DNA of 64,000 nucleotides, from contig CAXBMO010000006.1 of NCBI GenBank assembly GCA_963977015.1, positions 281,023 to 345,022 of the forward strand, in the 5' to 3' direction. This document shows positions 1-64,000 of the stretch, piece after piece; positions within the stretch are counted from its first letter, which is position 1; each line of letters begins with the position of its first letter. Under the pieces are notes generated by a model. It saw nothing but the letters and a program-made list of their open reading frames with translations. It did not search any database and had not been told where the DNA came from. This stretch comes from an uncultured bacterium (GTDB lineage Bacteria > Verrucomicrobiota > Verrucomicrobiia > Verrucomicrobiales > DEV007). The position numbers were made by a program, and so were the translations under genes.

Positions 1-2802
1 GAGAATTCGCCCAAGTCCGGGCAGGCCCCGGCGCAGTCAACCGGTCGGCTCCGGGCGATTCTGGACGCCGTCGTCGAAGGAATTGTCGCCACTGACGAGC
101 AAGGAATCGTCGAGTCCGTCAACCCGGCTGCCGAACAGCTGTTTGGTTACCCGGTCGAAGAACTCATCGGCAAGAACGTCGGCATCCTGGCAGCGACGCC
201 GGAAGGCGAGGCCTCCAGTCACTGCGACCCGGCGAAGTTCACCGACGGTGGCGGCGAGGTGACCGGTCGGCGCAAGGACGGGTCGGAGTTTCCAATGGAG
301 CTTTCGGTCGGCGAAGCGAACCTGGCCGCGGAGCGGGTGTTTGTCTGGGTCATTCGCGACATCACCGAGCGCAAGCTGGAGGAGGAACGGCTGCTCGCGA
401 GCCAGACTCGGTTGAAACTGGCGCTGGACGCGGCCCAAATCGGCGATTGGGAGTTGAATCTGGAAACCCAACACACCCGGCGCTCGCTGAAGCACGACCA
501 GGTTTTTGGCTATGAGGAACCGTTGGACGATTGGAGCTATGAGATTTTTTTGGAGCACGTTCATCCGGAAGACCGGGAGCGGGTTGACCGCAATTTCCAG
601 GAGAGCGTCGCGGCGGGCCGGGACTGGTATTTCGAATGCCGGATCATCCACAAAAACGGCGAGGAGCGCCACATCTGGGCCCGGGGCGGCATCTACCCGG
701 ATTCGGCCGGGCGCCCGATCCAGATGTTGGGGATGGTCCGCGACATCACCGAGCGGAAACGCGCCGAGGAGCGCATCATCCAAAGTTCGCGTGAACTGCA
801 AGCGGTCAACCAGCAGCTGCTGGCCGCCAAAGCCGAGGCCGAGCGCGCGAACCGGGCCAAGTCGGAGTTCCTCGCCCAAATGAGCCACGAGATCCGCACC
901 CCGATGAACGGCATCATCGGCATGACCGGCGTGGCCCTCAACACTCAGCTCACCCCCGAGCAGCGCGAATACCTCACCATGGTCAGCTCCAGCGCCGACG
1001 CGTTGCTCGCCGTGATCAACGACATCCTCGATTTCTCCAAGATCGAAGCGGGCAAGCTCAGCCTCGATTGCGCGGATTTCAGCCTGCGCGACAGCCTCGG
1101 CGACACCATGAAATCGCTCGCCAACCGCGCCCACGAAAAGAATCTCGAACTCGCCTGCTATTTCGATCCCGGGACGCCCGACTTCCACCACGGCGACGTG
1201 GGGCGGCTCCGCCAAATCGTGGTGAACCTCGTCGGCAACGCCATCAAGTTCACCAGCAAGGGCGAGATTGTCCTCGAGGTCCGCGAAGAATCGAGGGCCG
1301 AAGACGGATCTTCCTGCCTGCACTTTTCGGTGATCGATACCGGAATCGGGATTCCGGCGGAAAAGCAGCAGTCGATTTTCGAGGCCTTCAGCCAGGCCGA
1401 CAACACCACGACGCGCGAGTACGGCGGCACCGGCTTGGGCCTGACGATTTCGGCTCAGCTTGTTGAACTGATGGGCGGGCGCATTTGGGTCGAGAGCGGG
1501 CCTGGCAAGGGCAGCGCCTTCCACTTCACCGCGCGACTCGGCAAAGCGGCTCGCCCACCGGGGTCGAACCGGATTTCCGCGCGGCTGGAGATGCTGCGCG
1601 GGTTGCGGGTGCTGGTGGTGGACGACAACGCGACCAACCGCCGAATCCTCAAGGAAACCCTCACCAGTTGGCACATGGAGCCGACCCTGACCGATAGCGG
1701 TCCCGCCGCTATCGAGGCGATGCGGCGCGCCCAGTCCGAAGCGGGTTTCGGCATCGTCCTGCTCGACTTTCACATGCCGAAAATGGACGGATTCACCGCC
1801 GCCCGACAGCTCCGGGAAATCGCCACCACTCCCATCGTGATGCTGACATCCGGGCCGAGGGCGGACGACGCCGCGCATTCGCGCGAAATCGGCATCTACG
1901 CTTGCCTGACCAAACCCGTGAAGCAGTCCGAACTGCTGGACGCGATGCTTGGCGCGTTGAATCTCGAACTCGAGGACGCCGAGCGGCCGGCCCCAGCCGA
2001 GCCCGCCGAGTCAGCACCTGAGGGCGACCGCAAATGGCGCGTTTTGCTCGCTGAAGACAACGCCGTCAATCAGAAGCTCGCGATCCTCCTGCTTGAGGAG
2101 AGGGGGCACTCCGTCGTCGTCGCCGGGAACGGCCAGCTTGCGTTGGAGGCATTCGACCGCGAGGAGCCCTTCGATGTTGTCTTGATGGACGTTCAGATGC
2201 CGGTGATGGACGGCTTTCAAACCAGCGCCGCCATCCGCGAACGCGAGAAAACAACCGGGACCCGTATCCCCATCATCGCGATGACCGCCCACGCCTTGAA
2301 AGGCGACCGCGAACGTTGCCTCGCCGCCGGAATGGACGGCTACGTCAGCAAGCCGATCCAGTCCGGCCAACTCTGGGATGCTCTTGAAGCCGTGCTGCCT
2401 TCCAATCCAAGCGCGAGCGACGCGGACACCAACGCGAAAATTGCGCAACCCTCGGTGTCCGGGGAAGAGGAAGACGCCATTCGGGCGCACGCGTTGGATT
2501 GCACGGACGGCAACGTCGGCTTTTTGCGCGAACTCACCCGGATCTTTCTCGAAGACGCTTCGACCCAGCTTTCCGACATTCGCGCCGCGATCGACTCAGG
2601 CGACGCGAAAGCGCTGCAATTCCAAGCCCATTCCCTCAAGGGCGCACTCGCAATTTTTGGCGTGGAAGAAGCCACTTCGGAGGCCCAGCGACTGGAGTTC
2701 CTCGGCCGAGACGAGGATCTCGATCATGCGCCCGCCATCTACGCCAAGTTAGAGGCCGAACTCGCCCGGCTGGATCCCGTGCTCCGCCGTTTGGCGGAAT
2801 GA
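1..2802 (+). CDS. Hybrid sensor histidine kinase (PAS-PAS-HisKA-HATPase-REC-REC-HPt), 5' end outside the window
   Basis: Frame is open from base 1 (PAS-like LRAILDAVVEGIVATDEQG). Contains H-box FLAQMSHEIRTPMNG, N/G boxes (NLVGNAIKFT, DTGIGI, GGTGLGL), two receivers (VLVVDDN..LLDFHMP; LLAEDN..LMDVQMP) and HPt AHSLKG. Confidence 0.95.
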   Translation, partial: ENSPKSGQAPAQSTGRLRAILDAVVEGIVATDEQGIVESVNPAAEQLFGYPVEELIGKNVGILAATPEGEASSHCDPAKFTDGGGEVTGRRKDGSEFPMELSVGEANLAAERVFVWVIRDITERKLEEERLLASQTRLKLALDAAQIGDWELNLETQHTRRSLKHDQVFGYEEPLDDWSYEIFLEHVHPEDRERVDRNFQESVAAGRDWYFECRIIHKNGEERHIWARGGIYPDSAGRPIQMLGMVRDITERKRAEERIIQSSRELQAVNQQLLAAKAEAERANRAKSEFLAQMSHEIRTPMNGIIGMTGVALNTQLTPEQREYLTMVSSSADALLAVINDILDFSKIEAGKLSLDCADFSLRDSLGDTMKSLANRAHEKNLELACYFDPGTPDFHHGDVGRLRQIVVNLVGNAIKFTSKGEIVLEVREESRAEDGSSCLHFSVIDTGIGIPAEKQQSIFEAFSQADNTTTREYGGTGLGLTISAQLVELMGGRIWVESGPGKGSAFHFTARLGKAARPPGSNRISARLEMLRGLRVLVVDDNATNRRILKETLTSWHMEPTLTDSGPAAIEAMRRAQSEAGFGIVLLDFHMPKMDGFTAARQLREIATTPIVMLTSGPRADDAAHSREIGIYACLTKPVKQSELLDAMLGALNLELEDAERPAPAEPAESAPEGDRKWRVLLAEDNAVNQKLAILLLEERGHSVVVAGNGQLALEAFDREEPFDVVLMDVQMPVMDGFQTSAAIREREKTTGTRIPIIAMTAHALKGDRERCLAAGMDGYVSKPIQSGQLWDALEAVLPSNPSASDADTNAKIAQPSVSGEEEDAIRAHALDCTDGNVGFLRELTRIFLEDASTQLSDIRAAIDSGDAKALQFQAHSLKGALAIFGVEEATSEAQRLEFLGRDEDLDHAPAIYAKLEAELARLDPVLRRLAE

Positions 2803-2850
2803 GCGGTGATTCACGCTAGACTAACCTGCGCCCGAAGCGGCCAAAATGCG

Positions 2851-2880
2851 TTGACAGGCGCGGACAGGAGTTTTTATGCT
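2851..2880 (+). promoter_or_regulatory. Candidate sigma70 promoter
   Basis: TTGACA (2851-2856), 18-nt spacer, TATGCT (2875-2880) in the intergenic gap before the large secreted gene. Confidence 0.55.
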
Positions 2881-2986
2881 CGCGCCCTGCCATTCACGAG
2901 TGAGCCAAAGGACCCGTCTCCCAACCTCAAGTCGATGTTTGGGAGGAGATTTTTCTGTCCCCTCATCCAGCCTGCGCCACCGCCTC

Positions 2987-5845
2987 GTGAAAAGCAAACT
3001 CCTACCCGTTGCCAGTCCAGTCCGTTGTTCCCTCCCGTTCTGGTTGGCCCTTTTCCTCTTCGTGACTTCGGTCCCCTGGGCTCCCGGTCAGGATCAAAAG
3101 GCGGAAGATGGTGAGCGAACTCTCGTAGGTCCCGTCGTTCCTCGACCGGCGGTGACCATCTACGTGGTCAGCGATGGGAAGGGCGGTCAGGCGCGGCTCC
3201 TGCTTCGAAAATCGCACGGAACGCCCCACGTCAAGGCCCTCGCCCGGGTGCTGGATCCCGAAGAAACGGTGATTCGGTGGAAATACCTGGAGACGGCTCC
3301 GGAATCCGTGCGGAGCGCCTGGGAACCCCGGGAGGAAATCGACCTGATTTCGGAGGAGACCAAGCCCGGCCAGGTCCTGCACGAGGAAACGTTCGACCTG
3401 TCCCGGGCCGGTATCTACCAGATCCGGGTTTCCACCGCTGCAGAAGTGGTCAAGGTGGAGTTGGAATTGCCGGATGCGACGCCCTGGGGTGTCTCTTTTC
3501 AGAACGGCAAGGGGCGAGCGTGGACCGAGACGCTGGAGAAGGCTTACGTCTATGTTCCGCCGCATGCCGAGGTGCTCCAATGGTCAGGCGGACCTTGTGT
3601 GATTCGGGATGAGGAGGGGCGCGAATTGGTGCGGAGCGAAGCGGCAGGCAAGGGAGAGGTGGAGGTTGCCAAAACGGACACCGTCTGGGAACTCGAGTTT
3701 CCCGATCTGAAAGGCTGGGAACTGCGGGCGGCGGGATTCCCCTTCATTCTTTGTCAAAGCGCGGAGGCGGCCCGGAAGATTCGGGGGAGCGTGGAGCAAC
3801 TCGAAGACGGGACGGTTGTCTGCCACCAGTTTCAGCGGCGCATTGCGAAGCTTCTCCCGGAACTGTTGCGTCCCGAGAACGTGGGAATCACGGAGGAACT
3901 CCTCGTTCCGCTCAAGTCGCGGGAGGATGCCTGGCTCGCCGATCCTCTGAGGAATCTCGCTCTAAGAAACAGCTTCCTCGCGGCTGTGCCAAAGTGGCTT
4001 CAGCAGCAGAATCTCGATCCCGCCAGTCACTGGAGCGGGTCGCTCGACGGCTGGCAGGAGAAGGAGAACGCCGAGCCGCCCAACAATCGGTGGGATCGGA
4101 TGAGGAAGATCGATGGACTTTACGCAGGAGCCTCGAACCACTACGGCGCGGCGGCGGAACACTTGGCGCTGGCCGCGCTGCACGACTCGCCCACCAATCC
4201 TTACTTTGGAAAAACGGAGCTGCTCTACCGCGCCGCCGCCGCCGCCCTGCGCGACCTCATGACCCTGGCCGAGGACGAAACGTTCTTCGGAATTTCGGAC
4301 ATGAATCCCTATCCCGGGAACATGGCCTTTGTGGTCGGACAAAAGACGCTGCCCGTTTACGGCGTCGTCGCCCCGCACCTGCCCGAGGAAATCCGCCAGG
4401 TTTGGACAGAGGGCCTCCGTCATCTCATCGACCGTTCGTTTCCGGATGGCCTGGTAAGCGCGCGGAATCAGTCCAGCCACTACCTGGTCGCCTTCCAGGC
4501 CTTTGCTGATGGATCGGAAGACCCGGTTTATCAAAGCCTCGCCCGGCTCTATGCCCTGCGCTGGAATCAGGGGCAGCACCCCGCCGGTTGGCACATGGAA
4601 GCCACCGGACCGGACGCGAGCTATATCGGGATGACGCATTGGCACGAAGCTGTCTACTATCGGATGAGCGGCGATCGGACCATCCTCGATTCGCTCGCGA
4701 AGTCCTACCGCTTTTTCAATCACACCGTCGCGCCGGAGCCGGATGGCAGGATGCTCGGAGGATTCAACTTCGGTCATCGAGTTGGGGACGGGTTTTTTAA
4801 CGAGCAATGGGGTGGCGCCAAGGGAATCCTCGACGATGTCCTGCCCGAAGTCGGGATCTGGGCCGGGCCCGAGCCGTCCCCGGAATTGCGCGCTGAACAG
4901 GAGGAGGACGCCCGCCGGGAGATCCGGAAATTTCTCGAGAAGCCCACGTATCCTGGCGGCGCGGCGCTGAACAACCCGCGTTACCTGCACTATCCCGAAA
5001 CGGTGGATCGCGGCGCGAAATTTCCTTGTCTCGAAGAGGGGCCTTTTATCCGCGATCTCGGCGGTGAGATGGTCGCGGTGAAGCGTCCTGCGTATTATAC
5101 CTATGGGTTTACCGGGAAACCGGCTGGAGGCTTCTATATCCAGCAGAAAGAGGACTTTCGCGCTCCGTTCCCGAACGATGCCGAAGAGAACGGGGGAGCG
5201 ATTGATCTGCGCAAAATCACGCCCTTTGTCGGGGGAGGTCTCTCCGGATTCTGGACGCCGGAGTATGGTCATTTTCTGCTGGCAACGAACTGGGCTCCCA
5301 CGACCCATCACGGCGTGATTGCGACCAAGGCGGATGGAACCCGATATTGGGAAGACTACCACGCGCACACGCACGAACTGGATGAGGCGGCGGGAACGTT
5401 GATGATTGAGGGACAAATTGAGTCTCTCCCGCTTCGCTACGTTCGGCGTTATGTCTTCGGGGCGGAGAGTTTGGACGTTACCCTGACGCTGAACGCGGTG
5501 GAAGACCTTGAGCTTGCCGGTCTCGTCGAGAACCTGCCCGTGGCCCGCGGCGGATGGAAAGCCCGGGGGACGGAATGGGACGCCGGTGGTGTTGCCGAAG
5601 GGGAGGTGAAGGCGGATCGGTTTCGCGCCATCGACCAGACCGGCGCCGGGGCCGAAATCCGCTTCGACCGGGTCCGGCCCCTTCGCCTCGTTCCAGAAGG
5701 CCTCCGAGCCGGAGGTTGGCGGCTGCTCCAGATCGGGCGAGTCGAAATTCAGCTTCCTGCGATGTTGAAAGCGGGAGAATCGATCGAAGTTGCGTATTCC
5801 ATCAGGCCATTGCGGGCGGCGGATAAGGGTGAGGTGGCCCGCTAA
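2987..5845 (+). CDS. Large secreted hypothetical protein, possibly with an alpha/alpha-toroid (lyase-like) core
   Basis: Long GC3-rich ORF with a hydrophobic signal-like segment (LPFWLALFLFVTSVPWA). Start is uncertain (GTG 2987 chosen; the frame is open from 2876). The WHMEATGPDASY segment is only weakly lyase-like. Confidence 0.7.
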   Translation: MKSKLLPVASPVRCSLPFWLALFLFVTSVPWAPGQDQKAEDGERTLVGPVVPRPAVTIYVVSDGKGGQARLLLRKSHGTPHVKALARVLDPEETVIRWKYLETAPESVRSAWEPREEIDLISEETKPGQVLHEETFDLSRAGIYQIRVSTAAEVVKVELELPDATPWGVSFQNGKGRAWTETLEKAYVYVPPHAEVLQWSGGPCVIRDEEGRELVRSEAAGKGEVEVAKTDTVWELEFPDLKGWELRAAGFPFILCQSAEAARKIRGSVEQLEDGTVVCHQFQRRIAKLLPELLRPENVGITEELLVPLKSREDAWLADPLRNLALRNSFLAAVPKWLQQQNLDPASHWSGSLDGWQEKENAEPPNNRWDRMRKIDGLYAGASNHYGAAAEHLALAALHDSPTNPYFGKTELLYRAAAAALRDLMTLAEDETFFGISDMNPYPGNMAFVVGQKTLPVYGVVAPHLPEEIRQVWTEGLRHLIDRSFPDGLVSARNQSSHYLVAFQAFADGSEDPVYQSLARLYALRWNQGQHPAGWHMEATGPDASYIGMTHWHEAVYYRMSGDRTILDSLAKSYRFFNHTVAPEPDGRMLGGFNFGHRVGDGFFNEQWGGAKGILDDVLPEVGIWAGPEPSPELRAEQEEDARREIRKFLEKPTYPGGAALNNPRYLHYPETVDRGAKFPCLEEGPFIRDLGGEMVAVKRPAYYTYGFTGKPAGGFYIQQKEDFRAPFPNDAEENGGAIDLRKITPFVGGGLSGFWTPEYGHFLLATNWAPTTHHGVIATKADGTRYWEDYHAHTHELDEAAGTLMIEGQIESLPLRYVRRYVFGAESLDVTLTLNAVEDLELAGLVENLPVARGGWKARGTEWDAGGVAEGEVKADRFRAIDQTGAGAEIRFDRVRPLRLVPEGLRAGGWRLLQIGRVEIQLPAMLKAGESIEVAYSIRPLRAADKGEVAR

Positions 5846-5848
5846 TTT

Positions 5849-5918
5849 TGTATTCCGGAGATTTCTCCGGAACAACGGAATCGACCCGCCATCCATCCGG
5901 AGAAATCTCCGGATTACA
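5849..5918. repeat. REP doublet (REPIN), left of RAYT
   Basis: TGTATTCCGGAGATTTCTCCGGA (5849-5871) and inverted TCCGGAGAAATCTCCGGATTACA (5896-5918). Each is a GTAW foot plus palindrome. Confidence 0.9.
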
Positions 5919-6609
5919 TTTCCGCGTTCTCATCCTCGAAAACCCAATCCGCCTCCCGCCACTCCGGCGCGATCCATCGTCGCCAGCCTTTCTCGTGCTC
6001 CAGCCCGGCGTGGGTGGGATTCCGCCCGAGGTATTGCAGTGCTTTATCGAGATGCGCAACATCGCGGACAATCCGGTCATAGCTCTCCTCCATCCAAAGC
6101 TGTTGCCCGGGCGTGCCGCGCTCGTGATTCAATTTCCGTGCGATGTGCGATTTCCAATACTGCAGCAGCCGCTCCAATTTCCGCCCCGGGAAAGGGCGAA
6201 CCAACAAGTGAACGTGGTTCGGCATCACCACAGAAGCGCCCAGGTAATACCATTCATCCTGCCGATACCGCAGCGCATCAGACAACTGATCGGCCCAGCG
6301 GCGGTCGCGGAACACGCACGACCCGTAGCCGCGATCGAGCCAACGCTCGGCCAAACTGGTGTATTCGTGGGCATACGCGTTCCACTGCTCCTCGGTGCGC
6401 GGTGGCGGATAGAGTTGCTCCCAGGTTCGGCGGAGAATGCGCAGGTTCTCCTGAGTCTGTTGATCCAACGCGTCGTCCTGGCGAAACGTGACCCAATACG
6501 TCGCCCCGTCCTGTCGCCAATGCGGGAGCCGTCGCGTGTAACGGTGAATTGGGCGTTCCCCATCCAGGCCCGTGAACCCAGGCGGCCCTTCATCGTCCTC
6601 CGGCGTCAT
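5914..6609 (-). CDS. REP-associated tyrosine transposase (RAYT, Y1 HUH family)
   Basis: RRLPHW..TYWVTFR, HUH motif VVMPNHVHLL, LWMEESYDRIVRD, catalytic Tyr in YLGRNP. Flanked by REPs. Confidence 0.92.
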   Translation of the reverse strand: MTPEDDEGPPGFTGLDGERPIHRYTRRLPHWRQDGATYWVTFRQDDALDQQTQENLRILRRTWEQLYPPPRTEEQWNAYAHEYTSLAERWLDRGYGSCVFRDRRWADQLSDALRYRQDEWYYLGASVVMPNHVHLLVRPFPGRKLERLLQYWKSHIARKLNHERGTPGQQLWMEESYDRIVRDVAHLDKALQYLGRNPTHAGLEHEKGWRRWIAPEWREADWVFEDENAEM

Positions 6610-6646
6610 GTTCCAGAATTAGGGCAAAACGGCTGACCGCAGCAAA

Positions 6647-6715
6647 TGTATTCCGGAGATTTCTCCGGAAAAACCGCAGTAACTGAATCCAATCCGGAGA
6701 AATCTCCGGATTACA
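6647..6715. repeat. REP doublet (REPIN), right of RAYT
   Basis: Same 23-mers at 6647-6669 and (inverted) 6693-6715, with a different spacer. Confidence 0.9.
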
Positions 6716-6831
6716 ACTCCTATCTGCGCGGTGAACCCGCGTTGGACAGGCCACTCGCAAGGAGCTCATCGGCAAGAGCCTCGGTGGCAGCGTTCACCGC
6801 ATGGAGTGGGACGTGAAGTAAACCAGTCGGT

Positions 6832-7764
6832 TCAGCGCTTGGCAACGGCGTCGTGGGCGGTTTGCCGCAGGAACCGGGCGTAGTCCGGATCGAAATCTTT
6901 GGGAACGAAGCTGTTCTCCACGACGCTCTCCCCAAACAACACTTCAAACCACACGCATCCCAGCAGATACTTTCCGGCATTGCTGGCGTGATGGCCGTCG
7001 ATTCGCAGTTTCTTGGTTCCGTCGTCGCCCTTCTTCCAATACCAGCCGGCATGTAGCGAGTGATCCTGGTTGGGACGGGCGGGCGCTTCGGCATCCTCGA
7101 AATCAAAGTCTGCATCCGGTTTGTAACCCCACTTCGGATCGGTGTCGGCCATGAACATGGCGTCTCCGCTCGGGATGATTCCGTCCAGTTCCAACTCTGC
7201 TGCCAAGGTATGGTAAGCCTCGCGCACCTGGCGATACATCTCCTCTTGGGTGGAAGGCTCCTTGCCTTTGTTCTTGGGGACGAACCGAGGATCATCCACC
7301 CGGTAGGCCCAGATTTGATGCGCCAGGATCTTGGCATCGGGCGCTCGATCCTTAATATAGTTGTAGAGATCCCGCGCATACGGATAATAGGTGCTCAGGT
7401 CATGGCTGCGGAAGCTAACCTGTTGGATCGTCACAAAATCCCACGTCTCCCGCTTGAGATAATCATGGAGCGAGAGCGATCCTCCGCCGTAGGGCGAACC
7501 ATCCTTGCTTTCCGGGTCTTTTTCAAACGCGGCGACGTGCCGCCAATGGCGCTCGAAGGTGCAACCGCCCAGGTTCGCCCTCCCGGCGATCAACTCGTGC
7601 CCGGCCGCCTCCGCCAGATCCGGGAGGTAGGTCAGCGCGTTGACCGCGAAACTATTGCCCACCGTCAACACCCGCACCGTCTTGGATTCCGGTTCGGCGG
7701 CAAGCAGGGGAGCGAGAACGAAAGCGGTCAGGGAAAGCGCGCCGAGGAACATTCTGCGCGTCAT
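6832..7764 (-). CDS. Secreted SGNH/GDSL-like hydrolase (DUF4886-like)
   Basis: Signal peptide MTRRMFLGALSL; block I VLTVGNSF; WDFVTIQQVS; C-terminal DGHH. Start may instead be 7791. Confidence 0.8.
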   Translation of the reverse strand: MTRRMFLGALSLTAFVLAPLLAAEPESKTVRVLTVGNSFAVNALTYLPDLAEAAGHELIAGRANLGGCTFERHWRHVAAFEKDPESKDGSPYGGGSLSLHDYLKRETWDFVTIQQVSFRSHDLSTYYPYARDLYNYIKDRAPDAKILAHQIWAYRVDDPRFVPKNKGKEPSTQEEMYRQVREAYHTLAAELELDGIIPSGDAMFMADTDPKWGYKPDADFDFEDAEAPARPNQDHSLHAGWYWKKGDDGTKKLRIDGHHASNAGKYLLGCVWFEVLFGESVVENSFVPKDFDPDYARFLRQTAHDAVAKR

Positions 7765-7882
7765 CGTCAAGTTGGATTGAGCAGGGGTCATCCGCGATTC
7801 TAGCTTCCCTTTTGGGTTCATCAACTGTGGAGAAAATTTTTGGGACTTGCGCTCGCCGCGAATCTCCGCTTTCTCCAGAGAG

Positions 7883-8980
7883 ATGAAACCCCGATCCCTG
7901 CTTCTCCTCCTTTCACTCGTCGCGATTTCTCCGGTTTGGGCCCAGAAAAAGCACGCGCCAATTCGCGAAGACATTCCCTTCGGCGGGAACTTGAATCCCA
8001 AAATGGAGGAACCCGTTTTCGCCGTCGCCTCAAAGCAGGGAGGCCGCATTCTCGTTTCGCGCGACGATGGCAAAACGTGGGAGCAGACCTTTCTCGGGAC
8101 GGATTCGCTGGAGGACGGCGGCTGGCACGGCACCTTTGCGGTCTACGGCATGGCTTACACCGAAGGGGTCATCGGGGTGTTCAGCGGCTGGGGCACGCCG
8201 GGCGTCTACATCGGCTCCGACGACGGGGTGAACTGGGCGCATCTCAACGACGAGCCGATCGAACGGTTGGGAAGCGTCTGGGGCGCGACGGGCGGTCAGG
8301 GGATCTTCCTGACGAGCGCCGACATGTGGCGCGGGATGACGAGCGCGAGCTCGAAGGACGGTTTCGCGACGTGGACGCCGCACAAAGTTCAGAAGCTGAT
8401 GGGAGAAGGTGGCAAAACGCATCACATGATTGCGGGCTATGGCGACTACGAAGGTGGGCGCTTTCTGGTGATTGGCGACAACCAGCACGTCTTCTACAGC
8501 GAGGACGGTTGTCTAACGTGGAAGCATAGCCGAATCCCCGCCGAAGCCGGGGGTGGGCAGGAAGTGTTGGTATACGGCAACGGCGTTTTCGTATGCAGCT
8601 TCAAGAACGGCATCGCGCGTTCCGAGGATGGTGGGCAGACGTGGAGCCTGCACGATCCCGGTCTGAAGGGATGGGGAAAGACGTGGCGCGGGCTCAGCTT
8701 CGTCAACGGCGAGTTCTGGCTCATGGCGCAGAAGGGAAGCCACGGTCGACGCAGCAAGGACGGCATCACTTGGGAAGACCTGCCCAAGGGAATGCCGGGC
8801 GGCCGATTCGTCGAGTCCGACCAGGGAACCATCATCAATGTCGAGCGTCGGCGTTATGACATCAAGCGCAGCGCCGATAGCGGCAAAACCTGGGAATCGG
8901 TCTTCATGGCCCCCAAGCAGGACGTCTCCTGGGACACCGCCTTCGCCGTTTGGGGAAAGGTGAACACGGCGAAGCCCTGA
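7883..8980 (+). CDS. Secreted Asp-box (BNR) beta-propeller protein
   Basis: Signal peptide; repeated S-x-D-x-G-x-T-W boxes (SRDDGKTW, SDDGVNW, SEDGGQTW, SADSGKTW). Confidence 0.85.
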   Translation: MKPRSLLLLLSLVAISPVWAQKKHAPIREDIPFGGNLNPKMEEPVFAVASKQGGRILVSRDDGKTWEQTFLGTDSLEDGGWHGTFAVYGMAYTEGVIGVFSGWGTPGVYIGSDDGVNWAHLNDEPIERLGSVWGATGGQGIFLTSADMWRGMTSASSKDGFATWTPHKVQKLMGEGGKTHHMIAGYGDYEGGRFLVIGDNQHVFYSEDGCLTWKHSRIPAEAGGGQEVLVYGNGVFVCSFKNGIARSEDGGQTWSLHDPGLKGWGKTWRGLSFVNGEFWLMAQKGSHGRRSKDGITWEDLPKGMPGGRFVESDQGTIINVERRRYDIKRSADSGKTWESVFMAPKQDVSWDTAFAVWGKVNTAKP

Positions 8981-9021
8981 ATTGCGGCTGGACTGTTGCT
9001 CACGCTCTCTATCTTGGTGCC

Positions 9022-10156
9022 ATGAAACCCCTTCTCATCCTCTGTTCCGTTCTTCTGATCACGGCCGCCGCTCAGGCGAAAGACTCTCCGGAGGAAATTG
9101 CCCGGCAGGAACGATTTCGCGCCGAAATCCCGCTTGGCGGGAACTTTGAACCCGAACCGGAGGAAGGCGTTTTCATCGCCGCGGGTCATGGCATGAATGT
9201 CGTCGCCTCGCGCGATGACGGCAGGACGTGGAAGCCGGTTTTCTACGGCGCACCCTGCGGCGACCATGGTCGTTGGGCGGTCTGGAACTCGGTTGCCTAC
9301 ACCAACGGCGTCTTCGCGATCGCCTCAGGCTGGGGCGCCCGGAACCATCATCGCGTCCGAGGACGGCCAGAATTGGCGTCACTTGACCAATGCCGATCGA
9401 AAGCCGTCGCGCAAAGGCACCTTGCCCTACGACATGAAAACGACCATGGAGCTGCTCGGCGTCGATGGCGCGTTCATCATGCCGCTGGAAGCGACGCCGG
9501 ATTTCGGCAAGACATGGTTTCAGCACTCGGCTTACGGCTTCAAGGATGACGCCGGTGAGCGGGTCAAGATCGACATCGGTCACCCGTCTCTGGCTTGCGG
9601 CGAGTATGCTGGGAAGAAGCGCATCATTGTGATTGGAGACAACGGTCCCGGAATCTCCAGCGACGACCTCGGCGAGACGTGGGTTCCGATGACTGGCGTG
9701 AAAGCAGAACCGTGGGGCGAGCGCGGCGCCAAGGGCATCCTGGCCAAGGGCGACGTCTTTCTCATCGTTAAAGGCGAGGGCGAGACCGTGCTTCGTTCGG
9801 TCGATGGAGGGATGACGTGGCAGGCTCATCCGCTGGGCATCAAGCGTCCGCTCAGCCGTTCGTTCGGGCTCTCGATCGTCGGCGACGAATTCTGGGTCAC
9901 CGGCGAAACGTCCAAGGCAAGCGTGGACGGCGTCACGTGGCGCGATCTCCCAACTGAACTTCCCTCGGGCCGGTTTGAGCAATCCGCCACCGGCACCTTG
10001 ATCAACGTGAACCGCAAACGGCACTCCATTCTGCGCAGCGAAGATGGTGGGAAGACATGGGCCGACGTCTACGCCTTCGTCCCCGACCCCAAAGCGACGG
10101 GCGGTGCGCAAGGCTTTTCCGACGTCGCCTTTGGCAAGGTGAAGCGGATTCCCTAA
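9022..10156 (+). pseudogene. Asp-box beta-propeller paralog split by a frameshift near 9331-9343 (possible assembly error)
   Basis: The 5' half (signal peptide, IPLGGNFEP, SRDDGRTW, SGWG) continues in another frame as PGTIIASEDG. The upstream paralog reads SGWGTPGVYIGSDDG. Confidence 0.8.
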
Positions 10157-10260
10157 CCGAGACCGTGCGCAAGTTCGTCGCCACGCTTGACATTCCGTTT
10201 TTCGCCGCCGTAGCATTTCCTCCTTCATCATTGGCACAGGTCCCCCTCTCAATCATCAAA

Positions 10261-10839
10261 ATGAACCTCCAATTCATCACCGTCGTTATGTTCCTCAGTC
10301 TATTCACCTGCGTGCACGCCAAGACGTGGACGGATCAGATGGGGAGGACGTTTGAGGGAGAGTTTCAGGAAACGGACTTGGTGACCGTAAAGATCAAAAG
10401 AGCGACGGACAGGCGAGTGGTGAGTGTGGCGATCGAGAAATTGTCACTGGAGGATCAGCGTTTTGTCAGGCAAATGTCGTTGGAGGTTCCGTTTGAGGAG
10501 GCGGTGGAAAAGGCGACGGAAAGCAAGAAGCCGATCTTGTGCTTTTACTACAACGAATGTGACGACGAGGCCTTTGATGAAGTGATCGCGGATTACATCC
10601 ACCGGGAAGGATTCTTCGAGCTAACCAAGGACTGGAAGGTCATTGCGGTTCGAGAGAAGTTAGAGTTCCGGGATCCCTTTTTGGGGAAGAGCGCACCCAA
10701 CCCGGCGATGGTCTTCATGGATTCGACCGGGAAGGATCTGGGGAGTTTTGAGGTGATTAACGAACGAGGTTATTCGATGGAACGTCTGGCGGGAATGTTG
10801 CAGCGGATGGATACCAAGGCATCAAGCGGTGGCAACTGA
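10261..10839 (+). CDS. Secreted SHD1-domain protein with a thioredoxin-like C-terminal domain
   Basis: Signal peptide, then KTWTDQMGRTFEGEF...LSLEDQRFV (SHD1 pattern) and FEEAVEKATESKKPILCFY (Trx-like, no CxxC). Confidence 0.7.
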   Translation: MNLQFITVVMFLSLFTCVHAKTWTDQMGRTFEGEFQETDLVTVKIKRATDRRVVSVAIEKLSLEDQRFVRQMSLEVPFEEAVEKATESKKPILCFYYNECDDEAFDEVIADYIHREGFFELTKDWKVIAVREKLEFRDPFLGKSAPNPAMVFMDSTGKDLGSFEVINERGYSMERLAGMLQRMDTKASSGGN

Positions 10840-10930
10840 TCGCGGCGCGTCGTTCCAAACGGAGCGGATTCGGTGATGCTTCTCGTTCGGTCCCGTCTCC
10901 CTCGGGCATGGCGCCTCTGAGGTGAGGACG

Positions 10931-12193
10931 TCACGCGGATTGGAGGCGGCGCTGTGACGGCTGCCGGAGTGGTCTGGCCCTGGCGCTGAGGTAGGCGATG
11001 ACGCATTTGCCAAGATTGCCGTAGAGGTAGCCGCTGACCCAGTAGTGGATGAGGAAGCCGAGCGCCATTCCAACCCCGCCACTTGCCGAGCCGAAGAGGA
11101 CGCCAATTGGGACGGCGATAATGTAGAGATTGATGCGGTCGATGAATTGAACGATGATGAAGCGGCCGTAGTTCGCGAACACCATCTTGGCGTTGGTGCG
11201 CACATGGAAAAAGGAACTGAGTTTGCCGGTGAGGGCGTAGCGGACCGCGGCGGCGCGATAGAGTGGACCGGTGAGGAAGAAGACAAACAGGAGGACGACG
11301 ATGACGGGGAGCCAGGATTTGAAGAGGGCGCGTCCCAGTTGTAAAACGGCGGTCCAGAAGATGTCGAAACTCAGGGTGAAGATGCTCTTGATGATATCGA
11401 GGAAGGCGGCCAGGGCGGAGATGACCTGGGTTGCGTCCAAAAGAATCAAGAGCGCGATGGCCGGCAGGGCGTAGAGGAGCGTCATGCACCAGAGGACCGA
11501 TCCCGATGCGAGGAAGCGACCAAAGTCTTTGGCGAACGGAAAGGGATTGGCCGTGCCGTAGGCGATGCGCCGGGTGAGATCCAACCGCCAACCCCGGAGT
11601 ACGAGAAGATCGATGACGGGGAGGAGCCCGATTAGGGCCACCCACCAAAGGCGGGCAAACCATTGCGGGTGATTGAAGGGGGCTTTGAGCGCGGAAAAGT
11701 AGTTGAGGTCGCAGTAGTAGGGCTGCTTCCCAAAGGTGTCGTCGGTGAACAGGGAGAAGGTGGGGAGTTCGTTGAGCAGCGTCTCAAAGCTTTGTTTCAG
11801 CGTGGCGGTGTGAAACTGAAAGCCATCCCGCTTGGCCAGGGTCCGGATCTCCCCCGGCAGCTGTTGGGCGCGTGGAAACGGAGTGTTGTCGATGCAAACC
11901 GGAATGACGGGAGTGGCTCCCTTGGTGAGGGCTCGTTGCAGTTCGGTTCGCACATAGTCAGGCTGATTGGTGCGCTCCGCCAGGGAATGGACCCAACGGG
12001 GACCAATCAAGGCCAGAACGATGTCGGACTCATCGACCGCCCGGTTCAGTTTTTCTTCGAAGTTCGAGCCGAGCGTTCGGCTTTCGGTATCGAAAAAGAC
12101 CCGATGACCTCGTGCGCTTAGCTCTCTGTAGAGGAGTTGACCCAACTGCGCCGCCGGTTGGTCCTCCCTTCGATAGGAAATAAAGATTCTCAT
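10931..12193 (-). CDS. TIR domain fused to a DUF4013-like multi-pass membrane domain
   Basis: RIFISYRRED, VFFD, SDIVLALIGPRW, YVRTEL (TIR). C-half ALKAPF..W...LLVLRGWRLDLTRRIAYG..PFP..DFGRFLASG with several TM helices. Confidence 0.8.
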   Translation of the reverse strand: MRIFISYRREDQPAAQLGQLLYRELSARGHRVFFDTESRTLGSNFEEKLNRAVDESDIVLALIGPRWVHSLAERTNQPDYVRTELQRALTKGATPVIPVCIDNTPFPRAQQLPGEIRTLAKRDGFQFHTATLKQSFETLLNELPTFSLFTDDTFGKQPYYCDLNYFSALKAPFNHPQWFARLWWVALIGLLPVIDLLVLRGWRLDLTRRIAYGTANPFPFAKDFGRFLASGSVLWCMTLLYALPAIALLILLDATQVISALAAFLDIIKSIFTLSFDIFWTAVLQLGRALFKSWLPVIVVLLFVFFLTGPLYRAAAVRYALTGKLSSFFHVRTNAKMVFANYGRFIIVQFIDRINLYIIAVPIGVLFGSASGGVGMALGFLIHYWVSGYLYGNLGKCVIAYLSARARPLRQPSQRRLQSA

Positions 12194-12376
12194 GCCCAGA
12201 ATGTTTTGATCGCTGTTAACTGCTGCTACCTGATTAGCTCATGACATCGATTTTCAATCCTGACAAGGACGAATTGAAACCGGGATCGACAAAATGGCAG
12301 GCGACCGGAATTTGGCGGGAATCGGCGATTGAAAAGGGATTGCGCGTCGGGAAAACCGCGATTTGGATAGATCGCG

Positions 12377-14536
12377 ATGACACTTACCCCTTCACTCTTT
12401 GGTGCCCTCTTCCTTTCCGTTTTCCTGTTGGCCGTTCCGGCGCAAGCCGCTGATCCGCTGATCCCCAATCCGGACTTTGAGACCGATGCCGACGGAGATG
12501 GTTGGCCGGATCACTGGGCCGAGGTGAAGACCGGTGGAAGCTGGGAGAGGGAAGGGGAGAACCGCTTTTTGCGCCTGAGCAGCCCGGAGCCGGATTCGAC
12601 GATCATGCTCTATCAGGAGGTTCGTCTTCCCGATGAGGTGAAGGCGATTGAAATGACTTGGAAACAGCGGGTTACGGGCCTGGAACGCGGCAAGAACTCG
12701 TGGTTCGACGCGCGCATCATGATGGAGTTTCTGGATGCGGACCGCAAGAAGGTGACTCCGTCGCCGCCGACTCCGAATTCAGGGAAGGACACCGATGGTT
12801 GGGTCGAAAAACAGGTCACGTTTCTCGTTCCGGAGAACGCTCACACTCTCAAGTTCATGCCCAGCCTGTTGCAGGTCAAAGCGGGCACGTTTGATCTCGA
12901 CGATCTGGTCCTGAAATCGGTCGACCCGCAACCACTGATCGAAGCTGCGGAGACGAAGAAGCGCGAGGCGCTCGCGAAAAAACATGCCAGCGGCGCGAAG
13001 CAGCTTGCGGAGCATGGCTCGTTGATTCCGGGTTGGGATCACGAAGGACGTTATGCGGGAAAGAAGCAGATCGCCGAGGAAGACGGGAACCACTATCTCA
13101 AGTTGGTGAGTTCGGAGCCGGGAAAGATGGTGACGGATTACCGGTTGGTGGATTTGCCCGCGGATGTGAAAGCCCTGGAGCTGAGCTGGAAGCAGCGGGT
13201 GACGGGGTTGAAGAAAGGCGAGAAGCCGTGGAACGACGCCCGCATCATGCTGGAGTGGAAAGATGTGTGGGGCAAAAAAGTCAGCGGCAGCCCGTCCCCG
13301 CCTTACACCCAGAAGGACACCGACGGTTGGGTGGAAAAGACCAAGAGTTTTCTCGTGCCGGAAGACGCCGCCACGCTGGTGTTCATGCCGACGCTCTTCA
13401 ACGTGGCGGCAGGAACCTACGAGCTGGATGACTTCATGCTCAAGCCGGTCGATCCGGCGCCATTGCTTGCCGCCAAATCGGAGCGGGATCGTCAGATCGA
13501 GGCGCGCCACGTTCCGGATGAGGAGCCTGACCAGAGCAAATGGCCGCAGATGCTGAAAGTTGCCGGAAACAAGGTGCTCGATGCCGATGGGAATGAGTTC
13601 TGGCTTCAAGGCGTCAACGCGGGCGGTTTGGAGACGCTGCCATTCGATCAACAAGTCGTGAAGTCCGTCGTTGTCGCGATCGACGATTGGAACGCGAATT
13701 GCATCCGGCTGCCGGTGGTTGAATCGTTTTGGTGGGGCGAAAGCGCGTATCAGGAGGACAAGGGTGAAGGTTACCGGAAGCTCATCGACAAGATCGTGAC
13801 CCTGGCCGCGAATCGCGGGGCCTATGTCGCGATCGATCTGCACCGTTATCGCGCCCCCAAGCCGATCCACGCCGATTTCTGGAAGGAATGCGCCGAAGTC
13901 TACAAGGATCACCCGGCCGTGTTGTTCGATATCTACAACGAGCCGCATGGCATCTCGTGGGAAGTCTGGCAAAAGGGCGGCTTTGTCGGGACGAAGAAGG
14001 ATGCGGACGAAGCGGCGTTTCTCTCGGACGAGGAGAAGAAGAAAAACCAGGGCTTCGAATCGGTCGGCATGCAGGGGCTGGTCGATGCCGTGCGCTCGAC
14101 CGGAGCGAAGAACATCATTATCGCGGGCGGCACGTTTTACTGCAACAACCTGAGCGGAATCGTGGAAGGCTACGCGCTCGATGACAAGGGCGGAAACGGC
14201 ATCATGTATTCCTGGCACAACTACTGGTGGCACACGGGTTGGGAGAAGATTCTGCCAGTCGCCGAGAAGCATCCGATTTTCCTCGGTGAAGTGGGTGCGG
14301 ACATCAAAAAGATGAGTTTTATCCCGGCTGAAAACCAGGAAGATCCCTACACCTGGGTGCCGGACATGCTCGGCTTTATCCAGAAGTACCATCTCCACTG
14401 GACGGGTTGGTGTTTCCACACCAGCGCGAGCCCGCGAATGCTGCTGGACTGGGACTACACCCCCACGCCGTTCTGGGGCGCCTTTGCGAAGGAAGCGTTG
14501 AACGGTAAGCAGTTTGAACTGGAGAAAATGCGGTAA
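12377..14536 (+). CDS. Secreted GH5 glycoside hydrolase with two tandem N-terminal CBM-like domains
   Basis: LQGVN, NCIRLP, IDLH, acid/base FDIYNEPH, nucleophile IFLGEVG. Two N-terminal repeats share [27 protein letters not shown]. Confidence 0.9.
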
Positions 14537-14670
14537 TTCGCAGCTGTCCGTCCACGGTTTGACGTGGCGGGGTGAACCCTAACCGAAAAAGATTGAGCAT
14601 CTTGGTCATGGGCGCTATCCAACAGGCTCCGTTGCGACCGAAATCATTCAGTCCACCGGTCCCAAATCCC

Positions 14671-16632
14671 ATGAGGCCAACCTCAAACCCCAAACTGCCG
14701 GCGTTTCTTGCGTTGGTTCCATTCGTTCTCGCGGTGTTGTGTCCATCCCTGTTTTCGGCTCAGGATGAGAAGCCGGAGCCGATTGATGGCTACCACGAGT
14801 TCAACTATGGAAAAGGAAAGGAGGGAGCGAAGAATTGGGTGCAGGCGATTCGAGTCACCGAGCCCGAGCTGCGTTCCACGATTGAGGGAGAGGTGAAAGT
14901 CGTGTTTCAAGCGAAGTGGATGACGGAGGCGACGGCGTTTTGTTGGCAACAACCGGATGAATCCGGGGACGCGTCGAATGCGTGGGGCCACGATGTCGAG
15001 ATTACGCCCGGCGGGATCGAGCTTGATCCGGAAGGGAACGGTTCGTTCGTGTTTCCAGCGGATGAATTCCCGAATGGGCCGATCAATGTTCGCATCTTGG
15101 CGAGAAACGAGGAGGGGAAGAAGGACATCTTTGAGCTGCAGCTCTTTAACCAGGGAGGTGTCCGCTGGAATCAGGGCGCGCCCGAACGCACGCCGCCCGC
15201 TGCGAAGGGGATGGACCTGATTTTCGCCGACGACTTTGACGGCGATCTCTCGATTTCCAATGATGGACGTGGCGCGACCTACATGGCGCACAAGCCCGGT
15301 GGCGGCGACTTCAGCGGATGGCAGTTTTCCAATGTGTTGGGCGAGGGGAAACCGTTCGATCAAACGGGAACCTGGCTGAAGATCGCCGCGCGCAAGGATG
15401 AGCAGTCGCCCAAGGGGCGTAGCGGGATCATCGCTTCCGTGGATCGGGACTTTAGCGGCGTGTGGGCGAAACCTCCCTGCTATCTGGAGTGCCGGTTCAC
15501 CGCGCAATCCGCGATCGGCACCTGGCCCGCGTTTTGGACGCTGGCGTTTGGCGAGCGCGGGACCGATGAGCTGGATATTGTGGAAGCCTACGGCGGCAAA
15601 GGCCCGGGCAATCCCAATCATCCCGGTTATTCCATCGTGAGCCATTTCTGGCGCCAATATGAAGCGGATGGAAGCAAAAAGAAGGGTTTCAGCACCAGGG
15701 CGGACATCATGAACTTGGGCGGAAAGTCCTACTGGTCGACCACGTTTCACACCTATGGCGTCTTCATTGGTCTCGAGGAAACGGTCTACTATTTTGACGA
15801 CATCGAGGTTCTCCGTCATCCCACCAATGTCTCTTCGCTCAGTCCGCATTTCTTCCTGATCAATCTGGCGATTGGCGGAATCAGTGGGTGGCCGATTGAT
15901 CTGGCGCGTTACGATGAAGGGTCGGACATGTGGGTCGACTACGTGAGAGTGTATGCGAAGGAGCGGGTGCCGGACGGCTTCCGTCCCGACCGCAGTCCCA
16001 AGCCGCATCTCACCTCGAAGGGCGTGGGGTTGAGCTTCGCGGTTAACGGGGATGGCAGCACGGAGCTGCAACCGGAGGACGTTGTCGGCGCCGATGGGTT
16101 TTCGCAGCGTTTCTGGCAGAATCTCCCCGGTCCCAACGGCGCGGTCGCGGAACTCCACGACAGCGTGAACGATCCCGTTTCGGGCATGGCGGTCAAGTGG
16201 TGGGTTCCCGAAGGCGATCACGCCTGGCGCTCGAGCAAGGGCCGGGATTGGGGCTTCAAAGGCGCGAATCAAACGATGCAACTCGGCCACGTTTCGCTGG
16301 GCGGTAGCCTGGAAGTGACCGGAGTTCCCTATCCCAACTACGACGTGGTTGTCTACACCGGTGCCGGAGATAACTGGGGAGCTGGGTCGGTCACCATTTC
16401 CTCCCCGGACAAGACCGGCGTCGATCCGGACGCCACGCACTTTTACAAAATCGGCTGGTTGAAGGGCAAGTTCGTCCTGTCTGAGGCAACGTCGCTGGAA
16501 TCCGCGGAGAACTCGAATGGAGTGGTCTTTCGCGGGAACACGGCGGACTCGTTTCGATTAGACTGGACCGGCGATCTCGCCAACGGACAGACGGGGGTGA
16601 CGGGATTGCAAATCGTCGCCCGCCCCGAATAG
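14671..16632 (+). CDS. Secreted GH16 glycoside hydrolase with accessory domains
   Basis: FADDFDG, GTWPAFWT, catalytic ELDIVE, FHTYG, MWVDYVRVY. Start ATG 14671 chosen. Confidence 0.9.
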   Translation: MRPTSNPKLPAFLALVPFVLAVLCPSLFSAQDEKPEPIDGYHEFNYGKGKEGAKNWVQAIRVTEPELRSTIEGEVKVVFQAKWMTEATAFCWQQPDESGDASNAWGHDVEITPGGIELDPEGNGSFVFPADEFPNGPINVRILARNEEGKKDIFELQLFNQGGVRWNQGAPERTPPAAKGMDLIFADDFDGDLSISNDGRGATYMAHKPGGGDFSGWQFSNVLGEGKPFDQTGTWLKIAARKDEQSPKGRSGIIASVDRDFSGVWAKPPCYLECRFTAQSAIGTWPAFWTLAFGERGTDELDIVEAYGGKGPGNPNHPGYSIVSHFWRQYEADGSKKKGFSTRADIMNLGGKSYWSTTFHTYGVFIGLEETVYYFDDIEVLRHPTNVSSLSPHFFLINLAIGGISGWPIDLARYDEGSDMWVDYVRVYAKERVPDGFRPDRSPKPHLTSKGVGLSFAVNGDGSTELQPEDVVGADGFSQRFWQNLPGPNGAVAELHDSVNDPVSGMAVKWWVPEGDHAWRSSKGRDWGFKGANQTMQLGHVSLGGSLEVTGVPYPNYDVVVYTGAGDNWGAGSVTISSPDKTGVDPDATHFYKIGWLKGKFVLSEATSLESAENSNGVVFRGNTADSFRLDWTGDLANGQTGVTGLQIVARPE

Positions 16633-16670
16633 TCAGTTTCTCCAATCCCCGTTTCCAACTACCAATCCCT

Positions 16671-17462
16671 ATGCACCAAATTCGTTTCCTGACGTTTCTC
16701 ACCATTGCGGCGTTGCTGACCCCGATCCTCGGATTGGCTCAAGAAGACGCAACGCCTCCTCCTTCTTCCGCTGAATCGGTCACCAGTTCGCAAGAAGAAG
16801 TGACGACCGGGGGCGCGTTTTTGCTGAAGCTCAAACAAGGCGGCGGCACCATGATCATGTTGCTGCTTTGTTCGATTGTCAGTGTGGCTTGCACCGCAGA
16901 ACGCGTCGCCCGGCAACGCAAGGAGCGCATCGCTCCGGACGGCGTTTCGGAACGGGTCGCGAAGCTGTGGGACGAGCAGAAATTTGCCGAGATCGAAGCA
17001 TTGGGGGCGGAACAACCCAGCACGCTCACCCGGATGCTGGCTGCGGTCGCGCGCTTCCGCGAAAGTGGCGTGGAACGTGTCTCAACCATCACCGGAGACA
17101 TTGCCTCGCGCGATTTGAAGCGGCATGTTCAAGCTGCGTTTCCGCTGGCGGTGGTGGCGACCCTGGCACCGTTGCTGGGACTGTTCGGAACCGTGCTCGG
17201 GATGATCGGCGCGTTCGACAAGATCGCGTTGATGGGGGAATTGGCCAATCCCTCCGCGTTTGGCGGCGACATCGGCAAAGCGCTCATCACGACCGGAGCG
17301 GGCCTCGCCGTGGCCATCGCGTCCTTGGCGCTCTATCACTTTTTCAAAAGCCGTGTCGGGATCTACAGCGTCGAACTTGAGGAACAGGTCAGCGAATTGA
17401 TTTCGGATTGGTTCGACAAACCTGCGAATTCGAAGGCGAAGGGAGACCGCGATGCGAATTGA
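16671..17462 (+). CDS. exbB: MotA/TolQ/ExbB proton channel protein
   Basis: APLLGLFGTVLGMIGAF and GDIGKALITTGAGLAVAI motifs; N-terminal signal-like extension. Confidence 0.92.
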   Translation: MHQIRFLTFLTIAALLTPILGLAQEDATPPPSSAESVTSSQEEVTTGGAFLLKLKQGGGTMIMLLLCSIVSVACTAERVARQRKERIAPDGVSERVAKLWDEQKFAEIEALGAEQPSTLTRMLAAVARFRESGVERVSTITGDIASRDLKRHVQAAFPLAVVATLAPLLGLFGTVLGMIGAFDKIALMGELANPSAFGGDIGKALITTGAGLAVAIASLALYHFFKSRVGIYSVELEEQVSELISDWFDKPANSKAKGDRDAN

Positions 17463-17859
17463 TCTGAACGACGACGACGGCATTGAGGTGCAGATGGCGC
17501 CGTTGATCGATTGCGTGTTTTTGCTCCTGGTCTTTTTCCTCGTCGCAACCACGCTCAAGAAGATCGAGCAAGAGGTGCCGCTGGATCTGCCGGAAGCGGA
17601 ACTGGCGGCGCGTGAAGTGCCGCAGAACGACATTCTCACGGTTTCGGTCGATGCGGAGGGGAAGTTGTATCTCGGGGCCGATCCGGTCACGAGCGGCATG
17701 GTGTTCGAGCGGTTCAAGGCGGCTGCGGCTGAGGATCCCGGGCAACCGGTTCGTCTCAACGCGGATCGCGCCGCGCCCTGGGCGTCGATTCTCGAGGTGC
17801 TGGAATTGGCGAAGTTTGAGGGACTGACGAACATCCGGCCCGGAACGAAAAATGAGTGA
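17452..17859 (+). CDS. exbD: ExbD/TolR biopolymer transport protein
   Basis: MAPLIDCVFLLLVFFLV with the conserved TM Asp, LDLPEA, VRLNAD. Overlaps exbB. Confidence 0.92.
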   Translation: MRIDLNDDDGIEVQMAPLIDCVFLLLVFFLVATTLKKIEQEVPLDLPEAELAAREVPQNDILTVSVDAEGKLYLGADPVTSGMVFERFKAAAAEDPGQPVRLNADRAAPWASILEVLELAKFEGLTNIRPGTKNE

Positions 17860-19996
17860 TTCGCCGCAGAACACGAAAGCCGGACGCCGGAATTGGTACG
17901 GATTGTCACTCCTGCTTCACGTCGTCGCCGTCCTGGCGTTGATCTTTCTCACGCCGATCCGGAAGGTGTTTCTGGAAGAATTCGAGTCCGGTGGCGGCTC
18001 GAAATCCAAACCGAGCATGAGTTCCAAAGAGCTAAGCCAACTGGCGGAGCGGCTTGAGGAAATTTCGGAGGAACACATCGAGCGCAACGTGGAGGCAATG
18101 CAGGAGCTGCTGAAGCAGATGCAGGAACTCAACGATGCGGAGTTCGAGGAATTCGTCGTGTTCGAGCATTCACAGATCGAGCGGACTCCCGAGATCGTCG
18201 AGGACAATTTGAAGGAGGCGTTGGAGGCGATGCAGCAGGCCGAAGAGCTGCTCAAAAAGAACGATTACTCGACCGCGATTACCCAACAGGCGTTGGCGGA
18301 ATCGCATCAGAAGTCAATCCAGGACCGGCTCGAACTGGTGCAGGCATCCCAGGAAGTTCAGCAGGCGCAGGAGGAAGCGGCTGAGGTTCAAAAGCAGGCG
18401 ATTGAAGCCGCCGCAGAGGCGAAGAAGGCGCGGTCCGAGATTGGGTCACTCGAATACCATTTGCGATATCCAACCAGCCAGATTCCGCTCTTGGAAGAGC
18501 GTGTTTCCAAGGCGCAGGAATCGGTCAAGAATGCGGAACAACGACACGAGGAGAGCCAGGCCAAGTTGAACGAGGTGCAGCAGGATCTCGCCAGCGTCAA
18601 AGCCGAGACGGATGATGCGAAGAAGATCAAGCGCGAGGAAACCCGGCTTGCCTACGCGACCAAAGCTGTCGAGCGAACGGAAAAACAACTTGCCAGCAGT
18701 GAGGCCGCCTTGGAGAAATATATCGAACGGCTCACCGCCACCAAAACCAAGGTGACGGAATTGACCAAGGCGAAAGCCGAGCAGGAACAGGTTGCCAATT
18801 CTGCTCATCAAACCGCCACCGAAAAGCAGGCCAAGGCGATTGAGCTTCAATCCGGCGTCGTCGAAAAGATCCAAGAGGACGTGGCGAAGCGGGTCGCCGA
18901 ATTGCAATCCGAACTGGGCCCGGATGAAACCGTGCAGGCGGAGTTGGTCGAGGCAACCGCGGTACCCGATATCGCCGAAATGAGCGTGTTGGAATTGTAC
19001 AACGCGGCGACGGCGGTGGAGCAGCAACTCGCCGAGAAGTTCCGCCAGGGGCGCGCGATGCAGTTGTCGATTTTGCAGGATGTTCCCTTCAACGCCGCGT
19101 TGGAAGCGGTCGATCTCGTCGTTCCCGTGCGTCCCGAGATTTCCGGCGACGTCATGACCTCGGACGCGCGAAATGCGGAACAATTGGAGGCCAAAAAGGA
19201 AGCCGTTCGCAAGGCGATGGCGGAAACCGGTTCCATGGTCGCGTTGGGACATTCCCTGCTCGGTCAAGCCATTCAGGCGCGTCAGGGCGACGGCGGAATC
19301 GGAGCCGGGAAGATCTCGTTGGCCGCAATTCAGGCACGATCGACGCAAATGCAACAACTCGAATCGCTCGCCAATCAGGAAACGAGCGGCAAAGCCGTCG
19401 ATGTGTCCCAGGCGATGATGGCCGGACTGGATGGCGTCAACATTCCGGCTGCGGTACCGGTTGACGCGCCGGTCGTTGAAAAAACGATCCTGCCCAGCTT
19501 TGGCCGCAAAGTCGGGGCAAGCGGCGAAGGGGCGGAGTGGATGGCGGTGACGGATTGGTATCTTCTCGGACCGTTCGACAACACCGGCCGCGCCAACATC
19601 GACCGCGTTTTTCCGCCGGAAAGCCTCGTCGACCTCAACGCCGTTTACCTTGGCAAAGGCGACCGGACGATCCGCTGGACCTTCACCACCGCGATCGACA
19701 AGCTCGGCCAGTCGCGTCCTGCCAACTGGGAAAGTTACGGGATTTGGTATGCCTACACGGAACTGAAATTCGACAAACCCTGCGATCTCTGGATTTCGAT
19801 GGGCTCCGACGACAAAGGCCAGGTGTGGATCAACGACGTTCCCGTCTGGATTTCCGCCAGCCATCACAAAATCTGGCATCCCGGCGAGGCGCAGCGCCGC
19901 GTCCATTTCGAGAAAGGGCGAAACCGCGTCCTTTTCCGCGTTGAGAACGGGCAGCACGGAATGGGGTTCTCGTTTTGGGTGAAGCTGGAGGAGTAG
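17852..19996 (+). CDS. TolA/TonB-like membrane-anchored coiled-coil protein with a C-terminal PA14/galactose-binding-like domain
   Basis: N-terminal TM SLLLHVVAVLALIFLT (S-x3-H-x6-L-x3-T), long E/K/Q/A coiled coil, C-terminal WYLLGPF..YAYT..GSDD..VWIN..GRNRVLFRVEN. Confidence 0.7.
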   Translation: MSDSPQNTKAGRRNWYGLSLLLHVVAVLALIFLTPIRKVFLEEFESGGGSKSKPSMSSKELSQLAERLEEISEEHIERNVEAMQELLKQMQELNDAEFEEFVVFEHSQIERTPEIVEDNLKEALEAMQQAEELLKKNDYSTAITQQALAESHQKSIQDRLELVQASQEVQQAQEEAAEVQKQAIEAAAEAKKARSEIGSLEYHLRYPTSQIPLLEERVSKAQESVKNAEQRHEESQAKLNEVQQDLASVKAETDDAKKIKREETRLAYATKAVERTEKQLASSEAALEKYIERLTATKTKVTELTKAKAEQEQVANSAHQTATEKQAKAIELQSGVVEKIQEDVAKRVAELQSELGPDETVQAELVEATAVPDIAEMSVLELYNAATAVEQQLAEKFRQGRAMQLSILQDVPFNAALEAVDLVVPVRPEISGDVMTSDARNAEQLEAKKEAVRKAMAETGSMVALGHSLLGQAIQARQGDGGIGAGKISLAAIQARSTQMQQLESLANQETSGKAVDVSQAMMAGLDGVNIPAAVPVDAPVVEKTILPSFGRKVGASGEGAEWMAVTDWYLLGPFDNTGRANIDRVFPPESLVDLNAVYLGKGDRTIRWTFTTAIDKLGQSRPANWESYGIWYAYTELKFDKPCDLWISMGSDDKGQVWINDVPVWISASHHKIWHPGEAQRRVHFEKGRNRVLFRVENGQHGMGFSFWVKLEE

Positions 19997-20062
19997 GCGG
20001 CTGGCGTGACCGGTTGAAGTTTTGGTTTTGACTGCCGGTTTTCCTGCTTAGAGTCGGCGAGT

Positions 20063-20931
20063 ATGAAAACCCCATTCGTCTTGTCTTTCGTCCTGTTTTT
20101 GGTTGGCGCCATTCCGAGCGCGATGGCGCAGAACGCGCCGCGCGTGGAAAAGGACATCGAGTTCGCCAACGTCGATAACCATAGTCTCAAGTTCGATCTC
20201 TATCTTCCGGCCGGTGTCGAAAATCCACCCTTGGTCATTTGGATTCACGGAGGTGGCTGGCGCGGAGGGAACAAGGCAAAGTGTGGGGTGAAATGGGTGA
20301 CCGATCACGGATTCGCCCTGGCATCCATTTCCTATCGGTTGACCGACAAGGCGATCTTCCCAGCGCAGATTCACGACTGCAAGGGCGCGGTTCGCTGGCT
20401 CCGGGCGAATGCCGAAACGTATGGCTACAGTGTGGAGAAGATCGCGGTTGCGGGAAGCAGCGCCGGAGGCCATCTCGCGGCTTTGTTGGGGACGACGGGT
20501 GATGTGGAGATGTTGGAAGGAGACGTGGGCGGCAACCTGAACCAATCCTCCCGGGTCGATGCCATTGTGGACTACTATGGCGCATCCGATTTCATTCAGC
20601 GGACGAAGTCTCAACCTCACAAGACGATCAAAGAAGGCTCGATCGTGAATTTGCTGCTCGGTGGTCCCGCGGATCAGCGGGTGGAATTGGCCCGGCTCGC
20701 ATCATCGGCCTTTCACGTCACGCCCGACGATCCTCCATTGCTGATGATACACGGAGGGAAGGACAACAAGGTGTTCCGGCCCAATCGGAGCGCTTGCTTG
20801 CGGTTTACCAGGAGGCTGGTTTGCCGGTGGCGTTGCACGTTCTCGAGGAATCCGGCCATGGCGGAGATGAATTCTATGCAGGCGAGCCAAAGACCTGGGT
20901 GCTGGAGTTTTTGCGAACGCATTTGAAGTGA
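20063..20931 (+). CDS. Secreted alpha/beta hydrolase (HSL/BD-FAE-like esterase), frameshifted near 20776
   Basis: IHGGGW, GSSAGG, HGGKD. The catalytic-His segment ESGHGG lies in the -1 frame and ends at TGA 20929-20931. Confidence 0.85.
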
Positions 20932-20987
20932 GACTCTGAAGGAGTCGAGCGTCCTTGCCCTGTTCCCGTTCTGCCAACCCCACAACC

Positions 20988-23072
20988 ATGTTCCCAAACT
21001 CAGGTTTTCCATTTTCCTCGCTTCGCCGCTTCCTGTTTCTTCACGTCTGCTTCATCGGGTTCCTCACACCATCGTATGCGGAATTGACCCGGTTTGAGAT
21101 CGTCACGCGGGAGGATTTTGCGGAAGGACAGGAATTTGGGAAAACCGGACCCTACGAACGCATCGTGGGCCGGGCCTACTATGAGATCGATCCGGAGGAC
21201 GGGGCCAACGCGGCGGTGGTGGATCTCGATCTGGCCCCGCAGAACGAGCGCGGAAAAGTCGAGCTGAGCGCCGACCTGTTCATGCTCTCGCCGAAAGATC
21301 CCGGCAAGGGAAATGGCGCGCTGCTCTACGACGTGAACAATCGCGGAAACAAGCTGGCGCTGGGAACGTTCTGCCGGGCGGCAAGGACGAATGATCCGAA
21401 GACCGGGAAGCACGCCGGCGACGGATTCCTGTTTCGTGAGGGCTTTACGATGGTGTGGAGCGGTTGGGATGGAGAGCTTCTTCCCGGCGGGGATCGCCTG
21501 CGTTTGTTTCCACCACTGGCCAGCGAATCGGAGGAACCGGTCACGGGCTTGGTGCGCTGCGAGATCGTTCCCAACTCCGTCACCACACGAACGGTGATCA
21601 ATTGGGCGAACCATGGTTCCTACCGGCCCACGCAAAAGGGACTTGAAACGGCGACCCTGACGGAGCGTCTCCTGCCGCAACATCCACGCGTGCCGATTTC
21701 GCGCGACCAATGGGAACTGATCGCCACCGAGACGCCGGGCGCGGAGCTGTCGCAACTGCCGAAGGTCGAGCTGGAGTTTCCTGCCGGACTGAAGAAGGCG
21801 CACATCTACGAGTTGATTTACGAGGCAAAGGATCCCGTGATCATGGGAACCGGGTTCCCTGCGGTGCGCGATCTGATTTCGGCCTTGCGGAACGGGACGG
21901 GCGCGGGCAATCCGGTCCCGCCAATCGAACGCACCTACGGTTTCGGCGTTTCCCAGAGTGGCCGTTTTCTCCGCGAATTCGTTCATGGAGGCTTCAATGC
22001 TGATGAGGCGGGACGCAGGGTGTTCGACGGCATCATTCCTCATGTGTCGGGCGGAGGGATGGGCTGTTTCAACTTCCGATTTGCCCAGCCCACTCGGCAC
22101 GCCGGGCAACACGATCATCATGATTACCCTCCCGATCGCTTTCCGTTCGCCTACGAAACGCAGACCGATCCCTTGTCCGGACAAACCGACGGAATCCTGA
22201 AGCGGGCGACCGAAAGTGGTACCGCGCCGCTGGTGTTTCATACCCAGTCCAGCTCGGAATTCTGGAACCGGAGCGGCTCCCTTGTGTTCACGGATCCCCT
22301 CGGTGAACGCGATGCCGATGTGCCTGACAATGTCAGAATTTATTTCTTCGGCGGAACGCAGCATGGGCCGAGCAGTTTTCCACCGAGCAAGGGCGGCGGT
22401 CAGACGATGGGGAATCCAGCCGACTACAAACCCTTCCTTCGCGCCCTGTTGGTGGCCCTGGATCGGTGGAACGCGACGGGCGAGGAACCGCCGCCGAGTC
22501 AGTATCCAACAATCCGCGAAGGCGATCTGGTGGCCTGGACGCAGAACGCGACCGGCTTTCCCGCGATTCCCGGCATCACCTATCCTCGCGTGATTCAGCA
22601 ACCGTCGTTTCTCGATTTCGGTCCGCGTTGGTTGGACCAGCGGATTCAGGATCGACAACCGCCACTGCCTCGTGGCGACTATCAGGTGCGGGTGCCGAGA
22701 AGTGATGCCGACGGAAACGACGTTGGTTGCCTTCGCTCTCCCGAGGTGGCGGTGCCGGTGGCCACCTACACAAGCTGGCGGCTTCGGAGCGAGGAAGCGG
22801 GGGCGGGGAATGAACTGCTGAGCCTAAGCGGATCCTACATTCCGTTTCCAAAAACGAAGGACGAACGCGAGCAGAGTGGCGACCCCCGTTTGTCGGTCGA
22901 GGAACGATATGAATCGCTCGAAGGCTACCTGGCGAAACTGGAAGCGCAATGTCGCGAATACGAGAGAGCGGGGTTCCTCCTTGGCGAGGATGTGCCGCAG
23001 ATCGTGGAGACGCAGCGGAAGCGGGTGGCGACGTTGTTCGAGCCCATGGAAGTGGAGGCGGCGGGAAATTAG
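20988..23072 (+). CDS. Secreted alpha/beta hydrolase domain protein (Abhydrolase_10-like)
   Basis: GPYERIVG, LLYDVNNRG, WSGWDG, nucleophile elbow GVSQSGRFLREF, GTQH, DPRLSVEERY. Confidence 0.75.
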   Translation: MFPNSGFPFSSLRRFLFLHVCFIGFLTPSYAELTRFEIVTREDFAEGQEFGKTGPYERIVGRAYYEIDPEDGANAAVVDLDLAPQNERGKVELSADLFMLSPKDPGKGNGALLYDVNNRGNKLALGTFCRAARTNDPKTGKHAGDGFLFREGFTMVWSGWDGELLPGGDRLRLFPPLASESEEPVTGLVRCEIVPNSVTTRTVINWANHGSYRPTQKGLETATLTERLLPQHPRVPISRDQWELIATETPGAELSQLPKVELEFPAGLKKAHIYELIYEAKDPVIMGTGFPAVRDLISALRNGTGAGNPVPPIERTYGFGVSQSGRFLREFVHGGFNADEAGRRVFDGIIPHVSGGGMGCFNFRFAQPTRHAGQHDHHDYPPDRFPFAYETQTDPLSGQTDGILKRATESGTAPLVFHTQSSSEFWNRSGSLVFTDPLGERDADVPDNVRIYFFGGTQHGPSSFPPSKGGGQTMGNPADYKPFLRALLVALDRWNATGEEPPPSQYPTIREGDLVAWTQNATGFPAIPGITYPRVIQQPSFLDFGPRWLDQRIQDRQPPLPRGDYQVRVPRSDADGNDVGCLRSPEVAVPVATYTSWRLRSEEAGAGNELLSLSGSYIPFPKTKDEREQSGDPRLSVEERYESLEGYLAKLEAQCREYERAGFLLGEDVPQIVETQRKRVATLFEPMEVEAAGN

Positions 23073-23123
23073 GACGGTCTTAGCGATCATTCCACCGGGC
23101 CAGTTGCAAAGTTAGTAGGAAGT

Positions 23124-24197
23124 ATGAAGAATCTCATCAAGAAATTTGTGATCCCGTTCAGTGGAGTGGCCCTGCTGGTCGCGTCCCCGGTATCTGCGGA
23201 ACTGTATGACTTGCAACTCAACGCTGAAGTCATCGTTCCGTCGCCGGAGGAAACACGAATCCAGCATTTGTCCTGGCCGAAGATCACCCGCACGAAGAGT
23301 GGAGTCTTGGTTCTCGCCTACAGCGCGGGAATCGGCCACAACCAGGGAGGGTCAGGGTTGGCGGTATCCATTTCAAAGGACGAGGGCCAAAGTTTCTCGC
23401 CCCCGAAGGTCCTGACCTATTTCCCGGATGATGATGATCGTTATGACGATATGGGGAACCTGGCCATGGGCACCAGTGAAGATGGCAAGTCCGTTCTGAT
23501 CCTGGCGATGGGATTCAACAAGGAGAGAGGCAATACCGTCCTCGGATGGCGGTCGTCCGACGATGGAGAAACCTGGGATCGAATCGATACGAACAACCTC
23601 GCCGAAAACAAAACCGGTTCGGTGTTTGGGCATGTCTTTCCGGTGCCCGGCAAGGGACTGGCGGTGTGTGGCCATTATCGCAACCCCAAAGGGAATGGAA
23701 TCTGGATCGCCTATTCAGAAGATGAGGGAGCCTCGTGGGGATCGCCTCATACCATCAGCGAGGAACGGTTTTTCGAGCCCGTGTTCATCTTTTCGCAGGA
23801 TCGACTGATCGGACTGGTGCGTGAGAACGATGCCCATGCCTATCATCAGTTTGTCAGCGATGATCTTGGAGAGTCCTGGGAGTTCACCAGAACCGCAATT
23901 CAAGGTAACGCGAAAGCGGTCCATCCCAGCCCGTTTTTGGTTTCAGATCCCCGGAATCCTGATGTCCTCTACGCGTTGATTTCAGAACGGGAACCGTCGC
24001 ACCAAATTACGCTGTGGAAATCCAAGCCAAATCCGCTGGAGTGGAAACCCGTCTGCAAGGTCACCGAAGGCGGTGGCGACTGGACCTATCCCTGGATGAC
24101 CCATTTGGGTGGCAATGAGTGGTATCTTGTCTATTACCAGGGCGACAAGAAAGCTTCATCGATCTACGGAAGACGAGTGAGCATCCCGGAGAATTAA
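23124..24197 (+). CDS. Secreted sialidase-family (BNR/Asp-box) protein
   Basis: Signal peptide; HLSWP; Asp-boxes SKDEGQSF, SSDDGETW, SEDEGASW, SDDLGESW; C-terminal TYP. Confidence 0.8.
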   Translation: MKNLIKKFVIPFSGVALLVASPVSAELYDLQLNAEVIVPSPEETRIQHLSWPKITRTKSGVLVLAYSAGIGHNQGGSGLAVSISKDEGQSFSPPKVLTYFPDDDDRYDDMGNLAMGTSEDGKSVLILAMGFNKERGNTVLGWRSSDDGETWDRIDTNNLAENKTGSVFGHVFPVPGKGLAVCGHYRNPKGNGIWIAYSEDEGASWGSPHTISEERFFEPVFIFSQDRLIGLVRENDAHAYHQFVSDDLGESWEFTRTAIQGNAKAVHPSPFLVSDPRNPDVLYALISEREPSHQITLWKSKPNPLEWKPVCKVTEGGGDWTYPWMTHLGGNEWYLVYYQGDKKASSIYGRRVSIPEN

Positions 24198-24249
24198 CAA
24201 GTCCCGGTAGCAAGTCGGCACCGCGTCCGGAAGTCGTGAGCCGTTCTTC

Positions 24250-26445
24250 TCAGTGATTGAAGGCGAACTCGGTGCTGTTGAGCAAACTCACGAAGATGTC
24301 GACATAGGGCTTCGGGTCTTTGGGGTTGTCCCCGACCAATTCCAGCAGGCTGGCCATTTCGTCGGCTCCCGGCTTGCGTGACAGAGCGCGAATGTAGATT
24401 TCTTCGAGGACTTCCTCCGCCGTTTTTCCGGCCCCAATCAGCTTCTGAACGATGAAGCCCTGAGCGACTTTCGGCTCAATCGTCGATCCGACCAGGAGGT
24501 GCAGGGTTTGCGACAAGGTTGGTTCCGGCTTGGATTCGCAGGCGCAGATGGAAGCGCGACCCGAGCGGCCGAAGGTTTCGAAAAAGCTGTTTCCGTAGCC
24601 GCCAAGACCGGTCCCGCCGGGCGAGCGGGGATAATACTCAATTGCCGACGTTCCATCTGGAAAGTAGCTGAACCCGTAAGTCCCGCCGGTCGCTGCGAGG
24701 ACCGTGTCCAGGAAGACGTCCGCCCGGAGACGCCGCAGGTGAGCCCGGGAAAACTGGCGGTTGTCCATCTGGTTGGTCGCGTTCGGCTCGAAGGAACGTT
24801 GGTAGGTCTGCGAGGTGCAGATGTCGCGAACCAGAGCGCGGAGATCGAACCCGGAATCGATGAAGTTTTTCGCCAGCGCGTCCATCAGGGCAGGGTTGGT
24901 CGGCGGGTTGCTGATCCGCAGGTCGTCGATCGGTTCGACGAGTCCGCGGTGGAAGAATTGCGCCCAGACACGGTTGGCGAAGTTCCGGGCAAAAAGGTCG
25001 TTGTCCGGCGAGGTCAGCCATTCCGCGAGCGCGACCCGTTGGTCGCCGCCTGTGGGGGCGGGCTCCAATCCGCCCAGCACCTTGGCCGGCATCGGGCGCT
25101 CATCGACGAGGTGCTTGGCCGGCTTGGCCTTGAGGTCGTTATAGATGTAAAACTCCCTCGGTTCGGCGCCGATCTTGCGTTCGATCCCGGTGAAGAAACT
25201 GACGAACCCATAATAATCATCGATCGTCCAGCGGTCGAAGGGATGGTTGTGGCATTCGGCGCACTGAATCTGGATCCCGGTCATGAGCTGGGAAAAATCC
25301 GCCGCGAAGTTCTTCGGGGTAAACTTCGGGGCGTGAACCAGCATGGTATACAGGTTCGCGGGACCGTAAGTGAGGTTGCTACCGGTCGCGGTGATCTGTT
25401 CCGCGACGAACTCATCGATCGGCCGGTTTTCCTGGAACTGTTTCAGGATCCACTCGTAATAGGCGTTGGCGGCCTTCACGTCGGTGGCGGTTGGTGTATA
25501 ACCACCGCCCATCAGCCGGACGGACTCGGCCCAAAGCGCGGTCCAGAGTTTCGCGAACCGGTCCGCCGCAATCAACTCGTCGACCAACGCGTCGCGATCC
25601 GGGTTTTCCATGAACGCGTGATATTCTTCCACCGTCGGCGGAGCGCCGGTCAGGTCGAGATAAGCCCGGCGCAGAAAGGTCTCGTCGTCGCAGACTTCCG
25701 ACGGCTGGATGTGCAGCTTCTGAAGCCGGTCGTAGACCAGTTCGTCAATGTAATTGGCCGCTTCCGCATCCTTCCACTCGAACTTGGATTCGGTGGGCAG
25801 GACGATGACCTCGGACCCGATCGTGAACCGGTTGAACCGGGCAAAGACGAAGGTGTCGCCGCGATTGCCGGGTTTCACGAGGCCGTTCTCGTCGATCGAG
25901 ACGGTGTCCGGATTGTTGGAGTGGAACAGCGCGAGGTTGGTCACGTCGCGGGTCGATCCGTCGGAATACTGGGCCGTGACTTTGGTGGTGGCTTCTTTCT
26001 GTGAACCGTCGAAAACCAGGTTCTCCGGCTCAAGGTGGATCGCGACGGGCTGGGCAACATCGCCTTCGTCCTCAGGCGCGCCGGCGGCGATCCAATCGTG
26101 GAGCGAGCGGTAAAATTCTGAATCCTCGGTGAAACATTCGCCGCCGGTGTGGGGAACCTTGCCGGTGGCTTTGAGGAGCAAAAGACTCTTCTCCGGAACT
26201 GCGACATTGATGCGTCGGCCAACCATTTCCTGGGTGATCCGGTAATAGTCTCCGGGAGCGTCGTAACCAAAGAGCGACAGCATGAACCCGTCCTTACCGC
26301 GAGCCGCTCCGTGGCAGCCTCCCGCGTTACACCCGGACCGGAAGAGGACCGGCATGACGTCTTTTTGAAAACTGGGAACTTCCTCCGCCTGAGCGTCCCA
26401 GGTTAGGGCAGCCAAACTGATGATCGAGAAAAAGAGATGTTTCAT
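24250..26445 (-). CDS. DUF1549/DUF1553 protein with an Ig-like domain
   Basis: GCNAGGCHG, NYIDELV, DETFLRRAYLDLTG, QCAECHNHPFDRW, NRVWAQFFHRGLVEP, LLNSTEFAFNH. Confidence 0.9.
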   Translation of the reverse strand: MKHLFFSIISLAALTWDAQAEEVPSFQKDVMPVLFRSGCNAGGCHGAARGKDGFMLSLFGYDAPGDYYRITQEMVGRRINVAVPEKSLLLLKATGKVPHTGGECFTEDSEFYRSLHDWIAAGAPEDEGDVAQPVAIHLEPENLVFDGSQKEATTKVTAQYSDGSTRDVTNLALFHSNNPDTVSIDENGLVKPGNRGDTFVFARFNRFTIGSEVIVLPTESKFEWKDAEAANYIDELVYDRLQKLHIQPSEVCDDETFLRRAYLDLTGAPPTVEEYHAFMENPDRDALVDELIAADRFAKLWTALWAESVRLMGGGYTPTATDVKAANAYYEWILKQFQENRPIDEFVAEQITATGSNLTYGPANLYTMLVHAPKFTPKNFAADFSQLMTGIQIQCAECHNHPFDRWTIDDYYGFVSFFTGIERKIGAEPREFYIYNDLKAKPAKHLVDERPMPAKVLGGLEPAPTGGDQRVALAEWLTSPDNDLFARNFANRVWAQFFHRGLVEPIDDLRISNPPTNPALMDALAKNFIDSGFDLRALVRDICTSQTYQRSFEPNATNQMDNRQFSRAHLRRLRADVFLDTVLAATGGTYGFSYFPDGTSAIEYYPRSPGGTGLGGYGNSFFETFGRSGRASICACESKPEPTLSQTLHLLVGSTIEPKVAQGFIVQKLIGAGKTAEEVLEEIYIRALSRKPGADEMASLLELVGDNPKDPKPYVDIFVSLLNSTEFAFNH

Positions 26446-26454
26446 GGGGAAAAA

Positions 26455-28911
26455 TTAGTTGGATTCGAGGGCGGGATCGACGCGCAGGATGCCGTTGCCG
26501 CTTCGTTGGCGAATGATTTGTTCGCCTTCATGGACGGTGATCTCGCAGCCGATCTGGCTGTATTGACCTAACAACGCTTCCTGGGAGGCCTGGATCTTGA
26601 ACGTCAGTTTCTCGTCGCCGGTCCGCAGTTTGGCCGGCTCTGCGGTGACGCCCTTTGGTAAGCCAAGCAGGGTGGCCTCGGCGTCGCCCTCGAACGGGTT
26701 TTTGTGGGTCACCTCGAACGTGAACTCCCCGGAAGCCTGACGCCGGATCGCAATCGGCTGGCTCCGAAGTTCCACGTAAGGTTCGGCGATCTTCAGGTCG
26801 AAAAACGGCGAGGAAACGCGGATGTCGCCGACGCCGTTGAAATAAGTGCCCCGCAAGGTCGTCGCCTGAAGCGCCACTTTCCAGGTTTTCGGAACGGCGT
26901 GAGCGCCGGCCTGGAAACTGTATTCCAGCTCGGTCTCGCCTTCTTCAAAACGCGCCGCGGGCTGGGCGGTGACGTGCAGCGGCGCCCAATACGCGTTGAC
27001 CTCGACCGGCTCGGTAAATCCGGGTTCGCGATGCAGTTTCACCTTCACCTTCAACTCGCCGTTCTTGGAAAGCGGAATTTCGGGCGGCTCGACCTCGAGC
27101 CGGAACGGCGCCGGATCGGTCACCGCGTAGGCGTATTGGTCAACAATCACGGTATGCCAGGCACGCCCACTCGAAATGCTCAGAAACGGCATGGCCTGCT
27201 GGCACTTCGAGTCCAATTCGACGCCGGGCTCGACCGGTTCCGCGACGATCCGAAACACGCCCGCCTGCGGCTCGGTTCCCGGCAGGGCGACGAACTGAAC
27301 CGGAACCTGGCTCTGATTTTGAGGGACGACCGGCGCGATCATCTCGATTCCTTCCGGCAACCCGTGGGCCACGAGTCGGACATCGCCTTTCCAGAGATTG
27401 CCTTGGCCTTCGTAAAGTCGGACGTTCATCGTCCAGCGATTGTCCTGCGGAACGGTGATCGCGGTGAACTTGGAGCATTCCGCGTTGCCGATGACCCGGG
27501 CGTAAATCCCGGTGTGAATCGCGTTCTCGACGGGCTCAATCTCAGTGCGGTAGACAAAGTGCGGCCCGCCCAACCCGCGCATGTCGGCGATCCGTAACTC
27601 GTATTCGCCGTCGTGCTCCGGCGTCCAGACGATCGACGGATCGAGCAGGTCAGGAAGGAGGAACGAACTCGCGGTCGCCCAGAAATCGCGCTCGGGATGG
27701 GTCGCGTCGTCCCCGGTCGTCTCCACTTCGCCGGATTCCAGGTGAACGATCTCGATCTGTGGGTCGAGCGGAGTTCCCAGACTCCGCGCGTAAACTCGCA
27801 CCCGGTAAGTCTGGTCCTTGCTCGCCACGATTCGGAACCGGTCGGTCTCGGCGGTTTTGGAAATGATCCCGTTTAGCGCCACGGGCAGTTTGGGCGTCCC
27901 GTCTTCTCCTTCGAGCACGTTGGGATAGGGCGAAACTCGCATGGGCAAGGCCGAGGGCGCGCCTTCGAGGTATTCGAAATCGCCGGAACGCGCGACGCCA
28001 GGAAACGTGATCTTCCGCTCCGCCGCTCCCGCCGGATCGCCCAGCAATGTGACCTTGGTCGACTCACCCGCCGGTCCGCCCGCGGGATAAACCGCCAACG
28101 GGCGCTCGAAATCGCCGATGTGAGCCAGGTAATGCACCCAACCCGCCCGCTTGTAGAGGCTCTGGCGGATCTCGATGAAATAATCGCCGTCTTCCGGCGC
28201 GAGAATCGACAAGATCGGATCCTGAATGTGCAACGCGCTGTCGTCGACCTCGGCGATCAGCTTGTCGGCCGCATTGTAGATTCGAATCGCGAGATCGAAC
28301 TCCGATTCGCCGTAGTGCTTCTCCGTCAGGCGGACCGAATCGACCTCCACTGAAATGCGCTCGCCTTTTTTCCGCGAAACCCGGTAGCGATCGAAATCCG
28401 ACATTCCCTTGGGATCCATCTTCCCGAAAACCGTGACGGTTTCCCGGGGCAGTGCTTCCGCCTTCTCGGAGGTGTCGTTCTTTCCGTTGTGGTAGTCCGG
28501 TTCCTGTTCCCGATGAAGTGGATACGGGGTGACCCAGAAGGTCGAAAGCGTCGTCAACTGATCGCCGGTCCGCATTTTGAACTGGTGCTCGCCGATCGGA
28601 CAATCCTCCGCGATGATGAACTTGGCGGAAACCTGATGTTGCACAGCATCCCGGGAATGGGCCAGAGAAATGGGACGTTCGAGATCCTCAATCCGTTTGA
28701 TGTCAATCGCCTGGATTCCCGGCCGATAGAAAATGATCTCTCGTGGGTCATCCAGGAAATCTCCCTGAATCAAGACATCCACCGTCGTGCCCTGCTGTCC
28801 CACCCGTGTTGGCACGAACTCGATGTGCCGGTTCTGGTCGGCGGGCATGTTCATGACGCCGAGGAAGGTGAGGAGGAGAGAGGGAAGGAGGAGAGGAGTT
28901 TTTCGCTTCAT
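26455..28911 (-). CDS. PPC/pre-peptidase-like domain secreted protein typical of DUF1501 clusters
   Basis: GQQGTTVDV, EQEP..NDT, DFDRYR, LNGII...ETDRFR. ATG 28911 overlaps the upstream TGA (ATGA); ATG 28920 is also possible. Confidence 0.8.
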   Translation of the reverse strand: MKRKTPLLLPSLLLTFLGVMNMPADQNRHIEFVPTRVGQQGTTVDVLIQGDFLDDPREIIFYRPGIQAIDIKRIEDLERPISLAHSRDAVQHQVSAKFIIAEDCPIGEHQFKMRTGDQLTTLSTFWVTPYPLHREQEPDYHNGKNDTSEKAEALPRETVTVFGKMDPKGMSDFDRYRVSRKKGERISVEVDSVRLTEKHYGESEFDLAIRIYNAADKLIAEVDDSALHIQDPILSILAPEDGDYFIEIRQSLYKRAGWVHYLAHIGDFERPLAVYPAGGPAGESTKVTLLGDPAGAAERKITFPGVARSGDFEYLEGAPSALPMRVSPYPNVLEGEDGTPKLPVALNGIISKTAETDRFRIVASKDQTYRVRVYARSLGTPLDPQIEIVHLESGEVETTGDDATHPERDFWATASSFLLPDLLDPSIVWTPEHDGEYELRIADMRGLGGPHFVYRTEIEPVENAIHTGIYARVIGNAECSKFTAITVPQDNRWTMNVRLYEGQGNLWKGDVRLVAHGLPEGIEMIAPVVPQNQSQVPVQFVALPGTEPQAGVFRIVAEPVEPGVELDSKCQQAMPFLSISSGRAWHTVIVDQYAYAVTDPAPFRLEVEPPEIPLSKNGELKVKVKLHREPGFTEPVEVNAYWAPLHVTAQPAARFEEGETELEYSFQAGAHAVPKTWKVALQATTLRGTYFNGVGDIRVSSPFFDLKIAEPYVELRSQPIAIRRQASGEFTFEVTHKNPFEGDAEATLLGLPKGVTAEPAKLRTGDEKLTFKIQASQEALLGQYSQIGCEITVHEGEQIIRQRSGNGILRVDPALESN
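28861..28898. repeat. Purine-rich heptamer-like tract (GAGG-based)
   Basis: GAGGAAGGTGAGGAGGAGAGAGGGAAGGAGGAGAGGAG, inverted relative to 29296-29331. Encodes the PPC signal peptide core. Confidence 0.55.
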
Positions 28912-29276
28912 AGAGTCCATTTCTTTGAGTCGCGTGCCATTGCGACCAGCATCGCGATGATCTCGTCGTATTCTTTGTAGAGGGCGGATGCCTCAGTCCG
29001 ATCTAAATATTCGCATTCAACGGCGAATTGAATCCAGGTTTGAGTCTCAGCGGCTTCGGCTTCCGAATCGGAGAGCTTGGCAACAAAAGCGGCTTCGTAT
29101 TTTCGTTTCCTCCATGCCTCCGCCAGATTCGCACAAACCGATCTCGACGATCTACGGCCTTGGTCCGTTAACGAATAGACCTCCTCTTTCGGGAATTCTT
29201 TCGACGTCCTAAAAAACGCCATCGCCGCCTTGAAGGCCCGTTGAAAGACTTGCAGATCTGTATGCCTTGTTACCAT
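28908..29276 (-). CDS. Four-helix-bundle protein (23S rRNA IVS protein family)
   Basis: DLQVFQRA, FPKEEVYSLTDQGRRSSRSVCANLAEAWRKRKY, DSEAEAAETQTW. Start ATG 29276. Confidence 0.92.
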   Translation of the reverse strand: MVTRHTDLQVFQRAFKAAMAFFRTSKEFPKEEVYSLTDQGRRSSRSVCANLAEAWRKRKYEAAFVAKLSDSEAEAAETQTWIQFAVECEYLDRTEASALYKEYDEIIAMLVAMARDSKKWTL

Positions 29277-29295
29277 GTGAAACGAAACTTTTTGG

Positions 29296-29331
29296 TTCCT
29301 CCCATCCTCTCGCCTCTCACCTCCTCCCCTA
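29296..29331. repeat. Heptamer tandem tract upstream of the four-helix-bundle gene
   Basis: Minus strand reads TAGGGGAG GAGGTGA GAGGCGA GAGGATG GGAGGAA. A similar copy lies at 45950-45986 on the plus strand. Confidence 0.65.
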
Positions 29332-30657
29332 ACCAATCAGCCCTTCCACCAACTTCCCGTCCTTGATAATCTCAATCGGCCGGGTTCCGAAGGCCAACAG
29401 CTCCTGGTTCGCGTCAATCCCGAGCTGGTGATAAACCGTAAACAGGAAATCCTCGAGGCTGACCGGATCGCGGGCTGGTTCCGAAGCGGTGGCGTCAGAC
29501 GCGCCGTAAATCTGGCCGCGGGTGATGCCGCCACCGGCGAGAATCATCGAGTAAGAGCGGGCCCAGTGGTCGCGCCCGTTGTCCTTGTTGATCTTCGGCG
29601 TCCGACCGAATTCGGTCGTGATCATGACCAAGGTCGAATCCAGCATCCCGCGATTGTCGAGATCGGTGATCAGCCCGGAAATCGCGTGATCGAGCGCCGG
29701 CGACTTGTCTTCACAGGTGCCACGCACATCGACGTGGCAATCCCATCCACCGTAGTTCACCGAGACGAAACGCACGCCGGATTCCACGAGGCGCCGGGCG
29801 AGGAGGAGCCGCTCGTTGACGCGGGCGGGTTCGTTCCGGTATTTCAGGTTGTAACCGTGGCCGTAGAGGTCGCGGACCGAATCGGGCTCGTCTTCGAGCG
29901 AAAACGCCGCCTGAGCCTGGGGCGAACTGAGCAGGGTGTAGGCCTGCTGGTAGAAATCGTCCATCGTTCCCAGGGTTTCCGCCTGCGCATCGAGGCCGCG
30001 CAACCGGCTCTCCACAATGGCGCGGGCCGACTTGCGCCGCTCGAACTGCTCCATCGAAACGTTGTCGGGAATCGTGAAATCGTTGACCTTGAACTCGCCG
30101 CGCCCCCCCGGATCCGCGCCGGTCTTGAACGCGCCGTATTTGCTGCTGAGATACCCCGTCCCGCCGGAAAACCCGTTCGTGCTGGGAATCGCGACGTAGG
30201 GCGGCAGGTTCTTGCGCGGGCCGAAGTGCTGTGACACCACCGCGCCCATTTGCGGGTAGTCGATTACCGTGGTTGGAAGGTAGCCGGTGTGAAGATGGTA
30301 GGTGGCCTGGTTGTGATCGGGAATCCGGCAGTTGCAGCTCCGCACCACCGTCAGTTTGTCGGCGATTTTCGCGGTCCGGGCGAAGTTCTCGCTGAACAAC
30401 TCCCCGGTGTTGGTCTTCACCACATTGAAGGAACCGCGGTATTCGCCCGGAGCCTCCGGCTTGGGGTCAAACGACTCCTGGGCTGGGAAACCGCCGCCGA
30501 GGTTGAGGTGAATGATGCTTTTCGCGGGGCCTTCTTTCTTCGAGGTCGATTCGGCGCGAAGCAGGTCGGCCATCGAGAGGCCCAGGGCGCTGCAGGACCC
30601 GATCCGCAATGCAGCGCGGCGGGACAGGGAGCTGGAGAAGGATTTTTTGGCGTTCAT
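29329..30657 (-). CDS. DUF1501 protein (Tat-exported)
   Basis: SRRAALRIG Tat-like signal, GGFPAQESFDPKP, LLARRLVESGVRFV, GGWDCH, TEFGRTPKIN, GRDHW. Confidence 0.93.
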   Translation of the reverse strand: MNAKKSFSSSLSRRAALRIGSCSALGLSMADLLRAESTSKKEGPAKSIIHLNLGGGFPAQESFDPKPEAPGEYRGSFNVVKTNTGELFSENFARTAKIADKLTVVRSCNCRIPDHNQATYHLHTGYLPTTVIDYPQMGAVVSQHFGPRKNLPPYVAIPSTNGFSGGTGYLSSKYGAFKTGADPGGRGEFKVNDFTIPDNVSMEQFERRKSARAIVESRLRGLDAQAETLGTMDDFYQQAYTLLSSPQAQAAFSLEDEPDSVRDLYGHGYNLKYRNEPARVNERLLLARRLVESGVRFVSVNYGGWDCHVDVRGTCEDKSPALDHAISGLITDLDNRGMLDSTLVMITTEFGRTPKINKDNGRDHWARSYSMILAGGGITRGQIYGASDATASEPARDPVSLEDFLFTVYHQLGIDANQELLAFGTRPIEIIKDGKLVEGLIG

Positions 30658-30695
30658 CTTGGGAATGGGATCAGCAACAAGGAGGTTTATGCCAG

Positions 30696-30724
30696 AGGAC
30701 TCCGGCGGGGGTGAAAATCTGACA
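30696..30724 (-). promoter_or_regulatory. Bipartite motif TGTCAGATT-N12-GGAGTCCT (ECF-like promoter), copy 1
   Basis: Intergenic, upstream of DUF1501. Identical halves and spacing recur at 32186-32214. Confidence 0.55.
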
Positions 30725-30729
30725 AATTT

Positions 30730-32133
30730 CTAGGAATCGACTCGGAAAAACTTCAGTTGGCCGGAGGAATTCCCCACAACCAGGGTTTTCCCTTTCTCGG
30801 TCGCAACGACGACGGATTGAATCGGGGTTCCCCCGTCAAGTTCGTGCCGCCACCAGATCGTCTTTCCGCTCGCATCCCAAAGCCGGACCGCCTGGTCCCG
30901 GCCTGCGGTGAACAGGGTCCCGTCCGGGCCGAACTTCGCCGCGAGAATGCCGTTTGGCAGCTTGCCGTAGACGCCTTTCGGCCGGTGTGGTGGATGTGCG
31001 TTCTTCTTGGTAATCGCGGGCCAGCCGTCGGTGACGTCCCACCAGACCACGAGGCCGTCTTCCCCGACCGAGGCGAGCAGCTTGCTGTCGGAGCGCCAGT
31101 CCAGTGCGCGGACCGAGGCGGTGTGTTCCGCCAAGGTCAGGAGAATCCCGCCGCTTTTCGCATCCCAAAGATGAACGGCACCGGCGCGATCCGACGTCGC
31201 CAGGATCTTACCGTCCGGGCTGAACGCAGCCGCCGTGATCCAGTCGGTGTGCTTTTCGATCTTGTATTGCAGGGTCCCGTCGGTCGTGGAGTAGACCTTG
31301 ACGACCTTGCCCGAGCCGCCCAACGCGACGAGCTGCTGGTCCGGGCTGAGGTCGGCGGCAAGCACCGCGTCGATCTCGTCACCGATCGCTGCAAGCCGCG
31401 AGCCGGTTTTCACGTCGAATAAAACCACTTTGCCGGATTCGACCGGCTGTCCTCCGGCCACCATCAGCACCGCGCCATCGCGGCTGAACCGGATCACGTG
31501 GGGTACCCCTTCAGGGAACGGCAGCTTGCCGAGTTCCTCCTCGGTTTCCGCGTGCAACAGCCGGACGTGTTCCTGACCGGCCACCGCGAGCAACGGCGCC
31601 CACGGACTCGCGTCCATCGCCAGAACAGGGAGCGGGCGCACAATCTCCGGCACCTCGATTTCCGGCAAATTCTCCGGCATCGCGGGATTCTCCGGCTTTC
31701 CGCCGGTAGTCGCCGCCGGCTGGAAGCTCAAATCCCGTGCCGCGACCATCGAGTCGCTCCCGGCGGATTCCCGCAGTCCGGTGTCGATCCATTTCTGGAT
31801 CATCGCGATTTGCTCCTCCGGCATCGGCGGCTTGTTCGGCGGCATCCGGAAGTCGTCGTCGGCATCAACAATGATCTCGTAAAGCAGGCTCTGGCTCGAA
31901 CGCCCCGCGACGACCAACTCGCCACCGCTGCCGCCTTTCAGGGTTCCCGCGTAACTCTGCAGGTTCAAATCCGCCTTCTGCTTGTCGTCGCCGTGGCACT
32001 TCAGGCAGTGCTGCCGGAAAATCGGCTTGATATGGTCGTTGTAAGTCACCGCGTCCTCATCTGCGCACAGACCGGCCAAGGGAAAGAGGGAACACAGAAG
32101 GAACAATCGTCTCATCGCTGGGGGATTTGTCAT
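30730..32133 (-). CDS. Planctomycete cytochrome c (PSCyt1) plus WD40 repeat protein
   Basis: IKPIFRQHCLKCHG (CxxCH), RMPP, IQKWID; WD40 units HTDWITAAAFSPDG, HTASVRALDW. Start 32133 or 32115. Confidence 0.9.
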   Translation of the reverse strand: MTNPPAMRRLFLLCSLFPLAGLCADEDAVTYNDHIKPIFRQHCLKCHGDDKQKADLNLQSYAGTLKGGSGGELVVAGRSSQSLLYEIIVDADDDFRMPPNKPPMPEEQIAMIQKWIDTGLRESAGSDSMVAARDLSFQPAATTGGKPENPAMPENLPEIEVPEIVRPLPVLAMDASPWAPLLAVAGQEHVRLLHAETEEELGKLPFPEGVPHVIRFSRDGAVLMVAGGQPVESGKVVLFDVKTGSRLAAIGDEIDAVLAADLSPDQQLVALGGSGKVVKVYSTTDGTLQYKIEKHTDWITAAAFSPDGKILATSDRAGAVHLWDAKSGGILLTLAEHTASVRALDWRSDSKLLASVGEDGLVVWWDVTDGWPAITKKNAHPPHRPKGVYGKLPNGILAAKFGPDGTLFTAGRDQAVRLWDASGKTIWWRHELDGGTPIQSVVVATEKGKTLVVGNSSGQLKFFRVDS

Positions 32134-32185
32134 GGATCGTCGAAAAATGGCTGCCGGAAGTTGAGATCGAGCACCATTCAAACAC

Positions 32186-32214
32186 AGGACTCCTCAATCT
32201 GACAGAATCTGACA
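32186..32214 (-). promoter_or_regulatory. Bipartite motif TGTCAGATT-N12-GGAGTCCT (ECF-like promoter), copy 2
   Basis: Upstream of the cytochrome-WD40 gene. The spacer contains a third TGTCAGATT. Confidence 0.55.
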
Positions 32215-32251
32215 AGTTTTTTTGAGAAGACTGCCGACTCAGCCGCGCAAT

Positions 32252-33586
32252 TCAAGTTCCCAAACCGTCGAGCCGCGTCTCCGCGTCGCCGAATTCCTCC
32301 GCGGTCACGCCCATGCGGTCGAGGAGGGAGAGGTGGAGGCGACAGAGGCGGCGATTCTCTTTCTCCGTGAAGTCCAGAACCTGACCGCCTTTCACCGATC
32401 CGCCGCCGCGTCCGGCGAGGAGGACCGGAAGTTGCGTCGCGTCGTGCTTGTTGCCGTCCATGAGGCTGGAAAGAAGCACGATCATGCTGTTATCGAGCAG
32501 GCTGCGGCCGCCTTCGTCGGTGGCGGCCATCTTTTTCAGCGCCTCGGCCCAGAGTCCGACGTTGAACTCGTTCATCTTCTGATACATGGCCATGTTTTCC
32601 GGGTTTCTCCCGTGATGGGAAAGGCCGTGGGAATGGCCGCGCACGCCTTCGAGGAAACCGTAGTCCATGCTGGAAAGATCGTTGTTGATCATGAAGGTGG
32701 CGATGCGCGTCTTATCCATCTGGTAAGCCAAAACCATGATGTCGAACATCAGCCGCATGTGTTCCTCGACCGATTTCGGGATCGCGGCGTCGGGGCGGGG
32801 CATGGTGGCCTCGGTGACGGTGGGCTGCCAGCCCTGGCCGTTGGTTTCGACCTTGCTTAGCTTTTCGGCCTGCTCAAGACGCTGCTCGAGTTCGCGAACG
32901 CTGGTCAGATACTCGTCGAGCTTGCGCTGATCGTGACCGCTGAGGTGTTTCTGAAGCGACTGGGCTTCGGCAAGGACGGAGTCGAGGATGCTGCGATTGC
33001 GCTGGCGATGTTCGCCGCTGTTGAAGAGGCGGTCGAAGGCGAGGCGCGGGTAGACTTCCTTCGGCGTTGGCGTGGTGGGTGAACTCCACGAGATGTGGCC
33101 GGAATAGAGCTGGGCGTAGCCGGCTTCCGTGCCTCCGCCGGAACCCTCCGTGCCGAGCACGAGACTGGATAGCTCCGTGGCCTGGCCGACCGTCCGCGCC
33201 GCCAATTGATCGACGGAAATCCCCACTTCCACGTCGGTGGTGGTGCGCTTCACGGTGAGACCGGAGAGAACGTTCATCTTCCCGTAGTGGCCCTCCGCGG
33301 TCTTGTGAGCCGTCTGATTGCTCAGGCCTTGGATGAGGGTCAACTGGTCCTTGATTGATTCGAGCGGGCGAAGCGTGTTCTTCAAGGTCAGACCGTTGGC
33401 GCCCTGTGTCGCGCCCCAGTGCTCGACGTTCACGCCGTTGCCCATGAAGACGAAACCGAGGCGTCGCGGGGCTTCCGACCCGGCGGGCGTGGCGGCGAAG
33501 GTCCTGACGGATTCCATCCAGGGCAGTGCCATGGTGATGCCGAGTCCGCGGAGAAAGGTGCGACGGTTGGTGAATTGAGACTTCAT
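32252..33586 (-). CDS. DUF1552 protein (Tat-exported)
   Basis: NRRTFLRGLG..ALPWMES, SVDQLAA, PRLAFDRLF, SILDSV, KLDEYLTSVRELE, HGLSHH. Confidence 0.93.
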   Translation of the reverse strand: MKSQFTNRRTFLRGLGITMALPWMESVRTFAATPAGSEAPRRLGFVFMGNGVNVEHWGATQGANGLTLKNTLRPLESIKDQLTLIQGLSNQTAHKTAEGHYGKMNVLSGLTVKRTTTDVEVGISVDQLAARTVGQATELSSLVLGTEGSGGGTEAGYAQLYSGHISWSSPTTPTPKEVYPRLAFDRLFNSGEHRQRNRSILDSVLAEAQSLQKHLSGHDQRKLDEYLTSVRELEQRLEQAEKLSKVETNGQGWQPTVTEATMPRPDAAIPKSVEEHMRLMFDIMVLAYQMDKTRIATFMINNDLSSMDYGFLEGVRGHSHGLSHHGRNPENMAMYQKMNEFNVGLWAEALKKMAATDEGGRSLLDNSMIVLLSSLMDGNKHDATQLPVLLAGRGGGSVKGGQVLDFTEKENRRLCRLHLSLLDRMGVTAEEFGDAETRLDGLGT

Positions 33587-33598
33587 GGGGTGAGATTG

Positions 33599-33695
33599 TT
33601 TAGCACGGATGGAACACGGATGAGACTGATTTCACGGATTTTCTCTGCCAATTGACAATCCGTGCCATCCCTCTAATCCGTGTTTCATCCGTGCC
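33599..33695. repeat. CACGGAT/ATCCGTG hairpin repeat, copy 1
   Basis: Left arm GCACGGATGGAACACGGATGAGACTGATTTCACGGATT pairs imperfectly with right arm AATCCGTGCCATCCCTCTAATCCGTGTTTCATCCGTGC. Confidence 0.9.
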
Positions 33696-33704
33696 TGAAA
33701 AAAA

Positions 33705-34067
33705 TCAAAGGACGACGCGTTTGAATTCCATTTGGGTTCCTCGAAAGTTCAGGATCAGCCCGACGTTCTTTTTCGCGATCCGCAGGTAGTTGAGCATTTG
33801 TCCAATCTCATCGTCGCCAATCTTCGGGATCGATTTGCAGTCTACAACGACTTCATCATCCACAACAAAGTCCGGCTGACAGTCGCCGACGACCTATTCG
33901 TGGTAAAAAATGGGATAGCGAGGCTGCTGAACGTAGTCGATCAATTGTTCTTCGAAGTCGATGGCGAGGGCATTTTCGTAGGGCTTTTCGCGAAGGCCCG
34001 GACCCAGTTCGGTGTGGACCCGCATGCCGCACCCAATGATTTGATAGGTCAGGTCTCCTTCTTTCAT
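33705..34067 (-). pseudogene. GxxExxY (PD-(D/E)xK-like) protein with an internal TAG
   Basis: IIGCGMRVHTELGPGLREKPYENAL; TAG at 33896-33894; the frame continues VVGDCQPDFVVDDEVVVDCKS..QMLNYLR..GLILNF..KRVVL to TGA. Confidence 0.9.
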
Positions 34068-34077
34068 GGGTGTGTTT

Positions 34078-34156
34078 TTTAGCACGGATGGAACACGGAT
34101 GAGACGGATTTCACGGATTTTCTCAGCCAATTGACAATCCGTGTTTCATCCGTGCC
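34078..34156. repeat. CACGGAT/ATCCGTG hairpin repeat, copy 2
   Basis: Near-identical direct copy of 33599-33695 lacking an 18-nt unit in the right arm. Confidence 0.9.
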
Positions 34157-34162
34157 CCAAAC

Positions 34163-37099
34163 TCAGTCGTTCCGCCGATTTTGGAACTGCCGACTCTCGA
34201 CTATGGTGCGAACGGCTGCGGAGAACCTGTAGTCCGACTTGGGGAGATCAAGCTCCATTTTCTCCAGCAACGGCCGGTCGGTGATGATGACTTCGCGGCC
34301 GAGGGCGTAGCCGAGGAGCTTGGTGCAGAATTGCCGCAGAAAATCGGCTTGCTGCCCGGCGAGATGTCCCTTCAAGCCCTCGGGGCCGGCAAACGTCTCG
34401 CCATTGAGCAGCGTGGCCGTCGCGTCGATCGGCTTGCCTTCGGAATCTGCGTCTCGCCAGCGGCCAATGGCGTCGAAATTCTGGAGCGCGAAGCCGGGGG
34501 GATCGATCCGGGAGTGGCAGCCGCTGCAACTGGACGACTCGCGATGTTTTTCCAAACGCTCACGAAGCGGGAGTTTTCCGACCAGACCGTCCTCTTCCAG
34601 TTCCGGCACATCGGCAGGAACCGGGGGCATTTCATAGCCGAGCACGGTGGATAGAATCCAATCGCCGCGCCGCACGGGGCTGGCGCGATCCGGAAAGGCG
34701 GTGCTGGCGAGGATCGCGCCCATGCCGAGAATGCCACCGCGAGGCTCGTCGACTGGCCAGCGGGTAAACGCGGCGGCGGTTCCCGGCTCGAAGCTCGCAA
34801 CCTGGTAATGATCCGCGAGACGCTGATCCAGGTAGGTGTAGTCCGCGTGGAGGATGTCGGTCACCGGACGGTCGTTGGCGATGAGGTCAGCGAAGAATTG
34901 GGTGATCTCGCCCTGCATGGATTTGCGCAGGGCTTCGTCGAACTCCGGGAAGAGCTCCGGGTCGATATTGGTGTCATCGCGGAAATCGCGGAAACCGAGC
35001 CACTGACCGGCGAATTCCGTCGCCAGAGACCGCGATTTCGGGTCGGCGAGGAGGCGGGCGAGCTGCTGCCGAAGCGTTTCGGCTTCGAGAATCGAGCCGT
35101 CGGCCGCAGTCGAGCGAAGTTCCGCGTCCGGGGTCGTGGACCAGAGGAAATAGCTGAGCCGCGAGGCGAGGTTCCAGGCGTCGAGCCGGGTTTCGGGTTC
35201 GGAACTTTGGGGCGGCTCGGTTTTGAAGAGAAAGGGCGAGGAAACGAGGATGCGAACGACGACTTCGCGAGCCGCTTCCTCGCGGTTCTCGGTTTCAGCA
35301 AAGGCGGCTTGGTAGGCCTCGGCAAGGGCGCTGTTCTGCGCCTCGGAAAGCGGACGGCGGTAGGCGAGCGCGGCGAAATCCGCGAGGTGGTTCACGAGAA
35401 ACTCGTCCCATAGAGCCGCCCGCTCCGTCCCCAATCTTTTTCTGGAGAGGAGCCAAAAATGATGCAGGTCGATGAGGATTTGTTCGGGACGATGGCGTTC
35501 GGCAGCGGGCACCCGCTCCGCGAGTTGTTGGTAAGTCAGGTAGTAAACGCCGACCGGGGCGCGGTTTTGCGTCAAGTGCAGGCCGGTTTCGTTGAGCCTT
35601 GATTCCCGGCTGCCGGGGAAAATGCGGCTCTTGGCCTTGACGGCGCGGAAAAAATCGGGGCCGACCTTGCTCCTGTCCGCGAACTTGAAGCGAAGCGTCG
35701 ACATCAGAGGACGCAATTTCGGTTTCTGTCCTGCCATCACCGCAGTTTGGAAGGAGGCGAACTCCGAATCTGGATGATCCGGCTCCAGCTTTGAGGAAGC
35801 CTTCAAAACCCGCACTTCAGCGGGCAGCCAAATCTCGATGGTGGACGGCGCCTGAACCGTGAACCCATCCTCTGGCGATTTTCCGCCCGTCGCGTGAGTT
35901 CCCCGAAGTGCCAAAGTAGAGCGGAGCTGCTTCAATTCGGATTCGGCTGCCTTGATCTCGCCCTTTTCGCGCAACGCGATTTGCTCCCCGACGTAATCAA
36001 AAAGCGGAACCTTCTTGTCTCGGCCGATCGTGACTTCGAGATTCGTCCATTGCACCAAATCGCCCTTGTTCCCATCGCCCATGTCGGTCACGCAAAGGTA
36101 GAAATTCCCGTCGCCGTTCTCGCGCGTGGCGCCACCGATGTATTGGGACTCCGACATCCATTCCTGCATCTCCACTGCGATGGCTGAGAGGCCTTCCTTC
36201 AACGCCGACTCGTTTCCGGGCGCCGGGAGCTCCTGCCACGGAATGCGAATGCGATTGAGAACTGGATTGCTGGTTTCCTTGTTCAGGAAATTCCACCAGT
36301 TCTGGAGAAACACCGGGTCGAGATCGCCCTGCTTTCCCAGCTCAGCCAATTCTCCCTGCCCATGCCGGTGGCGCCAGCAGGCTCGCAGATAGTCCTCCAC
36401 CCGCAGCTCCTCAAACGCGTCCGGAAGCATCTCGCCCAAGCGATCGAAATACCAGCCGCGAAGCCGCAGGTTCAACTCCGGCGCGATCGTCGCAGAACCA
36501 CGCAAGCCGACCGGTTCCGACCGAAATTCGAGCCCCGCGCCGGGCAAAATCGAAGCACGGCTCGCGACTTCCCGCGCCGCGTCGAGATACTTCTGCATCT
36601 GCTCCGGGCTGACGAACAACACATCACCCGTGTTGGTGAACCCCTCGCCGCCGCCGGCATCCCGGGCGAACTTCCGCGAAAGCTGCAGATCGAGCCCGGT
36701 CAGATCGCGAATCGTGTTGTCGTATTCGGTGTTCGTCAGGCGCCGCATCGTGACGTGTCCCGGATCGCCCGCGCCCTTCCGCGCCACACGGTCCAACGCG
36801 CCGTCGATCCAACCCAGCAAAATCTCGCGCTCCGCGTCGGTCGGCTGCGTTTTCTTATCAGCCGGCGGCATTTCCCGGTTTTCGACGAGACGGGCGACTT
36901 TTTCCCACAGATGATGCGACGCCATCGCCTCGGCTTCGTCCGTAAAGGAGAAAAGATCGACCTCGCCCTCCTGCACCGAGTCGTCATGGCATTCCCAGCA
37001 AACCCGTTCCAGGACGGGCTCGGCCTGCTCCCAGGTCGGCTGAGAGAAGGCGGTAGCTGCCAGAAAGAGGCTGGTGATCAGGAGCAGGCGGAGAATCAT
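34163..37099 (-). CDS. DUF1592/1587/1588/1595/1585 cytochrome c-containing protein
   Basis: CWECH, MRRLTNTEYDNTIRDL, LASRLSYFLWSTTPD, ASPVRRG, CSGCH..IDPPGFALQNFDAIGRWR, YALGR. Confidence 0.92.
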   Translation of the reverse strand: MILRLLLITSLFLAATAFSQPTWEQAEPVLERVCWECHDDSVQEGEVDLFSFTDEAEAMASHHLWEKVARLVENREMPPADKKTQPTDAEREILLGWIDGALDRVARKGAGDPGHVTMRRLTNTEYDNTIRDLTGLDLQLSRKFARDAGGGEGFTNTGDVLFVSPEQMQKYLDAAREVASRASILPGAGLEFRSEPVGLRGSATIAPELNLRLRGWYFDRLGEMLPDAFEELRVEDYLRACWRHRHGQGELAELGKQGDLDPVFLQNWWNFLNKETSNPVLNRIRIPWQELPAPGNESALKEGLSAIAVEMQEWMSESQYIGGATRENGDGNFYLCVTDMGDGNKGDLVQWTNLEVTIGRDKKVPLFDYVGEQIALREKGEIKAAESELKQLRSTLALRGTHATGGKSPEDGFTVQAPSTIEIWLPAEVRVLKASSKLEPDHPDSEFASFQTAVMAGQKPKLRPLMSTLRFKFADRSKVGPDFFRAVKAKSRIFPGSRESRLNETGLHLTQNRAPVGVYYLTYQQLAERVPAAERHRPEQILIDLHHFWLLSRKRLGTERAALWDEFLVNHLADFAALAYRRPLSEAQNSALAEAYQAAFAETENREEAAREVVVRILVSSPFLFKTEPPQSSEPETRLDAWNLASRLSYFLWSTTPDAELRSTAADGSILEAETLRQQLARLLADPKSRSLATEFAGQWLGFRDFRDDTNIDPELFPEFDEALRKSMQGEITQFFADLIANDRPVTDILHADYTYLDQRLADHYQVASFEPGTAAAFTRWPVDEPRGGILGMGAILASTAFPDRASPVRRGDWILSTVLGYEMPPVPADVPELEEDGLVGKLPLRERLEKHRESSSCSGCHSRIDPPGFALQNFDAIGRWRDADSEGKPIDATATLLNGETFAGPEGLKGHLAGQQADFLRQFCTKLLGYALGREVIITDRPLLEKMELDLPKSDYRFSAAVRTIVESRQFQNRRND

Positions 37100-37358
37100 C
37101 GATTGGAATTGGGACGTTAGAAGAATGCCGCACAAGCTTTACCTCAAAATTACTTTGGAGAGCCAGAATCAGGCAAAGCGCGATATCAAAACGCCGAAAC
37201 CTACCCTGCGACTTGCCCGGGAAGTTGCTTCCCACAGTCAGAAGCCCGACTCAGCGAACGGGGAAATCGCGGAAACCCAGGGGCTCTGAAATACCAGATT
37301 GTCATCCTGCTGAAACGGGATTGAAATCTTTCCGAAACGCAGGAAGCTCGAAAACATC

Positions 37359-37814
37359 ATGCGCAACATCTTGATTCTGCTGAGTTTGTTGGTTGGTCCG
37401 GTCGCAGTTGCCACGCTCTGGAAGAGTCTGACCGGAGCCGAATTGCTGGCGCTCGAGGATTAGGGTCGGCTTGGGCTGGTCTTGCTGTTCTGCTTCACGG
37501 GCATCGGTCATTTCATCCAGACTGGCCCGATGTCGCAGATGCTGCCGCCCTTCGTTCCGGCGCGGGTCGCGATCGTTTACGTGACCGGCGTGCTCGAGAT
37601 TCTCGGAGGCATCGGTCTGCTCGTTCCGATGACGAGCCGCGCCGCGGGAATCTGTCTCCTCGTCTTTTTGATCCTGATTCTGCCTGTGAACATTTACAGC
37701 GCGATTCAGCGGGTCCCGATGGGAGGGCACGCCAGCGGTCCGGCATACCTTTTGGCACGCGTTCCGTTGCAATTGATCTTCATTGGATGGACCTGGTGGT
37801 TCGGCGTCCGCTGA
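37359..37814 (+). pseudogene. DoxX-like membrane protein with an in-frame TAG at 37461-37463 (or a shorter product from a downstream start)
   Basis: MRNILILLSLL...LED*GRLGLVLLFCFTGIGHF..MLPPFVP..TGVLEILGGIGLL..PVNIY..RVPLQ. Confidence 0.7.
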
Positions 37815-37949
37815 ATTTTGGGAGCGTTTGAAAATGATGACGGACGCGCAAGTTGTTCCACTTTTTCAAACGACCCATCATCGGGATTTGAAGCAGGGAA
37901 AATTCAACTTATGCCTCGAACTAACCGCAAACGCCTGAAAGGTAGGGTC

Positions 37950-40900
37950 ATGAAGAGAAGGTTCGAATGCACGATGATCATCGCCGGGTTGATGCTTGTG
38001 AGCGGGTGTGAAATTGAGCAGGAGATCAACGACCGGAGCGAAGAAAAGCCAAAGCCTGAGTTCCATGTCAGGGAAGACGGAGTGGCCGGATTGACCCGGG
38101 AACAAACGCTTCCGGATCGCAATCTCAGGGGATTCGGCAAGGTGTCCGGTGTTCTTTGGAATTCTCCGGAGGGCTCGATCCTGCAGATCAACTGTGAGGA
38201 GACGCAGGATGCTCTTTTGACTCATGCCAAATATTTGTCGGACCTGCGGACGACGTCCTACGAATTGGAAAAAGTCACGATCCCGGACACGAATCTGTCA
38301 GCGTGGCAGGTGGAGGGGCAGGGTGTCGTTTCGGCGCTTTGCGAAGGAACCCGGGTTTTCATCATCGCTTCGTCGGAAATCGAGGGACTGGTGAAACTGA
38401 TTCGCGATGGATTTTCCGGTGAAGTTGCGAAAGCCGAGTCCGAACCAAAGGCGGAGGTCCCGATGTGGCTGGACCGCTGGGATCAATACGGGTTCCGTTT
38501 TTACTACCGGCCCTGGGAGCGGCCAAAATCAGGAGCATTTCAGGCCGAGAATTACGATGTCAGTCAGGAATTTGAGTTTGCGGAGCAATCGGATCGCAGT
38601 GGGTTTGTCTTTTGGGCGACCACCAACCAGGTGGATACCGCGGAGGGCATGACCAACTACGGGTACTGGAATTTTGCCGCCAAAGCGGCTGCCGCGAAAA
38701 AGCTGCCCGTGGGACTGAACATCATGACCGGTGGCCCGGGCATGAGCTGGTTTCACAACCGCTATCGAGACCAGGGCAGCATGAAAATGCCGCAGTACTG
38801 CGGGACCTATCATGAGGTGGCCAACGATTACTTTGGAGGAAGTGGGTTCGTTTCGTGGAATGCGACCACGGCGAAGGATGCCAACCTGGGAATCATTCAG
38901 GACTTTATCAATGAGTCCGCCGCGCACGGAAATTTGACCACGATCCTCGAGCCGCACGGGGAATTAAAGCACGGGGATTACGATCTGTTTATGGAATACG
39001 GTCCCATCGCGGATCGCGGTTTTCAGAGCTATCTGAAGACGCAGTATAACTCGCTTGCTCAACTCAATACCGCGTGGGGAACTTCGCTCAAATCGTGGGA
39101 GGAAGCCCGGGTTCCCGAGGTCGCTTCGTTTCTGGGTTGGGGAAAACAGGCCTTTGATCTGACCGGGCAATGGCGGATTCAACAGGAACCCGAATTCGAG
39201 GAAAAGGCGACCGGCGCCGAGCAGGCCGAGACGACTTCATCCAAGGCGCCGAAGGAATGGTTTGAAGCGGATTTCGATGATTCCTCCTGGCCGGCCTTTC
39301 TCGCTCCGGGTCATGACCGGACCATGTTTTTGCCCAAGAAACCGGCGGTTTACCGACAGACGATCGACCTGCCTGCCACCTGGATACAGGGCAAGAAAAA
39401 GGTCTATCTCTATTGCTGGGATCTGAATCGCGACTGGCATCAACCTGTCTTGCTTTATATCAACGGAAAACTGGCGGCGGAAGACAAGGTGAAGCATCCC
39501 GTCAGTCACTATATGGCGGTAGATGTCACGGCACATCTCCAGGCGGGGAAGAACCAGATCACCCTGCGATTGCCGTCCGGTTATCTGGCATACCGAATCT
39601 ATCTATCGCCGGACGAACCGCTGCAGTATCCCGCTCTCGGGAAGGAAAAGAATGCGCTTTGGGTCGACTTCATGGGGTGGATCCGCTGGTCCCGGGTTGA
39701 GATGGCCCGGCGCGGGATGGAGATGATTCGCCAGGCCCAGCCGGATATCCAGATTGATCTGATGGCGCCGGATGGTTATGAAGACGGGGTAAAGCAACTC
39801 GCGCAACGCTACGGAGGAAATTTCAAAAACACGGGCTACATGGGTGCGTTCTGGGCCGATCATCTTCCTTCTCAGATGCGTAGTGCCGGCTTGCCATTCT
39901 CGCTCGAACCCGGAGGTCCGGCCTCAACCCTCGAGGGCTTCAAAAAACAACTCGGGCTCTATCACACCGAAGGCCTCAACGGAATCGATTACTTCATCCA
40001 TATCGGAAGTGTCATGTGGCCCGATGACATCCGTGCGCATTTTCAGAAGACCCTGAAGACGACTCGTTTGATCGGCAAATATCACCCGCCCCAAAGTGAG
40101 GTCGCCTTCTTTTGGGGGACCAAGAACAAAGCGCTGCAGGGATATCCCTGGGGAACCGATCCTGACGTCAATCTTCCCTCTGCCTATAATTGCAAGGACA
40201 CTGCGAACCAGTTGCTCTGGCGGGGATGGCCGAGGGATAATGTATCGGAAAGCGATTTTGCCAACGGCAACGCGAATCAATACAAGGTCATCATCGATAC
40301 CAACACCTCGATCATGACCGAGGAGCAATTGAAGGGAATCGAGGACTATGTCCGCCAAGGAGGGACCTTTCTAACCTTTATCCAAACCGGGCGCCACACG
40401 CCGACCGAAACCGATACCTGGAAGATATCAACGTTGACCGGCTACAAGGTGTTGTCCTGGGATTTGCCGGTCTCCGACCAAGACCCGGGACCGCAACCCA
40501 TGAAGCCGGCTCCCGGTCAGGAGTTTTTCACGCAGAAGGACGGCTGGGTCTATCGAGCGAGCGTCGGTCTCCGCCTTGAAAAAGTGGCTCCGGATGCGCA
40601 GGATCTTCTCCACTGGAATGACGGAACGGTCGCTGCCGGGATGCGATCGATCGGCAAGGGAAGAATCATTCATTTCGGTCCGCGCAATGGAACCCAATGG
40701 TGGCCCGGTGTGGATGTCGATGCCCTGGAATCGATCTTGAGAAATTTGAACATCAGTCAGGTGCCGGCGCATTTTGAGAAGGAGCAAAATGGCAAGGATC
40801 TTCTCATGCGCCACTATGTGACGAACAATGGTCTCTATCACGTCTGGGCGGTCTGGAATCAGAACCCAACGGAATCCCGCCAGGCAACATTGGTCTTCGA

Positions 40901-41936
40901 TGATCAATCCGTCGCCCGCGGCGTTGAGGTGGAAACCGGGGGATTGATGGAGTTCCCTGAAAAGGGGACGCTTGCGAAGATCGACTTCGAGCCGCTCCAA
41001 ACACGACTGTTCCTAACCCCGCGTCAGGAAATCAAGTTGGCGCCCCTTCGATGGTTTGAGTTGCAGCGAAACTGGTGGCGGGCCTCCTCGGCTCCTCCCC
41101 AAAAGGCTCTCCCGAAATCACCGCACCGATTTTCGGTCGATCTATCCGGAGACTGGGCCTTTCGCCCGCTTGACGACGGAGAGGACGGGGCCGCCTTTGT
41201 CGCACCGGCTTTTGACGACTCCAGCTGGCAGAAAATCCGCCTCGATATCTGGACGATGCCCGATCAAAAGGACCTTCGCCGCGCCGTGATTCGCAAGACG
41301 TTCACCATTCCGTCCAGCTGGAAAGACGGCGATGCGGAATTCTGGTTGCAGTCGTGGCAGGCCACCACTTTCATCGACCGGGGACGGGTTTGGATGGACG
41401 GAAAACTCATCCGGGACTGGAACTCGCGGGGAATTGAAGGCGTCAATCCGGAAGGTTCACTGCAAGCGGGAACCACCCATACCGTTGCCGTGGAAATCGA
41501 TGGCAATCGATCGCTGGTCGGCTCGCGGGGCACCTCGTGGCTCTGGTTCTGGCCGAAAGCGGCTGCGGAGATTGACCTGGCCGGAGAATGGGAAACCAGT
41601 CAGGATGTGATGCGTTACGAAAACACCGTCACGTTGCCGGGGGAATACCGCGCCAGAAGTCTGCGCCGGACGGTGAGCATTTCGCGGGAACACGAGGGCA
41701 GGAACGTATTGATCGATATCACTGCGGACGGACAACTCCTCGGCGTTTTGTGCAACGGGAAGTGGGTGCGTCGTTTTCATCACATCATCGGAACTCGCTT
41801 CCAGTTGAATGTGACGCCCTGGGTGAATTTTGGCGGCGAAAATGAGATTGAACTGATCCACCGCAACGAACCCGGAAGAGGCGAGATCAAAGTCGTGAAA
41901 CTGAAGTTGTACGCTCCGGACCAACCGTATCCCTGA
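37950..41936 (+). CDS. Large lipoprotein, GH42/beta-galactosidase-like with several sugar-binding beta-sandwich domains
   Basis: Lipobox LVSGC; GH42-like FQSYLKTQYNSLAQLNTAWGT..SWEE; trimerisation-like IEDYVRQGGTFL; three DLxGxW-initiated GH2_N-like domains. Confidence 0.7.
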   Translation: MKRRFECTMIIAGLMLVSGCEIEQEINDRSEEKPKPEFHVREDGVAGLTREQTLPDRNLRGFGKVSGVLWNSPEGSILQINCEETQDALLTHAKYLSDLRTTSYELEKVTIPDTNLSAWQVEGQGVVSALCEGTRVFIIASSEIEGLVKLIRDGFSGEVAKAESEPKAEVPMWLDRWDQYGFRFYYRPWERPKSGAFQAENYDVSQEFEFAEQSDRSGFVFWATTNQVDTAEGMTNYGYWNFAAKAAAAKKLPVGLNIMTGGPGMSWFHNRYRDQGSMKMPQYCGTYHEVANDYFGGSGFVSWNATTAKDANLGIIQDFINESAAHGNLTTILEPHGELKHGDYDLFMEYGPIADRGFQSYLKTQYNSLAQLNTAWGTSLKSWEEARVPEVASFLGWGKQAFDLTGQWRIQQEPEFEEKATGAEQAETTSSKAPKEWFEADFDDSSWPAFLAPGHDRTMFLPKKPAVYRQTIDLPATWIQGKKKVYLYCWDLNRDWHQPVLLYINGKLAAEDKVKHPVSHYMAVDVTAHLQAGKNQITLRLPSGYLAYRIYLSPDEPLQYPALGKEKNALWVDFMGWIRWSRVEMARRGMEMIRQAQPDIQIDLMAPDGYEDGVKQLAQRYGGNFKNTGYMGAFWADHLPSQMRSAGLPFSLEPGGPASTLEGFKKQLGLYHTEGLNGIDYFIHIGSVMWPDDIRAHFQKTLKTTRLIGKYHPPQSEVAFFWGTKNKALQGYPWGTDPDVNLPSAYNCKDTANQLLWRGWPRDNVSESDFANGNANQYKVIIDTNTSIMTEEQLKGIEDYVRQGGTFLTFIQTGRHTPTETDTWKISTLTGYKVLSWDLPVSDQDPGPQPMKPAPGQEFFTQKDGWVYRASVGLRLEKVAPDAQDLLHWNDGTVAAGMRSIGKGRIIHFGPRNGTQWWPGVDVDALESILRNLNISQVPAHFEKEQNGKDLLMRHYVTNNGLYHVWAVWNQNPTESRQATLVFDDQSVARGVEVETGGLMEFPEKGTLAKIDFEPLQTRLFLTPRQEIKLAPLRWFELQRNWWRASSAPPQKALPKSPHRFSVDLSGDWAFRPLDDGEDGAAFVAPAFDDSSWQKIRLDIWTMPDQKDLRRAVIRKTFTIPSSWKDGDAEFWLQSWQATTFIDRGRVWMDGKLIRDWNSRGIEGVNPEGSLQAGTTHTVAVEIDGNRSLVGSRGTSWLWFWPKAAAEIDLAGEWETSQDVMRYENTVTLPGEYRARSLRRTVSISREHEGRNVLIDITADGQLLGVLCNGKWVRRFHHIIGTRFQLNVTPWVNFGGENEIELIHRNEPGRGEIKVVKLKLYAPDQPYP

Positions 41937-41998
41937 ACGATTCGGCGGCGCTTTTTCGGGATTGTGTTCGCACCCGGTGAGCGATCGTGTCGTTGGGG

Positions 41999-42937
41999 CT
42001 AATACGCCTTTACCGGTGAAACAAAGCCCGGCGGCTTGAGCGCGAGGAGCGAGCAGGTTAGCTCTTGAATAATGTTTTCCGCAGTGTTCCCGATCACGAT
42101 TCCGGCGATGCCAGTCCTCGCAATCGTACCCATCACCAGGATGTCGATCCCGTTCTTCTCGATGAACTTTGGAATCAATCTCTCCGGTTCTCCTCGCAGA
42201 TGATGGATCTCCTTCCGGTCGGAAATTTCGGACTCCCTCAGCAACTTCTGAAGCGCAGCCGCGTGCTCCGTCATCGTTCCAGAGACCAGGATGGCAATGG
42301 CATCCTCATCCATGCGCACCCAGGGAGTGTTTTGAAGAAAATCCTCAAACTCATATTCCCAGCAGGAAATCACGTGAAGTTCCCCGCTGCAGGTATCGGC
42401 CAGCGAGCGAGCCAGCTGCAGCATTCGCAGGGACTGGGTGCGGGCTTCCGGTTCATCGCTCTCGGGATCGATGGCGACGGCAACCTTGATTTCGCTCCGC
42501 GGACGGCTGATCGGACGGGTTAGCCAGACCGGGCACGGACACTTGCGGAGCAGAGCCATGTCGATCGCCTTGAACCCCCGGCCGCGATCGCGCGTTTCCG
42601 CCTCCTTGACGAGAAGGTCATGCCCATCGCGCAGCACCTGCTGGATAATACGGCTGGCGGGGTGCTTGCCGATTGCCAACGCAACGTCAACCTGGATGGC
42701 ATTGGGTTCCAGTTTGAGAGCCTCGCTTGCAGAGCGCACCGAGGAGGTCGCCTGATCCACAAGGGACTGCTCAAACTTCACCTTGTGTTCCGGAAGATCC
42801 CTGGGGAATTCCGGGCAAGCCACCAGCACCTTGAGTGGCGCCCCGTTGTTTCGCGCCAGGCTGAGTGCCTGCTTCAAGCCACCCGTTTCATCCGTGGTCC
42901 CATGGCTTACATAGAGAAGGTTGTGAAAGTGTTGCAT
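41999..42937 (-). CDS. Tandem-domain universal stress protein (UspE-like)
   Basis: DMALLRKCPCPVWL, DILVMGTIARTGIAGIVIGNTAENII..CSLLALKP. Confidence 0.9.
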   Translation of the reverse strand: MQHFHNLLYVSHGTTDETGGLKQALSLARNNGAPLKVLVACPEFPRDLPEHKVKFEQSLVDQATSSVRSASEALKLEPNAIQVDVALAIGKHPASRIIQQVLRDGHDLLVKEAETRDRGRGFKAIDMALLRKCPCPVWLTRPISRPRSEIKVAVAIDPESDEPEARTQSLRMLQLARSLADTCSGELHVISCWEYEFEDFLQNTPWVRMDEDAIAILVSGTMTEHAAALQKLLRESEISDRKEIHHLRGEPERLIPKFIEKNGIDILVMGTIARTGIAGIVIGNTAENIIQELTCSLLALKPPGFVSPVKAY

Positions 42938-42952
42938 GGTTCGATTCCTTTC

Positions 42953-45667
42953 TCACAAATCTTGATCCTCATTCAGGATGATCTCGGGGGTCTTCAGGCG
43001 CAAACGGATCTGCTTTTCGGTTTCGATGATCAAGAGGAAGACGACGCCAATGCCAACGATGATGACCCCGTCGAAAAAGGGCACCGGCGCGGTTTCGAAG
43101 ATGGGCTGCAGTGGCGGCAGATAGGTAATGGCAAACTGGGCGATGGTGACGGAGATCACGGTCGCCCACACCATCCTGGTGCCCTTGACCAGCTTCCAGG
43201 TTAACGACGTTCCGTAAATATTCCGGATGAAGAACAGGTGGGCAATCTCCATGACCACGAGGGTATTCACGGCCATGGTCCGCGCCAGTTCGAGGGAATA
43301 GCCCCGGTCGATGGCATATGCGTAGATCCCGAAAACGCCAAAAAGAAACAGGGTCGAGACGAGGACGATGTGCCACGCCAATTCCCCGGTTAGTAGCGGC
43401 TCGTTCCTTGGGCGCGGCGCGCGGCGCATCGTATTGTCTTCGGTCGGCTCGAAAGCCAGCGCGATCCCCAGCGTAATCGCGGTGATCAGGTTGATCCAAA
43501 GAATCTGGACGGCGGTGATCGGCAGGGTCATGCCAAGAAGCAGCGCGACGACGATCGTCATGGCTTCCCCGGCATTGGTCGGCAGGGTCCAGCTGATCAC
43601 CTTCTTGATGTTGTCGTAGACCGTTCGTCCCTCGCGCACGGCGGCAACGATCGAGGCGAAATTGTCATCCGCGAGAACCAGCTCGGCGGCTTCCTTTGCG
43701 GCCTCGCTGCCTTTCACTCCCATGGCGATGCCGGCGTCGGCACGCTTGAGCGCGGGCGCGTCGTTCACGCCGTCCCCCGTCATCGCGACCGTCAGGCCGT
43801 GGGATTGCAACGCCATCACGAGCCTGAGTTTGTGCTCCGGGCTCGTCCGGGCGAAAATGTCCGCATCCAGAACGGTGGCTGCCAGCGTGATGTCATCCAT
43901 GGCGTCAAGATCGGAGCCGGAAAGTACCCGGTCGGGATTCTGAAGTCCGATTTTCCGCCCGATCGCGGCGGCCGTTCCCTTGTGGTCTCCGGTGATCATC
44001 TTGACCCGTATCCCGGCGTCGCGACACTCCGCGACGGCCGCAATGGCCTCGGGACGCGGCGGATCGATCAGTCCCACCAAGCCGATCAGGATCAGCGCGC
44101 CTTCAACGTCCTCGAACTCGAGGACGGTATGTTCCGGCGGGACCTGCCTGACCGCAAACGCCAACACGCGCTGGCCCTGCGCCGCGATGGCCTCGGCTTT
44201 TTCGTGCCAGTAGGCTTCCTTGCGAGGCTCGGTTCCGTTCGTCAGGCTTCGCTGCTCCGCGCACATGGAAAGAATCACTTCCGGCGCGCCTTTCACCGAA
44301 ATGAAGGCATGGTTTTCATGGTCGTGATTCAACGTGGCCATGAAGCGATGCTTGGAGTCGAAAGGGATGGCATCGGTGCGCGTCCACGTTGCGATCTCGT
44401 TTCTGATATCCAGGCCGATCTTGCCGGACAAGGTCAACAACGCGCCTTCCATCGGGTCGCCCTCGACCGCCCACTCGCCCTCATGTTCGTGCAGCGAAGC
44501 GTCGTTGCACAAGGCTGCCGAACGACCGAGTTCTTCAAGGATGGTGTGCTCGCGGCCGGTCACCGCGGCTTCGTTCAGCCTGATGATGCCGTTCGGTTGA
44601 TACCCGGAACCCTCAAGCGCGAACACGTGAGCTTGCGTCACCACCGAGGTGGCCATCATTTCATTGCGTGTCAGGGTACCGGTTTTGTCAGAGCAGATCA
44701 CCGACACCGAACCCAGCGTTTCAATCGCGGGCAATCGCCGGACAATGGCATTGCGTCGAGCCATGGCCTGCACCCCAACCGCCAGGGTGATGGTCAGGAC
44801 TGCGGGCAACCCCTCGGGGATGGCGGCAACGGACAAGCCGACGACCGCCATGAACATTTCGGCAAACTCAAAATGTTCGACGAAGTAGCCGAATACCAGC
44901 AGGACCGCGGCGATCAGGAGGATCAGGATGGTCAACCACTTGGCAAAAACGTTCATCTGCCGGACCAACGGCGTGGTGAGAACTTCGACCTTTGAAAGCA
45001 TGCCGCTGATGCGCCCGATTTCCGTGTTTGCACCCGTTGCCACCACGATTCCCCGTCCCATTCCGCTGGTAACCAGGGTGCCGCTGAACGCCATGCAGGT
45101 GCGGTCGCCCAGCGCCGCATCGGTCGGCACCGCCCCCGTTTGCTTGTCCACCGGCACGGATTCTCCCGTGAGAATCGCTTCCTGAACCTGAAGGCCGTGA
45201 GCCTTGATCAAGCGCAGGTCGGCGGGAACTTTGTCGCCCGCCTCCAGCAACACGATGTCGCCGGGAACCAGGTGGTCGCCCTCGATGCTGCGGCGGTCAC
45301 CATCCCGCAATACCGAAGCCCGAAGGGCAAGCATGCGGCGGATTGCCTCCATCGCCTTCTCCGCCTTGCCTTCCTGAAAGAAGCCGATCGCGGCATTGGC
45401 AACGACCACCGCCAGGATGACCAGCGTATCGGTGACATGCCCCAACGAAGCCGTGATGGCCGCCGATCCCAGAAGCACGTAGATCAGGATGTTGTGGAAA
45501 TGGAGGACAAACCGGGTCAGGGCCCTGCGTTTGGGCGGCTCCGGAAGTCGATTGGGGCCGTGCTCAGCCAGGCGTGCCGCCGCCTCTTCATGGGTGAGGC
45601 CATCGACCGACGTCGTCAAGACGTCCAGAACCGCGTCCGGGGACTCGTGGTGCCAATGAGGGTCCAT
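42953..45667 (-). CDS. Cation-transporting P2A-type ATPase (Ca2+-type, CtpF/PacL-like)
   Basis: [48 protein letters not shown]. Confidence 0.95.
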
Positions 45668-45883
45668 GGTTATAGGGCGTGCCGACGGTGCTTCATGGTT
45701 GGGGAATTGGACACTTTAGTCCCGGATTCCTCCTGCCTACTTCGCGGATCCTGCGTTTTGCATCGCATCGCATGAGCATTGCTCCGTTCGGGATGGATCT
45801 CATCTTGCCGAAATTCCATCCATGCTCTGGGCCGGGCATCCCTTCGAACGGGAACGTTAGGCAAGATCGCCTGACCCGGATGA
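45586..45883. repeat. 298-bp direct repeat, copy A (ATPase 5' end and upstream region)
   Basis: Colinear with 47323-47620; about 16 substitutions by manual count, no indels. Confidence 0.95.
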
Positions 45884-45923
45884 TCAATGGTACCTTGGGC
45901 TGTTGAAGTCTGCCGCATCTCGA

Positions 45924-46097
45924 GTCGTTGCCGCGGATGGTTTCGACGGTAGGGGAGGAGTTGAGAGGTGAGGGGTGGAGAGGCGAAGCTGGATCGTACT
46001 CGTATTCCTGGACGCTGAATCCGGCGCCGAAGACGAAGTTGGTGGCGACGCCGTCCTCGGTTTGGCTGACGCGTCGAGTGCGGTAGTCGTAGTTAAC
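45924..46097 (-). pseudogene. Rhs/YD-repeat core fragment (absent from the ORF track)
   Basis: Manual translation VNYDYRTRRVSQTEDGVATNFVFGAGFSVQEYEYDPASPLHPSPLNSSPTVETIRGND resembles the late YD repeats preceding the Rhs core. Confidence 0.65.
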
Positions 46098-46470
46098 CCT
46101 TGCGACCGATCAATGGAGACAAACTACCGATGGTCGAAGGCATCACGATCAAGGTCGATGCTCGGGCCATGGTTCTGGTGTCGTGGATTTCACGCAAGCT
46201 GCTACGGGCTCAACGAAGATGCGCACGCGATCGAGCGGTGGAGAAAATGGGCGGCCATCCCGGAATGTAGCGGTTTCGGGAACTGAGACGGTATCCTTAA
46301 ATTCGGCCATTCTACTGGCGCTAGGATCGGGGCATCGTCGCTGGGGTTACGGGAACAAGAATGCGCTTCGTAAGCTGGCGTTATGGATCGGAATGGATCA
46401 GGGACTGGATGATGCCGAGGATGTTGGGAAGCTCGGAGTTGAGGTGCCCTTTTGAGACACCAAACATTGA

Positions 46471-46959
46471 TCATTGATCCGCAGATTTATCTCGTGGCAC
46501 TATTGCAATCTCATAGCCGCTAATTGCCACCTTCCCTTCGACTTCAATGCAAATCATCTGCAGAATATCTTTCAACGTAGCTTCTTTAGCGGTAAAAGTA
46601 ACGCGCAGGTCCGATGCGTGTGGTAAGTAGCACCTGATATTCAGAGCGAAGTGTTTTCCGCCGTCCATTTGCTCCTTAATATCTGCAATTTGGCATTCCA
46701 TGAAGGCGAGGACGTCGATAAGCCGGTCATTGTTACTCTCTATGGCCGAGAAAGTATACTGATCGCACAACCTCGTGTACTCTTCAGTCACCTGTTTTAA
46801 CGGTCGTGCGACAAATTTCATTCCCTCATGAAATTCCACGATACTTCCTTCGTATTCTTGCTCGGTGCCTGGTGTTGACGGTACTAGAATTACAACGTCA
46901 GCAAATACGTCAATTTGAGAGGCGCAAAGCAACAACGCAATGAACATCTGTTTAGTCAT
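46471..46959 (-). CDS. Secreted hypothetical protein, candidate immunity protein
   Basis: AT-richer than the backbone; signal-like N-terminus; start overlaps the stop of the upstream toxin-like frame. Confidence 0.55.
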   Translation of the reverse strand: MTKQMFIALLLCASQIDVFADVVILVPSTPGTEQEYEGSIVEFHEGMKFVARPLKQVTEEYTRLCDQYTFSAIESNNDRLIDVLAFMECQIADIKEQMDGGKHFALNIRCYLPHASDLRVTFTAKEATLKDILQMICIEVEGKVAISGYEIAIVPRDKSADQ

Positions 46960-47320
46960 GACTATTAGTTTTGCTTCTCTTTCGTAGTTCTTCTAGCTCC
47001 TTGGAGTATTTCTTTTCAAGTTCCCTAACCTTCGCGTCCATCTTTTTCTGCCTCAATCGTTTGTCCTCCTTTGCCTCGCCTGGAAACAGATCATTCAAAG
47101 GCGGATGCTCACTTCCGGGATTCTCTACGTTCTTGCCGCCGTACACACTTTTGGCCGACGACTCAACAATATTTTGTGTTCTTACAGCCCGTTCTTCATT
47201 AATCCTGACGCTGAAACCCACTTTCTCATTGACCAAATATTTCTTTTGTCCGCCCTAGAGTTTGATCGCTGCGTCACCTAAATGTTACTCCAAAGTATGC
47301 TGAAATTCATGCGCACCGGA
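46952..47320 (-). pseudogene. Decayed HExxH metallopeptidase toxin tip
   Basis: Frame reads SGAHEFQHTLE*HLGDAAIKL*GGQKKYLVNEKVGFSVRINEERAVRTQN: HExxH plus a downstream E-x-R-A-V motif, with two stops. Confidence 0.55.
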
Positions 47321-47322
47321 AG

Positions 47323-47620
47323 CTTCATGGGTGAGGCCATCGACCGACGTCGTCAAGACGTCCAGAACCGCGTCCGGGGACTCGTGGTGCCAATGAGGGG
47401 CCATGGTTATAAGGCGTGCCGACGGTGCTTCAAAGTTGGGGAATTTGACACTTTAATCCCGGATTCCTCCTGCCTGCTTCGCGGATCCTGCGTTTTCCAT
47501 CGCATCGCATGAGCATCGCCCCGTTCGGGACGGATCTCATCCTGCCGAAATTCCACCCAAGCCCTGGGCCGGGCATCCCTTCGAACGGGAACGTTGGGCA
47601 AGATCGCCTGACCCGGATGA
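47323..47620. repeat. 298-bp direct repeat, copy B (orphan ATPase 5' end)
   Basis: Encodes [27 protein letters not shown] versus MDPHWHHES... in copy A. Confidence 0.95.
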
Positions 47621-47640
47621 CTCTACGAAGGAGACGCTCA

Positions 47641-49113
47641 TCATTTCCGCGCGGCCTCAAGCAACCGGGCATGCTGCGCGACAACGTCCCGCCAGCGTGA
47701 TTCGTCGGCCAGGTTGCGCATCTCCGCATCATCCGTCGCGTGGTCATAGAGCTCTCGGGCGGTTTCCCGACCGTCGATCAAATCGATCCAGGACACATAA
47801 CGCCAGCGCTCGGTGCGCACCGTATAGCCCATGATCCTGGGCTTGCTGCGCCAGTTTCGGGATTCCCAGGGGCGCGGGAATTGCGAGAAGGCGGCATCCT
47901 TTACGGTCGCCCCCGCATCGTCAAGCACCGGGCGCAGGCTCACACCCGCCAACCCCTTCGTTGGGGGCAAACCCGCCAGATCCACCAGGGTGGGGAACAC
48001 GTCTACCAATTCAACGAGGGCTTCGGTTCGCGCTCCCGCATTCGGATTGCCGGGCACCCGGATGATCAACGGCACCCGGGTGTCGAGTTCATAGTTGGTG
48101 GCTTTGCACCAATAACCGCGTTCGCCCAGGTGGAAACCGTGATCCCCCCAAAGCACCACGATGGTATTCGCGGCGGCTCCCGAACGCTCCAACTCGTCCA
48201 GCAAGAGTCCCACCTGCGTGTCGATGAAACTCACACAGGCATAGTAACCGTGTCGCAACTCCGCGGCTTTCTCGGCCGGGATCGGGCCCGCGTTGGGGAT
48301 GTCGCGATACCCCCGTAACTCGGGCAATGAGGACACCACCGCCAACGACAATTGATCCTCCGGAGCCGTCGCGTTCGGTAGGGTCGTGAATGATTCCCGG
48401 GCATACCGGTCCCAGTAGGGGCGGGGAGTGGAAAACGGCAGGTGCGGCTTGTGGAACCCCACGGCGAGAAAGAAGGGTTCTTCCGGTTCCTGCATGGCCC
48501 GGTTCTGCAGCCAGGCCACCGCGTGGCGCGCGATCCGGCCATCGGGATAGTTCTCGTCGGCCACGTCCGCCGCCTCGGTCGCCGCCATCTTTCGTCCCGT
48601 GACCGGGCGGTTGGTTGCGTTCTTCCCCGCCTGATTCTCAGGTAAAAAGTAAGCCTCCGAAATGTCGTTATGGTAGAGTGTCGCCGGTTCCGACCAGGAG
48701 GCTGGATCCTGGTACGGTTCCTGGCTGTGAAAAATCTTGCCGAAGGCCGTCGCGGCGTAACCCCGTTGATGAAAATACTGGGGCAACGTTTCCACGTCCG
48801 GCAGTCGTTCGCGGAAACGGGTGTAAAGATTCCAGACTCCGGTCTCGTCCGGCCGGCGTCCCGTCATGATCGAAGCCCGGGACGGCGTGCAAACTGCTTC
48901 CTGACAGTAGGCCCGCATAAAGGTGGTTCCGGTCGCCGCCAAACGATCGATATTCGGCGATTGCGCCAGCGGGTCCCCATAAGCTCCGAGAGCCGGTCGC
49001 AGATCATCGACCGCGATAAACAGTACATTCGGTCTCGCAACGGCACATTCAGCGCCCCACAAGGACGCCAGCACCGCTGCCAGAAATCGGAACTTGGTCA
49101 GGATTCGCACCAC
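47641..49113 (-). CDS. Secreted formylglycine-dependent sulfatase (iduronate-2-sulfatase-like)
   Basis: PNVLFIAVDDLRP, CTPSRASIMTG, GKIFH, GFHKPHLPF, WGDHGFHLGE. Confidence 0.95.
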   Translation of the reverse strand: MVRILTKFRFLAAVLASLWGAECAVARPNVLFIAVDDLRPALGAYGDPLAQSPNIDRLAATGTTFMRAYCQEAVCTPSRASIMTGRRPDETGVWNLYTRFRERLPDVETLPQYFHQRGYAATAFGKIFHSQEPYQDPASWSEPATLYHNDISEAYFLPENQAGKNATNRPVTGRKMAATEAADVADENYPDGRIARHAVAWLQNRAMQEPEEPFFLAVGFHKPHLPFSTPRPYWDRYARESFTTLPNATAPEDQLSLAVVSSLPELRGYRDIPNAGPIPAEKAAELRHGYYACVSFIDTQVGLLLDELERSGAAANTIVVLWGDHGFHLGERGYWCKATNYELDTRVPLIIRVPGNPNAGARTEALVELVDVFPTLVDLAGLPPTKGLAGVSLRPVLDDAGATVKDAAFSQFPRPWESRNWRSKPRIMGYTVRTERWRYVSWIDLIDGRETARELYDHATDDAEMRNLADESRWRDVVAQHARLLEAARK

Positions 49114-49342
49114 GAGAAGGCGCAGTCTACCAAGGACTGCCGGTTAGGGCATCCGTTGATTTCAAGTCGTTGTTTTTTATTTCGTCTCGACAAGGGACCC
49201 CACAATCTCTCTTTCGGGAAAGCTCGAGCATACCCCCGATGGTGTGAAGCTCGTTCGCCGGTAGATCGAGTCCGTTCTGTGTCGCGAATTGTCGACCGTT
49301 CGGTACTTGCAAAACGCCACCTTGCAGGCGTATAGAGCGCCG

Positions 49343-50737
49343 GTGTTTTTCGTTCCAAAAGGTTGCATTCCAAGACTTTGCCGAGCTGCGTTGTTGCTGC
49401 TTCTGGCAACTCAGGGGTGTGGTGTCCACACGGTGAATGAGGAGCCGCAACCGGCCAAGCCGGGAAAAACCGGGTTTGTCAACCATCAGGCCCCATCCGG
49501 CTCGCGGGGAAACCATGGAGACCGATGGTGGAAGCGGTTTCGGGATTCGAATCTGGATGGGTTGATTGAGGCCGCGTTGGCGGAGAATCCCGATCTGCAG
49601 GCGGTCAGTCGGCGCATTGATCAGGCGAATGCGCGGTTGGTTCAGGCTGGGGCGACGCTGTTTCCCCAAATCGGCTTCGGCGGGGACTTCGAGAGCCGGT
49701 GGGACGAGGGCGGGAGCCGCGTTGATGGGTCGTCGCTTGGGCTCACGTTTGACTGGGAGCTGGATGTCTGGGGCCGGATTCGGTCGGGGCGTTCGGCGCG
49801 GGAGAAGGAAGCGGAAGCGGCGGCGGCAGACTGGGAAACGGCGCGTCTGTTGCTGACCGCCTCGGTCGCGGAAACGTGGTATGAATTGATCGAACAACGC
49901 GGACAGCTGAGATTGGCGGGCGAGCAGCTTGACGTGAACCGGACGCTGCTGGAATTGACCCGCTTGCGTGCCGGGCAGGGTCAGGGTTCGGCGGTCGCGG
50001 TTTTGCAGCAGCAGGAACAACTTCAATCCATTGAAACGCGCGTTCCTGATATTGAGGCGCGAATCGAGGCGCTGGAATTGACGCTCGATGCGTTGATCGG
50101 CAGCCTGCCGGGATCCCGAAAGCGGGTGTCCGGGACGGACGAGCTCCGCAGCCCACCGCCCCTGCCGAAAACGGGCCTTGCGTCCGATTTGCTGGCGGAT
50201 CGGCCGGATTTACGGGCGCGACGGGCTCGGGTCATCGCCCTGGATCACGAAGTGGGAGAGGCGATCGCGGATCGCCTGCCGCGATTTTCGATCGGGGGCT
50301 CGCTGGGCGCCGGTGGATCGCCCGGGCTTGACCGTTTGATCGGAGACGCAATCGCCGGGGCCGTCGCGCCTGTTTTTGAAGCGGGCAGCCGCAAGGCGGA
50401 AGTCAGCCGTCGCCAGTCGCGGGTTCAAGAGGAACTCGATCTCTACACGGGCGATTTCATCGCCGCGGTTCGCGATGTCGAGACGGCGCTTTCCAATGCG
50501 GCGAAGCTGGCGGAACGGGTCAGGCGTCAATCCGTGCAGCTGGACACCGCCCGAAAACTTCTCGCCGAGTCGCGCAATCGCTACACTCAAGCGGTCACCG
50601 ACTACCTGCCGGTTCTCGACGCCGTGTCGAAAGTTCAACAACTGGAGCGAGATTTGCTCACGAGCCGACGTGAATGGCTTAGCGCACACGTCGCGCTGCA
50701 TCGCGCCCTGGGTGGACCGATGCCCGAAAAACCATGA
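49343..50737 (+). CDS. RND efflux outer-membrane lipoprotein (TolC/OprM family)
   Basis: Lipobox LATQGC, WWKRFRDSNLDGLIEAALAENPDL, WELDVWGRIR, LLADRPDLRA, ALGG. Start uncertain (frame open from 49289). Confidence 0.9.
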   Translation: MFFVPKGCIPRLCRAALLLLLATQGCGVHTVNEEPQPAKPGKTGFVNHQAPSGSRGNHGDRWWKRFRDSNLDGLIEAALAENPDLQAVSRRIDQANARLVQAGATLFPQIGFGGDFESRWDEGGSRVDGSSLGLTFDWELDVWGRIRSGRSAREKEAEAAAADWETARLLLTASVAETWYELIEQRGQLRLAGEQLDVNRTLLELTRLRAGQGQGSAVAVLQQQEQLQSIETRVPDIEARIEALELTLDALIGSLPGSRKRVSGTDELRSPPPLPKTGLASDLLADRPDLRARRARVIALDHEVGEAIADRLPRFSIGGSLGAGGSPGLDRLIGDAIAGAVAPVFEAGSRKAEVSRRQSRVQEELDLYTGDFIAAVRDVETALSNAAKLAERVRRQSVQLDTARKLLAESRNRYTQAVTDYLPVLDAVSKVQQLERDLLTSRREWLSAHVALHRALGGPMPEKP

Positions 50738-51948
50738 AACCCGTTCGCACCATTGTTCAGATTGTCGGGGCCCTGCTGGTCCTGGGGGTGGCGATTGTCG
50801 CTGCTCTCATTTTGTTGAAAACCGCGCCAAAAGTCGAGCCGGAGGAAGAAAAACAAGCGGCGAAGATCGTCCAGGTCATTGATCTTCGCCCGAGCAACGA
50901 GCGCATTTATGTGACGGCGTGGGGCACGGTGATTCCGGCGCGTGAAGTCATCATGCGGCCCCAGGTCAACGGCCGGGTGATTGGCCATCACGAGGCGCTC
51001 GTTCCAGGAGGGCGCCTGGAGATGGGGGCGGAATTGGTGCGGATTGATCCGTCGGATTACGAGATGGCCCTGATTGAAAGCGAGGCGGAATTGGAGAATG
51101 CCCGGTTTGACTTTGAAGTCGAGCGCGGTCGCCAGATCATCGCGAAACGGGAATGGGATCAGTTGCGGGCCGACGTGCCCGATGCCGATGCCAATCCTTC
51201 GCTCGCGCTCCGCGAACCGCACCTGCGTAAATCCGAGGCGATGGTGGCCAAAGCCGAGAACGCGATTGAACGCGCCAAACTCGATCTGGCGCGGACCAGG
51301 CTGGTGGCGCCCTTCAACAGCATGGTAGCCGAGGAGTCGGTCGAGGTTGGTCAGGTCATTGAATCCGGAAAGGACATCTGTCGACTGGTCGGAACGGATG
51401 CGTTCTGGGTTCAGACGACACTCCCGATCAATGATTTGAAGCGGATTTACCTGCCCGAAGGAGCTCAGCCGGGGGCGGGGGTGGAAGTCTATCTCGATAC
51501 CGGCAATGGCCAAGCCTCTCCCTGGTCGGGAACCGTGGTTCGGCTGTTGAGCGATCTCGAACCAAACAGCCGGATGGCGCGTCTCCTGGTGGAAGTTGCC
51601 GATCCTCTCGGGCTGCAGGATTCCTCGGGCGCGGGTGAACACATTCCCTTGTTGTTGGGAAGTTATGTGCGGGTTGAAATCGAGGCGGGACGTCTGGATG
51701 ATGTGCTGACGTTTCCGCGCCCATCGTTGCGGGAAGGCAATCGGTTGTGGTTTGTGGGGAGCGACAATCGCATCCGGATCGCCACGCCGGAGGTCCTCTG
51801 GACGCGCAAGGAGACGGTCTTTGTTCCCAATGTGCTTCAGGCGGGCGAACGGCTCATCGTGAGTGAATTGAAGGCCGCTCTGCCCGGCATGAAGGTGAAT
51901 CCGCAGCCGCTTGAAGATGGCGGTGATGATGTGGCGTCGGCTCGATGA
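50734..51948 (+). CDS. RND periplasmic adaptor (membrane fusion protein)
   Basis: N-terminal TM, PQVNGRV, LVRIDPSDY, LARTRLVAPFN. ATGA overlaps with both neighbours. Confidence 0.92.
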   Translation: MKPVRTIVQIVGALLVLGVAIVAALILLKTAPKVEPEEEKQAAKIVQVIDLRPSNERIYVTAWGTVIPAREVIMRPQVNGRVIGHHEALVPGGRLEMGAELVRIDPSDYEMALIESEAELENARFDFEVERGRQIIAKREWDQLRADVPDADANPSLALREPHLRKSEAMVAKAENAIERAKLDLARTRLVAPFNSMVAEESVEVGQVIESGKDICRLVGTDAFWVQTTLPINDLKRIYLPEGAQPGAGVEVYLDTGNGQASPWSGTVVRLLSDLEPNSRMARLLVEVADPLGLQDSSGAGEHIPLLLGSYVRVEIEAGRLDDVLTFPRPSLREGNRLWFVGSDNRIRIATPEVLWTRKETVFVPNVLQAGERLIVSELKAALPGMKVNPQPLEDGGDDVASAR

Positions 51949-54900
51949 AGACTGGCGAAAAACAGGGAATCATCGCGTGGTTTGCCGGCAATGAGGTTGC
52001 CGCGAATCTGCTCATGATCTCCGTGGTGGTGACCGGGCTTCTCGTCGCGCGAAGCATCCGCCAGGAGGTTTACCCGATTTACGAACTCGACACGGTCGAG
52101 GTGGAGATGGATTACCGGGGAGCCAGCCCCGAGGAAGTCGAGCGATCGGTCGTTTTGCCCATCGAATCGGAGATGCGCGGGATGGAGTTGGTCCGGCGGG
52201 TTACCTCCGTCGCCCGGGAGGGGACGGCCCTGGTCGAGGTGGAGGTTCGGCCAGGTTATGATCGGAATCGTGCCCTGCAGGAGGTCACGGCTGCGGTGCA
52301 GCGCGTCAGCCTGTTTCCGGACGATGTCGAGCCGCCGGTGATCACGTTGGGAAGTGGGCGCCGACGCGAAGTGATGCGGATCGCGGTGTATGGCGATCTG
52401 GACGAACAAACGTTGGTCGATTTTGCGCGGCAGCTCGAAGACGGGCTCCTCGCCGAACCGGGAATCGCGCTGGTTACCTTGCGCGGCGCGCGCCGGCCGG
52501 AGGTGCTGGTCGAAGTGCCGCAGGAACGGCTTCGCGCCCTGAACCTCACGCTTTCTGATATTGCCGAAACGATCGAGGACGCGGCGCTGGACGTCCCTGC
52601 GGGGACCCTGCGAACGCCGGGCGGCGACATTCTTCTCAAAACCACCGAGCGCCGCGATTTTGCGAGCGAGTTTGCCAGTCTTCCGATCCGAAGTTCCGGC
52701 GATGGTGCTCGTGTCAGGCTCGATGACGTCGCCACGATTATCGACGGCTTTGAAGATTCGAGTGAGGAGGCCTACTTTGACGGCGGGCGCGCGGTTTCGC
52801 TCGCCGTTTTCAGCTCGGAAACGCAACCACCGCTGAAAGTGGCGCGGGCAGTCCGCAAGTTTGTCGAAAAGATCCGTCCCGGCCTGCCTCCCTCCGTGAA
52901 CATTACGCTGTCGCGGGATCGCTCAATCGACTACCAGGAACGCGTCAGCCTGTTGCTCGAAAACGGGGCTGCAGGTCTGATTCTGGTGCTGATCGCTCTC
53001 GGGTTGTTTCTCGAATTGCGGGTCGCGTTTTGGACGGCGATCGGCATTCCGGTTTCGATTCTCGGTTCGCTGGTCCTCATGCCGTTGATGGACGCCAGCA
53101 TCAACATGATCTCGCTCTTCGGATTTATCATTACCCTGGGGATCGTCGTCGACGATGCGGTGGTCGTGGGGGAAGACATTTTCCACAAGATCTCCGAAGG
53201 GATGTCGCGTCGTGAGGCTGCGGTCGCAGGAGCCCGGCAAATGACCGTTCCCGTACTCTTTGCGGTTTCGACGAACATCATCGCCTTCCTCCCGCTGCTG
53301 TTTGTTCCCGGCGAGACCGGGCAGTTTTTCGAGATTTTGCCAGCCGTCGTCATCGCGGTCTTCACGGTCTCGCTGGTCGAATGCCTGCTCATTCTCCCGG
53401 CCCACCTCGCCTTCAGTCAGAAAGCGAAGGAAGGGAATTCGCTGCTCGCGCGATTCGATCGTGTGCAAACGCGGTTTCGCGAGCGGCTTGATGTGGCGAT
53501 GGAATCCGCCTACCGGCCGATCCTCGACCTGGCCATCCACTACCGATACATGACGGTGGCGGTGTTTCTCGCCGCGCTGCTGGTGGTCGGCGCGTGGATT
53601 GCGAGTGGACGGATCGACTTTATCTTTCGCCCGGAGATTGAGACGGATTTTGTGCAGGCGGAGCTGGAGCTGCCTTCCGGCACCCCGGTTGAACGAAGCC
53701 GGTTGGTGTCGTTCATGGTCGAGGATGCAGCGCGCCGGGCCTTGGAGAAAAACGGCGAGAAGGACATTCTCATCGGAATTCTGACCGAAGTCGGGGACGG
53801 CGGCAGCAATGCCGGCGAGGTCAATGTGATGCTCGTGCCACAAAGCCAGCGCAAGATCACCGGGGAAGAGTTCGTTAAAATCTGGCGCGAGGAGATTCCC
53901 GAAATCCCGGATCTGGAATCGCTGTTTTTCGATTGGTTGATCGGTCCCGGCGGCGAGGCTGAAATCGACATTCAGTTGGCGCATCCCGATCTGGCCACCC
54001 TGCGTCACGCTGCCGATGAGGTGGCCGCGGCCATCCAGCCCTATCCCGGGGTGGAGGATGTCCGCAAAAGCTTCGGTCGCCAGATGCCGCAGCTCAGCTT
54101 TGAGATCAAGGAAGCGGGACGCAGTCTGGGCATCACCGCACGGGATCTAGGACAGCAAATTCGTCATGCATTTTACGGGGCGGAGGCGCTTCGTCAGCCG
54201 CGCGGTCAACAGGAACTGCGGGTCATGGTTCGGCTGCCGGAAGCGGATCGTCGCTCGATGAGCGGACTGGAGCAATTGCTGATCCGCGCTCCGGGCGGTG
54301 GCGAGATTCCGATCGCCCAAGCGGCGACGATTACCGAGACCGGTGCTCCCGTTCGAATCGAGCGGGTGGACGGGGGACGCGTCGTCAATGTGACCGCGAA
54401 TGTGATTCCGGACGTCACCACGGGGGCCAAGGTCATCAGCGCGTTTTCGCGTAAAGAGCTTCACGCGATTCTCGACCGTCATCCCGGGCTTCGCTATTCG
54501 TTCGAGGGGGATCAACGCGAAGAGCGGGAGGCGATGCGCGAACTCATTTGGGGACTGGTTGCTTCGCTCTTTGTCATCTACACGATCATGGCGGCGATCT
54601 TGCGGAGCTACATTCAACCGGTGATTGTCTTCCTGACCCTGCCGTGGAGCCTGGCCGGAGCGGTCGTCGGCCATCACCTGCTCGGTTTCCAACTCAGCAT
54701 TTTCAGCGTCTTTGGCATGATCGCGCTCTGTGGCATGGTCGTGAACGGTGCGTTTGTCCTTTCGGTGACCCGCAATCGCTACCGCGAGCGCGGTGATGAC
54801 CCGAAGGACATCACTCGAAATGCCGCGCTGCGCCGTTTTCGACCGATCCTGCTGACCGCAATCACCACGTTTCTCGGCCTTGGCCCGATGATCTTTGAGA

Positions 54901-55040
54901 CGTCGGTTCAGGCACTCTTCCTCGTTCCCATGGCCATTTCCCTGGGGATTGGAACGCTGGTTTCGACCTTCGTCATTCTGCTGCTGATCCCCGCTTCCTT
55001 TGGGATTGTGGAGGATTTGGAAGCGAAGGTGAACTCCTGA
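51945..55040 (+). CDS. RND efflux permease (AcrB/AcrD/AcrF family)
   Basis: 1031 aa; GASPEEVE, LGIVVDDAVVVGE, RFRPILLTAITT. Confidence 0.95.
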   Translation: MKTGEKQGIIAWFAGNEVAANLLMISVVVTGLLVARSIRQEVYPIYELDTVEVEMDYRGASPEEVERSVVLPIESEMRGMELVRRVTSVAREGTALVEVEVRPGYDRNRALQEVTAAVQRVSLFPDDVEPPVITLGSGRRREVMRIAVYGDLDEQTLVDFARQLEDGLLAEPGIALVTLRGARRPEVLVEVPQERLRALNLTLSDIAETIEDAALDVPAGTLRTPGGDILLKTTERRDFASEFASLPIRSSGDGARVRLDDVATIIDGFEDSSEEAYFDGGRAVSLAVFSSETQPPLKVARAVRKFVEKIRPGLPPSVNITLSRDRSIDYQERVSLLLENGAAGLILVLIALGLFLELRVAFWTAIGIPVSILGSLVLMPLMDASINMISLFGFIITLGIVVDDAVVVGEDIFHKISEGMSRREAAVAGARQMTVPVLFAVSTNIIAFLPLLFVPGETGQFFEILPAVVIAVFTVSLVECLLILPAHLAFSQKAKEGNSLLARFDRVQTRFRERLDVAMESAYRPILDLAIHYRYMTVAVFLAALLVVGAWIASGRIDFIFRPEIETDFVQAELELPSGTPVERSRLVSFMVEDAARRALEKNGEKDILIGILTEVGDGGSNAGEVNVMLVPQSQRKITGEEFVKIWREEIPEIPDLESLFFDWLIGPGGEAEIDIQLAHPDLATLRHAADEVAAAIQPYPGVEDVRKSFGRQMPQLSFEIKEAGRSLGITARDLGQQIRHAFYGAEALRQPRGQQELRVMVRLPEADRRSMSGLEQLLIRAPGGGEIPIAQAATITETGAPVRIERVDGGRVVNVTANVIPDVTTGAKVISAFSRKELHAILDRHPGLRYSFEGDQREEREAMRELIWGLVASLFVIYTIMAAILRSYIQPVIVFLTLPWSLAGAVVGHHLLGFQLSIFSVFGMIALCGMVVNGAFVLSVTRNRYRERGDDPKDITRNAALRRFRPILLTAITTFLGLGPMIFETSVQALFLVPMAISLGIGTLVSTFVILLLIPASFGIVEDLEAKVNS

Positions 55041-55109
55041 AACGCCTCGACGCCGATTGCTCCGAGGTGATCCATGACAAGAACCCCCGGCGCTTTACGT
55101 GATCTACGC

Positions 55110-56333
55110 ATGAGACCACGTTCCCTGATCTTCGGCGCCCTCTTTCTTCAATGGATCACGAGTATGGCGATTTCTGATTCGGAGCGATGGTTTCGCGGCA
55201 ATACCCACACCCATTCGCTCTGGAGCGACGGGAACGATTTCCCGGAGATGATCATCGGTTGGTACAAAGAGCAGGGCTATGATTTTATCGCGTTGAGTGA
55301 TCACAACATCCTGGCCGTGAGCGAGAAGTGGATGGACGTGGAGTCGATCCAGAAACGCCAGAAAGCGCTGGGGCGTTCCGCGTTGGAGAAGTATCAAAAG
55401 AAGTATGATCAAGATTGGGTCGAAACGCGGGAGGTTGAGGGGAGAACCCAGGTTCGGCTCAAGAAGATCAGCGAATTTCGGCCCCTGTTCGAGGAACCGG
55501 GCAAGTTCCACATCATTCAAGCGGAGGAGATCTCGAGCAGTGCCGGGGGAAAACCGGTGCACATCAACGCGGTGAATCTTCCCGGCAAGAATACGATTCC
55601 CGCAGTTCGCAGTGAGGGCAGCGTGCGCGAGGTGATGCGCCAGAATCTCCAGGACGTGGCGAAATTGGAAGAGCAGACGGGGGTGCCGATCCTGACCCAC
55701 CTCAATCATCCGAATTTTGGTTGGGCGATCACGGCGGAGGACATCGCCCATGTGCTCGAGGAACAGTTTTTTGAAGTGTACAACGGGCATCCTGGGATTC
55801 GGCATCTCGGCGATGAAATTCACCCTGGCGATGAACGAATCTGGGACATCGCGAACACGATACGCATTGCCGAGCTCCAGGCGGAACCGTTGTTCGGTGT
55901 CGCGACGGATGATTCCCACAATTACCACGGCGGAAACGTTTCGCCGGGGCGTGGTTGGGTCATGGTTCGCGCCGCAACGCTGGATGGTTCAAGCTTGGTT
56001 GAGGCCATGCGGGCGGGCGAGTTCTATGCGAGTAGCGGGGTTTATGTGGAGGAAATCCGCTACGATGCAGCGTCGCGCGAACTCGCCTTTCAGATTCAAC
56101 CTGACGGAGAGGCGACTTTTCAAGCCGAGCTCATCGGGACACGCGAGAACTACGAGGAATCTCAGATTGGTGAGGTTTTGGCCACGGCGGAAGGCCCTTC
56201 AATCCGCTTTCGCGTTCCAACGGGTGTGCTCTACGCACGGGTCGCGATTACTTCGAGCAGAGCTCATCCGAATCCGTCATTTCCCGGGCAGAAGGAACAA
56301 GCGTGGTTGCAACCCATCGGATGGAGGAAGTAG
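55110..56333 (+). CDS. Secreted PHP-family metallohydrolase
   Basis: GNTHTHSLWSDG, LSDHN, LNHPN, EVYNGH, TDDSH. Confidence 0.88.
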   Translation: MRPRSLIFGALFLQWITSMAISDSERWFRGNTHTHSLWSDGNDFPEMIIGWYKEQGYDFIALSDHNILAVSEKWMDVESIQKRQKALGRSALEKYQKKYDQDWVETREVEGRTQVRLKKISEFRPLFEEPGKFHIIQAEEISSSAGGKPVHINAVNLPGKNTIPAVRSEGSVREVMRQNLQDVAKLEEQTGVPILTHLNHPNFGWAITAEDIAHVLEEQFFEVYNGHPGIRHLGDEIHPGDERIWDIANTIRIAELQAEPLFGVATDDSHNYHGGNVSPGRGWVMVRAATLDGSSLVEAMRAGEFYASSGVYVEEIRYDAASRELAFQIQPDGEATFQAELIGTRENYEESQIGEVLATAEGPSIRFRVPTGVLYARVAITSSRAHPNPSFPGQKEQAWLQPIGWRK

Positions 56334-56419
56334 CGCTCAGGAGAACGTCCCGTTGAAGGCGCGTTCCTCGAGTTTGGGTTTGAATTCAGGGTTAGAACGG
56401 GAAGGTTGATTCCAGAGCT

Positions 56420-56890
56420 ATGAATACCAGCCCCATTGATCTCAGTTCATCGCCCCCGGACATTCAGTCGGCAGAAGATTGGAGCCTCCTTTTCCAAAAC
56501 ATTCTCGTTTCGATGGATTGCTGTACCGGGACGCTTCATCGCGTCAATCCTGAGACGTCGATGCTCGAGCTGGTCACCCAGGTCGGGATTCCCGAAGAGC
56601 TCATGCCCAAGGTTCAGGTGATTCCGATCGGCAAGGGGATCGCCGGGGCTGCCGCGGAACGGCGCGAACCGGTCCAGATCTGTAATCTGCAGACCGACAC
56701 GTCGGGCGTCGCTCGTCCGGATGCAAAGAAAACCCAGGTTGCAGGATCCCTTGCGGTTCCTATCCTGGAAGGTGAGAAACTGCTCGGAACGCTTGGCGTC
56801 GGCAAGCGGACGCCTCACGATTTCGATGAAGCGGAAACCGAAACCCTGGGGAAGATCGCGCACTGGCTGATTCCCCTTGTGAAACCCTGA
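56420..56890 (+). CDS. Stand-alone GAF domain protein
   Basis: [36 protein letters not shown]. Confidence 0.88.
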
Positions 56891-56969
56891 TTCATGTTCA
56901 ACCAAGCGCTTCGGCTCGCCCGAACTGCGGCCTTGTGGTAAGGAATACGAGTTCGAACTGAGTCGCCCC

Positions 56970-58835
56970 ATGAGTCAAGCGCCCAACGAGTCCGCAAAGG
57001 AGCAGCGTCTGCAAGGTGCGATCGCGGTGCTCGCGATACTCACCATCGTCATTCATCTCATCCTGCGATTTGGCCTGAAGCTCTCTCCCGAAGCGTCGAA
57101 CGTTCCCCTCTGGATCGCCTTTGTCTTCGGAGGGACCCCGTTGGTCTGGAGCCTGTTGGGCAATCTGATTCGGCGCGAGTTTGGCTCCGACTTGTTGGCC
57201 GGGATCTCCATCGTCACCTCCCTGTTTCTGGGCGAATACCTTGCCGGCACCCTCGTGATTCTGATGTTGTCAGGCGGAGAGGCGCTGGAGGCATATGCCG
57301 TGCGCGGGGCGTCGTCCGTGCTCAAAGCGCTCGCGGCTCGCATGCCCTCCGTCGCCCATCGCAAAGCGGAATCTTCCTTTGTCGATATCGAACTGGAAGC
57401 AGTGGAAGTGGGGGACTTGTTGGAAGTGTTGCCCCATGAGATCTGCCCGGTCGACGGCACGGTGGTGGAGGGACACGGCGTGATGGACGAATCCTACCTG
57501 ACTGGTGAACCCTACGTGATTTCGAAGACGCCGGGATCGCAGGTGATTTCCGGAGCGGTCAATGGAGAGTCTGCGCTCACCATTCGCGCCGACAAACTGG
57601 CGATCGATTCTCGATACGCCAAGATCATGGAGGTGATGCGGGCTTCCGAACAGCGGCGCCCGAAAATGCGCCGGCTGGCGGACAAACTGGGCGCTTTCTA
57701 CACCCCTGTTGCGGTTGCGCTGGCCTTGGCCGCGTGGTTGGCGAGCGGAGATCCCGTGCGATTCCTTGCCGTTCTTGTGGTGGCGACTCCCTGCCCACTT
57801 CTCATTGCCATCCCGGTCGCCATTATCGGTTCGATTTCGTTGGCGGCAAAACGGGCCATCATCATCCGCGAACCCGCGGTTCTGGAAACCGTAGATACCT
57901 GTCGCGCGGTGATTTTTGACAAGACCGGAACCCTGACCTACGGGCGGCCCGAGTTGGTCGAACAACTACCCGCCAAAGACCGGGATGCCGCGGAAGTTCT
58001 GCAATTGGTGGGTAGTGTTGAAGTTTACTCCAAACACCCGTTGGCTGAGGCGATTGTCAGGAAAGCAAAGTCTGTCGGCGCACTCCTGAACGTCGCCAAG
58101 ATCAGCGAAAAGCCGGGGCAAGGCCTGACCGCTCAAGTTGATGGCTGCGAAGTGCGGATCACCAGCCGAAAACAACTCCTCGTGGATCGACCGGAAGAGG
58201 CATCCTTTCTGCCACCCCAGGGCGAAGGGCTCGAGTGCGTGGTGCTGATTGACGATCGGTATGCGGCCACCTACCGGTTTCGGGATGCGCCGCGTCCGGA
58301 TGGGGCCGAGTTCATCCGCCACCTCGGTTCGAGACATCAGATCGAGCACGTCATGCTCTTGTCCGGAGATCGCGAATCCGAGGTCAACTACCTTGCGGGC
58401 AAGGTTGGCATTACCGATGTGCAGGCCGGGAAAAGTCCCGAGGAGAAGTTGGAAATCGTGCGGGCGGAAACCGCGAAGCACAACACCGTCTACGTTGGAG
58501 ATGGGATCAATGACGCCCCCGCCCTCACCGCGGCGACGGTCGGCGTCGCCTTTGGGCAGAACAGCGACGTTACCGCGGAAGCCGCCGGAGCCGTGATCAT
58601 GGACAGCTCGCTCCGCAAGGTGGATGAGTTGATGCACATCAGCCAGCGCATGCGCCGGATCGCCTTGCAGAGCGCGGTGGGCGGAATGGCGCTGAGTGTA
58701 GTCGGCATGCTGTTCGCCGCGTTCGGATACCTTCCTCCGGTGGCGGGAGCCATCGCCCAGGAAGCGATCGACGTTCTCGCCGTCCTCAACGCCCTCCGGG
58801 TCGCCCTTCCCCCCAAGTCGTTGACCGATTATTGA
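56970..58835 (+). CDS. Heavy-metal P1B-type ATPase, P1B-5 subfamily
   Basis: TPCP in the metal [20 protein letters not shown]-x4-G-x3-S-x3-M ([14 protein letters not shown]), QE-x2-D (QEAID). Confidence 0.9.
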
Positions 58836-59585
58836 TCCAGACGAGAAGGGGGGAGGGGTTCGCAGCAATCCCGAATCAACGTTGGCGCCAATGGCGCAAG
58901 TTTAATCATATTAGCTCTCCTCCGGGCTCGTCCCGGTGGGTGCGCGATCAACCACCAGAACCGTCTTCTGAGATTCATCGCCCCCACCGGCTTCATGCCG
59001 GTGGAGCGCTGACTCCTTCCCGGCGCATGATCTGGTTTTTGACGGTGCCAGGCGGAGTCAGCGCTTGACTGGCGCAAGGCCAGCCGGGGCGGGGGCGGGG
59101 GCGGGAATGGAAATGGTCTGGTGGGTGGTCTCGGTTCCACGGGAATAAATCCCTGTGGAGACCCGGGCAACTTTACCGATGAACCTGCTTAAACGCCCCC
59201 TAGCGCCGCATCTCAAGATCACGCGAAACTTCTGGATTCTTCCCTCCAAAGTCAGATTCTCCATTCATCATTTCACGAGCTTTGATACTGTTCGAGCGCA
59301 CAGTCATTTTGAGCGAGCAGGGAACTTTTCCCTCTCCCCACACTTTCCGTGATATTTCGACAACCTTGCAGGGCGAATTTCGTCCCCGCCTCCTCATTCA
59401 GTTGCCAAATCGCTATCGCTTCCTGCAATTCCCAACAAGCTTGACACCCACGTTTCGCCGCAATAGCATTCCCACCAGAGGCGGCAGTAAGCCTGGCAAA
59501 TCATGAATCATTTTTCCCAAAATTCGCCCCGAATTCCAATCCTCCCCAATACACAATTCTCCCTGCAAGAATGTTGACTACAAAA

Positions 59586-59625
59586 GGATATCCCTGCATT
59601 TCTGCAGGATATCCACAGTTAGTGC
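59586..59625 (+). other. Cassette 1 entry site (attI-like or degenerate attC): G/TTAGTGC preceded by an inverted repeat
   Basis: GTTAGTGC (59618-59625) is the exact complement of GCACTAAC in attC1. GGATATCCCTGCA-TTTC-TGCAGGATATCC lies immediately upstream. Confidence 0.7.
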
Positions 59626-59637
59626 CGGAAGAATTGG

Positions 59638-60798
59638 ATGAAAGACGATCTTCTAAAAGCTTGGCGGATATTGCGGCCCCTCGTGAAGGACGGATACACA
59701 TTTTCGGAAATCAAAGATCTCGCTGGTTCGTCCGCCCTTCCAATCGAGGAACTCACACACCTTCAACAGAAATCCCTTCCAGCAAAGAGTGCCACAAAGT
59801 CCCAGCTTCTGGATGCCATAGATGACCTCATTTGTAGAGAGGAACAACCTGAGGACTCGATCAGACTCCTTATTTCATTCGTGTGGAAAGGAAACCCCGA
59901 ACTCCGCGAAGAGATCGTGGATCGCTTGAAAGAACAAGGAATCACCATTGAGGATGGCGAGGTTGTGAGCGAGATTCGCTCCAAATCCACTCAGACCATG
60001 AAAAGAGACCGAGAGTTGCAGGTACAAATGCTTCTCGACCTGCGGAATGGAACCCAGCAGGTCGATCCCTCACAGTACGAGAGTGAGCATCTTGCCTACA
60101 ATGCGGCTTTGATCCTGGACGAAGGACTGGCCGAGGGCGACTCGGTCAAGAACCACCGTGGACGGTATGCAAGTGCCGTACTGACGCACTTAACGGGAAA
60201 GGGACATGATTTTCTAGACGCCCTCGACGAAGATGGCCCCGAACCGCAGCAACTTGCCACCCCTATGAAAGTTTTTGTGAGTCATTCATCTGATGACGCC
60301 ATATTAGCTGAAGCGATTGTAGAATTGCTCCGCGCCGCTCTCAGTATTCCAGCATCCCAGATTCGATGTACGAGTGTTCCAGAGTATGGGTTGGATGTCG
60401 GTGATAATACCGATGCCCGTCTGAAAGCCGAGGTGAGAGAATCGAAGTGCTTCATTGCCCTGATCACGCCCGTAAGCATAGGATCAACTTACGTCCTTTT
60501 CGAACTGGGTGCTAGATGGGGAACGGAACTCCCGCTTTTCCCCGTTTTGGGACGCGGCGCTACCTCGCGGAATCTGGACGGACCACTCAAGGCGATAAAC
60601 GCAATTTCGCTGACGGATGTGAGCCGAATTCATCACCTTATCAATAAGGTTGGGTCTGTTCTGGAGCTGACACTTGCCGAGACAGAGACGTTCGCACGCA
60701 AGGTTGAGGCGGTCAGGGAGGCGGCAAAGGATACGATCCAAGTCGAACCATCATTGGGGGCACATCCGAGACTCTGGAGAACACACCTGAGAGGATAA
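59638..60798 (+). CDS. Cassette 1 multi-domain TIR protein (helical NTD, DUF2513-like winged helix, TIR)
   Basis: MKRDRELQVQMLL..LAYNAALILDEGLAEG..LTGKGHDFLDAL (DUF2513-like); KVFVSHSSDD..IRCTS..FIALIT..STYVLFELGARW (TIR with catalytic Glu). Confidence 0.85.
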   Translation: MKDDLLKAWRILRPLVKDGYTFSEIKDLAGSSALPIEELTHLQQKSLPAKSATKSQLLDAIDDLICREEQPEDSIRLLISFVWKGNPELREEIVDRLKEQGITIEDGEVVSEIRSKSTQTMKRDRELQVQMLLDLRNGTQQVDPSQYESEHLAYNAALILDEGLAEGDSVKNHRGRYASAVLTHLTGKGHDFLDALDEDGPEPQQLATPMKVFVSHSSDDAILAEAIVELLRAALSIPASQIRCTSVPEYGLDVGDNTDARLKAEVRESKCFIALITPVSIGSTYVLFELGARWGTELPLFPVLGRGATSRNLDGPLKAINAISLTDVSRIHHLINKVGSVLELTLAETETFARKVEAVREAAKDTIQVEPSLGAHPRLWRTHLRG

Positions 60799-61001
60799 TG
60801 AATTTGTTGTTTTCAGCTACAAGCATTCCAACTGTTCAGGAAATTGCAGAAGCACTCGACGTGCCACTTCTTCAGATTGGAGCGCATCTGGAAGGTCTAG
60901 AAGATGATAATCGAGTCAAGAAAGAGAATAACCACCCTCGCCTTGAAGAGTGCCGCTACAAGCTCACTCCGGACGAAATGAAGGCAAGAATCAAGCACTA
61001 A
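60798..61001 (+). CDS. Small winged-helix protein, possibly the frameshifted C-terminal domain of the TIR gene
   Basis: PTVQEIAEALDV..IGAHLEGLEDDNRV..YKLT. TAATG overlap; the frame is also open upstream through the G5 run at 60756-60760. Its stop lies in attC R''. Confidence 0.65.
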   Translation: MNLLFSATSIPTVQEIAEALDVPLLQIGAHLEGLEDDNRVKKENNHPRLEECRYKLTPDEMKARIKH

Positions 61002-61054
61002 CAATGCGTTGCACCGGAACGCTGATCGCGTCCGGTGAACGCTGACGTTAGCCC
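60995..61054 (+). mobile_element. Integron attC site 1
   Basis: R'' GCACTAAC, L'' GTTGCACC versus L' GGTGAAC (one extrahelical base), inner CCGGA/TCCGG stem, R' GTTAGCCC. Confidence 0.88.
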
Positions 61055-61079
61055 ACAATAATTATGAACTCCCGAAATC

Positions 61080-61463
61080 ATGCCTGCAAAGACTGATCAG
61101 GAACTCACCGGTGACGGTTTCACTTCCGCTGGCATCTCCAGATATCGCCAAGTGATTGATGGTTACACCGGAGAGGTTCATTCGAAGGCAGTTCGCCAAG
61201 CGGATGCCGAGAAGGCTAGTGACATGCCGCGTGAGGTCACGGACAATCATGTTCGGGCCGCAGCCCATTCCATTGCGTCAAGTTACGGCACAAAAGTTCG
61301 CCCAAAGTGGTGGATTCCCTGCCACGTGGCGGAATATGTCTTTACAGCTGTTGCTGGGGTAGGAGCTGGCAAGCTCGATCAATGGTGGGGAATTCTTATG
61401 TTTGGGGTGGGCCTCGGAATTGCGGTGCTGCTCATCGTTATCCGCCTTACTTCGAAAGCCTAA
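61080..61463 (+). CDS. Cassette 2 gene A: histone-fold-like N-domain plus two TM helices
   Basis: FTSAGISRYRQVIDGYTGEVHSKAVRQADAEKA..REVTDNHVRAAA, then two hydrophobic segments. Fold is inferred from the pattern only. Confidence 0.6.
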   Translation: MPAKTDQELTGDGFTSAGISRYRQVIDGYTGEVHSKAVRQADAEKASDMPREVTDNHVRAAAHSIASSYGTKVRPKWWIPCHVAEYVFTAVAGVGAGKLDQWWGILMFGVGLGIAVLLIVIRLTSKA

Positions 61464-61475
61464 CTTACCGCACAA

Positions 61476-61889
61476 ATGGAATATAAATATACAGAATCAG
61501 CCGAGAAGGAGTTGGAGGACTTCAAGCGGGAACAGGTAGCGCTACTTGAGGACTTTGTCCGCAGGCGTAAATATGTGTATGGGGATGATCTAATTGAGGT
61601 GACAGGATCAGACGTGAAGGAAGCAAAGCGCCATTTCACGATCATCGATAATCGAAAGTCTAGCATCCGCCAACTGACCTTGGGAACCTACTTATTCATC
61701 GGGATCGTTACCTTGATCGGGGGGCTTTTCTACGAGCAAATCCGCGCAGCGATGACCGGCGATCCCACTCAACTAATGATAATTCTGATGGGGGTCACGA
61801 TGATCTTCGCCAGTCTATTTGGTCATTGGTGGTTCCGCTTTCGTGATCGCATTCGTGCCGAACGCAGGGAATTCACCGACGAGAAATAG
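61476..61889 (+). CDS. Cassette 2 gene B: histone-fold-like N-domain plus two TM helices
   Basis: YTESAEKELEDFKREQVALLEDFVRRRKY..IEVTGSDVKEAK, then LTLGTYLFIGIVTLIGGLFY and LMIILMGVTMIFASLFGHWWF. Confidence 0.6.
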   Translation: MEYKYTESAEKELEDFKREQVALLEDFVRRRKYVYGDDLIEVTGSDVKEAKRHFTIIDNRKSSIRQLTLGTYLFIGIVTLIGGLFYEQIRAAMTGDPTQLMIILMGVTMIFASLFGHWWFRFRDRIRAERREFTDEK

Positions 61890-61893
61890 ACGA

Positions 61894-62016
61894 GGGCTAA
61901 CAAGACGTGGCTACCAACAGGCTGCCCGCCGCGAGTCGAAAGCGTCATGACAACTCAACCATCAACCCTGAATTCGGAGCGCGCCCTCAGGCAGCCTGTG
62001 GCAGCACTCTGACGTT
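61894..62016 (+). mobile_element. Integron attC site 2, interrupted after the GTT of R'
   Basis: R'' GGGCTAAC (complement of the cassette start GTTAGCCC), stem ACAGGCTGCC/GGCAGCCTGT, ending CTGACGTT followed by GTGCG. Confidence 0.88.
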
Positions 62017-64000
62017 GTGCGCCAAGCGAAGCGAGGCGTTTCTTATGATATGAAAGTAATCTTGTGATAAAACCTAGCCAGTAGTCACTACCGAGTGTTG
62101 CGTTCATGTTAGCTAAGCCAGAGAAGATTCGCGGAAGCCGCCGCGTGACCAAGGCCCAATTCCATTCGCCCCTTGCGAATGGCTGGCGGAACAGCATGGA
62201 TGAAGCGTACACAGGGAATCGACTAGCCCACAGGGAGGTTCGCACCCTCCCGAATGGTTGTATTTTGACAGCCCCGTAATAGCTAAGCGCGATGGTTCAG
62301 GACTTAACGTTATCTGAAAACAGCATCGGCTTCCGCGATTTCAATGGCGAGCGGAGGTCGGCGTCGCCGGGGTCTAAAGACCGTGGGATGGTCGAAGAGA
62401 AGCGATATTAAAATGAGTCGGAATTCACCGGATAAGAAGACCGATTCACCTCGAACTTGGGAGGCCTCGCCGCCGTCCTTGCTGGGGAATGATCCCCGTG
62501 AGGTGACCGATACCCAACCCAAAGAAGGGATCGGTGGAAGTGGTGAGGAGTCAGACCCGCCCATACTACTCCGAGACGGTAACGCCGTTCACATGGGGAA
62601 GGGGGCTGGTGTAAAAACCAGTAGGGCGGAGAATCAACGCGGACATTGCACCGACACGAGGGGAAGGAATGCCCCCAAACAAAGTGTCTCAAGCACCCTG
62701 TCTGCCCTGTCACGCAAGGCTGCGAAGGAGCCGAAGCATCGCTTCCGGTCTCTGGAGCGGCTGATCGACTTGCAGATGCTCTACGAATGCTTCCATAACC
62801 TGAAACGCAAGGCCGCGCCCGGAGTGGACGGCGTTGTGGTGGAAGACTATGAGAAGAACTTGGATGAGAATCTGCGAGATCTGGAGAAGCGTCTGCGGGA
62901 AAAGCGCTACCGGGCGCAACCTGTGAGACGCCGGTATATTCAGAAGGCGGGAAGCCGGAAACGGCGTCCGCTGGGTATACCAACCTTGGAAGATAAGATC
63001 GTACAACAAGCAGCAAGCTGGATCTTGCAAAGTATCTACGAAGAGGATTTTAGCGAACGCAGCGTCGGGTATCGGCGAGGCGTGCCTGGTCCCCGGAAAT
63101 GCAGCTACCAACTGTCCCGCGAGTTAGACAGCGGTGTCTACCGATGGGTGGTGGAGGCTGACATCCGGAGCTTCTTCGATGATGTGAACCATGACTGGCT
63201 GCTGCGGATGCTGGAACAACGCGTCAACGACCGCTCTTTCCTGAAATTGATCACCAAATGGCTGAAGGCCGGAGGGCTGGATGCCGAGGCGAACAATGTT
63301 TGGGAAGAGAGCGTGAGTGGCACGCCGCAAGGAGGCATCATCTCCCCGGTCCTGGCTAATATATACCTGCACTACGTGTTGGATCTATGGCTGGAGAAAC
63401 GGTTCCGCAAGGAACTGGAGGGGCGGATGCTGTGGATGCGTTTTGCCGATGACTTCATCGTGTGTTTTTGAGAGGAAACGCGACGCGGAGAACTTCCTGG
63501 CTCAGCTTGGTCCCCGGCTTCGTGAGTTTAGCCTCACGTTGGCCGAGGAGAAAAGCGGATTGGTGAAGTTCAACCGGTGGGAGCCGGATAGCAGCGGGAA
63601 GTTCACCTTCCTGGGGTTCGACTTCTACTGGGCGCGCACGCGCCGGAATCGCAATCACAAGATGGTCAAACGCAGAACGAGCAGGAAGAAGCTTCGCGCG
63701 GCGTTAGGCGGGATGAAAGACTGGATTCGGACCAATATGCATAAGCCCTTGGACTGGATCGTGGAACGGCTTCGGGCCAAACTGATGGGTCACTGGAACT
63801 ACTACGGCGTTCTGGGAAACAGCCAGCGTCTGGGCACCTACGAGCGGGAGGTCAAGGGATTGATCTTCAAATGGCTCAATCGTCGCAGCCAGCGCAAGAG
63901 CTTTACCTGGGAAAAGCTGTTAGCCCGGTGGACCACGGTGTGGCAACTGCCGCCCGCGAGGGTGGTGGAAGAAATCGACCCCGCCTATCAACCCCGCCTT
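62017..64000 (+). mobile_element. Group II intron (class E-like), 3' end outside the window
   Basis: 5' GTGCG at 62017; about 650 nt of non-coding leader; candidate EBS1 AACGTT (62306-62311) in a stem-loop; RT/maturase ORF. Confidence 0.88.
62669..64000 (+). CDS. ltrA: Group II intron reverse transcriptase/maturase, frameshifted at T5 63465-63469; start uncertain
   Basis: [53 protein letters not shown]. After a +1 shift: [23 protein letters not shown] (domain X). ATG 62669 behind GGAAGGA needs one extra C in the C5 run to be in frame. Confidence 0.92.

Follow-up and report, generated by a model that had tools for sequence, protein, structure and literature searches.

The stretch of DNA analysed here (the window, 64,000 nucleotides) raises the question whether a group II intron that interrupts an integron attC site came to lie there by chance or belongs to a lineage that targets such sites. 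An earlier note had placed the insertion in the top strand of the R' box, in cassette orientation. Two small cassette ORFs (61080-61463 and 61476-61889, + strand, from the ORF list), for which a Pfam search of 61080-61889 returned no family, precede the occupied site attC2 and share the strand of the intron. attC2 (61895-62016, + strand) sits 3' of ORF 61476-61889 and is recognizable from its sequence as a long imperfect hairpin closed by AAC/GTT. Its R'' box is GGCTAAC (61895-61901), its end is CTGACGTT (62009-62016, with the GTT at 62014-62016), and the GGCTAAC...GTT unit of 118 nt forms one bulged hairpin of -38 kcal/mol in a constrained fold. Directly after the GTT, GTGCGCC starts at position 62017. 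Further upstream, attC1 (60996-61053, + strand, R'' CACTAAC, hairpin score 12.5) carries no intron and ends at 61042-61049 in the same eight bases as attC2, CTGACGTT, followed by AGCC, in keeping with the suggestion of the note that it is a potential empty target. The source genome (G000) encodes an integron integrase (TIGR02249, 291 bits against a cut-off of 265) on C1, a contig other than that of the window, and the array as assembled is therefore a CALIN. Around intI on C1, our home-made attC hairpin heuristic detected no clear cassette array. BLAST of attC1 and attC2 against the genome returned one partial extra match only, so that the attC sites of this genome do not constitute a sequence family. 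An intron-free attC of genome G297 can be aligned with attC2 over the full length.

The inserted element is a group II intron with class E affinity, an IIB-like ribozyme and an En-less RT-maturase. Its first 1984 nt (62017-64000, + strand, bacterial class E type, 5' end GTGCG) lie in the window. As the contig itself stops at window base 64000, the assembly of this copy lacks domains V and VI and the 3' exon; sister copy C36:39668 gives a predicted full length of 2146 nt, so that about 162 nt of intron sequence are absent. The ribozyme domains at 62134-62383 (+ strand) match Rfam RF02005 (group-II-D1D4-6) with 55.1 bits (gathering score 49, E 2e-13), the sole Rfam match at E of at most 1 within 50000-64000, where no attC-named family was matched. 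RF02005 also detects S.me.I4, a class E remnant (disrupted intron on pRmeGR4b, assigned to class E in PMC5894124), at 145 bits, whereas the class D intron RmInt1 of the same plasmid matches RF01999 instead. All 16 relatives with a D1-D4 match carry RF02005. In sister copy C36, domains V/VI match RF00029 with 44.4 bits, and the 3' end reads ...CTACCTTGAT, in which an A stands 8 nt from the end, the pairing of domain VI being judged by eye. Domain V of the sister copies begins with GAGC and thus contains the AGC triad, and the intron 3' end CTACCTYRAT is kept across lineages.

The reverse transcriptase is encoded in two parts. Part 1 (62344-63471, + strand; RT domains 0-5, from the ORF list, alignment to P0001 and Pfam) ends at a TGA (63469-63471) that is produced by one extra T in a five-T run (63465-63469), and part 2 (63472-64000, + strand, +1 frame; RT 6-7 and X/maturase, identified by GIIM) is open at the contig end. 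This frameshift is visible against P0001, an intact relative with 95% identity, and the extra T recurs in metagenome contigs of two runs without any differences. Pfam detected RVT_1 (E 1.4e-23) and GIIM (E 3e-05) in the RT and no endonuclease (HNH) domain; the intact P0001 comprises 509 aa and ends in LAL shortly past the X domain, its C-terminus lying 2 residues beyond the last matched residue of the window RT. S.me.I4 is 44% and RmInt1 33% identical to P0001, and the class C RTs in the PDB are no nearer than LtrA. The RT strings on which the note had based its class E-like assignment, WLNRRSQ among them, are present in the ORF translations, and both RNA and RT support this assignment, which is read against one labelled class E reference (S.me.I4) and one of class D (RmInt1).

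Recognition of the attC end can be traced to a stem-loop at 62296-62318 (+ strand) with the arms TTCAGG/TCTGAA and the loop ACTTAACGTTA (62302-62313). EBS1, AACGTTA at 62306-62312 (AACGTT at 62306-62311), forms seven contiguous pairs, one of them G-U, with the attC2 end TGACGTT, the 7-base IBS1 in which the 5' exon ends (62010-62016, + strand). In 38 of 51 relatives, the homologous loop and the relative's own 5' exon pair over 5 bp or more counted from position -1, as against 12.3% of 2490 mismatched loop/exon combinations, and this covariation upholds the EBS1 proposed in the note. L010 and L035 have merely 3 contiguous bp (AAC/GTT) with their own exons. Within AACGUUA, the AAC core of EBS1 is the partner of the one triplet that is invariant in R'. 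Inspection of 5' exons and domain I by eye gave no convincing EBS2/IBS2 partner, and no EBS3 was identified in the intron. CTC(A) recurs 5-10 nt upstream of the GTT and may be part of the attC itself. Related class E introns change their target freely via an altered EBS1.

Other copies in the same genome show what lies on the far side of the intron. Three 5' junctions end in CTGACGTT, TTGACGTT and CATCCGTT, and four 3' junctions continue with AGTC, AGGC, AGCC and CGGT; in sister copies the intron end GAT is followed by AGGC, AGCC or AGTC. A mini-intron on C28 (64158-63580) has both ends, and its flanks join to GTT followed by AGGC. The 3' exons in this genome therefore complete GTT to GTT-AGNC, that is, to R' boxes of the GTT-RRRY kind. 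Since the window copy's own 3' exon is not assembled, we infer the restoration of its R' box, expected in the note, from these three sister copies. All remaining copies in the assembly are fragments or ORF-less deletion derivatives, and, judging from these and from its own frameshifted RT, the window copy is probably immobile by itself. A scan of genome contigs with P0001 yielded one distant locus (47% over the C-terminus) whose 5' exon is not GTT. The stretch is also present in four marine-metagenome runs of one study as short Logan contigs of low depth, with no RNA run among those listed as containing it; in these four runs no joint spanning the intron and nothing past the contig end was found, and the loose ends of the contigs match other copies in the genome.

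If the position in attC2 reflects target choice, relatives in other genomes should share it. We calculated an RT tree of 102 rows in which P0001 (95% identical) substitutes for the frameshifted window RT and whose only labelled references are S.me.I4 for class E and RmInt1 for class D; S.me.I4 falls within the ingroup and RmInt1 on a long outgroup branch. The clade of the window comprises 7 rows (SH-aLRT 99), and all seven introns are inserted directly after GTT. In the enclosing clade of 41 rows (SH-aLRT 100), a 5' end was assigned in 31, with 7 insertions after GTT, 10 after GTTA in sister lineages, one each after GTTG and GCTA, and 12 after other sequences; these assignments were made automatically, for 62 of 104 loci overall, and a few are possibly wrong, e.g. 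that of L058. Two genomes place the intron close to an integrase: in G249, an intI that scores above the curated cut-off lies on the intron's contig, and in G665 a split intI-like gene is found 1.5 kb from the intron. Both arrays run in the direction of the intron and point away from intI, which, together with the + strand cassette ORFs of the window, bears out the top-strand insertion in cassette orientation. A same-strand ORF begins 10-62 nt past the intron in all six loci with a defined 3' end, and in all four informative contigs the intron's sense strand is the G-rich one. Outside the source genome, 3' exons begin with CGGC, CTGT, CGCC and CTGG and are not RRRY; an unoccupied attC of G249 likewise reads GTTCTGA. 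As relatives elsewhere occupy the same spot, a second intron lineage appears to specialize on attC sites, and the idea of the note that it stands apart from the IIC-attC introns is strengthened by the uniform insertion site of the clade. None of the findings that would have spoken against the reading of the note turned up: three sister copies continue with AGGC, AGCC and AGTC, AACGTT belongs to the EBS1 loop, and close homologues share the insertion site.

How attC-like the 5' flanks are was judged by a hairpin score, a home-made heuristic for AAC...GTT-closed hairpins distinct from IntegronFinder, with controls from the source genome only. The score uses anchored arms instead of lowest-energy constrained folds, which sometimes chose over-long partners (L010). 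A gapless inverted-repeat attC finder was dropped, being symmetric and too strict (68 hits). The attC2 hairpin scores 10.5, a value that 0.1% of 4000 GTT sites drawn at random from the same genome attain, and the three junctions of this genome score 10.5, 11.0 and 3.5, the last at the C28 junction and not significant. For the seven clade members, the shares of 4000 GTT control sites are 0.001, 0.0003, 0.005, 0.011, 0.03, 0.06 and 0.39, so that two of seven, L036 (0.06) and L038 (0.39), are not significant by this score. The flank of L038 resembles a perfect palindrome more than an attC.

These results allow several explanations to be weighed. The intron might respond to nothing but a short motif, (G)ACGTT and one further base on the 3' side, in which case its presence in attC sites would be a by-product without specialization: attC ends would happen to carry the motif, and insertions elsewhere would have been purged as gene hits. 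Neither EBS2 nor a hairpin-recognition element was found, the hairpins at L038 and at the C28 junction are weak or not attC-like, and the ease with which related class E introns retarget through EBS1 would fit such a view as well. We nevertheless regard it as improbable, because among the 12,455 ACGTT sites of the source genome 22 score at least 10 and just 91 (0.7%) at least 8, whereas two of the three junctions in that genome and five of the seven clade members score at least 8 or have a control share of at most 0.03. Moreover, two clade members adjoin intI, the ten introns of the sister lineages inserted after GTTA likewise centre on the R' GTT, and purging alone does not predict attC, given that intergenic regions take up far more space than attC sites. 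The hairpin could also be no attC at all but a 5' appendage of the intron, the two moving together as a composite element. Most copies are indeed preceded by a hairpin; however, the hairpins before the three copies in the source genome are mutually unrelated in sequence, and hairpins of the same kind occur without an intron in attC1, in the C36 array, at downstream sites in L010 and L011 and, for attC2 itself, as the full-length relative in G297. The unoccupied sites contradict a composite element, which we consider very unlikely. Its location in an attC and the missing endonuclease domain would suit a known class C IIC-attC intron that was assigned the wrong orientation. This identity has a negligible probability and was rejected: the ribozyme matches RF02005 as that of class E S.me.I4 does, domain V of sister copies carries the AGC triad, the EBS1 loop pairs over 7 bp, the intron lies in sense orientation, and the known introns of this type are described on the bottom strand near the attC 5' end in the available text of PMC3001079.

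Taken together, the clade-wide insertion site, the EBS1 covariation and the hairpins make it likely that retrohoming of this class E sublineage is directed at the top (coding) strand of attC sites, directly 3' of the R' GTT. A further proposal, raised in the note as a block of the attC and compatible with such targeting, concerns its consequence: the insertion would split R', inactivate the attC for IntI and freeze the neighbouring cassettes. About 2.1 kb now separate the GTT from its RRRY, and the R'' GGCTAAC and the new GTTGTGC pair at approximately 4 of 7 positions. On the other hand, the GTT/AAC triplets still adjoin the hairpin, and an unoccupied attC in G665 naturally ends in GACGTT followed by GTGC, i.e. 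this R' variant exists in arrays that look functional. Such a block is conceivable, but we doubt it.

How top-strand insertion might proceed is suggested by other En-less introns. At replication forks, the intron RNP would reverse-splice into DNA that is single-stranded or briefly open, with a nascent strand as primer. RmInt1 reverse-splices at replication forks and prefers the lagging-strand template. Its fork-linked mobility is also covered in PMC5894124. [quoted passage not shown] In sedentary integrons the attC top strand would thus usually be part of the lagging-strand template, and it would thereby be an exposed target. An intron in cassette direction would be co-transcribed with the cassettes and might be removed from their transcript by splicing, which would provide for its own expression and leave downstream genes intact, unlike the antisense IIC-attC introns. 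The insertion lies 2 nt past the presumed IntI crossover (G/TT), which would make the intron formally part of the downstream cassette. Together, attC2 and the intron start read GTTGTGC, and the invariant GTT is retained. A more speculative extension, which we put forward tentatively, is that this sublineage and its sisters inserted after GTTA are passengers of integrons with an AAC-bearing EBS1, sense expression and IntI-mediated spread along with the downstream cassette. The EBS1 would share the AAC triplet with the R'' box and capture the R' GTT on the non-recombinogenic top strand; from its position 2 nt inside the downstream cassette and with a usable GTTGTGC as R', the intron could be excised and spread by IntI. 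If so, the integron would serve the retroelement as landing pad and vehicle alike.

Targeting of attC by group II introns is commonly regarded as a speciality of class C, and a 2015 review speaks of homing in "all lineages but class C" (PMC4424553, available text). Such targeting is also taken to be antisense and, for that reason, to lead the intron into a dead end. Were a class E lineage to hit the mirror position on the coding strand, attC targeting would have been solved a second time and independently. Such a lineage would also offer a natural example of an IIB-type intron that reads a structured DNA site with almost no fixed sequence by means of a short EBS1, and environmental bacteria might harbour in it a silent passenger of their cassette arrays. 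For integron annotation, intron insertion offers an explanation for attC sites that appear "broken". P0001 (509 aa) is an example of the intact relatives with which assays of retrohoming, splicing and IntI activity could be run directly.

Class E introns have been linked to cassette arrays before. In the available text of Sonbol & Siam 2021 (PMC7923331), the 5'-truncated class E fragments H.ha.F1 and H.ha.F2 are described in a CALIN of Halorhodospira halochloris and the CL1 intron UHB.I2 after an attC, and these authors already proposed a role for the hairpin. These elements resemble the present lineage as IIB/class E introns in cassette arrays with upstream attC-like hairpins and cassette orientation; from what is described there, the 5' truncation of H.ha.F1/F2 allows neither an insertion point nor an EBS1/IBS1 pairing or clade-wide specificity to be defined. 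A literature search, with subscription journals mostly outside its coverage, gave among the papers listed none that defines an attC insertion site for class E. Insertion in sense into the attC top strand was reported in 2012, as cited in the available text of PMC7923331, and that case shares strand and orientation with ours but concerns a class C intron. S.me.I4 and the plasmid RF02005 introns of Klebsiella and Pandoraea are similar in ribozyme and RT (RF02005, 38-44% identity to P0001); at the two plasmid loci inspected there are no integron genes, the EBS1 targets are not GTT, and the Klebsiella copy is located between umuD and parM. RmInt1 (class D, En-less) serves as model for the proposed mechanism, yet differs in its ribozyme (RF01999), in its RT (33% identity) and in homing into an insertion sequence rather than a hairpin site. 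Closest in lifestyle are the IIC-attC introns, S.ma.I2 and relatives, which likewise are En-less and occupy a fixed attC position beside a core triplet of the folded hairpin. They belong to class C and, according to the available text of PMC3001079, lie antisense on the bottom strand, close to the 5' (R'') end, and are not transcribed from Pc, whereas the present lineage combines a class E-type RNA and RT with insertion into the top strand, in sense, after the GTT of R'.

According to the ORF list, two small cassettes lie on the plus strand in the final 3 kb of the window, and a group II intron (62017-64000, +) follows the second. attC1 (60996-61053, +), behind the first cassette, ends CTGACGTT/AGCC (the slash marks the exon-intron boundary or its equivalent) and is unoccupied, with the R' box GTTAGCC. 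attC2 (61895-62016, +), behind the second, ends CTGACGTT and is occupied, GTGCGCC following immediately 3' from 62017. The insertion leaves AAC and GTT of attC2 undisturbed and creates the new R' box GTTGTGC. An identical box occurs naturally in the unoccupied attC of the first cassette at the related locus L122 (G665:C24, ~2240-2260), which ends GACGTT/GTGCTGAAAATG. IntI crosses over between G and TT; the intron starts 2 nt past this point and so falls within the downstream cassette. Recombination at the interrupted site, which the earlier note took to be blocked, may be lost, reduced or intact. The protein of 386 aa encoded by the first cassette of this small array (59638-60798, +) contains a TIR_2 domain (E 3.5e-11) and matches DUF2513 below threshold; this could be a defence-type cassette.

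The sole Rfam match at E<=1 in the 14 kb searched was RF02005 (group-II-D1D4-6; 62134-62383, 55.1 bits, E 2e-13). Downstream of it lies an RT ORF with RVT_1 and GIIM domains, in which a Pfam domain search found no nuclease domain. Contig C6, on which the window occupies 281023-345022, ends at the final base of the window, so the intron is truncated after 1984 nt. Compared with P0001, an intact metagenomic RT of 95% identity, the RT is broken by one surplus T in a five-T run (63465-63469), and contigs of two public metagenome runs from one study cover this stretch without differences. The window copy is decayed.

The rest of the intron can be derived from sister copies. BLAST found six more pieces of the intron in the same genome (G000). 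An ORF-less, internally deleted copy of 579 nt (L004, C28:64158-63580, -) has neither the EBS1 region nor the RT and has kept both splice ends, with the junctions ...TTGACGTT/ and GAT/AGGC. A 5' fragment of 316 nt starts at C36:11942 after ...CATCCGTT/, and 3' fragments end at C36:39668 (3' exon AGTC), at C18:44113 (AGCC) and, in a divergent copy, at C11:158870 (GTT/CGGT). The C36 3' copy contains domains V/VI (RF00029, 44.4 bits). Because CTACCTYRAT is conserved even in distant relatives and the following base is variable, we place the 3' splice site after AT; completed from a sister copy, the window intron has a predicted full length of 2146 nt. The sister-copy junctions therefore put the intron between GTT and AGNC in G000, and joining these across the intron yields an R' box as in unoccupied attC1. 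The expectation that the 3' exon restores the R' box thus holds for AGGC, AGCC and AGTC, the divergent C11 copy having CGGT. A tblastn search of the G000 assembly found neither a second near-full copy nor an intact RT of the lineage. Unrelated sequence abuts two 3' fragments upstream (L003, C36:~39830-40300, -; L005, C18:~44430-44700, -), which suggests that later insertions or deletions wrecked both copies; by its sequence, the neighbour of L003 resembles a transposase remnant. Two more RT-like genes (C17:1484-2476, -; C18:45733-46599, -) are only ~31% identical to P0001 and may be other retroelements.

A stem-loop at 62296-62318 presents AACGTTA, which pairs with TGACGTT, the final seven exon bases, with one G-U. 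The homologous loop was taken from 51 related introns via HMM alignment. At least five contiguous pairs with the own exon, counted from position -1, were present in 38 of these 51, compared with 12.3% of mismatched loop/exon combinations (n=2490), which identifies the loop as EBS1. Pairing is perfect even with very different targets (TGCCTA/TAGGCA, GTCGAG/CTCGAC, TCATTG/CAATGA). The EBS1 loop proposed in the earlier note is therefore confirmed by seven pairs in the window and by covariation among relatives. In L010 and L035 contiguous pairing is confined to AAC with GTT, so sites with mismatches beyond this core are tolerated. Specificity beyond 5-7 bp could come from EBS2, from contacts made by the protein or, as happens in class C, from the hairpin.

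Relatives were collected from 401 genomes of the phylum (15 with a match at E<=1e-80), 401 of the class (4 at E<=1e-100) and 80 metagenome contigs, and automatic assignment gave a 5' end for 62 of the 104 loci. The RT tree (IQ-TREE quick, LG+G4, SH-aLRT) comprised 102 rows, with P0001 in place of the window RT; loci aligned over <330 residues were left out, bar five restored as partial rows. The window's clade has seven rows (window, L010, L011, L035, L036, L037, L038; support 99), all with ...GTT/GTGCG, so that close homologues do use the same site, as a dedicated attC-targeting lineage would. In the enclosing clade (41 rows, support 100), the 31 assigned 5' ends follow GTT (7), GTTA (10), GTTG (1), GCTA (1) or other sequences (12). 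The GTTA introns, from sister lineages (L013, L025, L042, L044, L047, L049, L052, L065, L070, L089), have TAAC in EBS1, a one-base register shift that leaves the AAC:GTT core and the R' box the same.

Whether the targets are attC sites was assessed with a home-made hairpin score (anchored arms from 30 nt inside an AAC...GTT pair) and 4000 random G000 GTT sites as controls. A fraction of 0.001 of the controls scored at least as high as the window, and fractions of 0.0003, 0.005, 0.011, 0.03, 0.06 and 0.39 at least as high as the other clade members. GTTA sites included high-scoring (L089 <0.00025, L049 0.0013, L061 0.011, L042 0.022) and low-scoring ones (L044 and L052, 0.58). Scores at three G000 junctions were 10.5, 11.0 and 3.5, and at least 8 was reached at 91 of 12,455 ACGTT sites in this genome.

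G000 cassette arrays on C6, C36, C28, C18 and C11 contain intron fragments, and four consecutive attC-like hairpins at C36:41527-44549 (-) end TTGACGTT, AGGACGTT, TGAACGTT and CAATCGTT, three of them carrying the ACGTT target and unoccupied. Genomic context independently supports the attC reading. A single integron integrase in G000 scores above the curated cut-off and lies on C1 (216131-217426, +), which makes the window array a CALIN as assembled; our own heuristic found no obvious cassette array next to this integrase. In genome G249, three cassette ORFs precede the intron, which shares a contig with an above-cut-off intI and runs away from it; in G665 a split intI-like gene lies 1.5 kb from the intron, which stands behind the second cassette. 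In 6/6 loci where the 3' end is defined, a same-strand ORF begins 10-62 nt past the intron. attC2 can be aligned over its full length with an unoccupied attC of G297 (L010, ~3592-3714), a genome from another family, and the two have a conserved central block in common. Judged by sequence, the same attC type apparently circulates between hosts of the intron lineage.

Plasmid pRmeGR4b, which carries S.me.I4 (class E, disrupted) and RmInt1 (class D) according to PMC5894124, has exactly two RT loci, the intact one 33% and the disrupted one 44% identical to P0001. The disrupted locus matches RF02005 (145 bits), RmInt1 matches RF01999, and RF02005 accounts for 16/16 D1-D4 matches among 18 related loci. 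We therefore accept the earlier designation as class E-like, the labelled references for it being a single class E intron (S.me.I4) and a single class D intron (RmInt1). The closest plasmid-borne relatives (Klebsiella, Pandoraea; 38-41% identical) match RF02005 as well, and no integron genes were seen at the inspected loci.

The insertion site, its strand, the pairing of EBS1 with IBS1 and the constancy of the site across the clade are observed directly. By analogy to RmInt1-type endonuclease-less introns, the intron could reverse splice into DNA exposed at forks, with the nascent strand as primer. [quoted passage not shown] In 4/4 informative G000 contigs the intron reads in sense on the G-rich strand, a fifth (C36) having no skew; this fits the fork model and is tied to array orientation, hence not independent. 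Lying in sense, the intron would be expected to be transcribed together with the cassettes and to splice out of their RNA.

In the available text of a 2015 review, attC targeting is attributed to class C only (PMC4424553). Sonbol & Siam 2021 (PMC7923331) describe, from a Halorhodospira CALIN, two class E fragments truncated at the 5' end and, elsewhere, a CL1 intron behind an attC, and suggest a role of the hairpin, the insertion site not being definable there; a full-text literature search returned nothing more specific on class E attC introns. The association of class E introns with cassette arrays is already known from that paper, and the present observation is real, coherent and testable. 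IIC-attC introns, the class C introns known to target attC sites, use the bottom strand and lie antisense (PMC3001079), whereas the window lineage inserts into the cassette strand in sense orientation.
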